DNA from: an uncultured delta proteobacterium | GTDB lineage: Bacteria > Myxococcota_A > Polyangia > Polyangiales > Houyiibacteriaceae | NCBI GenBank assembly: GCA_963699755.1 | Contig: CAVOVB010000001.1 | Span: 192,001 to 256,000 of the forward strand | Reading direction: 5' to 3' | Length of the DNA: 64,000 nucleotides | Shown: positions 1 to 64,000 of the stretch, piece after piece | Position numbering within the stretch: position 1 is the first letter of the stretch | Layout: each line of letters starts with the position of its first letter | The notes under the pieces: model-generated | The model's database searches: none | Told to the model about the DNA's origin: nothing | What the model saw: only the letters and a program-made list of their open reading frames with translations | Program-made: the position numbers and the translations under genes

Positions 1-145
1 GGAGCTCACTATCTGCCTTGTCGGTGAGAATCTCGACGAGCGGCTCGTCCTTGGCGACAGACTGTCCTACCGAGACGAGCCACTTGCCGATGGTGCCCTC
101 TACGACGCTCTCTCCGAGCTGCGGCATCGTCACTTTGGTGGCCAT
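1..145 (-). CDS. 2-oxoacid dehydrogenase E2 (dihydrolipoamide acyltransferase), N-terminal lipoyl domain; runs off the left edge
   Basis: Not in ORF track. Manual translation from ATG at 145 gives MATKVTMPQLGESVVEGTIGKWLVSVGQSVAKDEPLVEILTDKADSEL, a classic lipoyl domain with the lipoylated Lys in TDKA. Confidence 0.9.
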   Translation of the reverse strand, partial: MATKVTMPQLGESVVEGTIGKWLVSVGQSVAKDEPLVEILTDKADSEL

Positions 146-170
146 TGGAGCCGCACCATACCGCAAAACA

Positions 171-218
171 CCGGGTGCGGTAGCTCCTAGAGCGAGTTGC
201 GGCGCACCTGGTTTTTTT
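171..218 (+). terminator. Intrinsic-terminator-like hairpin with T7 tail
   Basis: ccgggtgcg (171-179) pairs with cgcacctgg (203-211), inner stem gtagctc/gagttgc with G-U pairs, followed by TTTTTTT (212-218). Confidence 0.45.
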
Positions 219-280
219 CAGGTCACCAGACACCTACTTCGGACTAGTCTTGCTTCGCCACTCGGAGTAGAGTCCCGCGG

Positions 281-607
281 ATGCTAGACGCGCTCGATAG
301 GGAAGACAGGCTTCAACTCATGAGGTTCGTCTGCTCCTTCGCTTGGGCCGACCTCGAGATCACGGAACGTGAACGTGAGTTCATCGTTAAAATGGTGATT
401 CGACTCGGCCTGGACGACGACGAGCAAGACCAGGTCGCAGAATGGCTCGAGGTTCCGCCCCGCGCCGACGACCTGGACCCCGCGGACATCCCTGCAGAGC
501 ACCGGCAACTGTTCCTAGACGCGGCAAAGGCAATGATCCTCTCAGACGGCAACGTCGAAGAAGCCGAAGCTGAGAACCTGATCATCCTCGACCAACTGCT
601 GCGCTAG
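281..607 (+). CDS. TerB-like (tellurite resistance/DjlA N-terminal fold) protein
   Basis: 108 aa with two TerB-like repeats, AWADLEITERE and ILSDGNVEEAE. Confidence 0.75.
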   Translation: MLDALDREDRLQLMRFVCSFAWADLEITEREREFIVKMVIRLGLDDDEQDQVAEWLEVPPRADDLDPADIPAEHRQLFLDAAKAMILSDGNVEEAEAENLIILDQLLR

Positions 608-632
608 CAGCTGTTCAGAGAGTGGATAAATC

Positions 633-1460
633 ATGGACATCGACGCAAACAAGTACATCGATCTATTGATGGAGCATGGCCCGAAGGTCTTGGGCGTTCT
701 GCTCGCGCTATTTGTCGCATTCGTCCTCGCGAGCTGGGCAGAGCGAGGCGTACGCGCAACGCTGGAGAAGCGCAGCTTCGACGCGACCCTCACGCGCTTC
801 TTCGCGAAGTTCGCTCGCTACCTGATTCTCGTCGGCGCTGTTCTCGGATGTCTCGGGGTGTTCGGCATTCAAACGGCGAGCTTCGCCGCAGTGTTGGCCG
901 CTGCGGGCTTCGCCGTTGGCATGGCGTTCCAGGGCACACTCGGCAACTTCGCCGCGGGCATCATGCTTCTCGTTTTCCGGCCTTTCAAGGTCGGTGATTT
1001 CGTTGAAGTGAACGACAACACGGGCATCTGCGAGCACATCGATCTATTCACCTGCGAGTTCCGCACACTCGACAACCGAAAGCTGATCATCCCGAACGGC
1101 GCCGTCTTCGGGAGCACCATCACCAACTACACCGGATACGACATTCGCCGCGTCGACATCGATGTGGGCGCCGAGTACTCGGCGAACATCGACGCGACCC
1201 GCAAAGCCCTCGAAACTTCGGTGGCAAACGTTCCCGGCATGATCAAGGAGCCGACACCTCAGGTTTTCTTGAAGGGGCTCGGTAGCTCGTCGGTCGACTG
1301 GCAGGTCCGCGTCTGGTGCAAGACCGAAAACTACTGGGACGTCTGGCAGGCCACGGTTCGGGCTTGCAAGGTGTCGCTGGACGAAGCTGGCATCGGGATT
1401 CCCTTCCCGCAGCAGGATGTCCACCTCGACGAAGCCGTCATCAAGGCGCTTTCCAACTAG
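633..1460 (+). CDS. mscS: Small-conductance mechanosensitive channel
   Basis: Three TM segments with motifs AVGMAFQGTLGNFAAG, RPFKVGDFV, IIPNG and GIGIPFPQQDVH. Confidence 0.93.
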   Translation: MDIDANKYIDLLMEHGPKVLGVLLALFVAFVLASWAERGVRATLEKRSFDATLTRFFAKFARYLILVGAVLGCLGVFGIQTASFAAVLAAAGFAVGMAFQGTLGNFAAGIMLLVFRPFKVGDFVEVNDNTGICEHIDLFTCEFRTLDNRKLIIPNGAVFGSTITNYTGYDIRRVDIDVGAEYSANIDATRKALETSVANVPGMIKEPTPQVFLKGLGSSSVDWQVRVWCKTENYWDVWQATVRACKVSLDEAGIGIPFPQQDVHLDEAVIKALSN

Positions 1461-1502
1461 CCGGCCACCTGGGGTCCGGCCGCTGCCAAGTCGGCAAGAT
1501 CA

Positions 1503-2654
1503 TCAAGCGCACGGGTGGAGGAGCTCCGAAACGGCAGGGCGCGCAGCGGCAAGGCTCGCGCCCTGGCTGACGACCTCCATCGGGTTCAAATCCGAGCGGG
1601 GACGTTTGCCGAAGTACGACTCGACGTACTGGACGAGTCCCGGAAGACGTGTGGTGCCCCCGGCCAAGAAGACCGCCTGCATATCCCGTGCTTTCAAGCG
1701 CGCCTGGGCCAAAACCTCATCGCAGGTCACGAAGGTGGAGCGCACAAGGTCGAGAGTGAGCTGTTGCACCTCGTCACGCGTGATCGGAATGATGCCGCAG
1801 CTCTCGGGGGCCGCCGGGTCGACGCTTGGAATCGCGATTGCGGCCTGCTCGGACTCGCTGAGCTCGCACTTCGCCAGCTCGCACGCATGGACAAGGCGAT
1901 CGAAAGTCACGGCGTCGTTCGAGAGGTCCCAACCGTCGCGCGCAAGCGTCCGGTCCGCCACGTAGAGCGCAATGGTCCGGTCGACGTCGTCGCCGCCGAG
2001 GTATGGATCGCCTCCGTGGCCGATTACGCGGAACGGGTAGCTGCTGCAATCGACCACCGCCGCATCGAAGGTGCCGCCACCCAAGTCATAGACGAAGGCA
2101 TACTTCAAGCTGCTGCGATTCAAGTACGCAAGCGCCGTCGCGATCGGCTCCTCGATGATCCGGACCGACGCAAAACGGGCAGATGCAACGGCACTCGCGG
2201 TCGCATCGCGGCGGTGCTGGTCAAAGCCCACAGGTGCGGTGACGACGGCGTGTACCTCCTCCACGGGACACTTGGTGAGCTGGCACAAGCCTCTCACGAC
2301 GGTGCCCCCGATTTGGACGGGCGTGATCACCCCGGCCCGGGTCTTGAAAGCGACTCCACCGTCTGGAGTTTCGATCAGATCGTAGGGGTAGTGCTCGCGG
2401 AACTGTTTGGTATACGACGAGCGCCAGCGCGCACCGATGATACGCTTGGCGGAGAGAATCGTGTGCTTCGGGTCGATTGCCCGCCGGCGCCGCGCAGGCT
2501 GGCCGACCAAGGTCGCCCCACTGGGTGGAAAGGCCACGGCAGACGGCATGACACAGCCGCCGCCTTTCATCTGCAGCGCCTCGAAGTTCCTGGCGATCAC
2601 CGTGTTGGTGGTACCAAGATCGATTCCTACGGTTTCTTTCCTGCGCACGGCCAT
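1503..2654 (-). CDS. Hsp70-family protein, nucleotide-binding domain only
   Basis: GIDLGTTN, EEPIA, YDLGGGTFD, LGGDDVD and LAGGTTRLP motifs. Ends at 383 aa with no substrate-binding domain. Confidence 0.88.
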   Translation of the reverse strand: MAVRRKETVGIDLGTTNTVIARNFEALQMKGGGCVMPSAVAFPPSGATLVGQPARRRRAIDPKHTILSAKRIIGARWRSSYTKQFREHYPYDLIETPDGGVAFKTRAGVITPVQIGGTVVRGLCQLTKCPVEEVHAVVTAPVGFDQHRRDATASAVASARFASVRIIEEPIATALAYLNRSSLKYAFVYDLGGGTFDAAVVDCSSYPFRVIGHGGDPYLGGDDVDRTIALYVADRTLARDGWDLSNDAVTFDRLVHACELAKCELSESEQAAIAIPSVDPAAPESCGIIPITRDEVQQLTLDLVRSTFVTCDEVLAQARLKARDMQAVFLAGGTTRLPGLVQYVESYFGKRPRSDLNPMEVVSQGASLAAARPAVSELLHPCA

Positions 2655-2796
2655 CGGCGCCCGGGTATCTGGGGTCTAAGATGATCGAGGTTCAATGGGG
2701 GGATTGGCCTCGTTGAAATAACCAGGCTACGTGATTCACCGCCTCGCTGCCACAGTGAGTTCGTCGACTGGACCGGCTGGCGTCGCTGCTCTAGAG

Positions 2797-2810
2797 TGAA
2801 ACACGTTCTA
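2797..2810 (+). promoter_or_regulatory. KstR-consensus-like operator TGAAACACGTTCTA upstream of the KshB-like reductase
   Basis: Fits TnnAACnnGTTnnA, lies 17 bp before ATG 2828, and an identical copy sits before the Rieske gene. Confidence 0.75.
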
Positions 2811-2827
2811 GTTGGAGGCTTCAAGGG

Positions 2828-3883
2828 ATGCCCGCGGAGTTCTATAAGCTTCAAGTAGCAGGAATCGTTCAGGAAACTCACGACACGCGCTCCTTTATCT
2901 TCGCCGTGCCGGGATCTCTGCGCGAAACGTTTCGCTATCGCGCGGGTCAGTTCCTGACATTCGAGGTCCCATGGGATGGCATGCAGTTGCACCGCTGCTA
3001 CTCGCTTTCGAGCGCGCCAGAGGCCGATCCTTGGCCCAAGGTGACCGTCAAGAGGGTCGACGACGGGCGCGTGTCGAACTGGTTCAATGACAGCGTTCAG
3101 GTCGGGGATACCATTGGGGTGCAGCCACCTGAAGGCCGTTTTGTGATGCGGTCGAACGAAGGGAGTCACGGCATCGTCCTTTTTGGAGGAGGGAGCGGAG
3201 TGACTCCGGTCCTGTCGATTCTGAAGTCCGCGCTGCGCACCACCCAACGCAGCGTCAAGCTGGTCTATGCCAACCGCGACGAGCGCTCGATCATCTTCAA
3301 AGACGAGATTGATCTTTGGCTGGCTGAGTTCCCGAACCGCTTCGAAGTCGTGCACCATCTCGACAGCGTGAGCGGCTTCATGTCGGTCGCCGAGATTCGA
3401 GAACAGATTAGCGGCTGGGAAGACGCGGAGTTCTTCGTCTGTGGGCCGACCGGATACATGGATGCGGTCGAAGAAGCCTTCAAAGCCTCTGAGATCGACC
3501 CCGGGCAAACCAAGTTCGAGCGCTTCATCTCGCCGATCGATCCGGACCGCAAAGACGAATCGGAGGCGGTCATTGCAGAGCAGTCGGACGACGAGATTCC
3601 CGAGTCGTTCCAGATGTTGCTCGAGGGGCGGACTCACAAGGTGCCCTACGAGAAGGGCCTGACCCTGCTCGAATCTGCAATCAAGGCTGGACACAAGCCC
3701 CCCTCCTCTTGCGAGGACGGCTATTGCGGCTGCTGCATGGCGCTACTCAAGAGCGGCAAGGTCAACATGGCCAACCACGACGCGCTCGAGCCTAGCGACA
3801 TCGACCGCGGCTGGGTCCTAGCCTGCCAGGCCCGCCCCGCCAGCCGAGAGCCCCTCGAGGTCGACTTTGACGCGGAGTACTAG
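2828..3883 (+). CDS. FAD/NAD-binding oxygenase reductase with C-terminal 2Fe-2S ferredoxin (KshB/PaaE-like)
   Basis: RCYSLSS, GRVSNW, GGSGVTP, FVCGP motifs and C-terminal CEDGYCGCC...LACQ. Confidence 0.9.
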   Translation: MPAEFYKLQVAGIVQETHDTRSFIFAVPGSLRETFRYRAGQFLTFEVPWDGMQLHRCYSLSSAPEADPWPKVTVKRVDDGRVSNWFNDSVQVGDTIGVQPPEGRFVMRSNEGSHGIVLFGGGSGVTPVLSILKSALRTTQRSVKLVYANRDERSIIFKDEIDLWLAEFPNRFEVVHHLDSVSGFMSVAEIREQISGWEDAEFFVCGPTGYMDAVEEAFKASEIDPGQTKFERFISPIDPDRKDESEAVIAEQSDDEIPESFQMLLEGRTHKVPYEKGLTLLESAIKAGHKPPSSCEDGYCGCCMALLKSGKVNMANHDALEPSDIDRGWVLACQARPASREPLEVDFDAEY

Positions 3884-4425
3884 AGCAGATCGGCTGACGG
3901 CCGCTGACGGTCGGGCCAATCCCAGAAAGACGTCTTTCCGATCGTCCAATCAGGACCAGTGCCCCAGTCTTTGCGGGTGCGCTTGTTCCTGTGGTCTGGG
4001 TCGTGCTTCTTGAGCGCTTTGCTGTAGTCCTGCCACTGTTGGATCCCGAGCTTCTCGGCCCAGTAGTCTTCTTCGGACGACCATTGATTGTTGCCCGCGT
4101 ATTGCAAGACCGTGATGCCTGGAAAGTCCAGGGCACCCTCTCCACCTGGATGATCGCGCCGGTTGATCATGCGGAACACGACTCGGCCACTGGGGTCGGC
4201 CATGTGCCAGTTGTAGACCCCATAGATCTCGCCGTACTGCTCCATGAGAGGGACGATCCAATTACGAACCGTCTCGCGACCGTGCATGGTCCCGAGAACG
4301 CGCTCGAGATAGACGACGTCTTCGGTGAAGAGGTCTGCCCAAGCGTTCCAGTCCTCGCGGATCATCCCGGTGTGCCAGAAGTGTCGGAATGCGTCTTCGA
4401 CCTCGCTGAGATCAAAGGTCTGCAC
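3880..4425 (-). CDS. SnoaL/NTF2-like (ketosteroid-isomerase-fold) protein
   Basis: WADLFTEDVVY..GTMHGRETVRNW and EEDYW motifs. Start revised to GTG 4425, overlapping the Rieske stop (TAGTG). Confidence 0.75.
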   Translation of the reverse strand: MQTFDLSEVEDAFRHFWHTGMIREDWNAWADLFTEDVVYLERVLGTMHGRETVRNWIVPLMEQYGEIYGVYNWHMADPSGRVVFRMINRRDHPGGEGALDFPGITVLQYAGNNQWSSEEDYWAEKLGIQQWQDYSKALKKHDPDHRNKRTRKDWGTGPDWTIGKTSFWDWPDRQRPSADLL

Positions 4426-5390
4426 TATTCCGCTGCCTCTTCGCCCGCGGGGTACGAATAGAATTGCGTGCACCAGCGGCGGAAGAGTGCGATCGGACCG
4501 TCCCCGTCGCAAAGGAGAGGCCTCTCATACTGGACCTTGTTTTCCCAGATCGGAATGTCCTGCTCGAGTTGCCGCGTCACCTCTGCGACAAAGGCTTTTC
4601 CGACTCCGCGCGCCATTTCCGCGCCGGCGGTCTTCTTCACGCTGAAGTTGAAGCGGAGCTGGCAGTGGTCGGCGTCGATCGGCGTAGTGGACGCGACGTT
4701 GAGCGTTTCGACGATGCCCTGAAAGCGAACGATGGCGAGGCCGAATCCGTAGTTGAGGCTTTCGATCGAGCCTTCCACCGTGCCGCGAGGGGTCTCCATT
4801 CCTGCGTCGGAGTACACGCGCAGGATCGGTCCATCGGCCGAAGCCTCTGACTTCGGCATGTTGGTCGTGCCGTGCAAGTAGTGAAAGTGCGCCGTGTCGA
4901 CGGCGTTCTCAGCCATCTCCTGATTTCGCGTTCGAATCGTCCACTCACGACGGACGAACTCGGTCCAGTCGTCGTCACCCCACTCAGGGATCTCGTCGGG
5001 AATCTCGAAAGTCGGGGGCTCTCCGTCGGCGTGATGCCAGCACATCACCATATTGGCGAGCTCCTTGATGTGCCAGGTCGAGAGCTTGGCTTTGCGCGGA
5101 ACATGCTCCGCATACGGGACCGCAGTGCACTTACCGTTCGTTCCGAACTGCCAAGCGTGGAACGGGCACTCGATGGAGCTCCCCTTGACTTTGCCTCCAT
5201 GACCGAGGTGCGCACCAAGGTGGGGACAGAAGGCGTCGAGCACCGAAAGCTCGCCCTCTTCAGAGCGCCAGATGACGAGATCCTTGCCGAAGTACTTCAG
5301 TGGTTTGACGTCTCCTGGCTTGATCTCGTCCGAGTAAGCGATTTGGAACCAACCGTTCGGGATCGGCGGCGTGAAATAGCGATCGTCCAT
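4425..5390 (-). CDS. Rieske non-heme iron oxygenase, KshA / Neverland-DAF-36 (sterol-acting) type
   Basis: PNGWF, Rieske CPHLGAHL...CPFH, mononuclear Fe motif ENAVDTAHFHYLH, and QDIPIWENK...LCDGDGPI. Confidence 0.85.
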   Translation of the reverse strand: MDDRYFTPPIPNGWFQIAYSDEIKPGDVKPLKYFGKDLVIWRSEEGELSVLDAFCPHLGAHLGHGGKVKGSSIECPFHAWQFGTNGKCTAVPYAEHVPRKAKLSTWHIKELANMVMCWHHADGEPPTFEIPDEIPEWGDDDWTEFVRREWTIRTRNQEMAENAVDTAHFHYLHGTTNMPKSEASADGPILRVYSDAGMETPRGTVEGSIESLNYGFGLAIVRFQGIVETLNVASTTPIDADHCQLRFNFSVKKTAGAEMARGVGKAFVAEVTRQLEQDIPIWENKVQYERPLLCDGDGPIALFRRWCTQFYSYPAGEEAAE

Positions 5391-5400
5391 CCGCCAAAAA

Positions 5401-5414
5401 TAGAACGTGTTTCA
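5401..5414 (-). promoter_or_regulatory. KstR-consensus-like operator upstream of the Rieske oxygenase, overlapping a putative sigma-70 promoter
   Basis: Plus strand TAGAACGTGTTTCA reads TGAAACACGTTCTA on minus. It lies between TTGAAA (5424-5419) and TATTTT (5402-5397, partly overlapped), which ends 6 nt before the ATG. Confidence 0.75.
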
Positions 5415-5479
5415 CCGATTTCAAGTCGAAACCTGCGCGGAGGGCCCTCGGGTGCTACCTGCCTGGCCGGAGGAAAGCC

Positions 5480-5941
5480 ATGTCGAGCATCGGCGTGGGG
5501 ATGAGCGCCCCAGACTTCACAAGGACCACCCAGACCGGCGACACCATCTCGCTCTCGCAGTTTCGCGGGGAGAAGACCGTGGTGCTCTACTTCTACCCGA
5601 AGGACGAGACCCCCGGATGCACCGCCGAGGCCTGCACGTTCCGCGACAATTTCGAGGACTTCGTCGAGGCGGGCGCGGTGGTCATCGGCGTCAGCCAGGA
5701 CAGCGAGGAGAGCCACCAGCGCTTTGCATCACATCACCGTCTTCCGTTTCTGCTCGTGAGCGATCGTGACAAAGCATTGCAGAAAGCCTACGGCGTGCCC
5801 AAAACGATGGGCCTGCTCCCGGGGCGTGTCACCTACGTCATCGACCGAGACGGCACCGTGCAACACGTCTTCAATTCGCAGCTCAACGCGAAGAAGCACG
5901 TCCGCGAAGCACTCGAGGTTGTCAAGCGACTCGCCGCCTGA
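5480..5941 (+). CDS. bcp: Peroxiredoxin, BCP/PrxQ family
   Basis: YFYPKDETPGCTAEAC motif. Confidence 0.9.
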   Translation: MSSIGVGMSAPDFTRTTQTGDTISLSQFRGEKTVVLYFYPKDETPGCTAEACTFRDNFEDFVEAGAVVIGVSQDSEESHQRFASHHRLPFLLVSDRDKALQKAYGVPKTMGLLPGRVTYVIDRDGTVQHVFNSQLNAKKHVREALEVVKRLAA

Positions 5942-7034
5942 AGCGGCGCGCTACCGCGAACAGGAGCAGTCCCAAGATTCCGGCAAGCGGGCCGGGCGAG
6001 CCCGTCGATGCGTTGCATCCCGCGTTCCTTGGCGAAACCGTGCCGCTGCCTCCAGATGGTAAGGGAGCAGAACCGCAGGGCGCGCCACCACAGGCTTTGG
6101 GGCCGCAGAGCGCCTCCGTCTGCCAGCCGCCTTCGCACAAGCTCGCGACAATCGGGGCGATGTTGTGGACCAACTCTCCTGCCTGGGCGTCCTGGTAGAC
6201 CTGAACCCGGCGACAGTTTTCGCCTTCCGCGAAGGCATAGTCGGGAGTCCGGCCTCCGATCAGAATGCCAGCGAGACGATTCTCAGAATCAAAGGTCGCG
6301 CTGCCGGAATGCCCCTGGAACGCGTCGAGATTGGCGACGAAGAAATCGAGCGTGTCGGCGCGCGGGTCGGCCACCGACGCGCCGGAGTCGATCTTGGCAG
6401 GCAGCCCACTGCCGAAGCCGATCATCGCGAGGGCTTCTCGTTCGGCGAGCGCCGTTGCCGGTCGGATGACCGCTGGCGCCTGGTCGCCTTCAACCGGTCG
6501 GTCGAGTTGGATGATGGCGAAGTCCGGCGTGTACTCATTGGCCGGCGCACTCTGCTGAGAAACGACTCGCCTGCAGCTGTAGACGTCTTCATCGCGAATT
6601 GCCGCGAGGCCGTTCGGCCGGTCGTAGTAGTAGTTGAATACGTACGAATAGGCATCGCATGGCGTGTGATCATCGACACAGTGACCGGCCGTCAGAACTA
6701 GGTCATCGTCAATGAGCACACCCGAGCAAGCCGCGGCGGTCGGTTGTTCGCCAAAGAGCTCGCCTTCGCAGAGGCCTCGCAGATCGTTCAACGACTCGGT
6801 GAAGAGGCTGTAGGTGCCATTCGGCTCCCGGCTGATTCGAAAGCTGGGGATCAAAGCTACGATCGACTGCCGGGCGATGTCCCGGAGCTCAGGGTCGGGA
6901 TGGCTGAACACCTCCACTCGGTCGTCCGCCCCGTAGACGACCGAAGCGGTCGCATCCGCGACGAGAGTGTCGTCGGGAGACCCGCAGGCCGTGATGACCC
7001 CCAAGATCAAACCTAAGCAACTGCGTGCACGCAT
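5922..7034 (-). CDS. Secreted trypsin-like serine protease, lipoprotein with MYXO-CTERM-like tail
   Basis: ITAC lipobox, TAGHC / DFAII / GHSGS triad, and C-terminal GC...hydrophobic...RRFRRR. Confidence 0.82.
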   Translation of the reverse strand: MRARSCLGLILGVITACGSPDDTLVADATASVVYGADDRVEVFSHPDPELRDIARQSIVALIPSFRISREPNGTYSLFTESLNDLRGLCEGELFGEQPTAAACSGVLIDDDLVLTAGHCVDDHTPCDAYSYVFNYYYDRPNGLAAIRDEDVYSCRRVVSQQSAPANEYTPDFAIIQLDRPVEGDQAPAVIRPATALAEREALAMIGFGSGLPAKIDSGASVADPRADTLDFFVANLDAFQGHSGSATFDSENRLAGILIGGRTPDYAFAEGENCRRVQVYQDAQAGELVHNIAPIVASLCEGGWQTEALCGPKACGGAPCGSAPLPSGGSGTVSPRNAGCNASTGSPGPLAGILGLLLFAVARRFRRRVA

Positions 7035-7068
7035 GTTCTTTCTACCTAAGGCTAAATCGAGCCGGAAG

Positions 7069-8502
7069 CTACTCGGAGACCCGAACTTGTATGCTAGTCA
7101 CCAAATCCCCTGTCGAAGTGGCCACATCGGAGACGACCACGACCGGCTCTCCGGCCTCGATGACGGCCCGCTCCCGCAGCTTGGCGAGCGCGTTGACGAT
7201 CGTCTTTTCCGGGTCCCTCGACAAGTTCATGCGAAAGGGAATCACCCCTCGGTTGAGCCAGAGCTTGCGACGGGTGGTGCTCATGTTCGTGAACGCGTAG
7301 ATGATGGCCCGCTGAGGCCGATAGCTTGCAACGAGCTGGCCGAAATAGCCGCGTCGGGTCATCACGACGATCGCCCGGGCACCCAGGGAGTCCGCGAGGC
7401 GACATGCGCCCTGGGCAATGTGTCCGCGCTGTGTCGTCGGCGCCGGACGCTGCTTGTAAAAGTCGAGCCCCGGTCCGGGTTCGATTCGGCGGGCAATCGT
7501 GTCGAGCACCTCCACACAGCGCGCTGGGTACTTCCCTGCCGCCGTCTCGCCGCTGAGCATGATCGCATCGGCCTGCTCGTAGACCGCGTTTGCGACGTCT
7601 GTCACTTCGGCTCGTGTAGGCAGGGGGTTGTCGATCATTGATTCGAGCAAGTGCGTCGCCACGATGATCGGCTTTCCGACAATGGCGCAGCGCCGCACCA
7701 TGTCGCGCTGAAGCACGGGAAGGTCCTCGAAGGCTACCTCGACACCGAGGTCGCCTCGGGCAACCATGATCCCGTCGGCTGCTTCGAGGATCGACTCGAA
7801 GTTGTCGACACCTTCCTGGTTTTCGATCTTTGCGATGAGGCGCTGGTGACCTCCGGCATCGTCTACGATCTTTCGGACTTCCAAGACGTCTTGGGGGCCT
7901 CGGACGAACGAGAGCGCAATGAAATCGAGGTCCTGCTCGAGTGCGAAGCCGATGTCCTCGCGATCTTTGTTGGTGATCGAAGGCAAATTGACGCGAACTC
8001 CGGGCAAGTTGACGTGCTTGCGAGAGCCAAGCGTTCCGCCATCGAGGACTCTGCACTTGAGGCGATGCTCCATGACTTCGAGCACTTCCAAATTGATGAG
8101 GCCATTGTCGACCGTGACTCGCTCACCGACCCGTAGATCATTGACGAGGTCCAGGTAGTTCACGTGGACGCTCCGTTCCTCAGCGTCGTCTGCCAGAACC
8201 GAGAAGTAGAATACGTCGCCGGCCTTGAGGTCGAGGCTCTCGGCAAGCTCGCCCGTCCGAATTTCGGGGCCCTGAAGATCCATCAAGATCGAAACCGGGT
8301 GGGCGAGCTTTTTGCTGAGGCTCTTGAGGTTCCGAATGACCTGCAGGTGAGATGCGTGATTGCCGTGCGACATGTTGAGCCGGGCGAGATTCATGCCCGC
8401 ATGCGCCAGGCTTACGAGCCCGTCCCAGGAGCTGGTCGACGGACCGATCGTGCAGACGATCTTCGTGAGTCGCGTTTGCGATTGTTGGGGCGGCATCTTC
8501 AT
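7069..8502 (-). CDS. pyk: Pyruvate kinase
   Basis: TKIVCTIGP, RLNMSHG, DLQGPEIR, AKIEN, MVARGDLGVE, PTRAE and MLSGETA motifs. Confidence 0.97.
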   Translation of the reverse strand: MKMPPQQSQTRLTKIVCTIGPSTSSWDGLVSLAHAGMNLARLNMSHGNHASHLQVIRNLKSLSKKLAHPVSILMDLQGPEIRTGELAESLDLKAGDVFYFSVLADDAEERSVHVNYLDLVNDLRVGERVTVDNGLINLEVLEVMEHRLKCRVLDGGTLGSRKHVNLPGVRVNLPSITNKDREDIGFALEQDLDFIALSFVRGPQDVLEVRKIVDDAGGHQRLIAKIENQEGVDNFESILEAADGIMVARGDLGVEVAFEDLPVLQRDMVRRCAIVGKPIIVATHLLESMIDNPLPTRAEVTDVANAVYEQADAIMLSGETAAGKYPARCVEVLDTIARRIEPGPGLDFYKQRPAPTTQRGHIAQGACRLADSLGARAIVVMTRRGYFGQLVASYRPQRAIIYAFTNMSTTRRKLWLNRGVIPFRMNLSRDPEKTIVNALAKLRERAVIEAGEPVVVVSDVATSTGDLVTSIQVRVSE

Positions 8503-8526
8503 TGCAGCGCCGAGCCTAGGCCAGGG

Positions 8527-9600
8527 CTAAACCCCTGACAAACGGCGCCGGAGCAATGCGAAGCCCAGCAGGAGGCCGAGAGCTGAAATCGGCGATCGAT
8601 CGCCCGAGGTCGTCGAGAATGCCGCGCAGGCGTTTGCGCGCTCGAGCGAACCTCCTTTGGGCACACTGATCGGGTCGGCTCCATTGGCAAGAAATGAGCC
8701 ATCCTCCGTGCTCATCCGCGAGCTTGGCATGAACCGACTTCCCGCGGCCTCCGCGATCCAGGGCAGATAGGCGGAGAGCAAGGTGTAGACACCCCCATCA
8801 CCGCAGTCGCGCTTCACATCGGAGCGGCCGCGCGAGACGAGGCCGACGAGAAAATTGCCGTCCTCGGTTGGAACGTAAAGCGGACCGCCAGAGTCACCGT
8901 AGCAGGAGTCACCTAGCTGATCGATTCTACGTGTCAGCAGCTCCTGGTGACCGAGGATGTCGATCACGGCGTCTGAAATGTAGAGCTCGCCGGTGAGATT
9001 GTCGTCGATGTCGTAGACCCCGTAACCGGCAACGAATGCCACATCACCATGGTGGACGAGCTCTCGCTCGCGCTCGGCCGTCAGCATGGGCGCGCTGGGG
9101 ATTGCATCGAAGGGAGCTCCGAGGAACAGCAGTGCGATGTCGTTTGGCGAGCCGATGCCCCCCTGACCTGCGCCGCTTCGATTTCGGCCCATGATGAATT
9201 CGTGATCGTAATCCTCGTGGACGCGTACTTGGAGCACGGCGCGCATCATGCTCGGGTCGGCGCTGCGGCTCGCAAGATGGCCAGCGACCACTTGCAATGA
9301 GCTTGGCGCCGCCGCTCGAACGACGCCGACTTCCGGTTCGACCACTGCGCAGTGCGCGGCGGTCACGACGACAAGCGGAGAAATCAGCGTCCCAGTGCAG
9401 AAGCCCATGCTCGCACCGCTGCGTCTGATCTCGACGGTCGCGAAGATCTGCTGCTCGGTTGCGGCCCAGCCGCCAACGATCTCCGCGCTCGTTGCGCCGA
9501 CCTCGCCCGCCCAGTTCGCGCTGTGAGACGGATCACCACAACCAAGGGTTATACCCAAAAGGATTACAGATAGGGCTTTGTATGCCTCTGGCGGACTCAT
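8527..9600 (-). CDS. Secreted S1 serine protease with MYXO-CTERM-like tail
   Basis: LGC lipobox, IVGG, TAAHC, DIALL, GDSGGP, and C-terminal AC...LGLLLGFALLRRR. Confidence 0.87.
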   Translation of the reverse strand: MSPPEAYKALSVILLGITLGCGDPSHSANWAGEVGATSAEIVGGWAATEQQIFATVEIRRSGASMGFCTGTLISPLVVVTAAHCAVVEPEVGVVRAAAPSSLQVVAGHLASRSADPSMMRAVLQVRVHEDYDHEFIMGRNRSGAGQGGIGSPNDIALLFLGAPFDAIPSAPMLTAERERELVHHGDVAFVAGYGVYDIDDNLTGELYISDAVIDILGHQELLTRRIDQLGDSCYGDSGGPLYVPTEDGNFLVGLVSRGRSDVKRDCGDGGVYTLLSAYLPWIAEAAGSRFMPSSRMSTEDGSFLANGADPISVPKGGSLERANACAAFSTTSGDRSPISALGLLLGFALLRRRLSGV

Positions 9601-9745
9601 GGGGAAAGGTAGGTGGGCGTATCATGAGTGCATCGGCCTTGATAGAGTGAACAGATGTTTGCCCTCTGGGATCCGACCAATCGGTGAGCTGACAAACCTT
9701 TGGCCGTTGCGAAAAACTTGGTGCGGACAGCCCGCGAGACGACAG

Positions 9746-9762
9746 TCGTTCCAGTGGAACGA
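9746..9762. promoter_or_regulatory. Perfect palindrome TCGTTCCA-G-TGGAACGA at the TetR start (candidate autoregulatory operator)
   Basis: 8-bp inverted repeat with a 1-bp spacer abutting ATG 9763. Confidence 0.45.
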
Positions 9763-10368
9763 ATGAGCCGTCGCGCACGCCGCAAAGAGGAGACCCTGCG
9801 CCGGATCGAAGAGGCCGGATGGAAGTTGTTCCGCACCCGGGGCTATGAGGCCGCATCGACCAGGGAGATTGCAGAGGCCGCAGACATCGCAGCGGGGACG
9901 CTGTTCAACTATTTCCCCGAGAAGCGCGGCCTCCTGATCTACTTGATGCAGAGGCAGATCGATGCGGCGCTGGCAGAGGCGTTGGCAACGCTGAGGCCAT
10001 CGACGCTCGAGCAGGACTTGACGCACGTGTTTACGGCGCTGACCGAAAGCTACGCGAAAGATCGGCGGCTAAGCCGGGTATTCATCAAGGAGTTGCTGTT
10101 CACCGGCGGCCAGCGGCGAGCCGAATCCGCTGCATGGACCTTCGACCTGGTGAAGCAGGTCGCCGACTTGGTCAGGAACGCACAGGGGCGCGGAGAGCTC
10201 GATCCGTCGATCGAGCCCATGGACGCCGCGCAGCAGATCTTCAGCGCACACTACTTCGGTCTCGTGACCTGGTTGGGCGGCACGATTCCGTCGCGAGCTG
10301 CGCAAGAAGAACAGTTTGGGGTTTCGCTACGCCTGCTTCTGCGCGGCCTGCGCCGAAGCGCGGCCTAG
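9763..10368 (+). CDS. TetR/AcrR family transcriptional regulator
   Basis: HTH LFRTRGYEAASTREIAEAADIAAGTLFNYFPEK. Start revised to ATG 9763. Confidence 0.9.
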   Translation: MSRRARRKEETLRRIEEAGWKLFRTRGYEAASTREIAEAADIAAGTLFNYFPEKRGLLIYLMQRQIDAALAEALATLRPSTLEQDLTHVFTALTESYAKDRRLSRVFIKELLFTGGQRRAESAAWTFDLVKQVADLVRNAQGRGELDPSIEPMDAAQQIFSAHYFGLVTWLGGTIPSRAAQEEQFGVSLRLLLRGLRRSAA

Positions 10369-11262
10369 CCTCGCGCTCACGTCGAGAACCGCCGCTGCGA
10401 TCTCCTCAGGAACCTCTTCTTGGAGAAAATGCCCGGCCTGTGTCTCGGTCACCGGAGGGTCGCCGAGAAGCGCTTTGGTGCGCTTCAATGCGCGTGCGAG
10501 GATCGGATCGCGCCGACCCCAGACCATCGCCTTCGGCCCATCGAAGCTGCCAGCCAAAGCCGCGCACTCTTCGAGCGCCGGGATCGATGGATGCCCGATT
10601 CGATCGACTGCCATGCGGGCCGTGGCGAGCGGGGCGACGCGATCGCGAACGTGTCGAAACGGATAGCGGTAGGCGCGCGCGACGTTGCCGCGAATGCTCG
10701 ACTTGTCGCCCTGGGCCATGTGCAAGGCGGCCTGAGGCAGGGGCAGGACGCGAAACGCGAAGTCGCTGACGAGTGGCAGGTGCGAAAAACGGTGAAATGC
10801 CGTCGGTTTGAAGCCGGGCGAGGGCGCGTCGAGCACCGTGTTCAGCACGACCATCCCGCCGAGGCGATCTTGGCGCGTGGTGAAGGGATGGAGCCCGATC
10901 GCTCCGCCCCAATCCTGGCAGACGAGGATCAGATCGTGGAGGTCGAGTTGGTCGATGAGCGAGCCGAGCCACTTGCTGTGATTGCGGATGGTGTGCAGCG
11001 AGAAGTCGCGAGGCTTGTCACTTAACCCGAAGCCGATCAGGTCCGGCATGATCAAGCGAAGCCCCTGCCCTTGCAGGCACATCGCGACCTTGCGGTAGAG
11101 AAATCCCCAGGTCGGATTCCCGTGGACCATCAGCACGGGCCAACCCCGACCGGTTTCCATCACATGCATGTGGAGCCCATCGCCCACGGCGATGCGATAT
11201 CGGGTGAAGGGAACTTCCTTCGCGATCCATTCGGGAAGCTCGGGCGCAGGCTGGGTTTCCAC
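10327..11262 (-). CDS. Alpha/beta hydrolase, haloalkane dehalogenase/OleB-like
   Basis: HGNPTW, PDLIGFGLSDKP, nucleophile QDWGG and GHFLQE motifs. Start estimated at GTG 11262. Confidence 0.83.
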   Translation of the reverse strand: METQPAPELPEWIAKEVPFTRYRIAVGDGLHMHVMETGRGWPVLMVHGNPTWGFLYRKVAMCLQGQGLRLIMPDLIGFGLSDKPRDFSLHTIRNHSKWLGSLIDQLDLHDLILVCQDWGGAIGLHPFTTRQDRLGGMVVLNTVLDAPSPGFKPTAFHRFSHLPLVSDFAFRVLPLPQAALHMAQGDKSSIRGNVARAYRYPFRHVRDRVAPLATARMAVDRIGHPSIPALEECAALAGSFDGPKAMVWGRRDPILARALKRTKALLGDPPVTETQAGHFLQEEVPEEIAAAVLDVSARLGRASAQAAQKQA

Positions 11263-11360
11263 GAGATGGAGGGTACCCCTTCGGGCCGCGCGGGGAAAGT
11301 GGAACACAACTCGGGCAACGACAAACCATACGATCGAAGAACGGCTCGCGGCGGGCGTGC

Positions 11361-12038
11361 TCAATCCACGGCCTGGGCGCGCCATTTTCGCAGAATGAAA
11401 ACGCCGATCGCGGCGATGACGACGGTGGCGATGATGAGGATCGGCCAGAGCTGATCCCAGGGCCAGGCCGCGACGGGGTGCTCCTCGATCCATTTGGCGA
11501 CTCGAATCCCGACCAGAGTGGTCATCAAGGTGAAGGGCGCGACACCGAGCACGGTGGCTCCCAGAAACGGAGCGAAGGCAACCCGCGACACGCCGAGCGC
11601 CCATTGCACGGTCGGCGTCGTGTAGAAAATCAGCCTAAGCAGGAACACGGTTCGGAACCCATGAGTTTGGAGCCGTTCGTCAAAGCGACGAATCCGGGGC
11701 GGCAAGCGCTCTTGAATCCAATCACGTGCAACGAAGCGAGCAACGACGAACGAAAACAGTCCCGTGCCAACGGTGCCCGCCCAATTCAGAAAGAACGCTT
11801 CGGTCGGGGTCCAGATCAGGGGTGCGCTGAGAAGGAAGACCAGCCCGTTGAGGCCGAACGGCTGCAGGCAGGAGTACGCCACGATGAAGAGTAGCCCGCC
11901 CCAGGGACCTGCCTTCCGAAACCAGACCCGCATCGTGGCTGGGTCGAGCTCTTCGTAGGCGCCGCTCGCGTAGATCCAGGCGACAAGACCGGCGAGGAGC
12001 GCCGCGAATGCGATCTTCAGGAGGCTTCCCCGATCCAT
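11361..12038 (-). CDS. VTT/TVP38 (DedA-like) membrane protein
   Basis: Multiple TM segments, ARFVARDW and GFRTVFLLRL motifs. Start revised to ATG 12038. Confidence 0.8.
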   Translation of the reverse strand: MDRGSLLKIAFAALLAGLVAWIYASGAYEELDPATMRVWFRKAGPWGGLLFIVAYSCLQPFGLNGLVFLLSAPLIWTPTEAFFLNWAGTVGTGLFSFVVARFVARDWIQERLPPRIRRFDERLQTHGFRTVFLLRLIFYTTPTVQWALGVSRVAFAPFLGATVLGVAPFTLMTTLVGIRVAKWIEEHPVAAWPWDQLWPILIIATVVIAAIGVFILRKWRAQAVD

Positions 12039-12138
12039 GGGCCGAAGCCTAGCGCAGGACCCGCAGAGAACCCTGGACATCGTGAATTCAGCTGGATACA
12101 AATGCTCCTCGGGACAGGAGCACGTCGTGCAAGGAGCA

Positions 12139-13506
12139 GTGAAGACCGAATTACTGGCGCCCGCGACCGGGCCAGCCGCGGCCGTCGAAGCTGAGGAAAC
12201 CGCCCGCGAGTTCGGGGGCACCTTCGGGGCCGCGTTCATCATGACCCTCTCGCACGCCTTGATGCTCTACCTCTGGATCGCGTGGCGGTTTTACGACGGC
12301 GCTGTCTTCTATCCAGCAGGGCTTTCGGATCTGGGCCCCTTCTTCGCACGGATTTGGGATCAGATCGTCACCTACGCCTCGCCGACTTGGAGCACATTTG
12401 CGATCTACTGGACGTTCCTGGTCATCGAAGGATGGATGGCGGCGTACCTGCCGGGCCTGGAGATCAAAGGCCTTCCGATACCGTCGCGCAATGGCGAGCG
12501 TTTGGTCTACCGCTGCAACGGAATCACCGCCTGGTACCTCAGCCTGATTGCAATCGCGATCTTGCACTTCAGCGGCGTCTTCCCACTGGAGACGATCTAC
12601 ACGCAGTTTGGCTCATTCATGATCACCGCGATGATCAGTGCAAACATCGTTGCGCTCATCGTTTACTTCGGAGCGAAGGCCACCGGCAATGCGGAGCGGA
12701 TGTCGGGGAGCTTTCTCTACGACTTCTTCATGGGCGCCTGGCTCAATCCTCGAGTCGGCCCCCTGGATCTCAAGATGTGGGCCGAGGTCCGAGTGTCCTG
12801 GTTGACACTCTTCCTGCTGACGTGCAGCGGCGCGGCTCACCAATACGCGACCTATGGCACCCTGAGCACCCCGATGATCTTCATGGTGGTGGCGCATTTC
12901 CTCTATACCAACGCCTGCATGAAAGGCGAAGAGTGCATCCCGACCACCTGGGACATCTTTTACGAGAAGTGGGGCTGGATGCTCGTCTTCTGGAATCTCG
13001 CCGGCGTGCCTTTCGTCTATTGCTTCAACTCGATGTACATCGCGTCGCGGCCACCCTTCGAGCACTCAATTCCGTACACAGTATTCTGCTTCGCGTTGCT
13101 GTTCGGCGCGTACTACGTTTGGGATACGGCACAGAGCCAGCGCAACCGCTTCCGCATGAAGCTCAATGGTTCATACGTGAAACGCAAGGCGTTCCCGCAA
13201 CTGCCCTGGGGCACACTCGAGAACCCTCGCTACCTCGACACCGAGGCCGGCTCCAAGCTACTGGTCGACGGCTGGTGGCGCTACGCCAGGAAGATCCACT
13301 ACACGGCCGACATCTTGATGGCCTTGTCCTGGGGCTTGATTTGCGGCTTGGACCACTTTTTGCCGTATCTCTACGTGACCTTTTTCGTGGTGATGATCCT
13401 GCACCGCGCGGGACGCGACATCAGTCGTTGCAAGAAGAAGTACGGCCCCGATTGGGATCGCTACTGCGAAGAAGTTCCATACCTATTCATTCCGTATCTG
13501 TTCTGA
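12139..13506 (+). CDS. ERG4/ERG24-family sterol reductase, most like fungal Delta24(28)-sterol reductase ERG4
   Basis: EFGG, YDFFMGAWLNPR, DLKM, KGEECIPTTWDIFYEKWGWMLVFWNLAGVP, LLVDGWWRYARKIHYTAD and HRAGRD..RCKKKYGPDWDRYC..VPYLFIP. Start GTG 12139 follows the RBS AAGGAG. Confidence 0.88.
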   Translation: MKTELLAPATGPAAAVEAEETAREFGGTFGAAFIMTLSHALMLYLWIAWRFYDGAVFYPAGLSDLGPFFARIWDQIVTYASPTWSTFAIYWTFLVIEGWMAAYLPGLEIKGLPIPSRNGERLVYRCNGITAWYLSLIAIAILHFSGVFPLETIYTQFGSFMITAMISANIVALIVYFGAKATGNAERMSGSFLYDFFMGAWLNPRVGPLDLKMWAEVRVSWLTLFLLTCSGAAHQYATYGTLSTPMIFMVVAHFLYTNACMKGEECIPTTWDIFYEKWGWMLVFWNLAGVPFVYCFNSMYIASRPPFEHSIPYTVFCFALLFGAYYVWDTAQSQRNRFRMKLNGSYVKRKAFPQLPWGTLENPRYLDTEAGSKLLVDGWWRYARKIHYTADILMALSWGLICGLDHFLPYLYVTFFVVMILHRAGRDISRCKKKYGPDWDRYCEEVPYLFIPYLF

Positions 13507-13572
13507 AGCGACGCGACCAACGATGGTGCGAATCCAGCAACTCCTGGCGCGCTCGCGTGATCGGCGAGTCTG

Positions 13573-14229
13573 CTAAAACAGGTACGCGACGTTGAGTTGC
13601 AGCTGTTGGTAACTGGTTCTGTAGGATGTCTTCGACGCGCTGTTGAGGCTGATCGAATAGTTGAAATCGAAGTTGAACATCGCCACGTCAAAGTTGATGC
13701 CGAAGCGTGCGATCGCTTGATAGATGGCGAAGTCCACGTCCTTGGGCCTGAGCTTGAGCGTGATCTCTCCAATTCCCAGGGCCTCATTCGCGCTTAGCTT
13801 TGTAATGATCTTCGTGTTGAAGTGGTTCACGTATCCTGCGTAGAGGAACAGCTTGAAGAGGGAGTTCTTGTACGGGATGTACCCCATCATGAACGGCAGC
13901 TCGAACGAGTTCACCTGCGCTTCGAGGCTGAGGACGTTGCCGAATTCGTCGGCGTCCTGCACGCTGACCTCCCATCGATTGAATGAGAACAGGATCTCGA
14001 TGAACGCCTTGCGGCGTCGGACTCGTGCACCGAATCCGATCTGCCATCCTGGGAAAACCTCCCGTTGGCGACCCGTCTCGAGTAGAGAAGCGTAGTTCGT
14101 CGCGCTACCCCCGAAAAAGACCTTGACGTCCAGCTTCGGCTGCTGCGCGCCGCTTCTAGACGGTGACGCGAGAAGGAGTATGGGGGTCAGCAGGAGCATC
14201 GCGATGAGCAGAGCCTTGTTCATGCTCAT
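13573..14229 (-). CDS. Putative outer-membrane beta-barrel protein
   Basis: Signal peptide, alternating aromatic/hydrophobic strands, C-terminal LNVAYLF. Start overlaps the sulfatase stop (ATGA). Confidence 0.65.
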   Translation of the reverse strand: MSMNKALLIAMLLLTPILLLASPSRSGAQQPKLDVKVFFGGSATNYASLLETGRQREVFPGWQIGFGARVRRRKAFIEILFSFNRWEVSVQDADEFGNVLSLEAQVNSFELPFMMGYIPYKNSLFKLFLYAGYVNHFNTKIITKLSANEALGIGEITLKLRPKDVDFAIYQAIARFGINFDVAMFNFDFNYSISLNSASKTSYRTSYQQLQLNVAYLF

Positions 14230-15845
14230 GCCGGGAAGAGGTATTCCTTGCCATCGATTACGAAGCGCTTGTCCATGATGCGCGGCCAGAGCGGCTTCTT
14301 GTGGAGCTTCTCCTTCTGCCACTCCTCGTGCTCTCCATGGAGCGTCTCGTAGAGCGCAGGCATCTGCTCCTTGAGGTTGAGCTTCTCGGATTTGTCGGTT
14401 TCGAGGTCGTAGAGCTCGGCCCAACCGTCGCGCGTGCTCAGGATGAGCTTGTACTTGCCGTCGCGAATCGCCCAGATGTGGTCGGCGCGCCAGAATAGCC
14501 GCTCGTGCGGAACGCCGTTGGCCCTGCCCTGCAGGTAGGGCAGCAGATCCACTCCGTCATACTCGCGATCGCTCGGAAGGATGCCGCCCGCCGCAGCGAC
14601 CGAGGTCGCGAAAATATCGGTCGAGGAAACAGGGTGCTCGTAGCGCATTCCGGAAGGGATCCGCCCCTTCCACTTCATCATGAACGGAACGTTGATCCCG
14701 CCCTCGAACTGGGTGAGCTTTCCGCCCTTGAGAGGGCCGTTGTCCGTTGCGTGCGTGTACGAAGCCCCACCGTTGTCGCTGAGAAGGAAGATGATCGTGT
14801 CGTCCTCGATGCCGGTGTCGATGATGGTTTGATGCACCTCCCCGATCGCATCGTCCAGGGCAGAGATCATCGAGTAGTAGACCCGCTTGTTGTCGTCTTC
14901 GACGTGGGCGTATCGGCAGTAGTAGTCGACGGGCGCTTGGAACGGGACGTGTGGCGCGCTGAACGCGGCGTACAGGAAGAACGGTTCGTCTTTATGCTCC
15001 CGAATGAATGCCTTCATCCGGTCTCTAAATGCGAAAGTGAGATACTGCTCTTCGCGCACCTCCTTCCCGTTCTCGAGGATCATCGCTTCTTCACGCCGGC
15101 CCATGTTCCACTGGTGCTGCGCGCTGAACGAATCGTGCTCGTGATTGATGATGCCCGCCCAATTGCGCTCGGGCGTGTAGAGGGAGAAGGCTCCGTCGAA
15201 ACCGAACTGGTAGTCGAAGCCGCGCGCCAGAGGGACTTGCTTGCGCGACACGCCCAGGTGCCACTTTCCGACGATGCCGGTCGAATAGCCATACTTCTTG
15301 AGGATGTCGGCCAGCGTAATCTCGGTCGGCGGAACACCCTGCTTATGGGCCTGCCACTCTGCCGGAAAAGACGGCTTGGCCTTCACGACGAACTCGCCGG
15401 TATCGACGATCCAACGGCCGGAGATGTACTCGACCCAGTTGGTCGGGTAGTGCTCCATGATCTGCGTCTCGAAGCCGTACCGGTTCTGCACCCGGCCGGT
15501 CATGATGCCCGCTCGTGAGGGTGCGCAGGTGGGAGCGGTCACATAGCCTTCCTGGAAGATGACTCCGTCGAAGCCGATTCGGTCGATGTTGGGCGTCGCG
15601 ATGTGTTCGGCGCCGTAGGCCGAGACTTCGTACTTGCCCAAGTCGTCGGCGAGCAAAATGACGATGTTGGGCTGTCGCTTCGGCTTGGGAATCGCGACCG
15701 GGGCCTTCATGAAGGACGACCGTCCAGCGGCCATTTCCTTGTCGGTCTTGATCCGCCACTTCACGCGCGTGATGGAGCAGCCCACCAGCAAGAGCATGAG
15801 GCACACGAGGAACATCGACGTGAGCAAGCGCTTGTCTTCGAACAT
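14226..15845 (-). CDS. Arylsulfatase-family sulfatase (lipoprotein)
   Basis: LVGC lipobox, PNIVILLADDLG, formylglycine motif CAPSRAG, GKWHLG and SDNG. Start revised to ATG 15845. Confidence 0.92.
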   Translation of the reverse strand: MFEDKRLLTSMFLVCLMLLLVGCSITRVKWRIKTDKEMAAGRSSFMKAPVAIPKPKRQPNIVILLADDLGKYEVSAYGAEHIATPNIDRIGFDGVIFQEGYVTAPTCAPSRAGIMTGRVQNRYGFETQIMEHYPTNWVEYISGRWIVDTGEFVVKAKPSFPAEWQAHKQGVPPTEITLADILKKYGYSTGIVGKWHLGVSRKQVPLARGFDYQFGFDGAFSLYTPERNWAGIINHEHDSFSAQHQWNMGRREEAMILENGKEVREEQYLTFAFRDRMKAFIREHKDEPFFLYAAFSAPHVPFQAPVDYYCRYAHVEDDNKRVYYSMISALDDAIGEVHQTIIDTGIEDDTIIFLLSDNGGASYTHATDNGPLKGGKLTQFEGGINVPFMMKWKGRIPSGMRYEHPVSSTDIFATSVAAAGGILPSDREYDGVDLLPYLQGRANGVPHERLFWRADHIWAIRDGKYKLILSTRDGWAELYDLETDKSEKLNLKEQMPALYETLHGEHEEWQKEKLHKKPLWPRIMDKRFVIDGKEYLFPA

Positions 15846-15919
15846 CCCAGCTCGGGCAATTGGTACCGGCGACCGACCCACACTGGCAAAAAAGCGGCGG
15901 CGCCCATGACCCGGAGGGA

Positions 15920-16945
15920 CTAGTCGCTGTGGATTGCGCCGAAGTCGCGGAACCTCTTGATGAGCTGTGCGCGTGTCTGGACTCCGAGCTTGCGCATCGC
16001 CGAAGTCATCAAGGTCGACACCCTCCCCTTGGAGAGCCCGAGCTGATAGGCGATGAGCTTGTTGGTTTGTCCCGAGAGCGCGTAGGCGACCACCCGGTGC
16101 TCGCGTTCGGTGAGCCCGCGGGGATCGCCGGTCTTGGGCGCATTCGGGAGGCCGAGCACGAAACGTCGACCGTCGGAATCGAACCAATCGACCGTCGACC
16201 AACGACCCCGCACGAGTGCCGTCCAGAGCTCCAGCGCCTTTTCTGGATCGCTTTCGCGAAGGCGGCCGCGGGATTGATCGATCTGGATGGCCGCGCTGCG
16301 GAGGGCCGCGTGGGCAGCTCTCGCCTTCGCCGGCCCTTCCGCACCGACGACTCGAAAGCCGTTTGGATCGATGACCACTTCCGCGCCATGCGGCAAAGGA
16401 GTCGCTGGCTCGGGCCCAGGCTTTGCCAGCGCGAGCCTCAATCGGTATCCAGCGCCGAAGTGCGCAGCAAGCATTTGGCAACGTTCGCGGGACCGCTCGC
16501 TGAGATTGGTCACCTTGGGAAGCGGCGCGATGAGATACACGCCGTCCCCGCTCGGGTCGAAGGTCGAGATTCCGAGGCCGTCCTTTGCGAAGTCGAAGTG
16601 GCGCATGACCAAATGGAAAGCCTCCAGGTTTTGCCCGGCCGCCTCACTCAGGGTCTGCGGCATCGTCGGACGACTCAAGGTCCAGACGACTTCGGGGGGG
16701 ATTTGCCTCTCCGAACGCAGGACCCGGTCCGCTAGGTCGTCCACGTGGGAGAGCGCATGCAACTGATGGATGACGAGCGGCCCCATTTCCGGCGGGCGTG
16801 TGCAGGTCAGCGCAAAGCTGCCGAGCCCCTGGTCAAACATTGGCGCACCGGCTTCGAGCAATGCCGGCAACCAGTCATCGTGCTCGAGCTCAAGGTTGTA
16901 AGCCGCCTCCACAAAATCGATGAGCGCTGACCCGACCCGTTCCAC
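15920..16945 (-). CDS. LuxR-type HTH transcriptional regulator
   Basis: C-terminal LTEREHRVVAYALSGQTNKLIAYQLGLSKGRVS..MRKLGV. Start GTG 16945 follows AGGAG. Confidence 0.85.
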   Translation of the reverse strand: MERVGSALIDFVEAAYNLELEHDDWLPALLEAGAPMFDQGLGSFALTCTRPPEMGPLVIHQLHALSHVDDLADRVLRSERQIPPEVVWTLSRPTMPQTLSEAAGQNLEAFHLVMRHFDFAKDGLGISTFDPSGDGVYLIAPLPKVTNLSERSRERCQMLAAHFGAGYRLRLALAKPGPEPATPLPHGAEVVIDPNGFRVVGAEGPAKARAAHAALRSAAIQIDQSRGRLRESDPEKALELWTALVRGRWSTVDWFDSDGRRFVLGLPNAPKTGDPRGLTEREHRVVAYALSGQTNKLIAYQLGLSKGRVSTLMTSAMRKLGVQTRAQLIKRFRDFGAIHSD

Positions 16946-17035
16946 GACTCCTACGAAGAGCCAAATGGGGCCCCACGTCCATAAGTAATTCTTCACCCTG
17001 AACCATCGAGAGTGCCAAGTCGTCGGGAATTCTGG

Positions 17036-17803
17036 TCAAATCCCGAGAAGAGCTGCTCCGTACGCGCCCATCAATTGGGGCTCGTCGGGAAGGATGACGC
17101 CCTGGACGGTCGCTTCAGCGATCATCTTTCGGACGGCCTGGTTCTTCGCGACGCCACCGGAGAGCATCAGAGGGGCGACGATGCCGACGTTTCGAGCCAT
17201 CGAAACGACTCGCCCGACCAAGGAGCGGTGAAGGCCGCGAAGGATCGCGTCGGGCTCGGCGCCGCGGGCTATCAAGGAGATGATCTCAGACTCGGCGAAC
17301 ACCGTGCAGGTGGAGCTGATCGGTTCCTCGTCGGTCGTCGAAAGCGCCCGGACACCGAGCTCTTCGACCGAAACGCTCAAGCGCGCCGCGGTGTACTCCA
17401 AGAAACGGCCAGTCCCCGCTGCACACTTGTCGTTCATCATGAAGTCGACCGGCCGCCCATCTTCGCCGATCTGAATGACCTTGCTGTCCTGTCCGCCGAT
17501 GTCGATCAAGGTGCCGGCTCGCCCGAGATCCCGAAAGACACCTCGGGCGTGACAGGTGATCTCCGTCAAGTTTCGCGTGGCTTCCTTGATCAGCTTGCGT
17601 CCGTATCCAGTGGCGATCGTCGGTACGGCTTGGCCGGCGCCGTGTTCGTCCCGGATAGCCTCCAGCAGCCTTCGAACCTGTACCTCGACGCGTGGCTCGG
17701 TCGGCTCGAGCAGCGAGCCCAGGATAGCGCCGTTCCGATCGACCGCGACGAGCTTGCAAGTGGTCGAGCCCGCATCGATTCCGATCGCGGCAACTCTGCT
17801 CAC
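17036..17803 (-). CDS. ATP-dependent activator of 2-hydroxyacyl-CoA dehydratase (HgdC/BcrAD family)
   Basis: GIDAGSTTCK, ATGYGR, EITCH, DIGGQDSK, MNDKCAAGTG and STCTVFAESE motifs. Confidence 0.93.
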   Translation of the reverse strand: MSRVAAIGIDAGSTTCKLVAVDRNGAILGSLLEPTEPRVEVQVRRLLEAIRDEHGAGQAVPTIATGYGRKLIKEATRNLTEITCHARGVFRDLGRAGTLIDIGGQDSKVIQIGEDGRPVDFMMNDKCAAGTGRFLEYTAARLSVSVEELGVRALSTTDEEPISSTCTVFAESEIISLIARGAEPDAILRGLHRSLVGRVVSMARNVGIVAPLMLSGGVAKNQAVRKMIAEATVQGVILPDEPQLMGAYGAALLGI

Positions 17804-19158
17804 CCGTGCGCCTCCATCGTTTCGATGAACGCCTCGAGTCGGTTACTCCCTTGCTCGTCCGAGTAGTCACGCGGATCGTTGTGGTCGGCTTCGAGGAGCA
17901 GGGCGGGGATACCGAGCTTGTTGACCAGCTGATCGCGCTGATCGATCTGCCCGAGCGAATAAGGCTTGCAAGAGCGATCCGAGTGGAGGATCACCCCGTC
18001 GAGCTCGAACGCGTCGACCATTCGTTTCATCGAGTCGAGCTTGTGCGCGGTGGACCGGTTCAAGACCGGATGAAGATACACGCGAGCCATGGAGTCGAGC
18101 GGCTGCGCCGGGTCGATCATCGGCGCAAGCTCGCCCCAGGCGAAAGTGTAAGTCGATGCCACGACGTTGACACCCCGCTCCGCAAGCCACTTCGAAAACT
18201 CGCCGATCTTGAACCAGATGGGAAGGTTGTCCCAGAGCACTCGGTATCGCTCTTGCTTGATGGCGCCGATGCCGCGCTCGATCCGTTCGTCGAGCTCGGC
18301 GATGAGGCGTTCGTAATAGGCAACCGTCACGGCTTCGCCCCGCATGTCGACGATGGGACCCATGTGGATGAAGCCGTCGAACGCGGTCATCGGCGCCGGC
18401 CGGTGCCGGGAGCGGTTGAGGACCTCGAGCCAGAGCTCTGCGCCTCGCCGCGCATTGGTCATCACTTCTTCGAAGCGCTTCTCGTCGAGTGACTTGCCCG
18501 CGATCTCTTCGGCAACGCAGATCATGTCTTCGATCTGGCGCCTCACGAACGCGATCTCGTGGTCGTGGGCTTCTTGGTAGAGGAAGGGCGTGTCGATCAG
18601 CACGAGTGGACAGTCGAAGTAGTCCGCCAAGACGCGGTACCAGTGCAACACCGTTTGGCAGATGTTGGTGCAGCAGACGAGCAGGTCCGGGCGGGGCAAA
18701 CGACCGGCGGGGGTCTTTCCGGAAAGCATCGCGCCGATGTCGGTGCGCGCATAGGAGCAGATGTCACGCGACCAGCCGGCATGCTCCGCCTCTTCGGCGA
18801 TGCTCTGCGCCTGACGCCGAACGCCACAGAGAGCAGCGTGGTTTTCGGGGTACACGAGGAAGTAGCCGAGAGCCTGAAGAGGTTCGGTTGGCGCGCCGCT
18901 CGTCACCCAGGCGACCTTCCGGACACCGGCTGCGTACCGCCCTTCGAGGTAGTGGCGGCTCATGATTTCCTTCATGTACGCGACCGAACGAAGCGGCGGA
19001 TTGAGCGGGCTGTCGGGCCGCGGACGTCTTGTGGCGAACTTCCACTGATCGCGCCAACGCTGAAGGCGAAGCGCCGTCTTGCCGAGGACCTCATAGCTGA
19101 CGAAGTGCTCCAGCCGATTGGAATCCACGTAGTGCGGTAGAGCTTCCGAACTGCTCAT
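17800..19158 (-). CDS. 2-hydroxyacyl-CoA dehydratase / benzoyl-CoA reductase-like Fe-S subunit (HgdA/BcrB type)
   Basis: YPENHAA, DICSYAR, TNICQT, RSCKPYS and LEAD..D..R..AFIE motifs. Confidence 0.88.
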   Translation of the reverse strand: MSSSEALPHYVDSNRLEHFVSYEVLGKTALRLQRWRDQWKFATRRPRPDSPLNPPLRSVAYMKEIMSRHYLEGRYAAGVRKVAWVTSGAPTEPLQALGYFLVYPENHAALCGVRRQAQSIAEEAEHAGWSRDICSYARTDIGAMLSGKTPAGRLPRPDLLVCCTNICQTVLHWYRVLADYFDCPLVLIDTPFLYQEAHDHEIAFVRRQIEDMICVAEEIAGKSLDEKRFEEVMTNARRGAELWLEVLNRSRHRPAPMTAFDGFIHMGPIVDMRGEAVTVAYYERLIAELDERIERGIGAIKQERYRVLWDNLPIWFKIGEFSKWLAERGVNVVASTYTFAWGELAPMIDPAQPLDSMARVYLHPVLNRSTAHKLDSMKRMVDAFELDGVILHSDRSCKPYSLGQIDQRDQLVNKLGIPALLLEADHNDPRDYSDEQGSNRLEAFIETMEAHG

Positions 19159-20246
19159 GAGAGCGTCTCCACGAAGGCTTCGATGCGTGACAGGGTCTGG
19201 TGAGGAAGGCTGTTCCCCATCTCGAACTCGACATGTAGGACTGGAAATCCGGCTGCATTCAGGTGTTTGCGAAGCAGTGGGACGTCGAAGAGCTCTGGTT
19301 CGCAGAACTTCGGGTCGTAGATGAGGAGCCCACGAGCGCCCAGTGCCCGCATCCGCATTTGAAGCGTGTCGGTGCGCACGTGGATGGGGGTGCCGCAGGT
19401 CGGATCGGCCGGAGACGTCAAGAGCCGATTGGCGGCACGCTCGAGGGGGTCGGCTTCCGCCGAGAGCGAATAGACTCGTCGAAAACCGCAGGCGAGATCA
19501 TCGCCCGCAACGTGCGCGCCCATTTCTTCGATCTGGTCGAAGAGCTCCGGCTCCGCCACGATGCCAGAAATCATGAGGCCGACTCCACGCTGCGGCGCCT
19601 CGCCTTCGGGGAGCGCGGCAGCCTGCTCGGAAAACTGCTCGGCGGTGAGGTACTCGCGGGAGCGGACGACTGTGTAGAAATCGCGATCAGAAACCGCAAG
19701 CCGGACGCGACGCTCGTACAGGCCTGCCAAGGCAGCGTCGGCAGCGTCTTCTGCTTCGAAAGCCTCGACCCAGTCATCCGCGCTTGGCTCGTGGCCACTG
19801 ACCTCGACGAGCGTGGTGGCAAGCCGCCCGAGCTCACGGCGGAGAAACTCGTGGTCGGAGCTTCGGCGGCCCCGAGGCAGATAGAGAGTGAGCACGCGTT
19901 GATCTGGCTGGAGAAAATCCTCGAGCACCGAGCCCATGCCCTGCAAGGCGTCACAGGTATGTGGAACCAAAATCGCCTTCGCCGCGTCGAGACCGCCTGA
20001 ACGAAGGAATGACATCGCCTTCACGACGATGTCACAGGTGTAGGCCTGGAAGTGACGGCTCCCCTCGTGACGCTCGACATGCGGAGGCCCCCAAACCTCG
20101 ATCGGGTGGAGCCGATGCGCACGAAGCATCGCGCGCGGATAGTGAATCGGCATCACCGCAACGAGGTCACGACCAAGCGACCGAACATGCTCGACGACTT
20201 CAAGCCGGCTGGGGAGCGAAAGCGCTGCGGTGACAGGCTCAGACAC
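19155..20246 (-). CDS. 2-hydroxyacyl-CoA dehydratase-like Fe-S subunit (HgdB/BcrC type)
   Basis: YTCDIV, HTCDAL, DDLACG, KFCEPELFD and RIEAFVE motifs. Start approximate (GTG 20246 or 20270). Confidence 0.85.
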   Translation of the reverse strand: MSEPVTAALSLPSRLEVVEHVRSLGRDLVAVMPIHYPRAMLRAHRLHPIEVWGPPHVERHEGSRHFQAYTCDIVVKAMSFLRSGGLDAAKAILVPHTCDALQGMGSVLEDFLQPDQRVLTLYLPRGRRSSDHEFLRRELGRLATTLVEVSGHEPSADDWVEAFEAEDAADAALAGLYERRVRLAVSDRDFYTVVRSREYLTAEQFSEQAAALPEGEAPQRGVGLMISGIVAEPELFDQIEEMGAHVAGDDLACGFRRVYSLSAEADPLERAANRLLTSPADPTCGTPIHVRTDTLQMRMRALGARGLLIYDPKFCEPELFDVPLLRKHLNAAGFPVLHVEFEMGNSLPHQTLSRIEAFVETLS

Positions 20247-20646
20247 GGAAACGAGTCTGCCCCAATTCACCGTACCCCGTCGACCCGAAGATCGGCGAAC
20301 CCGGCACCGACGCTGGCACCAACACCGGCCCCCAGACATGCGCGGCAGCGCGAGCTGAAAGCGAAGCCCGGCGCAACGCGCCGCCAAGCCTAAGCGAAGC
20401 GCCAGGCGCGGCAGGGAGGACTACGGGTGGGGGTGGGCGGGTGGTGTAACCAACACCGACGCCGGCGCTGGCCCCGGGACCACGAGAATCTGGCTACGAG
20501 GGGCCGCGGAATCGCAACCAGATGCGGAAAGGGTCCGAGAGCGCAAATGTTTCGCTTTCAGCGCTGGGACGCTCAGGTGTAGATTCAAGCTTCGGCGCTC
20601 CGCACCGCCTTCCGTCGGCGGCTATTCGGGCGCGGGAAGGAAAGCC

Positions 20647-22398
20647 ATGACTCAGATGGTTGGAGGAGAGGTGCTCGCTCGGATGCTGGCGGCCGAGGGC
20701 GTGGAGGTCGTTTTCGGGATCGTCGATGGCACGTACATGGGCTTCTTTGCGAGCTTCGAGAAGCACGGCATCCGGATGGTGTCGCCCCGGCACGAAACGA
20801 GCGCCGCCCACATGGCGGGCGCATATGCCCGTCTCACCGGTAAGCTCGGGGTTTGCATGGCGTCGAATGGCCCCGGCGTTGCGAACATCCTGCCGGGGAT
20901 CGCGGTGGAAAACGGAGAAGGCAACCGTGTCCTCGTGATCACATCGAGCCGACGGACGCCGATCTCCTATCCGGATCGCGGTGGCACGTATCAGTACTTC
21001 AACCAAACTGGTGTCACGCGAGCGATGACCAAGTGGAGTGGCGCGGTACCTTCCTTTGAACGCCTTCCCGAGCTCTTCCGCCGCGCCGCACGGATCAGCT
21101 GGACAGGGCGCCCCGGGGTCGTTCACCTCGATGTTCCGGAAACCGTGATGAACGGAGTCTTCGAAGCCGATGCGATCGATCTTCGACCGCCGCAAGCGTA
21201 CCGACGCACCGAGCCCATCGAAGCTTCGCCGAGCCAGATCGCGCGCTCGGCGGAGCTCCTTCGAAACGCGGAGCGTCCCCACATCCACGTCGGAAGCGGA
21301 GTCCTGCATGCGCACGCCTCGGACGCCCTCGAACAGCTCGCCGAATCGACGGGCTCGCCCGTCACCACGAGCTGGGCCGGGCGCGGCGCCCTCCCCGACA
21401 ATCACCAGCAATTGCTGCCGATTTGGGCGATGGAGCCGATCAACCAGGCCCGGAGCGAAGCCGATGTCGTCTTGGTCATCGGCTCGCGGCTCGGGGAGAC
21501 CGATTGGTGGGGCAAGCCTCCATACTGGGGCGAGCCGGATGAGCAGAAGATGATCCAGGTCGACGTCGACGAGGAGATTCTCGGGCTGAACAAGGCCACC
21601 GAGCTCGCCATCGTTGCAGACGCCCGGACATTTCTTTCCGCCCTCGCAGCCCAGCTGAAGCGATCACCGCTCAGCGACGAGCGCTTGCGGGCCAATCGAG
21701 CGCGCGCGGCTGGCCTTGCTGAGGACGTGGGCAAGGTTCGCGCACAGCTCGACATGGCGCTTCAGAACACGGCAAGCCCGATGCACAGCGCTCAGGTGCC
21801 TGCGGCCTGCCAGCGCTTCTTTGGCGACGACACCGTCCGTGTCTTCGACGGCGGCAACGCGACCGTCTGGGCAAGCTTTTTCTCCGAGATCAATCGACCC
21901 GACACGCTTCTATCGACCTTCAAGTTCGGAATGTTGGGCGCCGGCGTTTCGCAGGCGCTTGCCGGACAAATCGCCAAGCCGGATTCGAAAGTCGTCTGCA
22001 TCATCGGCGATGGTGCGATGGGCTTTCACTTTCAAGAGCTCGAAACCGCGCTGCGCAACGACCTGCCCATCATCTACCTGGTCCTCTGCGACAAGCAATG
22101 GGGCATGGTGAAGCTCACGCAGTCGATCGCGCTCGGCATGCTGCGTCCCGCCATCGGAACCGATCAGCAGGGCACGATCAACGCAGATTTCAAGGAGATC
22201 GAGTTCGACAAGGTCGCAGAGGCGATGGGTTGCCACGGCGAGCGGGTCGCCGACCCGGCGGAGCTCGAGGCGGCGCTTCAGCGCTGCGTGGATTCGGGCA
22301 AGCCGTCGGTCATTCACGTCGATGTAGATCAGAACATGCATCTGTTCGCGCCCGGGCTTCAGGAGTTCAAGGCGATGCACCAGGAGCCTGGAGCCTGA
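20647..22398 (+). CDS. Thiamine-diphosphate-dependent enzyme (acetolactate synthase / 2-hydroxyacyl-CoA lyase superfamily)
   Basis: RHETSAAHMA..YAR, GPGVAN, GRPGVVHLDVP and ThDP motif GDGAMGF...LCDKQWGM. Confidence 0.9.
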   Translation: MTQMVGGEVLARMLAAEGVEVVFGIVDGTYMGFFASFEKHGIRMVSPRHETSAAHMAGAYARLTGKLGVCMASNGPGVANILPGIAVENGEGNRVLVITSSRRTPISYPDRGGTYQYFNQTGVTRAMTKWSGAVPSFERLPELFRRAARISWTGRPGVVHLDVPETVMNGVFEADAIDLRPPQAYRRTEPIEASPSQIARSAELLRNAERPHIHVGSGVLHAHASDALEQLAESTGSPVTTSWAGRGALPDNHQQLLPIWAMEPINQARSEADVVLVIGSRLGETDWWGKPPYWGEPDEQKMIQVDVDEEILGLNKATELAIVADARTFLSALAAQLKRSPLSDERLRANRARAAGLAEDVGKVRAQLDMALQNTASPMHSAQVPAACQRFFGDDTVRVFDGGNATVWASFFSEINRPDTLLSTFKFGMLGAGVSQALAGQIAKPDSKVVCIIGDGAMGFHFQELETALRNDLPIIYLVLCDKQWGMVKLTQSIALGMLRPAIGTDQQGTINADFKEIEFDKVAEAMGCHGERVADPAELEAALQRCVDSGKPSVIHVDVDQNMHLFAPGLQEFKAMHQEPGA

Positions 22399-23366
22399 TG
22401 GGCGCGGGCCCCGCGGTCTTGGTGACCGGGGCGGCTGGCTACGTCGGTCGTCTCTGCGTCGCCGCCCTGGCGAAACGACGGGACGAGCTTTCCGCGCTGG
22501 TCGCGCTCGATTGGACCGAGGTCGAGCAGGCCGAGCGACTCGATGCTGTGGTCTACGAGCAGGACGACATCTGCGACCCCGCGCTCAAGGACCTGTTTGC
22601 TCGGCACGGCATCGACACCGTCGTCCACCTCGCTTCGATCGTTCGGACGCCCAGGGGTGCGCCCAAAGACCTGGCCTATCGGGTCGACGTGCTCGGCACC
22701 AAAAACATCCTCGAGGCATGCGAGGCGGTAGAGGCGACACGGCTGATCGTAACCTCCAGTGGCGCGGCCTACGGATATCATCCGGACAACCCCGATTGGT
22801 TGGATGAGAATGACCCGCTCCGAGGCAACGACGAGTTCGAATACTCGAAACACAAACGCATCGTCGAAGAGATGCTCGCGCGCTGGCGCGAGGAACGTCC
22901 CGAGCTTCGACAGATCGTATTCCGACCCGGTACCATCGTCGGACCCGACGTGCACAGCCCGGTGACCGACCTCTTCGAGAAGCCCGTGATTCTGGGCATC
23001 GTCGGCTCGGACTCGCCGTTCGTGTTCATTTGGGATCAGGACCTGGTGGCCTGCCTCGTCGACGCGGTCTTCTCGAACAAGATCGGCGTCTACAACCAGG
23101 CTGGAGACGGCGCGCTCACCCCGCGCGAGATCGCGAAGATGCTGAACAAGCCCTATGTGCCCTTGCCGGCATCGCTCGTGAAGGCAATCCTTTGGGCGCT
23201 CAAGAGCCTCGGTTTGACCGAGAACGGACCGGAGCGAGTGAACTTCCTGCGCTACCGGCCGGTGCTCTCGAACCGGCGGCTCAAGGAGGAGCTCGGCTAC
23301 ATCCCAGCGCTCAGCAGTCGCGAAGCATTCGAGCTGTACGCCCGCGCGCGGGGGCTTCTTGCCTAG
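22398..23366 (+). CDS. Extended SDR, NAD-dependent epimerase/dehydratase (3-beta-HSD-like fold)
   Basis: LVTGAAGYVG, HLAS, SSGAAYG and YSKHK motifs. Start ATG 22398 overlaps the upstream TGA. Confidence 0.87.
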   Translation: MGAGPAVLVTGAAGYVGRLCVAALAKRRDELSALVALDWTEVEQAERLDAVVYEQDDICDPALKDLFARHGIDTVVHLASIVRTPRGAPKDLAYRVDVLGTKNILEACEAVEATRLIVTSSGAAYGYHPDNPDWLDENDPLRGNDEFEYSKHKRIVEEMLARWREERPELRQIVFRPGTIVGPDVHSPVTDLFEKPVILGIVGSDSPFVFIWDQDLVACLVDAVFSNKIGVYNQAGDGALTPREIAKMLNKPYVPLPASLVKAILWALKSLGLTENGPERVNFLRYRPVLSNRRLKEELGYIPALSSREAFELYARARGLLA

Positions 23367-24174
23367 GCGTGATATCCATGGATGCGCGGTCGTCATCACA
23401 GGCGGCGCCGGCACGATCGGACGCGCGCTCGCTCGAAGCTTTGGTCGGGCAGGCGCGAAAATCGCCCTCATCGACTTGCCCACGAGCCCCTTGAGCGAGG
23501 CGCGCGACGAGCTCGAACGCACGGGCATCGACGTGATTGCACTAGCCTGCGACATCACCGACACGGAGCAAGTGCAGTCAACCATGGGCGCCGTGCGCGA
23601 AACCTTCGGGAGCATCGACGTGCTGATCAACAACGCGGGCATCGTGCATCGAAGCGCGTTCGCAGAGACGCGGCCTGAGGTGTTTCGCCGAGTGATGGAC
23701 GTGAACGTGTTTGGCGCGCTGCACTGCACGCAAGCCTGTCTTGCTGATCTCGTCGCGAACCGTGGACTTATCATCGCCGTCTCGAGCATCGCCGGATTGG
23801 CGCCACTCTACGGGCGCAGCGGATACGCTGCCTCGAAACACGCAATGCACGGTCTCTTCGAGAGCTTGGGCGCAGAGCTCGCGGACGAGGGGGTCGGCGT
23901 GCTGATGGTCTGCCCTTCGTTCGTCGAAAGCGGCTTGGAGGCGTCCACGCTCGGCGGCGACGGCGAGCGCGTCTCGCGGCCGCGGTCCAAGGTCGGAAAG
24001 CTCGGCGATGCGGATGCGGTCGCTGCCGAGGTGTTGAAGGCTGCCGAAGCTGGACGGCGACGGCTCGTCCTGACCCCCGTGGGCAAGACCAGCGCCGTCC
24101 TCTCGCGCCTCGCGCCCGGGCTCTATCAGAAACTGATGATTTGGAGCCTGCGCTCGGAGCTCGACGAGAGCTGA
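23359..24174 (+). CDS. Short-chain dehydrogenase/reductase
   Basis: TGGAGTIG, NNAG and YAASK motifs. Confidence 0.9.
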   Translation: MPRRDIHGCAVVITGGAGTIGRALARSFGRAGAKIALIDLPTSPLSEARDELERTGIDVIALACDITDTEQVQSTMGAVRETFGSIDVLINNAGIVHRSAFAETRPEVFRRVMDVNVFGALHCTQACLADLVANRGLIIAVSSIAGLAPLYGRSGYAASKHAMHGLFESLGAELADEGVGVLMVCPSFVESGLEASTLGGDGERVSRPRSKVGKLGDADAVAAEVLKAAEAGRRRLVLTPVGKTSAVLSRLAPGLYQKLMIWSLRSELDES

Positions 24175-24185
24175 CGAGCTCTGGC

Positions 24186-25178
24186 TCAGCTCTTCGGCGC
24201 GGCCAAGCCCTTGACCGGATGCGCTTGGTATGGCGCTTCGAGCATCGCGATTTCTTCAGCGCTGAGCTGGATCTGCGCGGCGGCGATGGCGTCGTCCAGG
24301 TGCTTGAGCTTGGTTGCGCCCACGATCGGGGCCGTCACCGCCGGCTTTGAAAGCAGCCAGGCCAGAGCGATGCGTGCGGGTGGCTCGCCCCTGTCGGTCG
24401 CTACCTTCTTGACTGCATCGACGACGTCCCAGTCCGACGGCTGGTCGTACAGGATTTGATCGAGCCCGTCGCTAGATGAGCGGCTGGTGGAGCTGTCCCC
24501 GAGCTTGCTGCGCGTCGCAGCGAGCATCCCGCGAGCCAGCGGCGACCAGGGAATGACCCCGATCCCCTCCTCTTCGCAGAGCGGCATCATCTCGCGCTCC
24601 TCTTCGCGATACACGAGGTTGTAGTGGTTCTGCATCGTGACGAAGCGCGCCCAGCCGTTGCGCTCGGACATGGAAAGCAGTCTTTGAAACTGCCATGCGT
24701 ACATCGAGCTCGCACCGATGTAACGGACCTTTCCCTGTGTGACGAGCTGGTCGAGGGCCGCCATCATTTCTTCCATGGGCGTGTCTGGGTCCAGGCGGTG
24801 GATCTGGTAGAGGTCGATGGCGTCGACACCCAAACGCCGGAGGCTGGCCTCGCAGGCTTGCTGGATGTGCTTGCGAGAAAGCCCGCCCATGTTGGGGCGT
24901 TCGTTCATCGGAAAGAAGACCTTTGTACAGATGACGATTTCATCGAGGTTGCCGTATTCGCGAAGCCACTTCCCAGTCACTTCTTCGCTCACCCCGAGCG
25001 AATACATATCGGCGGTGTCGAAGAAATTGATGCCCGCCTCGATCGCACGCTTAAAAAAGGGTGCAGAGGCGTCCGAGTCGTGGATCCAAGGCCGCCAGTC
25101 GGGCGTTCCGTAGCTCATGCAGCCGAGACAAATTCGTGAGACGGTCACTCCCGTCCGGCCAAGATGCGTGTACCTCAT
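24186..25178 (-). CDS. Aldo/keto reductase
   Basis: LGCMSYG, FDTADMYS, DLYQIHR, GKVRYIG and PWSPLARG motifs. Confidence 0.93.
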   Translation of the reverse strand: MRYTHLGRTGVTVSRICLGCMSYGTPDWRPWIHDSDASAPFFKRAIEAGINFFDTADMYSLGVSEEVTGKWLREYGNLDEIVICTKVFFPMNERPNMGGLSRKHIQQACEASLRRLGVDAIDLYQIHRLDPDTPMEEMMAALDQLVTQGKVRYIGASSMYAWQFQRLLSMSERNGWARFVTMQNHYNLVYREEEREMMPLCEEEGIGVIPWSPLARGMLAATRSKLGDSSTSRSSSDGLDQILYDQPSDWDVVDAVKKVATDRGEPPARIALAWLLSKPAVTAPIVGATKLKHLDDAIAAAQIQLSAEEIAMLEAPYQAHPVKGLAAPKS

Positions 25179-25230
25179 GCCGTCGATACTACATCATCTG
25201 AACAAGCCGCTGCACCGCTCATGCGCCCTG

Positions 25231-25923
25231 TTAACTCTTCCCGTAGACCGGCACGAGAGCCCCGCGCGTGACCGCGTTCTCGGGTGAGGCAAGGAACGCT
25301 ATGGTTTCGGCGATTTCGTCGGGCTTCGGCCAGGCGTCGTAATTGGCGTCAGGCATGGCTGCGCGGTTTGCCGGGGTGTCGATGATGCTCGGAACGATGG
25401 CGTTGACCCAAATCGAAGAGCTCGAGAGCTCCTCTGCCAGCGAAAGCGTCAGCGCGGCAACAGCAGCCTTCGAAGCCGAATAGGCCGTCATCTGCCCGGC
25501 GGGCACGATGACCGGACGCGCCGCCACGTTGACGATGCGCCCTTCGCGCCCTTGCATCGTCTTCACTGCTTCGCGACAGGAGAGAAAGCACGTCGTCGCG
25601 TTGATGCGCATCAAATGCTCCCAAACGTCGAGACTGGTAGTGCTGATCGGGCCCATCGCAAAGCCGCCCGCGAGATGGATGCTCGCATAGAGCGAGGTCG
25701 TTGCGTCGAAGAGACGGGCTACGTCGGCTTCGATGCTCAGGTCCAGCCCCTCGTGAAGCTTCACCGAGTCGTGCCCGCGATAGGGAAAACCATCGAGCTC
25801 CCGCGGCGCGAAGATAGGAACATGCACGATCGCACCGGCCAGAACGAGACGCCCTACGACCGCGCTACCAAGGGCGCCCGTTCCGCCCGTAACGACCGCT
25901 TCGCGGCCAGAAAGATCCAGCAT
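25231..25923 (-). CDS. Short-chain dehydrogenase/reductase
   Basis: TGGTGALG, YSASK and IIDTPANR motifs. Confidence 0.88.
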   Translation of the reverse strand: MLDLSGREAVVTGGTGALGSAVVGRLVLAGAIVHVPIFAPRELDGFPYRGHDSVKLHEGLDLSIEADVARLFDATTSLYASIHLAGGFAMGPISTTSLDVWEHLMRINATTCFLSCREAVKTMQGREGRIVNVAARPVIVPAGQMTAYSASKAAVAALTLSLAEELSSSSIWVNAIVPSIIDTPANRAAMPDANYDAWPKPDEIAETIAFLASPENAVTRGALVPVYGKS

Positions 25924-26111
25924 GGGCCGGAGCTTAGTTCAGGAAGCGGCAGACCTCACCTCGGGGCTCGGCCCTGCGGCGTAGGCGCTCACCTCTCCTC
26001 GAAACCTAGGCCCCGACGCGCTCTAGCGAGACCCTATGATCTCGATCAAAGGCAACACTTATGCTGCGAGAAGGTGTATTCTCGTTGGCCCGTCCGGATG
26101 AGGAGTGACTG

Positions 26112-27779
26112 ATGGCCGAATCGAAGCTCGTACTAGACGATGTCTACCACTGGGAACAATCTACGCCTGACCGGCTTTGGATGACCCAACCGATCGGCAA
26201 CGGCGAAGTCGAAACCTACACCTGGGCCGAAGCGATGGATCAGGTGCGACGAATGGCGGCCCACCTGAAGTCGCTGAATCTCCCGCCCGGGAGTCACATC
26301 GGCCTCATCTCGAAGAACTGCGCGCACTTCATCTTCGCCGATCTCGCGATTTGGATGGCAGGGCACGTGAGCGTCGCGCTCTATCCGACGCTAAATGCGG
26401 AGACCATCGAATACATCCTCGACCACAGCGAGTCGAAGCTCCTGTTCGTCGGTAAGCTCGACGGCTGGGAGGAAATCAAGCAGGGCATCCCCGCCGAGAT
26501 GCCTTGCATCTCTTTGCCACTCGCGCCGCCGACCGACTACGAGTCCTGGAATTCGATCACCGAGCGAACCGAGCCCCTTCAAGGGAATCCGTCTCGAGGA
26601 GCCGACGAGCTCGCGATCATCGTGTACACCTCGGGGAGCACCGGGCGGCCGAAGGGCGTGATGCACAGCTTCGGCGCGATCGCCGCTTCGGTGGATGGGG
26701 CCGAGCAGATCTTCCACGCGAACAGCAAGGACCGCATGCTGTCCTATCTTCCACTGGCCCATGTGTTCGAGCGCTTCTTCGTGGAAGCACAAGGCTTTCG
26801 CACGGGGCTGCAGCTCTTTTTCGCGGAGTCACTCGATACCTTCGTTGCCGACTTGAATCGCGCACAGCCGACGGTTTTCATCTCGGTGCCTCGACTGTGG
26901 TTGAAGTTCCAACTCGGGGTGTTCCACAAAGTGCCGCCCGAGAAGCTTGCACGCACGCTTCGCATCCCGCTCCTCAATCGACTGGTCAAAAAGAAGATCC
27001 TCACCGGCCTGGGCCTTCAGCACGTTCGGCTCGCGGCCAGCGGCTCGGCACCGATCCCGCCGGATCTGATTCAGTGGTATCGAGATCTGGGTCTCGAGCT
27101 TCTCGAAGGCTATGGCATGAGCGAGGACTTCGCCTACTCACACGCAAGCTACCCGGGTCACGGGCGCGTCGGCTACGTGGGCAGCCCGATGCCCGGCGTC
27201 GACGTGAAGATCAGCGACGAAGGGGAGATCCTCATCAAGTCCCCGGGCAACATGATGGGCTACTACAAGGAGCCGGCGATGACAGCCGAGTGCTACACCG
27301 AAGACGGATACTTCAAGACCGGTGACCGGGGTGAGCGCGACGAGGAAGGAAGGCTCAAAATAACCGGCCGCGTGAAAGAGCTCTTCAAGACGAGCAAGGG
27401 CAAGTACGTCGCTCCGGTGCCCATCGAGAATCTCATCAATAACAATGCTCACGTCGAGATGTGCTGCGTGAGCGGCTCCGGGCATCCCCAGCCCTTCGCT
27501 CTGGTGCTCCTCGCGGAAGAGCTCCGTCCGAAGCTGAGCGACCCCGATGTGCGCGCGCAGATCGAATCAGAGCTCGAAGAGCAACTGAGGCAGGTCAACG
27601 AGGAGGTCGAAGCCTTCGAACGCCTTCAGTTCTTGACGGTGGTAAAAGACCCCTGGCTAATTGAAAACGGCTTTCTGACCCCAACCATGAAAATGAAGCG
27701 GAGCATGCTCGAAGAGACCTACGGGCCAAAGATGGACCAGTGGTATGCCGCGCGCCGGAAGGTGGTCTGGGAGGCCTAG
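26112..27779 (+). CDS. Long-chain fatty acyl-CoA synthetase (AMP-binding)
   Basis: YTSGSTGRPKG, YLPLAH, EGYGMSE, TGD, GRVKELFKTSKGKYVAP and LTPTMK motifs. Confidence 0.92.
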   Translation: MAESKLVLDDVYHWEQSTPDRLWMTQPIGNGEVETYTWAEAMDQVRRMAAHLKSLNLPPGSHIGLISKNCAHFIFADLAIWMAGHVSVALYPTLNAETIEYILDHSESKLLFVGKLDGWEEIKQGIPAEMPCISLPLAPPTDYESWNSITERTEPLQGNPSRGADELAIIVYTSGSTGRPKGVMHSFGAIAASVDGAEQIFHANSKDRMLSYLPLAHVFERFFVEAQGFRTGLQLFFAESLDTFVADLNRAQPTVFISVPRLWLKFQLGVFHKVPPEKLARTLRIPLLNRLVKKKILTGLGLQHVRLAASGSAPIPPDLIQWYRDLGLELLEGYGMSEDFAYSHASYPGHGRVGYVGSPMPGVDVKISDEGEILIKSPGNMMGYYKEPAMTAECYTEDGYFKTGDRGERDEEGRLKITGRVKELFKTSKGKYVAPVPIENLINNNAHVEMCCVSGSGHPQPFALVLLAEELRPKLSDPDVRAQIESELEEQLRQVNEEVEAFERLQFLTVVKDPWLIENGFLTPTMKMKRSMLEETYGPKMDQWYAARRKVVWEA

Positions 27780-27805
27780 CAGTCGTGCGCTAGATTCCGC
27801 CTTCG

Positions 27806-29137
27806 ATGCAAGAGCAGCCTCTCTACGATGTGGTGATCGCCGGGGCCGGCCCAGCGGGAGCGACGGCGGCGTACTTTCTGGCGAGGGGAGGAAAGCGGGT
27901 AGCGCTCCTAGAGAGAGCGACCTTTCCGAGGGACAAGCGTTGCGGAGACGCCTGGTGCGAGCCCGCGCTCGAGATCCTGGAGGAGATGGGCGTCCTCGCC
28001 GAGCTCGACTCCGAGGGTGCGGTGCAATGGGTTCGCTCCGGTGGTCTGGTCTCGCCCTCGGGATTGAGCTTCACCAGCCCCGATGAAGGCGTGCGAGAGA
28101 GCGCGCCCCGCGTTGCGGCGATACGAAGGTTGCTCTGCGACGAGCGCATCGCGCACGCAGCCGCGCGAGTGGGCGCCATGCTCATCGAAGGCGCGGCGGT
28201 GAGCGATGTGAGCCTCGACGATGATTGCTGGGAGATTCGATGCAAGGACGGCCGCCGGTTTTGGGGTCGGTGCCTGATCGCCGCGGACGGAGCCAAGAGC
28301 AAGATCGCCCGCGCGCTCGGCGTCGTGACGACAGGCGCGAACAGCGTCGCAAGCCGGCAGTACATCAGGGGCGGCACGCACAACTTCGTCAGTGACGGCG
28401 TTCTGCTCTATCCGACCTATGCGCTTCCGGGCTACGTCGCCCTTTTTCGCCACTCGAACGGAGACATCGACCTCGGTTGCTATTTGCTTCCGGGAGGTCG
28501 TGTCCCGCCGACGCAGCTCAAGTCCCTGCTCGAAACCAAAGTCGCGGGAGACCCATACGTGCGCGAAGCGCTGGGCGACCACGCGGAACCCCTGGAGCGA
28601 CCCGGCCTGTCACCACTTCGCCTCGGGGGTGAGCCCAAGACCCACGCAGAGCGATTCATCGCTTTGGGAGATGCGGCCGGCCAAACCGATCCGCTGACCG
28701 GCGAGGGAATTCACACGGCCATGATCGCGGCGAAGATCGCCGCCCGTGTCCTCCACGAAGCCTTTGATGAGGGGGACCTCTCGGCGCAGCGGCTCTCCGC
28801 CTATCATCGGGACTGGATGATGGAGTTCGGTCGCGACTTCCCGATCTCTGCTGCGGCTGGACGCGCGATCAATCGCTTCCCCATCCTTCTCGATACCGCC
28901 GTAATCGCAGCCCAGCGCCATGGCCCGAGCTTCATGGATCGGTTCGGCGCAGCGATGACCGGCGTGAAGCCCAAGTCGCTCTTCTTGTCGCCTCGCATGT
29001 CCATTCCGCTCGGGGCCGCACTGCTTGGGCTCCTGATTGCCCGTCCTCGAGCGAGCTACCACGACGGCCCGCGCGCCGAGCCCCCACACCCGCTCAGCTT
29101 TGCCACGAACGCGCTGCGATCGAACGGCGGCTCGTGA
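27806..29137 (+). CDS. Geranylgeranyl-reductase-family FAD oxidoreductase
   Basis: GAGPAG, FPRDKRCGD, AADG and GDAAGQTDPLTGEGI motifs. Confidence 0.88.
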   Translation: MQEQPLYDVVIAGAGPAGATAAYFLARGGKRVALLERATFPRDKRCGDAWCEPALEILEEMGVLAELDSEGAVQWVRSGGLVSPSGLSFTSPDEGVRESAPRVAAIRRLLCDERIAHAAARVGAMLIEGAAVSDVSLDDDCWEIRCKDGRRFWGRCLIAADGAKSKIARALGVVTTGANSVASRQYIRGGTHNFVSDGVLLYPTYALPGYVALFRHSNGDIDLGCYLLPGGRVPPTQLKSLLETKVAGDPYVREALGDHAEPLERPGLSPLRLGGEPKTHAERFIALGDAAGQTDPLTGEGIHTAMIAAKIAARVLHEAFDEGDLSAQRLSAYHRDWMMEFGRDFPISAAAGRAINRFPILLDTAVIAAQRHGPSFMDRFGAAMTGVKPKSLFLSPRMSIPLGAALLGLLIARPRASYHDGPRAEPPHPLSFATNALRSNGGS

Positions 29138-29318
29138 TGCGCCTCGCGGAAGGATCGACGCATCCCGAGTCCGCTGAGAAATATCGAAGGTCTACCCGAT
29201 GTCTGACGCTTGCGACCGAGGCCCGACACATCGCGTTCAGCATGAGCGCGCCGAAGAGATGGCGGGTGCCGTTGCCAGGCTTCTTTCGTCGGCGAGGTCG
29301 TGCTAGCTTCGCGCGGCG

Positions 29319-30452
29319 ATGAAGCTCTTTTTGCTGCGCCTGCTCGTCTGGCTCGTAGTTGTGACCGCGGCTTTGGCGATCCTGCTCCACCTTCGCTACG
29401 GAGGCGGCGAACCCTACCAAGACCTGAGTGGGCCGCCGATCATCGATGAGGGCGCGCTCGAAGTCGTGGTGACGAGTCAGGAGCCGATTGGGAATGTCGC
29501 GGTTTCCGCCGACGGGCGCCTGTTCTACACGATTCATCCCGAAAGCCGGCCGAGGGGGGCCAAGCTGCTCGAGTGGGTCGATGGCGTAGCGACGCCGTTT
29601 CCAAGCGACGACGCGCAATCGCTCTTCGAAACACCACTTGGCATCGCCATCGATCGACAGAACCGGCTTTGGACGATCGACCACGGCAACCACGGCACGG
29701 GGCAGCCGAAGCTCCTGGCTTTCGACCTCAGCACAGGCGGAATCGCGCACGAGCACCGTTTTGACTCCTCGGTCGCGCAGCTGGGCTCGTTTCTGCAGGA
29801 CTTGCAAGTCGACTCGACCGGAAAGCATGTCTTCATTGCCGACCTGAGCTTCTGGCGGAAGAACCCCGGTCTCATCGTGTACGACGTCGAGCTCGAAAAG
29901 GCGCGGCGAGTCCTGAACGGCGACCCGTCGGTGTCCGCACAGAGCTGGCTGATCCGCAATCCCATCAAGGACATGACTTTCTTCGCCGGCCTGGTCGTGT
30001 TCAAGCCGGGCGTCGATGGAATCGCGATCAGCCGTGACGACCAATGGATCTACTATGGGGCGATGGCGCACGACACGATGTATCGGATCAAAGTGTCAGA
30101 CTTGCTCATCCAATCGCTCAGCGAAGGCGCCCTTGCCGCGAGGGCCCAGGCGATTGGCCCCAAGCCCCTCAACGATGGCCTGAGCACGGACGGCGATGGG
30201 AACTTGTTGATCACCGACGTCGAGCACGGCGCGGTCATTCGAATGGCGCCCGAAGGCGAGCTCACGACGCTGGTCCGAAGCGATCAGATCCGCTGGGCAG
30301 ATGCTCTGAGCTACGGCCCCGATGGTTGGCTCTACCTCGCCGACAGCGCGATCCCTCATCAGGTGCTCCAATCGAAGGCGCACATCAAAGCCAACGCGCC
30401 CTACTACATCTACCGCTTCAAGCCGGGCATCGATGGCGTCCCGGGCCAGTGA
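29319..30452 (+). CDS. Major royal jelly / yellow-like six-bladed beta-propeller protein
   Basis: N-terminal TM, IDRQNRLWTIDHG, GVDGIAIS, DGL..D, and IRWADALS repeats. Confidence 0.7.
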   Translation: MKLFLLRLLVWLVVVTAALAILLHLRYGGGEPYQDLSGPPIIDEGALEVVVTSQEPIGNVAVSADGRLFYTIHPESRPRGAKLLEWVDGVATPFPSDDAQSLFETPLGIAIDRQNRLWTIDHGNHGTGQPKLLAFDLSTGGIAHEHRFDSSVAQLGSFLQDLQVDSTGKHVFIADLSFWRKNPGLIVYDVELEKARRVLNGDPSVSAQSWLIRNPIKDMTFFAGLVVFKPGVDGIAISRDDQWIYYGAMAHDTMYRIKVSDLLIQSLSEGALAARAQAIGPKPLNDGLSTDGDGNLLITDVEHGAVIRMAPEGELTTLVRSDQIRWADALSYGPDGWLYLADSAIPHQVLQSKAHIKANAPYYIYRFKPGIDGVPGQ

Positions 30453-30457
30453 CGAGC

Positions 30458-30973
30458 ATGGGGACACGACGCCGCATCAGACCCGACACCTCAAGTAAGC
30501 CCGGCTACATCACGCCGGAAGGCTACCGGCGTTTCGAAGAGGAAGCGGACCAGCTCTGGAACGTCGAACGCCCCAAAATGGCCAAGGCCGTGCAAGTCGC
30601 CGCCGCCGAGGGTGACCGCTCCGAGAACGCGGAGTACCAGTACAGTAAGCAACGACTCGCCGCGATGGATCGGCGACTTCGCTTCTTGGGGCAGCGGCTC
30701 GAGGTCCTCACCATCGTCGACGAGAAGCCGCCAGACGATGGCCGGGTCTACTTCGGAAGTTGGGTCACGATCGAAGACGAGCGGGGTGAGACGCAAACCT
30801 ATCGAATCGTGGGGCCGGACGAAATCGACGCCGAAAAGAAGTGGATCAGCATGGACTCGCCCGTCGGAAAGGCCCTGTTGTCCCGCGAGCTGGGCGACGA
30901 AATCACCCTCCGACGCCCCAAAGGCGACGTGACCTGTGAGATCGTCGTGGTGCGGAATACAGCGCCAGACTGA
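30458..30973 (+). CDS. greB: Transcription elongation factor GreB
   Basis: YITPEG, AAAEGDRSENAEY, DRRLRFL, RIVGPDE and ISMDSP motifs. Start revised to ATG 30458. Confidence 0.94.
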   Translation: MGTRRRIRPDTSSKPGYITPEGYRRFEEEADQLWNVERPKMAKAVQVAAAEGDRSENAEYQYSKQRLAAMDRRLRFLGQRLEVLTIVDEKPPDDGRVYFGSWVTIEDERGETQTYRIVGPDEIDAEKKWISMDSPVGKALLSRELGDEITLRRPKGDVTCEIVVVRNTAPD

Positions 30974-31069
30974 AAAAGCGCACCCCATTCGCTCGCGAAG
31001 GAGCGCCGACGAAAGCCATGGCGACCTACTTCCGTGCCGTTGCAGTTTTCAGAGAGTAGACTGGACCGC

Positions 31070-31873
31070 ATGGCAGACTACGAGCGCCTGGTCGAGATCC
31101 AGCAACACCTCTCCTTGGCCAAGCCCGACCACTACCTGACCTGGTACTACGAATACCTCCACCGATCCGCGGACAAGCCGATCAAGTTGCTGGAGCTCGG
31201 CATTGCCGAGGGATCTTCCCTGATGATGTGGAGCGAATTTCTTCCGAACGCAGAGATCACAGGAGTCGATCTGGACCCCGTAGAGCTGGACGATGCAGGC
31301 GGTCGCATTGCGACCTACGCTGGTGAGCAACAGGACACGGAGCTACTGGACCGGATTGGACGTGAGCGCGCTCCGGAAGGCTTCGACGTCATCATCGACG
31401 ACGCTTCGCACCTCGGTGAGTTTTCGAAGATTTCCTTCTTTCATCTTTTCGAGAACCACCTGAAGCCGGGAGGCCTCTACTTCTTCGAGGACTGGGGCAC
31501 CGCGTACTGGGACTGCTACCCCGATGGTCGGCATTCGCACCCACCGACACGATCGGTTCCCATCCGCGAGAAGTTGTTCGGCGCGATGTCGGCCAACCCG
31601 CTCATCCGTGGCAACAACTTCCTGCGCCGGGCGACCAACAAGCTTCGGATCACGACCCTACGCAGGTCGTTCCGGTCTCATCAGCGCGGAACCGTCGGCG
31701 TGCTCAAACAGATTATCGACGAGTGTGGAGTCCTAGACATCACCGACCCGGAGCGCGGGCGTGGGCCGAAGGCGGAGCAACTAATTTCCAGCGTCCACAT
31801 TCGACCCGGCCTTGCGCTGATCCACAAGGTCGACCCGAAGCAGGGGCTGTTTCAACTGCCGCCCGGAGCCTAG
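31070..31873 (+). CDS. Class I SAM-dependent (sugar O-)methyltransferase-like protein
   Basis: LLELGIAEGSSL..W, ITGVD, FDVIIDDASH and LKPGGLYFFED motifs. Confidence 0.75.
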   Translation: MADYERLVEIQQHLSLAKPDHYLTWYYEYLHRSADKPIKLLELGIAEGSSLMMWSEFLPNAEITGVDLDPVELDDAGGRIATYAGEQQDTELLDRIGRERAPEGFDVIIDDASHLGEFSKISFFHLFENHLKPGGLYFFEDWGTAYWDCYPDGRHSHPPTRSVPIREKLFGAMSANPLIRGNNFLRRATNKLRITTLRRSFRSHQRGTVGVLKQIIDECGVLDITDPERGRGPKAEQLISSVHIRPGLALIHKVDPKQGLFQLPPGA

Positions 31874-31880
31874 CTCTCAG

Positions 31881-33047
31881 TCACTCGCGCGACGGCCCAA
31901 GCAGGTTTCGCTCGAGGATGAGGTCGGCGGCACCCTCCCCCACGATGCGATTGCCAAGTGGCGTGAAGTGACCGTGGGATCGCTCCCAATAGAGCAGCTC
32001 GCCTTTTCGTTCTTCGAACATGGGGAGCGGCGAGAATAGGTTGAAGTCCTCGAATCCCGGACCGAGCGGATAGGCCGAGCGGAAGGTCGTACGGTTCAGG
32101 CGTTCGGGGATGTCGATGATCAGGAGCTCGGCGCCTCCGTCTCGACTCACTTGGTCGATCTGTCTCAGGATTGCCAGCGTGAGACGCTCGGCGTAGCTGA
32201 CGTCCTCTGCCGACTCTTCCGCCGTTTCTTGGCGCAGATCGGCCTCGGGTGCGGGTGCGGGTGCGGTGGGCTCCAGTTGCTTTGCCTGTGCAGCAGCCGA
32301 CTGCGCATCACGGATGTCCGCCAGCACGGTCTTCACCGCCTCGCCGACCTTGTCACGGAACCAGTTGTAGAGCTGGCTATGCCCGGCGAGGAAACGGTAC
32401 AGCGGGATGCGGAAGAGGATTTCGCGGCTCTTCACCGCAGGCAGGAAGGTCTCGGCGGCGCGTGTCAGCTTGCCATCCTGAAGGTCGAAGAGCCCGCTTC
32501 GAACGTTGTCGTCTAGGTCGGTGCCGTGCCAGCCAATCAGAACCAGGTCGGGCTCGTACTTCATGCCTTCGGCCTGCAGCGCAACCAGCTCTTCCGCGTT
32601 TCCGAATCCGGAAACCGCGAGGTTCACCAGCTCAACATCCTCGCCGGCCGCTCGGAGCCGTTCCACCATGACGTTGAGCAACATCTCGTCCGGGTGAGCG
32701 CCATATCCCATCAGGAACGAGTCGCCGAGAGCAACGATCCGCTTCTTTGCGTTCGGTTTCTCGTATGGAATCTCTCGGTCGCTGCGGATGCCCTTGGAGT
32801 TGGTTTGGATCTGGATCTCGTAGTCGGGCGTCGTGTGCGCATAGCTCTGATTCGGCATGTTCATGCGAACGCCATACTCGGCGCTCGCGATGTACCGGGG
32901 CAGCATCGGAACCGGGGCATAGATTCGCAGGAACAGCTCGGACAGGAGCAGCACGAATGCGCAAAGCGCAACGTAGGTCAGGATGCGGCGCAGCCTCGAC
33001 GGCCCGCCGGATCTTGGATTCGAAGTCTTGGTGCGGTCAGAAGGCAA
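31881..33047 (-). CDS. SGNH/GDSL hydrolase-fold protein (AlgJ/AlgX/PatB-like), membrane anchored
   Basis: N-terminal TM, TNSKGIR, LGDSFLMG, NLAVSG and GHFTPLG motifs. Confidence 0.8.
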   Translation of the reverse strand: MPSDRTKTSNPRSGGPSRLRRILTYVALCAFVLLLSELFLRIYAPVPMLPRYIASAEYGVRMNMPNQSYAHTTPDYEIQIQTNSKGIRSDREIPYEKPNAKKRIVALGDSFLMGYGAHPDEMLLNVMVERLRAAGEDVELVNLAVSGFGNAEELVALQAEGMKYEPDLVLIGWHGTDLDDNVRSGLFDLQDGKLTRAAETFLPAVKSREILFRIPLYRFLAGHSQLYNWFRDKVGEAVKTVLADIRDAQSAAAQAKQLEPTAPAPAPEADLRQETAEESAEDVSYAERLTLAILRQIDQVSRDGGAELLIIDIPERLNRTTFRSAYPLGPGFEDFNLFSPLPMFEERKGELLYWERSHGHFTPLGNRIVGEGAADLILERNLLGPSRE

Positions 33048-34710
33048 AGTAGATGAACTCCCCTCCTTCGCTCGGGGCGAGAGCTAGGATCGACATGATG
33101 ATGAAGGTCCAGATCGCCACTCGAACGAGAAGCGGCCACTTCGCCATCGGATCCAGGGTGGCGTAACGCACCTGGAGGTACTGGAAGATAATCAAGGGGT
33201 GCGCGTAGAACAGGAGCGTCTTGAATTCCGCAAACGTTTCTGGGGAGCCATGGGGGTGCCCGAAGATCGAGAGCGTGAAGATCCTGATTGTCTCGAGGTT
33301 CTGCGCGCGGAAGATCAGCCAGCCGTAGAGCACGAAGCCGAACATCACGATTCCCTTCAAGAAGCCTTTTCCTCGGAAGTCGGGTAGGCGCCAGCCGCGT
33401 TCGTCGAAGAAACGGTAGAGCACCAGGATGGTCCCCTGGTACAGGCCCCAGATGACGAAATTCCAAGCTGCGCCGTGCCAGAGCCCGCCCAGAATCATCG
33501 TGATCATCAGATTGCGGTAGGTGCCGAGCGGCCCCGAACGATTCCCACCCAAGGGGATGTATAGATAGTCGCGCAGCCAGGTGGAAAGGCTGATGTGCCA
33601 TCGTTGCCAGAACTCGGATGGGTCCTTGGCGATGTAGGGCAGCCGGAAGTTGACCATGATGTCGAAGCCCATGAGCTTCGCGGTGCCACGCGCGATGTCG
33701 GAGTAGCCGGAGAAGTCGGCGTAGATTTGGACGGCGAACGCCAGGACGGCGACCAGAATCCGGAGACCGTCGTCGGGCACGATGCTGCTGGGATCCGCCC
33801 CATCGTACGGTCCGAACGTACCGTTGACGATCGCGGCGACGTTGTCGGCAATGACGACCTTCTTGTACATACCCCAAGCGATCAGCCACATACCCTGGCG
33901 GATTTGCTCCCAATCGAGCGAGCGGGGGCGGCGAAACTGCGGAAGCAGATTCTTTCCGCGCTCGATTGGCCCGGCCACGAGCTGCGGGAAGAACGAAAGA
34001 TACGCAGCGAAGTCGACGAGCGATTCGGTCGGCTCCACGTCGCGCCGGAACGTGTCGATCGTGTAGCTCATCGATTGGAACGTATAGAACGAGATTCCGA
34101 CCGGAAGCACGATGTCGAGCGTGAAGCGATCCGGCGTGAACCCAAGAGCGTTCTCGAACAAAACCGCGAAACTGTCCGCGAAGAAGTTGTAGTACTTGAA
34201 AAAGCCGAGGATCCCGAGATTGACGGTGATGCTGAGCGCGAGTGCGACACGCGCGCGGACGTCCCGTTCGAGTCGGATCATCACGAAATAGACGATGTTG
34301 GCGCCGATCAGCGCTGCCGTCGTGAGAAGAAAACCGCTCCAGCCCGCAAGGCTGCGCGGCAAAAGCCCGAGCAGGTCGAGCTCGGGCGAATCTCCGATCC
34401 ACAACGGGCTGAAGTCGAGCGCATCCCATCGCAGCGTCAAAAACAGAAGCGACGCCGTCATCAGATAGAGAGATGAAACGACGCGATGGCGGGCGCTCGA
34501 GGTGCCATTCCGAATGATGAGGGCCGTGTTGTAGTCGACGACCGTGGTGATCACGATGAGGAACAGGAATCGGATGTCCCACCAGCCGTAGAAGAAGTAG
34601 CTGCCTGCCAGAAGCAAGACGTTCTGCCAGCGATAGTGCTTCTGGAAGGCGAGGTAGAGGCCGTAGACCAGAACGAAGAAAACGAGGAACTCGACGCTGT
34701 TGAAGAGCAT
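33037..34710 (-). CDS. MBOAT O-acyltransferase (AlgI/DltB/PatA-like)
   Basis: MLFNS, FKYYNFF, LPVGISFYTFQ, FFPQLVAGPI, DFSGYSD, FWQRWHISLSTWLRDYLYIPLGG and GLWHGA motifs. Confidence 0.95.
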   Translation of the reverse strand: MLFNSVEFLVFFVLVYGLYLAFQKHYRWQNVLLLAGSYFFYGWWDIRFLFLIVITTVVDYNTALIIRNGTSSARHRVVSSLYLMTASLLFLTLRWDALDFSPLWIGDSPELDLLGLLPRSLAGWSGFLLTTAALIGANIVYFVMIRLERDVRARVALALSITVNLGILGFFKYYNFFADSFAVLFENALGFTPDRFTLDIVLPVGISFYTFQSMSYTIDTFRRDVEPTESLVDFAAYLSFFPQLVAGPIERGKNLLPQFRRPRSLDWEQIRQGMWLIAWGMYKKVVIADNVAAIVNGTFGPYDGADPSSIVPDDGLRILVAVLAFAVQIYADFSGYSDIARGTAKLMGFDIMVNFRLPYIAKDPSEFWQRWHISLSTWLRDYLYIPLGGNRSGPLGTYRNLMITMILGGLWHGAAWNFVIWGLYQGTILVLYRFFDERGWRLPDFRGKGFLKGIVMFGFVLYGWLIFRAQNLETIRIFTLSIFGHPHGSPETFAEFKTLLFYAHPLIIFQYLQVRYATLDPMAKWPLLVRVAIWTFIIMSILALAPSEGGEFIYFAF

Positions 34711-34715
34711 CTAGG

Positions 34716-35510
34716 TCAGAGCTCCGCTCTATCGAGGCCGCGCTCGAGCGCATCCGTCAAAAAGGGGGTCAGTCGTGCTGAGAGCGCCTGATACCCCGCC
34801 TCGTTGATGTGGAAATCGTCGACGATGAACTCGGCGCGCATGCGGCCTCGATCCGAGAAGATCCGATCGCAGTCGAAGACCCGCACGCCGGACTCGTCCA
34901 GCCTCCTCAGGCGCTGGTTGATGTCGGCCACAGCGGTCAGTGTCTCGTTCGACCAAATCGGATATCGGAGCGGGTGAACATCGCCGACCGGAAAGATCGT
35001 GAGCACCACCAGCGGGATGCCGCGGGCTTGGATTCGGTCGATGATCTCCCGCAGGTTGGCCCAGCAGTTATCGACGATTTCCTGCGAGCGGCTGCGAAAC
35101 ACGCCCATCGCCTTCAAGTCGTTGATTCCGGTCTCGAGGACGACCATCCTGGGCTCGCGCTCGATGATGTCAGCGTCCAGGCGTGCCAGGAGCTGAGCGG
35201 TCGTCTCCCCGTAGCGACCCAGGTTGAGCACCTGAAGGCCAGCAAGGCTCGGCGGCGCCGGCAAGGATGCGATCCGCGAATCACCTGCGAAGAGGAGGGC
35301 GAGCTTCGCCCGATCGGCGGCCGGCCCCGGGTTCCCGGGTGCCGGTGGCGGTCCGCTCTTCGCAAGGTCCAAGCGCAGCCAGAGATCCGCCCGGTAGGCC
35401 GATAGGGAGCGCGCCCCCTGCACGCCGGCGACGAAGATTGCGATGGCTGCGGCGACTAGACCGAGGCGCACCGGCGCGCTTTTCGAAGATTTGCCAGGCG
35501 ATGAGCTCAT
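34716..35510 (-). CDS. SGNH/GDSL hydrolase-fold protein
   Basis: N-terminal TM, AGDSR, NLGRYGET, GIND and DDFHINEAGY motifs. Confidence 0.85.
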   Translation of the reverse strand: MSSSPGKSSKSAPVRLGLVAAAIAIFVAGVQGARSLSAYRADLWLRLDLAKSGPPPAPGNPGPAADRAKLALLFAGDSRIASLPAPPSLAGLQVLNLGRYGETTAQLLARLDADIIEREPRMVVLETGINDLKAMGVFRSRSQEIVDNCWANLREIIDRIQARGIPLVVLTIFPVGDVHPLRYPIWSNETLTAVADINQRLRRLDESGVRVFDCDRIFSDRGRMRAEFIVDDFHINEAGYQALSARLTPFLTDALERGLDRAEL

Positions 35511-35971
35511 TGTTTGGTCGCGTTGCGGGGGTAGCCGCGTCGAACGCCGTGTTTCAAGCTTAGCGAGCCCGGTGGATGCTGTACAAACTCCCGCTTCCTC
35601 ATCGCCAAGACCCGCCGGCGACCAGCTTGTGCGCAGCCCGATCAGGGGGCCACGTCGATGAGGAAATCAGCCGCTTTCGCATGATAGATTCGCAAATCGG
35701 CCGACGAGGAGCTCGCGTCGGATCAGGATCTGCTGGGCATCCTGGTTTCGGTCATCCGGCCAGAGGTCGTTGGCATGGAGCAGACCGTCGAGGTGGAAAT
35801 CGACCTGCCGAAGAGCCCGGGGATGACGCAACGCGCCAATTGTCCGCGTCTCTCATGCGAAGAGTCCAACGCGCGAGAATTGCAGAGGCGGATGCGGAGA
35901 TCATCTCTGCATTGATCCACGCCCGGATTTTCGACATAGGAGAGTTCAGGGCCTGCCGCAGGGCATCGCTG

Positions 35972-35987
35972 TGGCATGAAAGCTGCT
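35972..35987 (+). promoter_or_regulatory. Putative sigma-54 (-24/-12) promoter of the synthase operon
   Basis: TGGCATGAAAGCTGCT matches TGGCACG-N4-TTGCW with exact GG-N10-GC spacing, about 75 bp before ATG 36062. Confidence 0.55.
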
Positions 35988-36061
35988 CATCCGCAGCGCG
36001 CCCCTGCGAACCTGCAACCGATCGCGCAACATATGCGGCGGAGAAAAAGGGAGACCTCTTC

Positions 36062-37729
36062 ATGGCCCACGGCAGCAGCCTCGACGCGGAATCGCTCCGG
36101 CTCGTTCTCGATTCACTGGACGATTTCGCCAGGGCGAACCTGAGCGATGAAAAGCTCCTCGAGCTCGACGAGAAGGACATCTTTCCCGAAGAGCTCGTGC
36201 GGGCGATCGGCAGTGAGGAGCTCGGCGTGCAGCTGGTGTTCATCCCCGAAGAGCACGGCGGGATGGGCGGTGGTGCCTTCGACGTCTACCGTGTCTGTGA
36301 GGCCATGGCTCGAATCGACGTCGGTCTGGCGACCGGCGTCTTGGCGACCTTTCTCGGTAGCGATCCGATCGTCTTCGGGGGTACCGCCGAGCAGAAGGAG
36401 TACTGGCTGAGCCGCATCGCTGAAGAGGGATTGCTGATGGCCTACGGGGCGACCGAGCCCGCTGCCGGCAGTGACCTCGCGGCGCTCAAGACAGTCGCCG
36501 TACCCGTCGAAAAGGACGGGCAGGTCGTCGGGTACGAAATCACAGGGAACAAGCAGTGGATCTCCAACGGCGGTCGAGCGGATGTCTACACGGTGCTCGC
36601 GAAAGCGCCCGGCGGGCCGACCTGGTTCGTGGTGGAGCGAGGGGCTGAAGGCTTTACGTCAGGCAAACCAGAGGACAAGCACGGGATCCGGCTGAGCAAC
36701 ACCACGGCGCTCATCCTCGAAAACGTCTACGTCGATGCCGATCGGCTCGTCGGGCTCGAAGAGGGTCAGGGATTGCGGCAGGCGCAGCTCGTCTTCGGCT
36801 TCACGCGACTCATGGTGGCGGCCTTCGGTCTCGGCGCGGGCTGGGCGGCACTCGACCGGACGATTCAATACTCGACCGAACGGATTCAAGGCGGCTCGCC
36901 GCTCTCGGAAAAGCAGGGCTACACGCACAAGCTGATCATTCCTCATGCGGTACGTCTCGAGGCAGCGCGCGCCTACATCGAGCAAACGGCCGAGGCCATC
37001 GACAAGGGCGGCGACGAGCTCCTGAATACCGAAGGCGCGATCGCCAAGTACCTAGCCACCGAGGCCGGAAACGCCGCAGCGGAAGCAGCGATTCAAGGTC
37101 ACGGCGGCTACGGGTACACCAAGGAGTACATGGTCGAGAAGATCAAGCGCGACGTACGCATCACGACGATCTACGAAGGCACTTCGGAGATCATGGAGAT
37201 GACGATCGGTCGCGATCGCTGGCAGCTGCACCTCAAGACGCGGGGCCAGCACTACCACGATCTCGGGCGGCGGCTCGAAGGGGTACACCGCGAACATCCC
37301 GAGGCCGGCGCCGGCATCGCCGCTTTGGGAGCGCACGCTCTTGCGGAAATCATGGAGCGTGCGCGCGCCAAACGGCTCACGCGCAATCAGCACGTGCTTT
37401 TTCGGATTGGGGAGCTGGCTTCCTATGTGGAAGGCGCGGCGGCGTTTGCTCGCCGAGCGGTCCGCGCAGAGGTCGACGCGCTCGACCCGAAGGCCCCAAA
37501 ACGATTTTCCCCTCCGGCGCTCGCCGCGATGGCTCGAGTCTTTGCACGCGAAGCCGCTCAGCACGTTGCCATAGACGGCATGCGCTGGATCGTGGGTGCC
37601 GAGGACCCAGGAGATGCGGACAGCCAATCGCTCGAAGCGAGCGCAGGACTGTCCAAAGTTTATGCAGCCCAGGTGGGGTTGATCGATGACATGAATCAAG
37701 TGGGGGATGCGCTCTATGAGCGCTCCTGA
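36062..37729 (+). CDS. Acyl-CoA dehydrogenase with C-terminal extension
   Basis: [32 protein letters not shown] and catalytic IYEGTSEI motifs. Start revised to ATG 36062 after GGGAG. Confidence 0.92.
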
Positions 37730-37747
37730 CGGACGAGGAGCCCGCAG

Positions 37748-40700
37748 ATGCGAGACAAAGTACATCGAGCGATAGCCATCGTCGGAGTTGGCGCGGTGCT
37801 GCCCGACGCACAGAATGCCGATGAATTCTGGAACAACGTATCGACGGGCCGCTACAGTATCAGCGAGACCCCGGTCGATCGATGGGATCCGTCCCTCTAC
37901 TACGACCCCGATCCGAAGGCCCCGGACAAGACCTACTCGAAGATCGGCGGCTGGGTCCGCGACTTCGACTGGGATCCACTCAAGTGGAGGCTTCCGATTC
38001 CGCCCAAGGTCGCAGACTCGATGGATCGGACGCAGAAGTGGTCGATCATGTCGGCCCGGGAAGCCTTGTTGGACTACGGCTACCCGGAGCGTCCGCTCGA
38101 CGGCGACCGGACGGCGGTGATCCTCGGCAACGCGATGGCCGGCGACCAGCACTACAAGACCGCGCTTCGCATTTTCTTCCCCGAGTTCACCCGTGAGCTG
38201 GATGGCGCAGAGAGCTTTCAGGCGCTTCCGCAGTCGGTCAGGGCCGCGATCGTCGAAGAGACGATGGGGCGAATGCGAGAGCACTTCCCGAGCATCAGCG
38301 AGGACACGATGCCGGGCGAGCTGGCGAACATCATCGCTGGTCGCGTCGCTGCGGTGTTCAACTTCCACGGCCCAAACTTCACCGCCGACGCGGCCTGCGC
38401 ATCGGCAATGGCCGCCTTCAGCGCGGCGATCTCGGGCCTCGAAGAGGGCGACTACGATGCAGTGCTGACCGGCGCTGTCGACAGCAACATGAGCGCATCG
38501 AGCTACACGAAGTTCTGCAAGATCGGTGCGCTCTCGGCGACCGGAACACGACCGTATGATCAAGGCGCAGACGGCTTCGTGATGGGCGAAGGGGCGGCGG
38601 TCTTCCTGCTGAAGCGGTTGGAAGACGCCGAGGAGGCCGGCGATAAGATCTACGCCGTGGTTCGGGGAATCGGAGGGTCGAGCGACGGCAAGGGCAAGGG
38701 GATCACCGCGCCCAACCCCATTGGGCAAAAATTCGCCATCGAACGGGCCTGGGCGCATGCCGGCGAAGATCTAGCAACGGTGAGCCTGATCGAAGGCCAC
38801 GGTACCTCGACACGGGTGGGTGATGTGGTCGAGGTGCAGAGCATGGTCGACGCGTTCGCCGGTGCTGGCGTACCCAACTCGAGCATTCCGATCGGCTCGG
38901 TGAAGTCGAACATCGGGCACCTCAAGGGAGCCGCCGGAGCGGCCGGCCTCCTAAAGGCCGCCCTCGCGCTGCACCACAAGCAGTTGCCGCCGAGCATCGG
39001 GCTCCGGACCCCCAACCCCAAGATCGGCTTCGGCCAGATCCCCTTCTACGTCAACACGGAGCTCCTGCCTTGGGACGACTACAAAGAGGTCCGCAGGGTC
39101 GGCGTGAGCGCCTTCGGCTTCGGAGGAACGAACTTCCATGCGGTCCTCGAAGAGCACGTGCCGGGAAGGATTGAGCGCAAGAATCGAACCTCCGTTGCGG
39201 TGCCATCGGGGTCCGCTCTACCGCTGGCTTCCGGCGGCGTTCCGATGGCGGATAAGGCGCCGTTGCGTGGTTCGCTGGTGCTCGGCGCAGGCTCGACGGC
39301 GGAGCTAGCGATCAAGCTCGAAGCGGTGCTCGAAGAGGCGAAGACAGGGCACGCGCCCGATCGCAAGCCACCAGAAGCTTCCGATCTCAAGGCCGTAGAG
39401 CGTATCGCCATCGACTTTGGCGACGCCGCCGAGCTCGCAAAGAAGGCCACGAACGCCCTCAAGGGGCTCCGCGCAGGCAACGCTGCGATCTGGAAGGCGC
39501 TCCGGCCGCAGGGCATCTTCCATCAAACCGGCCCGGCGCCGAAGACCGCGTTCCTCTACACCGGTCAGGGCTCCCAGTACGTGAACATGTTGCGCGAGCT
39601 TCGCGAGGTGGAGCCGATCGTGGCCGACACCTTCCGGGAAGCCGACGAGGTGATGAAGCCGCTCCTCGGCCAACCTCTGAGCGAGATTGTTTTCGTGGAC
39701 CCGAGCGACCAGGCTGCCTTGGCCGAGGCTGACGAGGCGCTTCGTCAGACCGCGATCACGCAGCCCGCCGTGCTGGCAACCGACTTGGCGCTCACCCGAT
39801 TGCTGGCGGCCTATGGCGTCACGCCGGACATGGTCATGGGACACAGCCTCGGGGAGTACGGTGCACTGGTGGCGAGCGGTGCCCTCGGTTTTCGGGAGGC
39901 GCTCGAAGCGGTCAGCGCGCGCGGCCGCGAGATGACCAAGGTCTCGGTTGATGACAACGGCTTGATGGCTGCAGTTCTCGCGCCGATCGATGAGGTTCAG
40001 GCCATCGTGAGCTCACTCGATGGCTATGTCGTCATCGCCAACATCAATAGCTTCGGCCAGTCAGTCATCGGCGGGACGACGCCTGGCGTGACGGCGGCGG
40101 TGGAGGCGATCTCCAAGGCGGGATATCAGGCGATCCCCTTGCCGGTGAGCCATGCGTTCCATACCAAGGTGGTCGCCCCAGCGAGCGAACCGCTCATGAA
40201 AGAGCTGGCTCGCCTCGGCGTCGAATCCCCGAAGATCCCGATCGTCGCGAATGTGAGCGGCGAGTTCTATCCGATGGGTCCGAACGTGGCAGCGGAGATG
40301 ATCGAGATCCTCGGCCAGCAAATCGCTTCGCCGGTGCAGTTCGTCAAAGGTCTAGAGACTCTATACGACGCCGGGGCGCGTATCTTCGTCGAAGTCGGTC
40401 CGAAATCGGCGCTGGCTCGCTTCGCCGATGATGTGCTGGGCAGCAAGTCCGACACCCTTTCTTTGTTCACCAACCATCCGAAGATCGGCGATGTTCCGGC
40501 GTTCAACGCCGCGCTCACCGGTCTTTATGCGAGCGGGCACGGCGCTCCGAGAAGCGAACGGAGGGCGCCGGAGCTGAGCAACGACGGGGTGCCCCGGCGC
40601 GTGGCGATACCTAGCGCACCGCCCGCACCGCTCCGGGCCCCCGCAGCAATGCGTCCTGCGCGTCGGGCTGCCTCGGTGACGGCTGGGGGCGACCGCTATG

Positions 40701-43700
40701 CCCAGCTTGGCCGCTTGTTTGCGGAATTCCTCGATCAGGGGATGGAGATCTATCGCGGCGGGAGCCCTGCCGATTCCGGAGAACCGGTCGTGGTCACGGG
40801 AGCCAGCATCGGCCTACCGGGCGGCGCCAAGGTTTTCGCGGACAGCAACGTCGATCGAATGCTGCACGGACAGACCTTCATCGACGTGATCCCGGTCGGG
40901 CTCAGGCGCGCCATCGCGGACAAGAAGATCACCCGACTGGTCAAGTCCGATAAAGGAGGGCCGCGTTTCGAAACGATCGACTCGCCCTCCGACGTGATCA
41001 AGCTCGCGGGCCGAGGCGGCGACATTGCTCTGAGCAGCGACTTCGGCATTCCGGAGGAACGCGCCGCCGCAATGGACTCGACCACACGGATGGCGATCGC
41101 CGCAGGCGTCGAAGCCTTGCGAGATGCGGGAATCCCCCTGGTCATGCACTACAAGACCACGTCGAAGGGGACCAAACTTCCGGACCGCTGGGGCCTGCCC
41201 GTCTCCATGCAAGACGAGACCGGGGTGATCTTCGGCTCGGCATTCCCGGGCTCCGACATGCTCATCGGCGAGGTTCGCCGATACTTCGAGAGCAGGACAC
41301 AAGAGAAGCTTCTCGAAGAGCTACGAAGCCTCCGCATGCGCATGGCGGGCAATGGCAGCAACCCGTTGGCGGCCGAAATCGACCGCCGCATGGCAGAAAT
41401 CGAAAGCGATCTCCAGCGAGATCCGTACACGTTCGACCGTCGATTTCTCTTCAAGGCGCTGTCGATGGGGCACTCCCAGCTCGCCGAGTACATCGGTGCG
41501 CGAGGGCCCAACACCCAAATCAACTCCGCCTGCGCCAGCGGCACCCAAGCGGTTTCACTCGCCGAAGATTGGATTGCGCGCGGCCGTTGCAAGCGTGTGA
41601 TCATCGTCACCGCCGACAACGTCACCAGCGACAACATGATGGAATGGGTGGGCTCCGGTTTCCTCGCGAGCGGTGCGGCGGCTACCGACGAAGTTCTCGA
41701 AGAAGCCGCCCTGCCCTTCGATAGACGCCGCCACGGGCTCATTCTCGGGATGGGTGCCTCCGGCATGGTGATCGAGACCGCCGAGGCAGCGCGAGAACGA
41801 GGGCTGAGGCCCATCGCCGAGGTGCTCGGCACCGTCACCGCGAACAGCGCCTATCACGGTAGCCGCTTGAACATCGAGCACATCCAAAGCCTGATGGAGA
41901 AGCTCATCGCGGACTGCGAAGCGCGGCACGGCATCGATCGCGCCGAGATTGCGCCTCAGACCGTCTTCGTCTCGCACGAGACCTACACGCCTGCTCGTGG
42001 CGGTAGCGCCCAGGCGGAGATCAGCGCGCTTCGTACCGTATTCGGCGCCAACGCAGACCGCATCGTGATCGCGAATACCAAGGGCATGACGGGCCATGCG
42101 ATGGGCGCGGGCGTGGAAGACGCGACCGCGGTCAAGATCCTCGAGACGGGGATGATCCCGCCGGTTGCGAACTTCAAAGAGGTCGATCCGGAGCTTGGGA
42201 TGCTCAATCTTTCCAGGGGCGGGAGCTATCCCGTGCAGTATTCGCTTCGGCTGGGAGCCGGCTTTGGGTCTCAGATCAGCATGTCGCTTACCCGATGGGT
42301 CCCGAGCCCGGACGGACGCCGAGCCGCGCCGCGGGACTTGGGCTATGCAACGCGGATCGAGGACCGGGCTCGGTTCGAGCGTTGGCTCGCGGAAGCGAGT
42401 GGGTACGCTTCGCCCGAGCTGGAGGTTGTGGGTCGAACGCTGCGCGTGAAGGACCAGGGGCCTGCAGCGGGGACAGTCTCAGTGCCAGCGCCAGCACCAG
42501 TGCCAGCACCAGTGCCAGCGCCAGCACCAGTGCCAGCGTCAGTGCCAGCGCCAGTGGCAGCGCAAGCGACCGCGCAAGCGAGCGCGCTTGCGAGCGACCC
42601 AGTGACCGAGAAGGTCTTGGCGATCGTTTCGGCGCAGACCGGGTATCCTCCCGATATGTTGGACCTCGAGCTCGATCTCGAGGCGGATCTTGGAATCGAT
42701 ACGGTCAAGCAGGCGGAGACCTTTGCGGCCGTTCGCGAAGCCTATGACATCGAGCGCGACGACAAGCTCGAGCTGCGCGCGTTTCCGACGCTCCAGCATG
42801 TCGTTCAGTTCGTGCGGGACCGGCGGCCGGACCTCGTGACAGTGTCAGCTCCAGCGTCAGTGCCAGCGTCAGTGCCAGCGACCGCGCAAGCGAGCGCGCT
42901 TGCGAGCGACCCAGTGACCGAGAAGGTCTTGGCGATCGTTTCGGCGCAGACCGGGTATCCTCCCGATATGTTGGACCTCGAGCTCGATCTCGAGGCGGAT
43001 CTTGGCATCGATACGGTCAAGCAGGCGGAGACCTTTGCGGCCGTTCGCGAAGCCTATGACATCGAGCGCGAGGACAATCTCGAGCTGCGCGCGTTTCCGA
43101 CGCTCCAGCATGTCGTTCAGTTCGTGCGGGACCGGCGGCCGGACCTCGTGACAGTGTCAGCTCCAGCGTCAGTGCCAGCGTCAGTGCCAGCGTCAGCGAC
43201 AGCGACAGAACCCATCTCGGAGAAGGTGTTGGAGCTCGTCTCGGGGGTTACGGGCTACCCGCCGGATATGCTCGACCTCGACCTGGACCTCGAGGCCGAC
43301 CTCGGAATCGACACGGTGAAACAAGCGGAGACCTTCGCGGCGGTGCGTGAAGCGTACGGCATCCCGCGCGACAACAAGCTCGAGCTTCGGGACTTCCCGA
43401 CGCTCAACCACGTCATCGCCTGGGTGAAGAACTCCTTGCCAGAGGCCGATTCGGCCAGCGAGGCCGAGGCGAGCATCGCTTCGCCCTCAGCACCCGCGAC
43501 TCCTGAATCGACCGACGGACTTCGCCGCGTTCCGGTGCCTGTGCTCCGGCCGCCGCTATCCTTCTGCAAACCGACGGGCGTCAAGCTCGACGAAGGAGTG
43601 CGCGTCGTCGTCATGGTGGACCAGGGTGGCGTCGCAAAGGCCCTGATCAAGCAACTCAAGAAGCGCGGTGTTCAAGTCCTTGGCATCGATGGTGTTCCGT

Positions 43701-45994
43701 CCGCGGACGAGCTCATCGCGACGCTCGAAGGCTGGATGAACGAGGGTCCGATCCGCGGCGTGTACTGGCTAGCGGGTCTCGATCGAGAGGAGGCGATAGC
43801 GGACCTTTCTCCGGAGGCCTGGGCCACGGCGGTGCAGCTGCGGGCTAAGCTCTTGTTCGCCACGATGGGTTCGCTCTATGAGCAGGTCTCAGCGCCGGGC
43901 ACGTTCCTGGTCTCGGCGACGCGTCTCGGCGGCAAGCATGGCTTCGACCCGAACGGGGCGATCGCGCCACTAGGCGGCGCAGTCAGCGGCTTCACCAAGA
44001 CGTACAAACGCGAGAAGCCCGAAGCCACGGTGAAGGTCGTGGACTTCGGAGCCAAAGCCAAGGTCGCCGCAGTAGCCGAACGGCTCATCGCCGAAACGCT
44101 CTCGGATCCAGGGGTATGCGAGCTCGGCTACGTGGGGGAGGAGCGCTGGGCGATTACGGCATCGTTCGGAGCGCTGCCATCCGAACGTCCGCTACCGCTT
44201 GGAAAAGATACGGTCTTCGCGATTACGGGTGCCGCGGGCTCGATCGTCTCAGCGATCGTCGACGACCTGGCGAAGGCGTCGTCCGGAGGGACCTTCCACC
44301 TGCTCGACCTGACGCCGAAGCCCGATCCAAGCGACCCGGACCTCCAACGCTTCGCAAGCGATCGCGATGGTCTTCAGCGCGAGCTCTTCGAGCGCCTGAA
44401 GCAAGGCGGACAAAAGGCGACGCCCGTTGTCGTGCAACGATTGCTCGGTGAGCTCGAGCGGAAGCACGCCGCGCTTCAGGCAATCCAATCGGTTCGCGCG
44501 GCAGGCGGCGAAGTGCACTACCATTCGGTCAACCTGCTCGACAAAGACGCGGTGGCTTCAGCGGTCGACGCCATTCGCAAGCAGAGCGGCAGAATCGACG
44601 CCCTGGTGCATGCAGCCGGTCTCGAGATCAGCCACTACCTGCCCGACAAGAAGCCGGCTGAGTTCGATCTGGTCTTCGACGTGAAGGCAGGCGGCTGGTA
44701 TCACCTCTTGTCGTCGATTGGAGACATGCCGCTCGGCGCCGCGGTAGTCTTCAGCTCGATCGCGGGCCGATTCGGCAACGGCGGTCAAACCGACTACAGC
44801 GCCGCCAACGAGCTCCTGGCGAAGTCGGTCTCGAGCTTCCGCAACGCGCGGCCGGAGACCCGAGGCATCGCCATCGACTGGACAGCCTGGGCAGACATCG
44901 GGATGGCTTCCCGCGGTTCGATTCCAAAGATGATGGAGCTCGCCGGCATCGACATGCTCAAGCCCGCAGATGGCATCCCGGTCGTACGCGACGAGCTGGA
45001 AGCAGGGACTCGCGGGGAAGTCGTCATCGGCGGCGCGCTCGGCATCTTGATGCAGGACTGGGACGAGAGCGGCGGGCTCGACGCGAGCAAGCTAGAGGGC
45101 ATCCCCCAAGGGCCGATGGCCAGACGCCTTGTCTCGATGGGCGTGCACACGGGGCTCATCGTGGAGACCATGCTCGATCCAAGAGAGCAGCCTTTCCTCT
45201 ACGACCACAGGATCGGCGGCACAGCCGTGCTTCCGGGTGTCATGGGCATCGAAGGCTTTGGGGAGATTAGCAAAGCCTTGTTCCCGGACTGGCACATCAG
45301 GGCGATCGAAAACGTCGATTTTCTCGCGCCCTTCAAGTTCTATCGTGACGAACCGCGCGCGCTCACCTTGAGTGCCCAGTTCGGCACCGATGGTGACGAT
45401 CTCTTGGCTATCTGCAAGTTGATCGGCGCGAGGACGATCATGGGCAAAGAAGAGGTCAAAACGCACTTCACCGCGACGGTTCGGCTCGCACGCAAGCCGG
45501 TCGACACTGAGAAATCCGACGCGCCGGCCTCTGCGGCGGGAACGACGGTGAAGGACGAAGACATCTACCGAGTGTACTTCCACGGCCCGGCCTACCAGGT
45601 GCTCGACACGGCCTGGCGCGACGACGGAATGGTCGTGGGACGAATGAGCGACACGCTCCCTGGGGATCATCAACCAGCGGAGCTCGAGCTGCTCACTGAG
45701 CCTCGGCTCGTCGAGCTCTGCTTTCAAACCGCAGGGGTCTGGCAGATCGGCACGACGGGTCGAATGGGACTCCCACAACACATCGATCAGCTGACCATCG
45801 TGAGACCGGCGGACCAGGCTGAAGGGCGGCTGCATGCAGTCGTCAGACCCAAGGACGGCGGCAGGTCCTACGACGCACAGGTCACGGACGAAGCCGGCAA
45901 TCTCTACGTGGCACTCCGCGGCTACCGGACTGCCGAGCTTCCTGATGACGTGGACCCGGACAAGCGACAACCGCTGCGCGCCGCGATGGATTGA
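37748..45994 (+). CDS. Type I polyketide/fatty acid synthase, KS-AT-KS-ACP-ACP-ACP-KR-DH (PfaA-related)
   Basis: KS1 DAACAS / EGHGTST / NIGHL. AT GQGSQ, GHSLG, HAFH. KS2 NSACAS / SHETYT / TGHAMG. Three ACPs with TGYPPDML...DLGIDTVKQAE. KR FSSIAG..GQTDYSAAN. DH DHRIGGTAVLP. Confidence 0.93.
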   Translation: MRDKVHRAIAIVGVGAVLPDAQNADEFWNNVSTGRYSISETPVDRWDPSLYYDPDPKAPDKTYSKIGGWVRDFDWDPLKWRLPIPPKVADSMDRTQKWSIMSAREALLDYGYPERPLDGDRTAVILGNAMAGDQHYKTALRIFFPEFTRELDGAESFQALPQSVRAAIVEETMGRMREHFPSISEDTMPGELANIIAGRVAAVFNFHGPNFTADAACASAMAAFSAAISGLEEGDYDAVLTGAVDSNMSASSYTKFCKIGALSATGTRPYDQGADGFVMGEGAAVFLLKRLEDAEEAGDKIYAVVRGIGGSSDGKGKGITAPNPIGQKFAIERAWAHAGEDLATVSLIEGHGTSTRVGDVVEVQSMVDAFAGAGVPNSSIPIGSVKSNIGHLKGAAGAAGLLKAALALHHKQLPPSIGLRTPNPKIGFGQIPFYVNTELLPWDDYKEVRRVGVSAFGFGGTNFHAVLEEHVPGRIERKNRTSVAVPSGSALPLASGGVPMADKAPLRGSLVLGAGSTAELAIKLEAVLEEAKTGHAPDRKPPEASDLKAVERIAIDFGDAAELAKKATNALKGLRAGNAAIWKALRPQGIFHQTGPAPKTAFLYTGQGSQYVNMLRELREVEPIVADTFREADEVMKPLLGQPLSEIVFVDPSDQAALAEADEALRQTAITQPAVLATDLALTRLLAAYGVTPDMVMGHSLGEYGALVASGALGFREALEAVSARGREMTKVSVDDNGLMAAVLAPIDEVQAIVSSLDGYVVIANINSFGQSVIGGTTPGVTAAVEAISKAGYQAIPLPVSHAFHTKVVAPASEPLMKELARLGVESPKIPIVANVSGEFYPMGPNVAAEMIEILGQQIASPVQFVKGLETLYDAGARIFVEVGPKSALARFADDVLGSKSDTLSLFTNHPKIGDVPAFNAALTGLYASGHGAPRSERRAPELSNDGVPRRVAIPSAPPAPLRAPAAMRPARRAASVTAGGDRYAQLGRLFAEFLDQGMEIYRGGSPADSGEPVVVTGASIGLPGGAKVFADSNVDRMLHGQTFIDVIPVGLRRAIADKKITRLVKSDKGGPRFETIDSPSDVIKLAGRGGDIALSSDFGIPEERAAAMDSTTRMAIAAGVEALRDAGIPLVMHYKTTSKGTKLPDRWGLPVSMQDETGVIFGSAFPGSDMLIGEVRRYFESRTQEKLLEELRSLRMRMAGNGSNPLAAEIDRRMAEIESDLQRDPYTFDRRFLFKALSMGHSQLAEYIGARGPNTQINSACASGTQAVSLAEDWIARGRCKRVIIVTADNVTSDNMMEWVGSGFLASGAAATDEVLEEAALPFDRRRHGLILGMGASGMVIETAEAARERGLRPIAEVLGTVTANSAYHGSRLNIEHIQSLMEKLIADCEARHGIDRAEIAPQTVFVSHETYTPARGGSAQAEISALRTVFGANADRIVIANTKGMTGHAMGAGVEDATAVKILETGMIPPVANFKEVDPELGMLNLSRGGSYPVQYSLRLGAGFGSQISMSLTRWVPSPDGRRAAPRDLGYATRIEDRARFERWLAEASGYASPELEVVGRTLRVKDQGPAAGTVSVPAPAPVPAPVPAPAPVPASVPAPVAAQATAQASALASDPVTEKVLAIVSAQTGYPPDMLDLELDLEADLGIDTVKQAETFAAVREAYDIERDDKLELRAFPTLQHVVQFVRDRRPDLVTVSAPASVPASVPATAQASALASDPVTEKVLAIVSAQTGYPPDMLDLELDLEADLGIDTVKQAETFAAVREAYDIEREDNLELRAFPTLQHVVQFVRDRRPDLVTVSAPASVPASVPASATATEPISEKVLELVSGVTGYPPDMLDLDLDLEADLGIDTVKQAETFAAVREAYGIPRDNKLELRDFPTLNHVIAWVKNSLPEADSASEAEASIASPSAPATPESTDGLRRVPVPVLRPPLSFCKPTGVKLDEGVRVVVMVDQGGVAKALIKQLKKRGVQVLGIDGVPSADELIATLEGWMNEGPIRGVYWLAGLDREEAIADLSPEAWATAVQLRAKLLFATMGSLYEQVSAPGTFLVSATRLGGKHGFDPNGAIAPLGGAVSGFTKTYKREKPEATVKVVDFGAKAKVAAVAERLIAETLSDPGVCELGYVGEERWAITASFGALPSERPLPLGKDTVFAITGAAGSIVSAIVDDLAKASSGGTFHLLDLTPKPDPSDPDLQRFASDRDGLQRELFERLKQGGQKATPVVVQRLLGELERKHAALQAIQSVRAAGGEVHYHSVNLLDKDAVASAVDAIRKQSGRIDALVHAAGLEISHYLPDKKPAEFDLVFDVKAGGWYHLLSSIGDMPLGAAVVFSSIAGRFGNGGQTDYSAANELLAKSVSSFRNARPETRGIAIDWTAWADIGMASRGSIPKMMELAGIDMLKPADGIPVVRDELEAGTRGEVVIGGALGILMQDWDESGGLDASKLEGIPQGPMARRLVSMGVHTGLIVETMLDPREQPFLYDHRIGGTAVLPGVMGIEGFGEISKALFPDWHIRAIENVDFLAPFKFYRDEPRALTLSAQFGTDGDDLLAICKLIGARTIMGKEEVKTHFTATVRLARKPVDTEKSDAPASAAGTTVKDEDIYRVYFHGPAYQVLDTAWRDDGMVVGRMSDTLPGDHQPAELELLTEPRLVELCFQTAGVWQIGTTGRMGLPQHIDQLTIVRPADQAEGRLHAVVRPKDGGRSYDAQVTDEAGNLYVALRGYRTAELPDDVDPDKRQPLRAAMD
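42478..42560 (+). repeat. Hexamer-based tandem repeat (ccagtg/ccagcg/ccagca) encoding a Pro-Ala-Val linker
   Basis: Encodes VPAPAPVPAPVPAPAPVPASVPAP before ACP1. Shorter copies occur between the ACPs. Confidence 0.85.
42569..43192 (+). repeat. Near-identical 312-bp tandem duplication (ACP1 + ACP2)
   Basis: Units start at 42569 and 42881, with only about 3 substitutions seen by eye. Confidence 0.92.
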
Positions 45995-46000
45995 CGAACG

Positions 46001-49000
46001 ATGGGCAATTCGAGCTTCGAGCGAGTCGCCATCATCAACCGCGGGGAGCCCGCCATGCGGTTCATCATCGCCGCGCGGGAATATGAGCAGGAGCATGGCG
46101 AGCGGCTTCACACGATCGCCCTGTACACCGATCCCGACCGACGAGGAATGTTCGTGCGCGAAGCCGACGAGGCTTACTCGCTCGGCCCGGCGACCTACCT
46201 CGCAGATGGCGGCTACCACAAGTCGAGCTACCTCGACTATGCACGTCTCGAACGCGCCCTCATCGAAACACGGGCCGAGGCCGTATGGCCCGGCTGGGGC
46301 TTCGTTGCGGAGCACGCCGCGTTCGCGGACCTCTGTGAGCGCTTGGGAATCGTATTCATAGGACCGACCGGCGACATGATGCGCAAGCTCGGCGACAAGA
46401 TCACGTCCAAGCAAATCGCCGAGGGGGCCGAGGTGCCGGTGGCCCCCTGGAGTGGTGGCGAAGTCGCAACTCTGGACGATGCGCGTCTGCATGCCGGACG
46501 ACTCGGGTACCCCTTGATGATCAAGGCTACCGCGGGCGGCGGCGGCCGTGGGATTCGACGCGTGCAGAGCGAAAGCGAGCTGGCCGATGCCTTTCAGAGC
46601 GCTCGCTCCGAGGCGGAGAAGGCATTCGGGAACGGTGCCGTCTTTCTGGAACGTATGGTCACCGGAGCGCGACACGTCGAGGTCCAGGTCATTGCAGACG
46701 ACGAGGGCACGGCGTGGGCGTTGGGGGTGCGGGACTGCACCATTCAACGGCGCAATCAGAAGATCCTCGAAGAGACGCCATCCCCGGTCTTGACGCCCGA
46801 GCAACAGCTCGAGCTCGAGCAAGCAGCGGTCCGTCTCACGCAGGCCATCGGTTATCGCAACGCGGGAACGGTCGAGTTCCTCTATCACAAAGGGACGAAG
46901 CAGTTCTCTTTCATGGAAGTCAACGCGCGGCTCCAGGTCGAGCACCCCGTCTCTGAAATGGTGACCGGCGCCGATCTCGTGAAGCTTCAGATTCATGTCG
47001 CGCGTGGCGGCCGCCTCGACGCCCAGCCCCCGACGAAACGCGGGCACGCGATTGAGGCGAGACTCAACGCAGAAGACCCAGAAGACAACTTCGCTCCATC
47101 GCCAGGCCTGATCGAGCAACTGAGATTGGTCAGTGGCCCTGGCCTCCGGGTGGACACCGGCATCGCGGAGGGCGACCAGATTCCATCCGAGTTCGATTCG
47201 ATGATCGCCAAGATCATCGCCCACGGTCGCAACCGCGATGAAGCGATGGCTCGGCTCCGGCGCGCTCTCTTGGAGAGCGAGGTCGTGATCCGCGGGGGCA
47301 CCTCGAACAAAGGCTTCCTGCTCGGGTTGATCGACAACCCGGCTGTCGTGTGCAGTGAGGTCGATGTGGGCTGGGTCGATCGATTGGTCGCAGAGGGCAA
47401 GCACCTGCCGCGCGAAGGTGCTGAGATCGCACTGCTCCAGGCCGCCATCGAAACCTATGGAGCCGAGCTCGAGGTCGAGCGGGCGCAGTTCTACTCCTCT
47501 GCAGCTCGCGGACGCCCAAAAGTCGAAGACCGGCACGGCCATGCCATGGAGCTCACCTACGCGGGGAACACCTACGAGCTGACTGTTTATCGCCTCGGTG
47601 CGCGCCGCTACCGCATCGATGTCGACGGCCAGCGGGTCGAAGCGCTGGTCGATCGGTTCGAGGGCGCGGAACGAAGACTGCGCGTAGGCGAGCAGAATTT
47701 CCGCATCCAGTCGGTCGACCAGGGCCTGAGCGTGCGCGTGGAGGTCGACGGTGTGCCGCACCGCATTTCTCGCGACCGTGGCGGTCTGGTACGCGCCCCA
47801 TCGCCGGCTGTCGTCGTCAACGTCCTCGTTTCGGAGGGTCAGGACGTCAACGTGGGCGACGGTCTCGTCGTTCTCGAGGCCATGAAGATGGAGATGGTCA
47901 TCGGGGCGAAATTCGCGGGCAGGGTGCGCGAGGTCATGGTGACGAACAACGTGCAGCTGGCGGTCGGTGCGCCGATGCTGCTCATCGAACCGCGCGGGGG
48001 GGAACAAAGATCTGCGACCAGCGAGCGACTGGAATTCTCCGATCTCGTCGAATCGCGCGATTCGAACTGGTCGGCATCGCGCCACAACCTGAGGGAGCTT
48101 CGACGCTTGATCATGGGCTTCGATGCGGACCGTATCGAGCTGTCGCGCGAAATGGGAGGCGGAGAGACCCTCAGTGCTGACGCGGCGCCGGACGACCCGG
48201 AGCGCATCGCCTACGAGGACGAGACGCTGGAGATCTTCGTCGACCTGACCTCGCTGTTTCGGCGCCATTCACAGGATGAAGACGGGTCGGAGGATTTCGG
48301 CAAACATACCGCAGAGGAATACCTCTTCACGTTTCTCCGCGACCTGGTCGTTCACCGTGAGGAAGATCTACCGCAATCGTTCGTCACCAAGCTCCGCCGG
48401 GCCCTCGGCCACTACGGAATAACCGAGATTCGGCGGAACGCGGAGCTACAAGGCGTGCTTTTCCGTATTTGTAAAGGCAACAATCGCGTCGACGAGCAGA
48501 TCGCCCCCATCCTGAGCTTGCTGCAGAACCGCCTCGACCATGTGGGGCTACTTCGCGAGCGTGCTAGCGATGAGTTCCGTGCCATTGTCTCTCGTCTGAT
48601 CGTCGAAACGCAGGACCGATACCCAGCCGTTCATGATCTGGCGCGGGAGCTTCAGTATCACTACTTCGAGCGGCCGATTCAGGAAGAGGTGGCGAGCCGG
48701 GCGCTGAAACGGGCCGAGGAAATCCTTTCTGGCCTACCCATCGAGGCAGGGGCGGCCGACAAGGCCGCTCGCGTTGCCGAGCTCGTCGCGATTCCTCATC
48801 CCCTCAAGGGATTCATGTCTCGGAGGCTCGCTCAGGCGAGCCGCGATGAGCGCTGGCTGATGCTCGAAGCCCTCGCCCGCCGCTACTACAAGATGAGTGA
48901 GCTGCACGATTTCGAGCTCCAGTCCGAGGCGGGAATCGACGTCTCGAGCTGCTGGTACGAGTACGAGGGGCAGAGGATCCACTTTCTCGCGACGCACGTG

Positions 49001-51562
49001 AGTGGAGCGCAGTTGCGCGAAGCCATCACCGTGCTGAACCGCCGACTCGAGTCCGTGCCCGCAGGGGAAGACGTCGTCGTAGACTACTACGTATTGCACG
49101 AGGACGAGCTCGAGGGCCCCGACAAGACTTCCGACGGACTTCGGAGGCTACTGGAGGCGGCACCGCCTACACGTCCGGTTCGGCGAATCATCGTGTCCGT
49201 GACCGGAAGCGAAACCGGGCTCGGTGCCAATGAGCTACAGGCCTTCACGTTTCGTATGAAGGACGGTAGCTTCGAAGAAGAGCTCATCTACCGCGGAATG
49301 CACCCGATGTTGAGCAAGCGGCTCTTTTTGTGGCGCTTGAAGGACCTGAAGACCGAGCGCGTCGAGTCCGCCGAAGACGTCTACCTGTATCGAGTGACCG
49401 GAAAGGACGAGCGCCTCATTTGCCTCGCCGAGGTCCGCGATCTCACACCCGTTCGCGATGGGTCGGGGCGTGTGGTCGCGCTGCCAAGTCTGGAACGCAC
49501 GCTGTCGAAGTGCCTGGTCGAGATCCGGCGCGAGCAGAGCACCCGGCCTCCCAACAAGCGTTACCAGTGGAATCGGGTCCACCTCTTCCTCTGGCCGCCG
49601 CTCGACATCAGCCAAGACGAGATCAACGGCCTCATTCACAAGCTGGCGCCGGAGACGACCGGCCTCGGGCTCGAGCGGATCGTCGTCCAGGGCGACATCC
49701 GCAATCCTACGACCGGCGAGCTCGAGCAGAAGCTCATAGACGTGTCCAACCGGGGACGCAGCGGGCTCCAGATCCGCCTACGCGAGCTTCCGACCCAGCC
49801 CATGCGACCGCGGAGCGCATACGAGCAGACCGTGGTCCGCTTGCGTCAGCGCGGTCTGACGCACCCGTACGAGATCATCGCCATGCTCACGCCGGGTGAG
49901 GACAGCGCGGTCCAGTCGGATTTCCCGCGCGGCCTGTTCCAAGAGCTCGATATGAACGAGGCCAACGAGCTCGTGCCTGTGGACCGACCGCCGGGCAGCA
50001 ACGAGGCCAACATCATCGTCGGACTGATCACGAGCTATACGGACAAGTATCCCGAGGGCATGACTCGCGTCGCACTCTTGGGCGATCCGAGCCGGGACAT
50101 GGGGGCCTTGGCCGAACCTGAATGTCGACGGATCATCGCGGCCCTCGACCTCGCAGAGCAAATGCATGTGCCACTCGAGTGGTACGCAGTTTCCGCTGGA
50201 GCGAAGATCTCCATGGAGAGCGGTACCGAGAACATGGACTGGATCTCCGCCGTCCTGCGAAGACTGATCGAGTTCACACAAGCCGGGCTCGAGGTCAACG
50301 TGCTGGTCTGCGGCATCAATGTGGGTGCCCAGCCGTACTGGAACGCCGAAGCGACAATGCTGATGCACACCAAGGGCATCCTGGTGATGTGTCCCGGCAG
50401 CGCGATGGTGCTCACGGGCAAGCATGCGCTTGACTACTCGGGCGGCGTCTCGGCCGAAGACAACACGGGCATCGGCGGCTACGACCGAGTAATGGGTCCG
50501 AACGGCCAGGCGCAGTACGCCGCGCGCGACCTTGCGGATGCGTGTCACATCTTGCTTCGGCACTACGAGCACAGCTACGTGATGCCCGGCGAGCGCTTCC
50601 CCCGGCGCCTGGCCACCAGAGATGCCATCGACCGCGATGTCTGCGATTCGCCGCACGGTCGCATTGGCGCATCGAGCTTCGCAACCGTGGGCGAGGTCTT
50701 CAACCCAGAAACCAATCCGGGACGGAAGCGACCGTTCGACATTCGCAAGGTCATGCGCGCGGCCACCGACCAGGACCACGAGGTGCTCGAGCGCTGGTAT
50801 GGGATGCGCGACGCCGAGACAGCGGTGGTCTGGGACGCACACGTCGGTGGCTATCCGGTCTGCATGATCGGCCTCGAGTCACAGCCCCTGTCGCGGCTCG
50901 GTTTCGTGCCCGCGGACGGGCCTACGGTCTGGACGGCGGGCACCTTGTTTCCGATGTCGTCGAAGAAGGTCGCCCGAGCGATCAACGCTGCAAGCAACAA
51001 CCGCCCGGTTGTCGTGCTGGCAAATCTTTCCGGCTTCGACGGCTCGCCTGAATCGTTGAGGCTGCTGCAGCTCGAGTACGGCGCCGAGATTGGCCGCGCG
51101 GTGGTCAACTTCAAGGGGCCCATGGTGTTCCTGGTCATCTCTCGCTATCACGGCGGGGCGTTCGTCGTGTTCTCCAACAAGCTCAATCCCTCCTTGGAGG
51201 TGTCGGCTCTCGAAGACACCTACGCATCGGTGATCGGTGGCGCACCCGCAGCAGCCGTGGTCTTCGCAGGGGACGTTCGCAAACGAACCCTCTCAGACGA
51301 ACGAATCATCGCGCTTCAGCAACGGCTCGACGCGGCCCAAGGCGCCGAACGCCTGGTTTTGGGTGACCGACTCACGAAGATGCAGAAGGTGGTCCATTCG
51401 GAGAAGCTTCGGGAGGTCGCCGAGGAGTTTGACAGCGTCCATAGTGTGCATCGCGCGCTCGAGGTGGGTTCGGTTCACAAGATCATCCCGGCGAGCACAC
51501 TGCGACCGTACCTCGTGGATGCGATCGAACGCGGAATCCGACGCGAGCTGGCCGAGGGATGA
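46001..51562 (+). CDS. Single-chain multidomain acetyl/acyl-CoA carboxylase (BC-BCCP-central region-CT)
   Basis: BC motifs NRGE, PGWGF, GGGGRG, EVNARLQVEH. Biotinyl EAMKM at about 47876-47890. Long central region. CT motifs SAGAKI, LANLSGFDG, HGGAFVV. Confidence 0.92.
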   Translation: MGNSSFERVAIINRGEPAMRFIIAAREYEQEHGERLHTIALYTDPDRRGMFVREADEAYSLGPATYLADGGYHKSSYLDYARLERALIETRAEAVWPGWGFVAEHAAFADLCERLGIVFIGPTGDMMRKLGDKITSKQIAEGAEVPVAPWSGGEVATLDDARLHAGRLGYPLMIKATAGGGGRGIRRVQSESELADAFQSARSEAEKAFGNGAVFLERMVTGARHVEVQVIADDEGTAWALGVRDCTIQRRNQKILEETPSPVLTPEQQLELEQAAVRLTQAIGYRNAGTVEFLYHKGTKQFSFMEVNARLQVEHPVSEMVTGADLVKLQIHVARGGRLDAQPPTKRGHAIEARLNAEDPEDNFAPSPGLIEQLRLVSGPGLRVDTGIAEGDQIPSEFDSMIAKIIAHGRNRDEAMARLRRALLESEVVIRGGTSNKGFLLGLIDNPAVVCSEVDVGWVDRLVAEGKHLPREGAEIALLQAAIETYGAELEVERAQFYSSAARGRPKVEDRHGHAMELTYAGNTYELTVYRLGARRYRIDVDGQRVEALVDRFEGAERRLRVGEQNFRIQSVDQGLSVRVEVDGVPHRISRDRGGLVRAPSPAVVVNVLVSEGQDVNVGDGLVVLEAMKMEMVIGAKFAGRVREVMVTNNVQLAVGAPMLLIEPRGGEQRSATSERLEFSDLVESRDSNWSASRHNLRELRRLIMGFDADRIELSREMGGGETLSADAAPDDPERIAYEDETLEIFVDLTSLFRRHSQDEDGSEDFGKHTAEEYLFTFLRDLVVHREEDLPQSFVTKLRRALGHYGITEIRRNAELQGVLFRICKGNNRVDEQIAPILSLLQNRLDHVGLLRERASDEFRAIVSRLIVETQDRYPAVHDLARELQYHYFERPIQEEVASRALKRAEEILSGLPIEAGAADKAARVAELVAIPHPLKGFMSRRLAQASRDERWLMLEALARRYYKMSELHDFELQSEAGIDVSSCWYEYEGQRIHFLATHVSGAQLREAITVLNRRLESVPAGEDVVVDYYVLHEDELEGPDKTSDGLRRLLEAAPPTRPVRRIIVSVTGSETGLGANELQAFTFRMKDGSFEEELIYRGMHPMLSKRLFLWRLKDLKTERVESAEDVYLYRVTGKDERLICLAEVRDLTPVRDGSGRVVALPSLERTLSKCLVEIRREQSTRPPNKRYQWNRVHLFLWPPLDISQDEINGLIHKLAPETTGLGLERIVVQGDIRNPTTGELEQKLIDVSNRGRSGLQIRLRELPTQPMRPRSAYEQTVVRLRQRGLTHPYEIIAMLTPGEDSAVQSDFPRGLFQELDMNEANELVPVDRPPGSNEANIIVGLITSYTDKYPEGMTRVALLGDPSRDMGALAEPECRRIIAALDLAEQMHVPLEWYAVSAGAKISMESGTENMDWISAVLRRLIEFTQAGLEVNVLVCGINVGAQPYWNAEATMLMHTKGILVMCPGSAMVLTGKHALDYSGGVSAEDNTGIGGYDRVMGPNGQAQYAARDLADACHILLRHYEHSYVMPGERFPRRLATRDAIDRDVCDSPHGRIGASSFATVGEVFNPETNPGRKRPFDIRKVMRAATDQDHEVLERWYGMRDAETAVVWDAHVGGYPVCMIGLESQPLSRLGFVPADGPTVWTAGTLFPMSSKKVARAINAASNNRPVVVLANLSGFDGSPESLRLLQLEYGAEIGRAVVNFKGPMVFLVISRYHGGAFVVFSNKLNPSLEVSALEDTYASVIGGAPAAAVVFAGDVRKRTLSDERIIALQQRLDAAQGAERLVLGDRLTKMQKVVHSEKLREVAEEFDSVHSVHRALEVGSVHKIIPASTLRPYLVDAIERGIRRELAEG

Positions 51563-52260
51563 CGATACGCTGGCTGCTCCTTCCAAGCTCTGACTTGCCC
51601 GAGGGAGACGCCTGGCTCGCCGCGAGTGAGCGGGAGGTCTTGGCCGGACTTCGCTTTCCGAAGCGGCGTTCAGAGTGGAGGCTCGGGCGCTTTGCGGCCA
51701 AGAAGGCCCTTGCCTCCTGGACGGGGATCGACGCCCTCGATCGAATTCAGGTCATCGGCGCCGAGGACGGCGCCCCGGAGGCATTCATCGACGGAAAGAA
51801 GATCGAGTCGGGCATCTCGATCAGCCATCGCGAGGGGCTGGCTGCCTGCGTCATTGCGTCACACACGAGCGTCGGTTGTGATCTCGAGGTCATCGAGCGG
51901 CGAACATCCCGTTTCGTGAATGACTTCTTCACCGATCGCGAGCGCACAGAGGTTCATACGACGCAAGATGCCCTACGCGATCGTCTCGTCGCCCTCACCT
52001 GGAGCGCCAAGGAGAGCGCACTCAAAGCCCTGCGCGTAGGGCTACGCCGCGATACCCGCAGCGTCGAGGTCGAGATCGATGACCTCGAGACCACTGAACC
52101 AGGTTGGCATCCCCTGCGGACCAGAGTCAGCCCGGAAGGTTTCACTTTCCGAGGCTGGTGGCGCCAAGAGGAGGGCATCGTTTTCAGCGTCGTTCTTCCT
52201 TCCACGGCCAGAATCGCGTTTGCCGGTCCTCACTCTCTTGTGGCCATCAGGACTTCGTGA
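51559..52260 (+). CDS. 4'-phosphopantetheinyl transferase (Sfp-type)
   Basis: SISH, GCDLE and WSAKESALKA motifs. ATGA overlap with the carboxylase stop. Confidence 0.9.
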   Translation: MTIRWLLLPSSDLPEGDAWLAASEREVLAGLRFPKRRSEWRLGRFAAKKALASWTGIDALDRIQVIGAEDGAPEAFIDGKKIESGISISHREGLAACVIASHTSVGCDLEVIERRTSRFVNDFFTDRERTEVHTTQDALRDRLVALTWSAKESALKALRVGLRRDTRSVEVEIDDLETTEPGWHPLRTRVSPEGFTFRGWWRQEEGIVFSVVLPSTARIAFAGPHSLVAIRTS

Positions 52261-52522
52261 ACCAGCCGCGGAGACGGCTCAGGAGACCGCCCTTCTCTTT
52301 CGCGATCTGGTTTTGGATCTTCCCGAGCGTTCTCGACGAGGTTTCGAGCGGATCGAAGCTCGAGGCAAGGGCGGCGATCGAATCCTGGAAGTCTCTGATG
52401 ACCTCTACGAGACTCGGGTCTGCTGCGAGGAGCGCCTCGAGCTCTTTCTCGTCGTCTTCGGTTGCCGCACCGGCCGCATGGAGCGCCGCCAGAAGCTCTG
52501 CTCGTTCTTGTTGTTCGTTCAT
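52247..52522 (-). CDS. Small soluble protein resembling an anti-sigma N-terminal domain
   Basis: ELLAALHAAGA..E...LEALL pattern, translationally coupled to the ECF sigma (ATGA overlap). Confidence 0.55.
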   Translation of the reverse strand: MNEQQERAELLAALHAAGAATEDDEKELEALLAADPSLVEVIRDFQDSIAALASSFDPLETSSRTLGKIQNQIAKEKGGLLSRLRGWFTKS

Positions 52523-53103
52523 GTCTTCATCGCCCGGTGAATGATGGGGAGCGTGCTGCGCAAGGAGCGCATTCCCGCTAGAATTCTCGATTTGACCGTA
52601 CCGACCGGGAGCTTGAGCACTTCGGCGATCTGCCCGTGTGACATCCCTTGGAAGTACGACAGCTCGAGGACGGCGCGCTGCTCGGCGTCCAGGCGTTGAA
52701 AGGCTTGCCGCAGGGCCTGATGCCAGCGCGTCGACGAGGCCATCAGGTCGGGACGCTTTCGTTCGGTCATCAGTGCGTCCCCCTCGCTGTACTGGAACTG
52801 CCGATCGCCATGGCGGCGTCTACGGGCGCGGATCGCATCGAGTGCTCGGCTTCGCGCCACGGTCACGACCCAGGCAATGACACTCCCTCGCGAGCAGTCG
52901 AACTGTGGCGCCCGCCGCCAGAGCTCCACGAAGACCTCCTGCAAGAGCTCCTCGGCCTCCGCGGGGGAGCTGAGCATCTTCGTCAGGAGCGCGAGCACGG
53001 TGCTGGAGTACTGCGTGTAGAAGGCGCTCAACGCCGGACCCGAATCGCCTGCGGCCATGGCGGCGACGAGATCTTCGGAGCTTGTGGGTCGAGCTTCAGT
53101 CAC
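52519..53103 (-). CDS. ECF sigma-70 factor (SigK-like)
   Basis: AEELLQEVFVELWRRA..FD, WVVTVARSRALD and YFQGMSHGQIAEVLKLPVGTVKSRI motifs. Confidence 0.92.
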   Translation of the reverse strand: MTEARPTSSEDLVAAMAAGDSGPALSAFYTQYSSTVLALLTKMLSSPAEAEELLQEVFVELWRRAPQFDCSRGSVIAWVVTVARSRALDAIRARRRRHGDRQFQYSEGDALMTERKRPDLMASSTRWHQALRQAFQRLDAEQRAVLELSYFQGMSHGQIAEVLKLPVGTVKSRILAGMRSLRSTLPIIHRAMKT

Positions 53104-54710
53104 GATGCATCCGTGAAGGCCGGCGCGGCCTGAATCGTTCCAAGGCTGCCAAACTCTGCATCGAGCTCACGATGGAGCATGATTTCATCACCGATCGTGT
53201 CCCACCACTGCGCGGCCTGTTCCTGTGACCAGCGCTCGATAGGCAAGGCCTGAAGCCGCTCGGCGATTTCGGCCCCGGACGCCGGCCGGTCGGCAGCCTT
53301 CTTTTCCAGGCATTCCATGATGATGCGTTCGAGATCCTGATTCAGCTGACGCCCTGACGTCAACGACGGCGGCTCCGGCGCGGTGCTCAAGTGCTGAGCG
53401 CAAATCTCGATCGCGTTGGTCCCTTCGAAGACGAAGCGGCCCGTGAGCAAGAAATAGCCGACCGCCCCCAAGGCGTAGAGATCAGAACGCGCGTCGATCG
53501 AAGGTGGGTCGAGGATCTGCTCCGGGCTCATGAATCGCGGCGTTCCGATGATCGCTTCGGTCCAAGTCTTCGTGGCGTCGACGTTGCTCTCCACGTTCTT
53601 CACCAAGCCAAAGTCGAGCACCTTGGTGACGTCGTGGACACCCCCCTGCTGGGTCAGCATGATGTTGTTGGGTTTGATGTCCCTGTGTACTAGGCCCATC
53701 GAATGAGCCTCGTTCAACGCCATGGCACACTGCCGAAGGACGTGAACCACTCTCGACTCTGGCAAGGGGCCCTCGGTGCGCACGACGTCTACAAGGGTCA
53801 CGCCTTCGAGCAGCTCCATCGCGTAGTAGAAGGTCCCGTCTTCGGTTCGTCCATAGTCGTAGATCGTGACCGTGTTGGGATGCCTCAGCTTCGCGGTCAT
53901 CTGCACCTCGCGACGAAAGCGTTCGAGATCTTCCGGCGCGTTGAGCGCGGGGCTCAAGAGCTTGATGGCAGTTGGTCGCTTGAGCATCCCATGCTGCGCG
54001 CGGTATACCGTGCCCATCCCCCCCTCGCCGAGCTTTTCTTCGACGATGTACTGCCCGAGCTTCTTTGCATCGCGCACGTCTTTGCGAAGGCCGTAAATCA
54101 CGCGAGTCGCCCACGCTGCCAGCAAGGTGGTCAGCGCCCATGCAAAGCCGATCTGAATCGACTGGCTTCGCGCCAAGGTGCTTGGTTCTTCGATCTTCCG
54201 GAAAAACCCGTGGCTGTTCCAGACCTCGAGGTCGACCCTGAGGAAGTTGAGATAGACGGCAATCACGAGAGGAATTCCGATCGCAAAGCCGAGCCAAGCG
54301 GTGTGCCTCGCAGTGCTGGGAACGAAAATCGCCCGCGCGATCAAACCAAAGGACAAAGCGTACGCCGTGGTCGTCGCAGCCCCCGCCGCGGCTGGCAGAT
54401 AAGCACCCATGACGACCAGACCCACACTCGTCAGGACCAGCCCGATACCTTCGACGATTTGAATCCTTCTCGTGTCGAGCGGACGCGAGCGACAAATGAG
54501 CCAAACGCAGGTAACCGGGAGCCACGCGGCTGCATGCGCCAGAAACGAAGCATGCACCAGCTCTCCGCGTAGATACCCGAACGCAGCGCCGAGAATGATG
54601 CGACTGATGAGGCCGAGGAAGAGGATCACCGCCACGGCGAAACCGAACGCAGCGACACGTTGCTGCAAGAACTCCCGGCTACCGCTGGTCTGGCTCACTC
54701 CGGTGGTCAC
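53100..54710 (-). CDS. Ser/Thr protein kinase with N-terminal multi-TM domain
   Basis: About 6 TM segments followed by LGEGGMGTVY, AIK, HRDIKPNN, DFG, GTPRFMSPE. Start estimated at GTG 54710. Confidence 0.92.
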   Translation of the reverse strand: MTTGVSQTSGSREFLQQRVAAFGFAVAVILFLGLISRIILGAAFGYLRGELVHASFLAHAAAWLPVTCVWLICRSRPLDTRRIQIVEGIGLVLTSVGLVVMGAYLPAAAGAATTTAYALSFGLIARAIFVPSTARHTAWLGFAIGIPLVIAVYLNFLRVDLEVWNSHGFFRKIEEPSTLARSQSIQIGFAWALTTLLAAWATRVIYGLRKDVRDAKKLGQYIVEEKLGEGGMGTVYRAQHGMLKRPTAIKLLSPALNAPEDLERFRREVQMTAKLRHPNTVTIYDYGRTEDGTFYYAMELLEGVTLVDVVRTEGPLPESRVVHVLRQCAMALNEAHSMGLVHRDIKPNNIMLTQQGGVHDVTKVLDFGLVKNVESNVDATKTWTEAIIGTPRFMSPEQILDPPSIDARSDLYALGAVGYFLLTGRFVFEGTNAIEICAQHLSTAPEPPSLTSGRQLNQDLERIIMECLEKKAADRPASGAEIAERLQALPIERWSQEQAAQWWDTIGDEIMLHRELDAEFGSLGTIQAAPAFTDAS

Positions 54711-54843
54711 ACAACCTCGCCCCCAATAGTGCGTCGGGCAGCGTATTTCGCCAAGAGATGATCGACCGCCTCTCTGCTGTTGGCTCTTGCGCTTGCCTGC
54801 GGGCGCTAGATCCGCGCGAGCGGACCCGGGACAAGTAGCCCTC

Positions 54844-57561
54844 TCAGTTGCAGTCTCCGGGGCCGTCTTCTCGGCTGCCGACGTCGGGACTGCTCCCGTT
54901 GAAATCACCGGGGGCATCGCCGTTGAGATCATAGGAGATCAGGTCGTCACCACCGTCTATCAGCGTCGACGCGCCAAGGCAGTAGAGGTCTGGGTCGCCA
55001 GCCGCCGTGCTCGTGTAGAGCGGGTCGACGCTGTACTCCCAGAACGACGGCGACGGAAGGCATCCGCAGGCGAGGCACTTGTCGCCGCCACAGGAGCCAC
55101 CGCTGTTGTCGAAGTCGTTGTTGCCGTAGGCCGGTCCTGCTGAGAGCGGCGCGGTGCACGCCGCGCTGGTGTCGAAGGTGACGACCTTGGGACCGTTGTA
55201 CCCGAACTCCGCGTTGCCGGTGACGTTGTTGTTCCGAAGACAGACATTGAAAGAGTCGTCTCCATAGAACTCGAGACCCGAGCCGCCGTTGTCAGCGATG
55301 GTGTTGTGATCGATGATTGGATCCGTCGCCTTGCGAATTTGTATGCCGTCCATGGCGTTGAGCGCAACCGTATTTCCAGCGACGACGGAACCGATCGTAT
55401 CCCGTACGATGATCGCTCCAACTTCATTGCCTTGTGCGTTCGTCCCACCGGTGATGATGTTGTCCAAGATCTGAGCGCTGTCACCGCCATCGATGTAAAT
55501 CCCGCGGCGCTCGAATCCTTCGAAGACACAATTCCGCACGGTGTTGTTGTCGGCGGTAATCACGACGATGTCCTCGGCGTTCAAGACATTGACGACGTGC
55601 ACGCCATCGATCACGTTGTTCGGTGTCTTGAGCTCGAAAACCAGGCGATTGCCGCCTGAGTTGACCGTCAGAGTCGCGCCTGCAACCTGCCGGATGGTGA
55701 GGCCACCGGTGGGGTCGTTGATAGACGGAGCACCCGTGGTCATGGTGAAGTCGTTTAGGACGATGTAATCGTCGCCAGGGTTGTCGTTGGCCGCATTGAT
55801 CGCTGCCGCGTACTCGAGCTCGCTGCTCGCCTCCAGGCACTCGGACCCGCTGTCGGCCGGATCGGTTCCACAGAAGGTCTCGAAGCAATCGACATGAGGT
55901 CCGCCGTCGGAATTCGTCGTACAATCGAGGTCGCAGGTCGGAACGGCGTCATCGCAGTCGCTGTCGACGCAGTAGCCGTCTGCGTCGACATCGGTACAAA
56001 CCGAGGCGCAAAGCGGCTTGTCATCATCGCAGTCGCCTAGGGCACAGGTGCCATCCGCATCGGCGTCCAATCCGTCGTTGTTGGGATCGAAAGCTGCTAC
56101 GGCACAGTCATCACAGCCGTCGCCATCGGTGTCCGCGCAGACCGAGCCGTTTCCATCGTTCGAGTCCGTCGTCGTATCGACGCAGCCCACGTTGCCCATG
56201 GTTCCGTCGCCCAGGCCGTCGCCATCGGCGTCCACGCAGTCATCCCCACTGTCGCAGATACCGTCCGCGTCCTCGTCTACCCCATCGTTGAGTGGATCGA
56301 AAAAGCCCGTGCTGCAGTCGTCACAACCGTCGCCATCCGTGTCCGCGCAGATGGTGGCCACGCCGACGTTCGAATCGCTCGTCGCGCTCGCACAGCCCAC
56401 GTTGCCCCCGGTGCCATCACCCAGGCCATCGCCATCCGCATCTACGCAAACGTCGCCGGCGTCACAAATTCCATCCCCATCGCCGTCAGTTCCGTCGTCG
56501 CTCGGATCGAAGGTGCCACTTGTGCAGTCATCACAGCTGTCACCATCGGTGTCCGCGCAGACCGTACCGTCCCCATCGTTCGAGTCGCTGGTCGTATCGA
56601 CGCAGCCTGCGTTGCCAAGAGTCCCGTTCCCCAAGCCGTCACCATCGCCATCGACGCAGACGTCTCCGGCGTCACAGATACCATCCTCGTCGCTGTCTAC
56701 GCCGTCGTCGAGCGGGTCGAAAGAGCCGCTGCTGCAATCATCACAGCTGTCGCCATCCGTGTCGGCGCATACCATGGGGTCGCCAAGGTTCGAGTCCGTC
56801 GTCGGGTTCAGGCAGCCTGCGTTGCTCTGGGTCCCATCACCCAGGCCATCGCCATCCGTGTCGACGCAGGCGTCCCCGGCGTCGCAAATCCCGTCGCCGT
56901 CGGCGTCCGTGCCGTCGTCCAGCGGATCAAAAGAGCCGCTGCTGCAATCGTCGCAGCCATCGCCATCGGTGTCCGCACAGACCCGCTCGTCGTCATCGTT
57001 GGAATCGGTCGTCGCGTTGACGCAGCCGACGTTCTCACGTGTGCCGTCACCCAAGCCGTCGGCATCCAGGTCTACGCAGTCCCCACTGGGACCGCTGCAC
57101 TCGCCGGTTTCAATCGAGCATTGTTGGTTCGCGAAGCAAGCCGCTCCGGAGAATGCGCCCAGCTCGACGGACTGAGGGTCGGGGCTCCCGGCCTCGATCG
57201 TCACAGAATTGCAACCCGCACCCACGACGGCGCAATTTGAATCCTGCGCAACGGCGTAGAGCCCATATTGGCCAGGTTCGGGAATGCCGATCGCCGGACC
57301 TGCACTCCCATCGCGCAGCACGAACATGGAATCCATCGCATCCTCGGGTCGATCACCCATCACGACCGAAACACAGGAACTGACCAGGTATACCTCGACG
57401 CGCACCGCTTCATCCCGCGCGGCTCGTGGCACTCCCGGCGCAAAGGTCACGTCCACACTGAGCCCTGCGGCGCCCGGCTCGCCGCCGCAGCCACCTGCGA
57501 GCAAGACGAGCATGCCGAATGCAGCGGTCAGGGAGCCTAGTCTGTGGATGACGCGGGTCAC
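54844..57561 (-). CDS. Lipoprotein with Ca-binding Cys/Asp repeats and C-terminal right-handed beta-helix
   Basis: AGGC lipobox, DxDGDG repeats, and a C-terminal Asn/Ile-rich NTIADN/NNVTGN beta-helix ending DVGSRE. Confidence 0.8.
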   Translation of the reverse strand: MTRVIHRLGSLTAAFGMLVLLAGGCGGEPGAAGLSVDVTFAPGVPRAARDEAVRVEVYLVSSCVSVVMGDRPEDAMDSMFVLRDGSAGPAIGIPEPGQYGLYAVAQDSNCAVVGAGCNSVTIEAGSPDPQSVELGAFSGAACFANQQCSIETGECSGPSGDCVDLDADGLGDGTRENVGCVNATTDSNDDDERVCADTDGDGCDDCSSGSFDPLDDGTDADGDGICDAGDACVDTDGDGLGDGTQSNAGCLNPTTDSNLGDPMVCADTDGDSCDDCSSGSFDPLDDGVDSDEDGICDAGDVCVDGDGDGLGNGTLGNAGCVDTTSDSNDGDGTVCADTDGDSCDDCTSGTFDPSDDGTDGDGDGICDAGDVCVDADGDGLGDGTGGNVGCASATSDSNVGVATICADTDGDGCDDCSTGFFDPLNDGVDEDADGICDSGDDCVDADGDGLGDGTMGNVGCVDTTTDSNDGNGSVCADTDGDGCDDCAVAAFDPNNDGLDADADGTCALGDCDDDKPLCASVCTDVDADGYCVDSDCDDAVPTCDLDCTTNSDGGPHVDCFETFCGTDPADSGSECLEASSELEYAAAINAANDNPGDDYIVLNDFTMTTGAPSINDPTGGLTIRQVAGATLTVNSGGNRLVFELKTPNNVIDGVHVVNVLNAEDIVVITADNNTVRNCVFEGFERRGIYIDGGDSAQILDNIITGGTNAQGNEVGAIIVRDTIGSVVAGNTVALNAMDGIQIRKATDPIIDHNTIADNGGSGLEFYGDDSFNVCLRNNNVTGNAEFGYNGPKVVTFDTSAACTAPLSAGPAYGNNDFDNSGGSCGGDKCLACGCLPSPSFWEYSVDPLYTSTAAGDPDLYCLGASTLIDGGDDLISYDLNGDAPGDFNGSSPDVGSREDGPGDCN
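56030..57078 (-). repeat. Five tandem ~210-bp (70-aa) six-Cys, DxDxDG-rich repeats
   Basis: CVDxDGDGLGDGT..N.GC...T.DSN......CADTDGD.CDDC...FDP..DG.D.D.DGIC repeated five times with 210-bp period (57078, 56868, ...). Confidence 0.9.
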
Positions 57562-58448
57562 CAGCTCACCGTCACGCCGCCCGCGGCGGGCTGGCTTTGG
57601 CTCGAGCCTTTCGAGAGGAGGATACCTGCGGTGACCCCACCTGCGACCGCGACCACGCTAGCGGCGACGATCCAAGGCCACTTCTTCTTCTGCTTCGCCG
57701 TGGGCTCGTCGACGGGACCCGAGTACTCAGGCATCTGAAAGACGCTTGGCGCCTTCGCTGGCACCGCTTGGGGCAGCGGTTCTGACGCGACCTCCACGGG
57801 CGACGCAGCCAAGGGTGGCGGCACCTCTCGGCTGCCCTCGATGCTAGCTCTGAACAACACCGTACCTCTCATGGTCTGAGCGCTGGCATCGCAGCCCTCG
57901 TGCGCGCCTGATTTTGGAAGTGCGAGCCTGGCGGTCGTGCCCTGGGTGGTGCGCGCAACGAGCCTGCCGTCAGGCGGGACCCGACACTGAAGGCTGACGT
58001 GGTGTACGAGGTCTTTCGGCACATGTTCGACATGGGCGATGACGAACGGTTTGCCGTTGGCGACTGTCTCTTCGACCACGAGCTCGACACCGAGCGTTCC
58101 GCCGTTCGCTTCGAGCATCTCAGTGAACGCTCTACGCACAGGAGGCGGCGCGAGTCCGCCAAGCTCATGGCTCGGACGCAAGGCGCCAACGCGCTCCAAG
58201 TCGCGCAGCATTGCGGTCTCGTTGCCCATCGCATGATGAACGAGGGCCCTCATTTCGAAGAGCAGGAGGAGTTCCTCCACTGAGAGGTCCGCGTCCCTGG
58301 CGGCGAGGTTGAAGGCGCGGAGCGCGGCCCGGAAGTCGGCATCCTCATAAGAGGCTATCCCATCGTCCAGGAGGTAGTGAGCTTTCGCCTCGGCCGAAAT
58401 CAGGGAGAGAAGACCTAAAAGTCCAATGATTGTGAGTTTGGAAGACAT
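57558..58448 (-). CDS. Hypothetical exported protein with TPR-like N-terminus and C-terminal hydrophobic segment
   Basis: Signal peptide, helical N-terminus, KKKWPWIVAASVVAVAGGV tail. Coupled to the downstream lipoprotein (GTGA-type 4-bp overlap). Confidence 0.6.
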   Translation of the reverse strand: MSSKLTIIGLLGLLSLISAEAKAHYLLDDGIASYEDADFRAALRAFNLAARDADLSVEELLLLFEMRALVHHAMGNETAMLRDLERVGALRPSHELGGLAPPPVRRAFTEMLEANGGTLGVELVVEETVANGKPFVIAHVEHVPKDLVHHVSLQCRVPPDGRLVARTTQGTTARLALPKSGAHEGCDASAQTMRGTVLFRASIEGSREVPPPLAASPVEVASEPLPQAVPAKAPSVFQMPEYSGPVDEPTAKQKKKWPWIVAASVVAVAGGVTAGILLSKGSSQSQPAAGGVTVSW

Positions 58449-58540
58449 CTGACCTAGTCCAAGTAAGCTAGCAAGAATGAAGTGCTAATCAAAACTTTCA
58501 CCCATAGCGGCTGAGCTGCGCTATAAAAGGTTGAGGAATC

Positions 58541-60238
58541 GTGAGCTTGAGTACGAACAAATCGGGGGTTCGGGACGAGCCGGAGTCGGATCTGCCGGAA
58601 GCGGTGGCGGACACGCTCCCGCCCGAGCCGGCACCGCCCGAGCGGATCGGCCGCTACGTGCTCCGCTTCGAGCTCGCCTCGGGGGGCATGGGCTCGGTCT
58701 ATCTTGCGCGGCTTGCCGGAGCCCAGGGATTCGAGAAGTTGGTCGCGCTCAAGCGAATCCACCCACACCTGGCCAAGGACAAGGCCTGCGTCGAGATGTT
58801 CCTCGACGAGGCCAAGATCGCATCCAGGATCACGCACCCGAACGTGTGCAGCGTCTTCGATTTCGGCGAGGCCGATGGAGAGTATTTCCTCGCGATGGAG
58901 TACCTCGTCGGCGAACCACTATCGCGTCTGTACACGCGAGTAGCGAAGGACCAAGACAAACGGCGCGATCCTCTCCTGCCGCTCAGAATGGCGCGCATCA
59001 TCGCGGATGCTTGCGAGGGGCTCCATGCGGCGCACCAGCTGAAGGACGCCCATGGGGATTTGCTCAACGTCGTGCATCGCGATGTCAATCCGCGAAACCT
59101 CTTCGTCACCTACGACGGAGCGGTACAAGTGGTGGACTTCGGTCTGGCTAGCGCGCGTGAACGCCTACACAAGACCGAAACCGGTGACGTGAAAGGGACC
59201 ATGGCGTACATGGCTCCGGAGCAACTGAGGACCGGCACTACTGACCGAAGGATCGATGTCTGGGGATTGGGCGCCGCCCTGTGGGAGGGCCTGGCGGTCA
59301 GACGACTATTCAAGCGCGACACCACAGCCAACACGATGTACGCGTTGCTCCATGATGAGATCTTGCCGCCCTCCGAGTATCGCCCACAGGTTCCAAAAGA
59401 GCTCGATGACATCGTTCTGAAGGCACTTGCGCGTGACCCGAATGAGCGCTGGCGATCCGCGCGAGAGATGGGTCAAGCGCTGCGTAAGTTCTTGGCAGAT
59501 CAAGAAGCCTTGATCGGTCCGCCCGAGCTTTCAGACTGGATGACCGAGCTCTTTCCCCAGGGAGAAGCGCGCAAGACTCAGCTCATGGAGCTCGCGCGGA
59601 TGGCCCACGCGCCGGTGCTTTCGATTCCGGCGACCGGCGAATTCGACGTGACGCAGACTGCGATGGGTTCCGGGCTAGTTCCGAATCTCCCAAAACGACA
59701 AAAACGGCAAGGCTTGAGGATCGCTCTGGCCGCGACTGCGCTTGTCATCGCCGCGGCGCTCGGGTTGTTTTTCGCTCGGGGCGAAGGTTCTGTGGAGAAA
59801 GCTTCGGTGCTCACGACCATGACCAACGCTGAGGCCGTTCCGGTCGACGCAGTAGAACGGGCCGCCGTCCAAGCAGCGGACGGCCAACCGGCCCCGCAGA
59901 AGATGGAACCGAGCATCGAATTGGAGGCGCAGCCCGCGGTGAGCGCCGAGCCCGAGCACGAACCGCAAGCCGAAGCGGCGAAGCCGCGCGCCAAGCAGCG
60001 CGCGCGCCCCATTCCTCGCAAGGCCCTGAAGCCCGGCACCATCAATCTCGTCACCCGTGGTGGCTGGGCAGAGGTGTTCAAAGATGGCAGGTCATTGGGC
60101 ACGACCCCAGTTCGACTCACGCTCCCTCCTGGACGCCACAGGCTCAGTTTGAAGCCATCGGGAAACGGAGCGCCAAAGCGGATCACGGTCGACGTCGAAG
60201 CTGGCAAGACCAAGCCAGTCTCGGTCAACCTGAACTAG
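58541..60238 (+). CDS. Ser/Thr protein kinase with TM segment and C-terminal PEGA-like domain
   Basis: LASGGMGSVY, ALKRI, HRDVNPRN, DFG, KGTMAYMAPE, and C-terminal AEVFKDGRSLGTTPVRLTLPPGRH. Confidence 0.92.
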   Translation: MSLSTNKSGVRDEPESDLPEAVADTLPPEPAPPERIGRYVLRFELASGGMGSVYLARLAGAQGFEKLVALKRIHPHLAKDKACVEMFLDEAKIASRITHPNVCSVFDFGEADGEYFLAMEYLVGEPLSRLYTRVAKDQDKRRDPLLPLRMARIIADACEGLHAAHQLKDAHGDLLNVVHRDVNPRNLFVTYDGAVQVVDFGLASARERLHKTETGDVKGTMAYMAPEQLRTGTTDRRIDVWGLGAALWEGLAVRRLFKRDTTANTMYALLHDEILPPSEYRPQVPKELDDIVLKALARDPNERWRSAREMGQALRKFLADQEALIGPPELSDWMTELFPQGEARKTQLMELARMAHAPVLSIPATGEFDVTQTAMGSGLVPNLPKRQKRQGLRIALAATALVIAAALGLFFARGEGSVEKASVLTTMTNAEAVPVDAVERAAVQAADGQPAPQKMEPSIELEAQPAVSAEPEHEPQAEAAKPRAKQRARPIPRKALKPGTINLVTRGGWAEVFKDGRSLGTTPVRLTLPPGRHRLSLKPSGNGAPKRITVDVEAGKTKPVSVNLN

Positions 60239-60306
60239 GCCGCCTGATCGCGCTTGACCTTCGGTTCCAGATCGCGCTCTGATGGCGCTTCAGAACGGAG
60301 GTTACG

Positions 60307-61605
60307 ATGGACCAACTCCAACGCCGCGTGCTCCCCGCGGTCTTTTCGGTTTGCGCTTGCTGGGCCGTCTCCACGAGCCATGCATATGCGGCGCCGCCCT
60401 TCACACTGGTCGCCACCGGGTTCGATTTGCAGCAATCGGCGCGGCCAGCGCTTGCCGATGACGGCACTGTCGTTGCCGCCGAGCCGGAGGGTCTAGTCCT
60501 CGGGGACGGCGTCACCGTGGGCTTCATCGATCTTGCTCCCTCGGGCTTGATGTTCAGCCCATCCAACAAGAGCGTGCGACCGGTGCAAGTTCGAAGCGCA
60601 GGGGACATCGTCTTCGCCGCAGACCGTTTTGCAGCGACAGGATGTGCACCCTACGGCGCACGCGGCGTGTATCGCACCGACACCGGAGGGAGCCCGCCCG
60701 CCACCCTCTTCGAAGAATGCATCGAGGGTCCGTCCGTCGGCGAGAAAGTTGGCCCGCATGTGAGCATGTCCCCAAACGGCACGGTAGCGTTCAGCTCTAT
60801 CGTCTCGAGCGCGGGCGCGATTCACCGCGGTCCGGTGGCTGGTCCGGTTTCCCTTCTGCGATCCGGATCGGGGACGTTCTACAACACAGGTGAGATCGGG
60901 GTGAACGATTCCGGCCAAGTCGCGGTTCAAATGGAGTACGGCGACCCGTTCGGGGGCCTGAAGCGCGGCATTCTGATCTTCGAGCTTGTGGAACAGGCGC
61001 TTACCGAAATCGACACCGCCCTCGAACGAGTCACGATTCAACCCTCGATCGCCATCAACTCGGCGGGTGAGGTTGCGTTTTCGAGCAACTTCGACTTCAG
61101 CATGGACATCGATGGCACCTTGTACTCGTATACCAAAGGGGTCTACGTCTCGGATCCGACGCTCTTCAACACCGAGAAGATGCTGACGCAGATCGCGGAT
61201 GCCGCCGGGGGCTACTGCGGCTTCGGCCGGGTCGACATCAACGATGCAGGCACGGTGGTATTCGAAGCGCAGCTAGTCGGCGGACTATCCGCTTGTACGC
61301 CGGACCCCAACGCGATCTATGACGGCATCTTCATGGGGAGCGACCCGGTCAACGATCGTATCGCAACCTTCAATGACGCCGCCCTCGAAGCCCATCGGTA
61401 CTTCGACGAGATCCGACTCGGCGAAATCAACAACAGCGATCAGGTGTCGTTCTTGACCACGTACAGCGAGCCACTCGTCGAGCCGACCTACATCTGGCGG
61501 GCCGAGCTCAGCGAGGTGCGAAACGAGCGCTTCATCGAAGGGCTCATCCGGCGTTGGCGCAATCTCATCCGCCGACTGCTCGAACGCTGGGGCTTGTTTC
61601 CGTAG
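60307..61605 (+). CDS. Secreted NxxGxxAF-type tandem repeat (beta-propeller-like) protein
   Basis: Signal peptide and repeats PNGTVAF, VNDSGQVAV, INSAGEVAF, INDAGTVVF, INNSDQVSF. Confidence 0.7.
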   Translation: MDQLQRRVLPAVFSVCACWAVSTSHAYAAPPFTLVATGFDLQQSARPALADDGTVVAAEPEGLVLGDGVTVGFIDLAPSGLMFSPSNKSVRPVQVRSAGDIVFAADRFAATGCAPYGARGVYRTDTGGSPPATLFEECIEGPSVGEKVGPHVSMSPNGTVAFSSIVSSAGAIHRGPVAGPVSLLRSGSGTFYNTGEIGVNDSGQVAVQMEYGDPFGGLKRGILIFELVEQALTEIDTALERVTIQPSIAINSAGEVAFSSNFDFSMDIDGTLYSYTKGVYVSDPTLFNTEKMLTQIADAAGGYCGFGRVDINDAGTVVFEAQLVGGLSACTPDPNAIYDGIFMGSDPVNDRIATFNDAALEAHRYFDEIRLGEINNSDQVSFLTTYSEPLVEPTYIWRAELSEVRNERFIEGLIRRWRNLIRRLLERWGLFP

Positions 61606-61682
61606 GGGCCCGCTCGACCAACGCCAATCGCCTGGACGAAAACAGCGCCGGCGCGTACTGTTTTCTCTTGGAGGTATCGCCG

Positions 61683-64000
61683 ATGGGCGTACGTGGTTTC
61701 TCGGGAATGCTTGCCATTGTCGTCGCCGTGCTTGGCTTCGCCGCGGACGCGCGGGCGGAGCTTCCCGACTACACGCTTTTCGAAGCCGACCAGGTGCGAC
61801 CGCTCGCCATGTCGCCCGACGGCACGCGCCTCTTTGCGGTCAATACGCCAAACGCGCAGCTCGAGATTTACGACCTCGAGGCTACGGGCCTGACTTTGCT
61901 CGAGACGGTGCCGGTCGGCCTGGAACCCGTCGCGGTCGCTGCTAGACGCGACGGCGAGGTCTGGGTGGTCAATCACCTTTCAGACAGTATTTCGATCGTC
62001 GACGTTGCGGTGAGCCCGCCGCGCGTCGTGCGCACCCTGCTCGTCGGTGATGAGCCGCGTGACATCGTCTTCGCCGGCCCCGGCGGCAATCGAGCGTTCA
62101 TCACCGCCGCGCACCGCGGTCAGAACAGTCCCTATCCGCAGGGTGAGTACGACGTCGAAGGCACTGGCCGCGCCGATGTTTGGGTCTTCGATGCCAACTC
62201 GCTCGGCACCTCGCTTGGGGGCGACCCTTTGACGATCCTGGGGCTCTTCGGCGATCGCCCGCGCGCTCTTGCCGCGTCGCCCGACGGTTCCACAGTCTTC
62301 GCCGCAGTCTTTCGCTCGGGCAATCAAACCATGACACTCGGAGAGCCCGTGGTCTGCGATACCGATCAGACCGATGATCCTTGTATCGTCGAGGGCGTCG
62401 TCTATCCCGGAGGTCTCCCATCGCCGAAAACCAACGCCGCTGGCACGCAGAGCCGCGAAGCAGGGCTCCTGGTGGGCTGGAACGCGGCAACGGAGCAATG
62501 GGAAGACGAGCTCGCGCGTGACTGGAGCAACGGCGTCCGCTTCACGTTGCCAGACGTCGACGTGTTCGAAATCGATGCGGACGCGTCGATGCCAGTCCAG
62601 ATCGGTTCGGCGTCAGGGGTCGGGACCATTCTCTTCAACATGATCGTCAACCCACAGACTGGCGACCTCTACGTCACGAACACCGAAGCGATCAACCGCA
62701 TTCGCTTCGAAGGCCTTGGCGACTGGGTCAGCGAGCTTGGCCCCAAGGCATCCGGCGATCCGGCATCAGTCCGCGGCCACTTGCACGAAGCGCGTGTCAC
62801 CATCATTAAGGGCTCCGTCGCTGTGATTCCTCGACACTTGAACAAGCACATCGACTACACAGCCCGGCCGCAGCCTCCGGAAACCAAAGAAAAGAGCGTC
62901 TCGACGCCTCTGGAGATGGCGATCAGCGCTGATGGCAGCACTCTGTATGTCGCCGGGTTCGGCTCGAGCGCGATCGGCGTGTACGAGACGGCGTCGCTCG
63001 AAGCCGACACGTTCACGCCCGACGCAGCAAACATGATCTCCCTGCCCCGGGGAGGCCCCAGCGGTTTGGTGCTCGACGAGGCCCGTGAGCGCCTGTACGT
63101 CATGACCCGTTTCGAAAACACCATCGTCGTAGTCGACACCGAGACCCGCGGCGTCGTGCAGACCGTCGAGATGAAGAACCCCGAGCCCTCATCGATTGTC
63201 GAAGGGCGCCCTTTTCTCTACGACGCAAAGCTCACTGGCAGCAACGGCGAAGCCTCGTGTGCGAGCTGTCACGTGTTTGGCGACATGGATGACCTCGCCT
63301 GGGACCTCGGTGACCCGGATGGCGTTCCCGCCCCCAACAACAACCCCTTGCCGCCGACCGACGAGTTCCCGTTGATCGGCTTGCTGCCGGCACTTCAGGA
63401 TTTTGATCCCCTGAAGGGTCCGATGACGACCCAGAGCCTTCGCGGGATGGCCAATTCCGGACCCCTGCACTGGCGCGGCGATCGAACTGGCCCCGAGTGT
63501 AGCCCTATCCCTTCGGACCCAGCGTGCTCAGAACGTGGGTTCAACGAATTCAACGTAGCCTTCCCGGGCCTCGTCGGGCGGGACGAAGGCGAGCTCGACG
63601 AACAAGACATGCAAGCCTTCACCGACTTCGCGCTTCAAATCACCTATCCGCCGAATCCGATCCGGCAACTCGACAACTCGCTGCGTCCCCAAGAACAGGC
63701 CGGGCACGATCTGTATTTCGGCCGCATCACCGATACCGTCGCCAATTGCAGTGGCTGCCACGTGCTGGACCGGGAGCTCGGTTTCTTCGGCACGAGCGGC
63801 GGCTCCACGTTCGAAGGCGAGGTGATGGAGTTCAAGGTCGCGCACCTTCGCAACGCCTATCAGAAGGTCGGCATGTTCGGGATGGCTCCCTCGCCGTTCT
63901 TCACCGGCGCAGAAACTGCCTTCACGGGCGATCAGATACGCGGTTCGGGCTTCCTCCATGACGGAAGTGTTCCAAGAATCACTGACTTCCTGAGCGCGAA
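61683..64000 (+). CDS. Secreted YncE/YVTN beta-propeller fused to a di-heme cytochrome c (peroxidase-like) domain; runs off the right edge
   Basis: Not in ORF track. Manual translation gives MGVRGFSGMLAIVVAVLGFAADARAELPDYTLFEADQVRPLAMSPDG, with in-frame CASCH (63258) and CSGCH (63747). RBS GGAGG. Confidence 0.85.
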   Translation, partial: MGVRGFSGMLAIVVAVLGFAADARAELPDYTLFEADQVRPLAMSPDGTRLFAVNTPNAQLEIYDLEATGLTLLETVPVGLEPVAVAARRDGEVWVVNHLSDSISIVDVAVSPPRVVRTLLVGDEPRDIVFAGPGGNRAFITAAHRGQNSPYPQGEYDVEGTGRADVWVFDANSLGTSLGGDPLTILGLFGDRPRALAASPDGSTVFAAVFRSGNQTMTLGEPVVCDTDQTDDPCIVEGVVYPGGLPSPKTNAAGTQSREAGLLVGWNAATEQWEDELARDWSNGVRFTLPDVDVFEIDADASMPVQIGSASGVGTILFNMIVNPQTGDLYVTNTEAINRIRFEGLGDWVSELGPKASGDPASVRGHLHEARVTIIKGSVAVIPRHLNKHIDYTARPQPPETKEKSVSTPLEMAISADGSTLYVAGFGSSAIGVYETASLEADTFTPDAANMISLPRGGPSGLVLDEARERLYVMTRFENTIVVVDTETRGVVQTVEMKNPEPSSIVEGRPFLYDAKLTGSNGEASCASCHVFGDMDDLAWDLGDPDGVPAPNNNPLPPTDEFPLIGLLPALQDFDPLKGPMTTQSLRGMANSGPLHWRGDRTGPECSPIPSDPACSERGFNEFNVAFPGLVGRDEGELDEQDMQAFTDFALQITYPPNPIRQLDNSLRPQEQAGHDLYFGRITDTVANCSGCHVLDRELGFFGTSGGSTFEGEVMEFKVAHLRNAYQKVGMFGMAPSPFFTGAETAFTGDQIRGSGFLHDGSVPRITDFLSA

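Follow-up and report, generated by a model that had tools for sequence, protein, structure and literature searches.

The locus described here raises the question of what a second ketosynthase (KS) does inside a single-chain type I synthase, and whether it takes part in catalysis or serves as an inert chain-length factor (CLF). The window, a 64,000-nucleotide stretch of contig CAVOVB010000001.1, contains an ORF on the plus strand (37748..45994) that encodes an iterative type I synthase of 2,748 amino acids with the domain order KS1-AT-KS2-ACP-ACP-ACP-KR-DH, a member of the Type R / CexF family. Pfam recognizes in this ORF a KS, an acyltransferase (AT), a second KS, carrier domains (ACPs), a ketoreductase (KR) and a double-hotdog dehydratase (DH). 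All features given below are likewise on the plus strand.

KS1 (37757..39163) is PfaA/type I-like according to motifs, alignment and tree, and its triad C217-H351-H391 is intact. Among the covered rows of 50%-identity cluster representatives, the Cys is kept in 81/81 and both His in 83/83. The AT (39539..40522; Pfam, motifs) contains GHSLG, with S700, and HAFH, which we take to be the malonyl-type motif of the PKS literature. Both the structural and the catalytic part of the KR are present (43520..45007; Y2350), and the DH (45110..45991) has H2487 as well as Glu2656 at a position where Asp is usual; the two domains were assigned from Pfam and motifs. Neither a thioesterase (TE) nor an acyl-AMP ligase is encoded in the operon of the synthase, and none of the long family representatives that we mapped has a loading or release domain.

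KS2 spans positions 40781..42301, a region assigned to the ketosynthases by both Pfam and NCBIfam (PF00109, E 2e-18). Its best NCBIfam family is FabF (TIGR03150, E 7e-42), with a score of 143.6 bits against a cut-off of 493.75. A preliminary description of this DNA had placed the catalytic Cys, His and His at nt 41531, 41975 and 42095, and these positions map exactly onto the codons of C1262 (in NSACAS), H1410 (in SHETYT) and H1450 (in TGHAMG); K1445 and F1506 are also present. The triad proved to be conserved in near and diverse homologs alike, so that the outcome which the preliminary description had named as a refutation, a lack of conservation of the KS2 triad, did not arise. Among close relatives (the best 120 of 4,054 matches), the C, H, E, T, Y and H residues are kept in 120/120. 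In a diverse set of 150 sequences, the best-matching representatives of clusters at 50% identity, the Cys is kept in 148/150 and, among covering rows, the first His in 147/148, Glu1411 in 147/148, the Lys in 147/147 and the second His in 147/147. The gatekeeper Phe and two Thr residues of the pantetheine path are conserved over these 150 representatives as well. Glu1411 sits in place of the Gly in HGT, so that the motif reads SHET. At sites conserved in FabF, G304 is changed to E, D311 to S and GGTN to GSQI, and these changes could mean altered chemistry.

We modelled KS2 (residues 1012–1518) with AlphaFold from a 71-row alignment. The model shows a complete KS fold (pLDDT 78.6, pTM 0.82), with pLDDT values below 50 in the loop behind SHET and in part of the cap. 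The long helical insertion that had been described earlier is modelled in the cap region as a charged two-helix hairpin (domain residues 158–187 and 195–213; nt ∼41252..41419), about 45 residues longer than in FabF. Since KS1 and a PfaA KS also have a helical insertion at this point of the alignment, but a shorter one, it is only the length of the hairpin, and not its presence, that is special in KS2.

KS2 shares 22% of its residues with KS1, compared with 28% for E. coli FabF and 16.5% for a PfaC CLF. With less identity to KS1 than to FabF, it is no recent duplicate of KS1, as the preliminary description had also held. Both the best sequence match and the best Foldseek match are FabF. A wide fold search ranks the actinorhodin KS first (Z 40.5, rmsd 3.1, 387 aligned), followed by two further type II KSs (Z 39.1 and 38.8) and FabF (Z 38.4, rmsd 2.8, 384 aligned); this top type II group covers Z 40.5–38.4 with an rmsd of about 3 over 375–387 aligned positions. 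Type I KSs (Z 33–35), mycobacterial FAS (29.4) and the PfaC KS-CLF (28.1) are found lower, and yeast FAS (27.9) and FabY (27.2) are at the bottom of the ranking. A closer relationship to FabY or FAS I was therefore set aside on the low fold rank of these proteins (Z 27.2–29.4), although some kinship may exist. In an IQ-TREE analysis, the 25 KS2 rows form one clade next to FabF/FabB (73 rows, SH-aLRT 100), apart from KS1, PfaA, PfaC KS, PfaC CLF and modular PKSs; the tree is a quick search, and the long stem of KS2 (3.1) may bias this placement. The phylogenetic comparison suggested earlier thus puts KS2 on the FabF/FabB side. KS2 shares with FabF and the type II PKS KS-alpha the fold, the Cys-His-His triad, the Lys and the Phe gate. 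Unlike FabF, it is fused into a type I chain, carries about 100 residues of insertions and has SHETYT and GFGSQ rather than HGTST and GFGGTN.

The assignment of KS2 as a PUFA-type CLF was rejected, since KS2 keeps its Cys and His residues, follows the AT and not its KS, and groups with FabF in the tree. In several relatives, an extra copy of KS1 precedes the AT. In protein P0221, the extra copy lies between KS1 and AT and lacks the catalytic His, and KS2 is intact, so a CLF-like role would there fall to the KS1 copy. We infer that KS2 is not the chain-length partner of KS1. Conservation, fold and phylogeny agree with the earlier claim of two intact condensing sites, and KS2 is very likely catalytic, an activity that we predict from its sequence.

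The three carrier domains, ACP1 (42599..42823), ACP2 (42911..43135) and ACP3 (43211..43435), all contain LGIDTVKQ and thus a threonine at the phosphopantetheine site (Thr1652, Thr1756 and Thr1856; ACG codons at nt 42701, 43013 and 43313), where a PfaA control has LGIDSIKR. The threonine aligns with Ser36 of E. coli AcpP, the first residue of helix II. In a weak single-sequence model (pLDDT 63), the fold and the position of the site are otherwise ACP-like; the Ser of canonical PF00550 is absent and Thr is found in 3/3. Threonine occupies this site in 364/367 ACPs of the close set, 331/352 of the diverse representatives, 356/358 of a Poseidoniales-like set and 3/3 of CexF. The non-Thr carriers of the diverse representatives comprise 12 scored as Ser in six proteins (one of them doubtful) and nine unread or other sites; leaving aside a small number of copies that are degenerate or unread, the residue is either Thr or Ser. 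Free carriers are present in the window's own genome and in genomes G156, G379, G428 and G310, and in G464 (94% complete) three Thr-ACPs are the only PF00550 matches.

Since a dedicated phosphopantetheinyl transferase (PPTase) is adjacent or fused, and since CexF is needed for its product, we consider it likely that phosphopantetheine is carried on the threonine of these ACPs. The S36T variant of E. coli ACP could not be pantetheinylated, according to the part of that study available to us (PMC3340395), and a search of the open-access literature for threonine-linked phosphopantetheine yielded only this report, which is thin evidence of absence. Threonine is not mentioned in the searched portions of the Type R (PMC3098273) and celluxanthene (PMC12144888) papers. 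Visual inspection of a 26-row alignment, in which just two rows are Ser-type, revealed no PPTase residues specific to Thr-ACPs. Both the Thr-for-Ser exchange and the Type R layout had been missed in the preliminary description.

The PPTase (51559..52260; Pfam, NCBIfam) is of the Sfp type and is predicted to modify the Thr-ACPs; in many relatives it is fused to the C-terminus of the synthase. A single-chain biotin carboxylase of 1,853 amino acids (46001..51562; BC-BCCP-central-CT; Pfam) is encoded between synthase and PPTase and likely supplies malonyl-CoA. The gene directly 3′ of the synthase is the carboxylase in 48, the PPTase in 13 and unclear in one of 62 loci; the carboxylase is an optional member of the cluster.

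Upstream of the synthase lies the gene of an acyl-CoA dehydrogenase (ACAD; 36062..37729; 555 amino acids; Pfam) with the catalytic motif YEGT and a C-terminal extension of about 170 residues. Its start codon is the ATG at 36062, with GGGAG ahead of it. An ACAD gene is found 5′ of the synthase in 73/73 loci with upstream DNA, in 72 of them within 700 bp and in L080 at ∼710 bp, and the catalytic Glu is kept in 69/69 motif matches. The best NCBIfam match of the ACAD is acryloyl-CoA reductase, below the cut-off. Neither an ETF gene nor FabH is found in the operon. More distant relatives are without the ACAD, and many of them carry an N-terminal FabK/PfaD-like double barrel (PF03060) with a GGH motif in the second barrel. 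Fused PF03060 is present in 8/14 selected proteins and in three more loci, and the ACAD is absent from those three loci; other relatives have a single, mostly His-less barrel or no barrel. The slot filled here by the ACAD thus holds, in relatives, a fused FabK-like enoyl reductase. Apart from one outlier, the ACAD-type members fall into one main clade, so the swap represents few events and not many independent ones. The shared slot makes the ACAD a candidate trans-acting enoyl reductase; it is also a candidate starter desaturase.

The layout of the synthase is already known, as it is that of the "Type R" synthase of Shulse and Allen (2011). The available part of their paper (PMC3098273) describes KS-MAT-CLF-ACP(3-6)-KR with a PPTase and an unknown product, and names Koribacter, Solibacter, Elusimicrobium and Roseiflexus as hosts. 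The window synthase has in common with this description the single gene, the order KS-MAT-(KS-like)-ACP(3-6)-KR and the 3′ PPTase and, with the Koribacter locus, the carboxylase gene between synthase and PPTase. It differs in that the "CLF" position is taken by an intact type II-like KS and in having a DH, a domain not listed in the consulted part of the description; the upstream ACAD has no mention in the Type R text searched. Close relatives in Korobacteraceae and Solibacteraceae MAGs (64–67%) come from two of the families to which the five named Type R genomes belong.

Behnken and Hertweck found a two-KS PKS of Clostridium thermocellum to be closest to the Elusimicrobium PKS (PMC3250452, consulted in part). 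This PKS is CexF/FafF. Knockout and labelling experiments show that CexF builds celluxanthene, also named flavoaffinin, a linear arylpolyene made from phenylacetate and malonate units, whose production is lost in the knockout (PMC12144888, consulted in part), and a legend of Kountz et al. gives KS, AT, CLF, ACP, KR and DH for CexF/FafF (bioRxiv 10.1101/2025.02.08.637243). With a published cexF primer we identified metagenome contig L158 (of four matches, two are to this locus and two are chance), on which the sequences of two additional cexF primers are also found, with the genes in the published order; our comparison with CexF is based on this metagenomic copy and not on a deposited record. 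The L158 frame of 2,770 codons encodes KS1-AT-KS2-ACP3-KR-DH with NAACSS, SHETFS and TKGMTGH intact. It is 31% identical to the window synthase over the full length and 40% in KS2 (E 7e-116), and it nests among the KS2 rows of an unrooted tree. Judged by sequence, CexF belongs to the family of the window synthase, which gives this family one member with a proven product, a linear arylpolyene. Domain order, three Thr-ACPs and a downstream PPTase are common to both systems. The cex cluster contains two KASIIIs, a ligase, a free ACP and a hydrolase but no reductase, whereas the window operon has the ACAD and the single-chain carboxylase, with no KASIII pair, ligase, free ACP or hydrolase alongside. 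New here are the CexF link, the Thr carriers, the ACAD in the reductase slot and the genomes in which the synthase is the only KS gene. A search of the open-access literature for the KS-AT-KS layout found nothing, and one for Poseidoniales and PKSs returned no title or abstract describing this synthase; neither result is proof of absence.

The synthase resembles the PUFA synthase pair PfaA and PfaC in its PfaA-like KS1, AT, tandem ACPs, KR, DH and two condensing domains. Unlike that system, it has both KSs in one chain, the second being type II-derived and located after the AT; it is without a CLF, a FabA-type DH pair and PfaD, and its ACPs have DT rather than DS. Its score with TIGR02813 (PfaA) is 933 bits, below the cut-off of 1010. 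No pfaB/C/D partners were found within the window and no other PfaC-like KS in the genome. A Pks13-type condensase (ACP-KS-AT-ACP-TE with an acyl-AMP ligase) was also rejected, because there is no TE, the domain order is different and no ligase is encoded in the operon. The preliminary description had taken the second KS of PUFA synthases to be an inactive CLF. This background omitted that PUFA synthases have two active KSs, split by substrate (PMC11962503, consulted in part).

KS2 is present in 11/25 genomes of the genus, 106/401 sampled genomes of the phylum and 11/101 genomes of a Chloroflexota class, and the family also occurs in Acidobacteria, Elusimicrobia and Poseidoniales archaea. The 120 nearest relatives of protein P0214 all bear Poseidoniales or Euryarchaeota names, and the KS2 motifs are kept in 120/120. 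In the window's own genome the cluster is accessory, since fabG-acpP-fabF and fabD are present and only 11/25 genus genomes carry the cluster. Replacement of FAS II in this lineage was rejected for the same retained genes; FabA/FabZ are absent from this genome but also missing in non-carriers of the genus (PF07977 is found in 3/10 other carriers and 6/14 non-carriers, and is full-length in only one). It was likewise rejected for the Chloroflexota class, where, in the 80 of 101 genomes counted, FabF is present in 10/11 carriers and 68/69 non-carriers and FabZ in 2/80. In its own genus and in this class, the cluster is an accessory beside FabF.

Across the phylum, FabF is present in 50/80 carriers (80 of the 106 were covered, and the non-carriers compared were those of family f29). 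In family f29, KS2 is found in 23/26 genomes and FabF passes the cut-off in 0/26; three fragmented genomes have neither. In the closed genomes G156, G379 and G428, and in G310, the synthase is the sole source of a full KS and of an AT, and there is no FabZ. G296 has other PKSs, and FabH passes the cut-off in two of these five genomes. G464, which is ACAD-type, has no other full KS. A search for the reductase of the f29 copies lacking an ER found no double-barrel ER and no ACAD of the same subfamily, only weak FabV-family matches and FabK-like genes below the cut-off. As G156, G379 and G428 are without a fused reductase or the ACAD subfamily, the core runs without either. We hypothesize that the synthase is the primary fatty-acid synthase of f29 genomes, and we word this as a hypothesis because these genomes are kin and thus not independent, and because they include copies with no evident reductase. 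In predatory Bradymonabacteria, FabB/F and FabI are missing and scavenging has been assumed (PMC7460792, consulted in part).

On balance, we are slightly inclined towards a model in which KS1 and KS2 divide between them the rounds of a linear, iterative malonyl extension, with Thr-linked carriers and with the ACAD as the likely enoyl reductase. The carboxylase would make malonyl-CoA, and the AT would load malonyl onto the ACPs. KS2 would most likely handle the starter and the early rounds, as none of the mapped long representatives has a loading module and the operon is without FabH, and KS1 the remaining rounds; this assignment of rounds to the two KSs is a guess. KS2 would probably pair with itself and not with KS1. 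The KR and DH would process each round, and the ACAD would saturate the chain to give a specialized acyl lipid; relatives that have no reductase would make polyenes, as CexF does. The chain would leave via an acyltransferase, as there is no TE. The preliminary description had offered two outcomes for a pair of active sites. A division of labour is now the better supported, by the linear product of CexF and the PUFA precedent, and head-to-head joining to branched products fares less well.

In such head-to-head joining, KS2 would use Glu1411 as a general base and fuse two chains by a non-decarboxylative or alkylmalonyl Claisen condensation, yielding a branched beta-keto acid or a long ketone. 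A reaction of this type proceeds with a Glu base in OleA, and the strong conservation of Glu1411 at the position of the HGT glycine would fit, as would the adjoining carboxylase gene. Celluxanthene formation includes a head-to-head step as well, for which an enzyme is proposed only, but the proposal concerns separate KASIII enzymes (PMC12144888, consulted in part), and these are absent from the window operon. Moreover, the carboxylase is not directly downstream in 14/62 loci, the one AT is of the malonyl type, the ligase and TE of a Pks13 system are missing, and ordinary chain building is more needed where the synthase is the only KS gene. We therefore regard the head-to-head reaction as unlikely. 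A catalytic but non-condensing KS2 that primed or unloaded the chain (e.g., from ACP to CoA) as a transacylase, decarboxylase or isomerase would make up for the loading and TE domains absent from the long representatives mapped, and the active-site loops are indeed non-canonical. Dedicated transacylating or decarboxylating KSs, however, usually lose one of the Cys/His/Lys/Phe set, whereas KS2 keeps both His, the Lys and the Phe needed for malonyl decarboxylation along with the Cys, which makes such a role improbable.

It is very improbable that KS2 is a structural CLF, as labelled in 2011 and 2025, and that the Thr-ACPs are inactive scaffolds with the chain on a free ACP. The published labels, the S36T result (PMC3340395, consulted in part) and the free carriers of the window's own genome and of G156, G379, G428 and G310 would agree with inert domains. 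Against them stand the strictly conserved catalytic set, the low identity to the PfaC CLF, which lies on the other side of the tree, the adjacent or fused PPTase and G464, whose only PF00550 matches are Thr-ACPs. As for the ACAD, enzymes of this type normally oxidize, and it is possible, if rather doubtful, that it supplies an enoyl-CoA starter from which the synthase makes a polyene and not a saturated chain. The fully kept catalytic Glu and the operon without ETF could be read in this way, and CexF, as described in the available part of its report, makes a polyene without any reductase. However, the ACAD shares its slot with the fused FabK-like reductase, no locus among those examined contained both, and the best NCBIfam match, though below the cut-off, is a reductase. 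The direction of the ACAD reaction is a matter of this enzyme alone, and the oxidative direction would fit with two active KSs. Linear extension shared by KS1 and KS2 is the reading that we prefer.

The family is large. Published schemes continue to show its second KS as an inactive CLF. The CexF link provides an organism in culture whose genes can be knocked out and whose product is read by colour, and the function of KS2, phosphopantetheine on threonine and the acyl chains of genomes without FabF/FabZ are now directly testable. Attachment to threonine would be unusual for phosphopantetheine, for which Ser is normal, and threonine-specific PPTase/ACP pairs would be of use as an orthogonal tool to label proteins and engineer pathways. 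We tentatively suggest that these enzymes may form an unrecognized class of type I synthases, in which a PfaA-type KS is combined with a captured FabF-type KS, phosphopantetheine would be linked to threonine by the system's own PPTase, and the reductase slot would be swappable (none, ACAD or fused FabK-like). Such synthases would make polyenes in some hosts and would act as the primary fatty-acid synthase in lineages without FAS II, possibly including Marine Group II archaea.

All three ACPs of the synthase in the window carry threonine rather than serine at the phosphopantetheine site (positions 42701, 43013 and 43313), a substitution that is family-wide apart from a few serine exceptions. 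Among relatives, the ACPs are found before the AT, between the AT and KS2, or after KS2 (relative loci L125, L126, L128, L134, L136, L138 and L143–L156), and the place of the ACPs in the synthase chain is therefore not fixed.

In a myxococcal subgroup (L127, L129–L132, L137 and L139–L142), the N-terminus of the synthase bears a single FabK-like barrel that has no Pfam match and in which the catalytic histidine is mostly absent. This barrel is probably what remains of the double reductase, the FabK-like double barrel fused to the N-terminus of some relatives. Other relatives (proteins P0221, P0227, P0251, P0255–P0257, P0265 and P0267; P0178 and P0196) are three-KS synthases with an additional KS1-like copy ahead of the AT, and these variants apparently have two separate origins. 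The synthase also occurs in abundance among archaea of the Poseidoniales (Marine Group II), where the contigs that carry it reach up to 2.0 Mb (P0214, P0293–P0411). By record label only, one further synthase, which has both a double reductase and a PPTase fused to it, is assigned to Asgard archaea, and another to Thermoplasmatota (P0154; P0246).

Directly downstream of the synthase, a gene at 46001–51562 encodes a single-chain carboxylase of 1,853 amino acids (BC-BCCP-ACC_central-CT), a layout that is eukaryote-like; no second copy of its CT was found in the host genome. Upstream, on the opposite strand (31034–35510), lie a methyltransferase and two SGNH/GDSL proteins, the latter on either side of a probable membrane O-acyltransferase frame (33037–34710). 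As far as checked, these genes are not kept beside related clusters. A single reverse-strand run at 52519–58448 encodes an ECF sigma factor and a Ser/Thr kinase, a repeat protein that is rich in Asp/Cys and contains a beta-helix, and also a secreted protein.

Elsewhere in the host genome, the fabD gene block occurs in two near-identical copies (contig C1, 1703000–1710000; contig C7, 292000–298000), in line with the 9% contamination of this bin. FabF is present in the host genome, its genus and the Chloroflexota class sample. FabA/FabZ gave no match in the whole host genome, one full-length match across 24 genomes of the genus and matches in 2 of the 80 class genomes. The host, its genus and the Chloroflexota class must use a different dehydratase.
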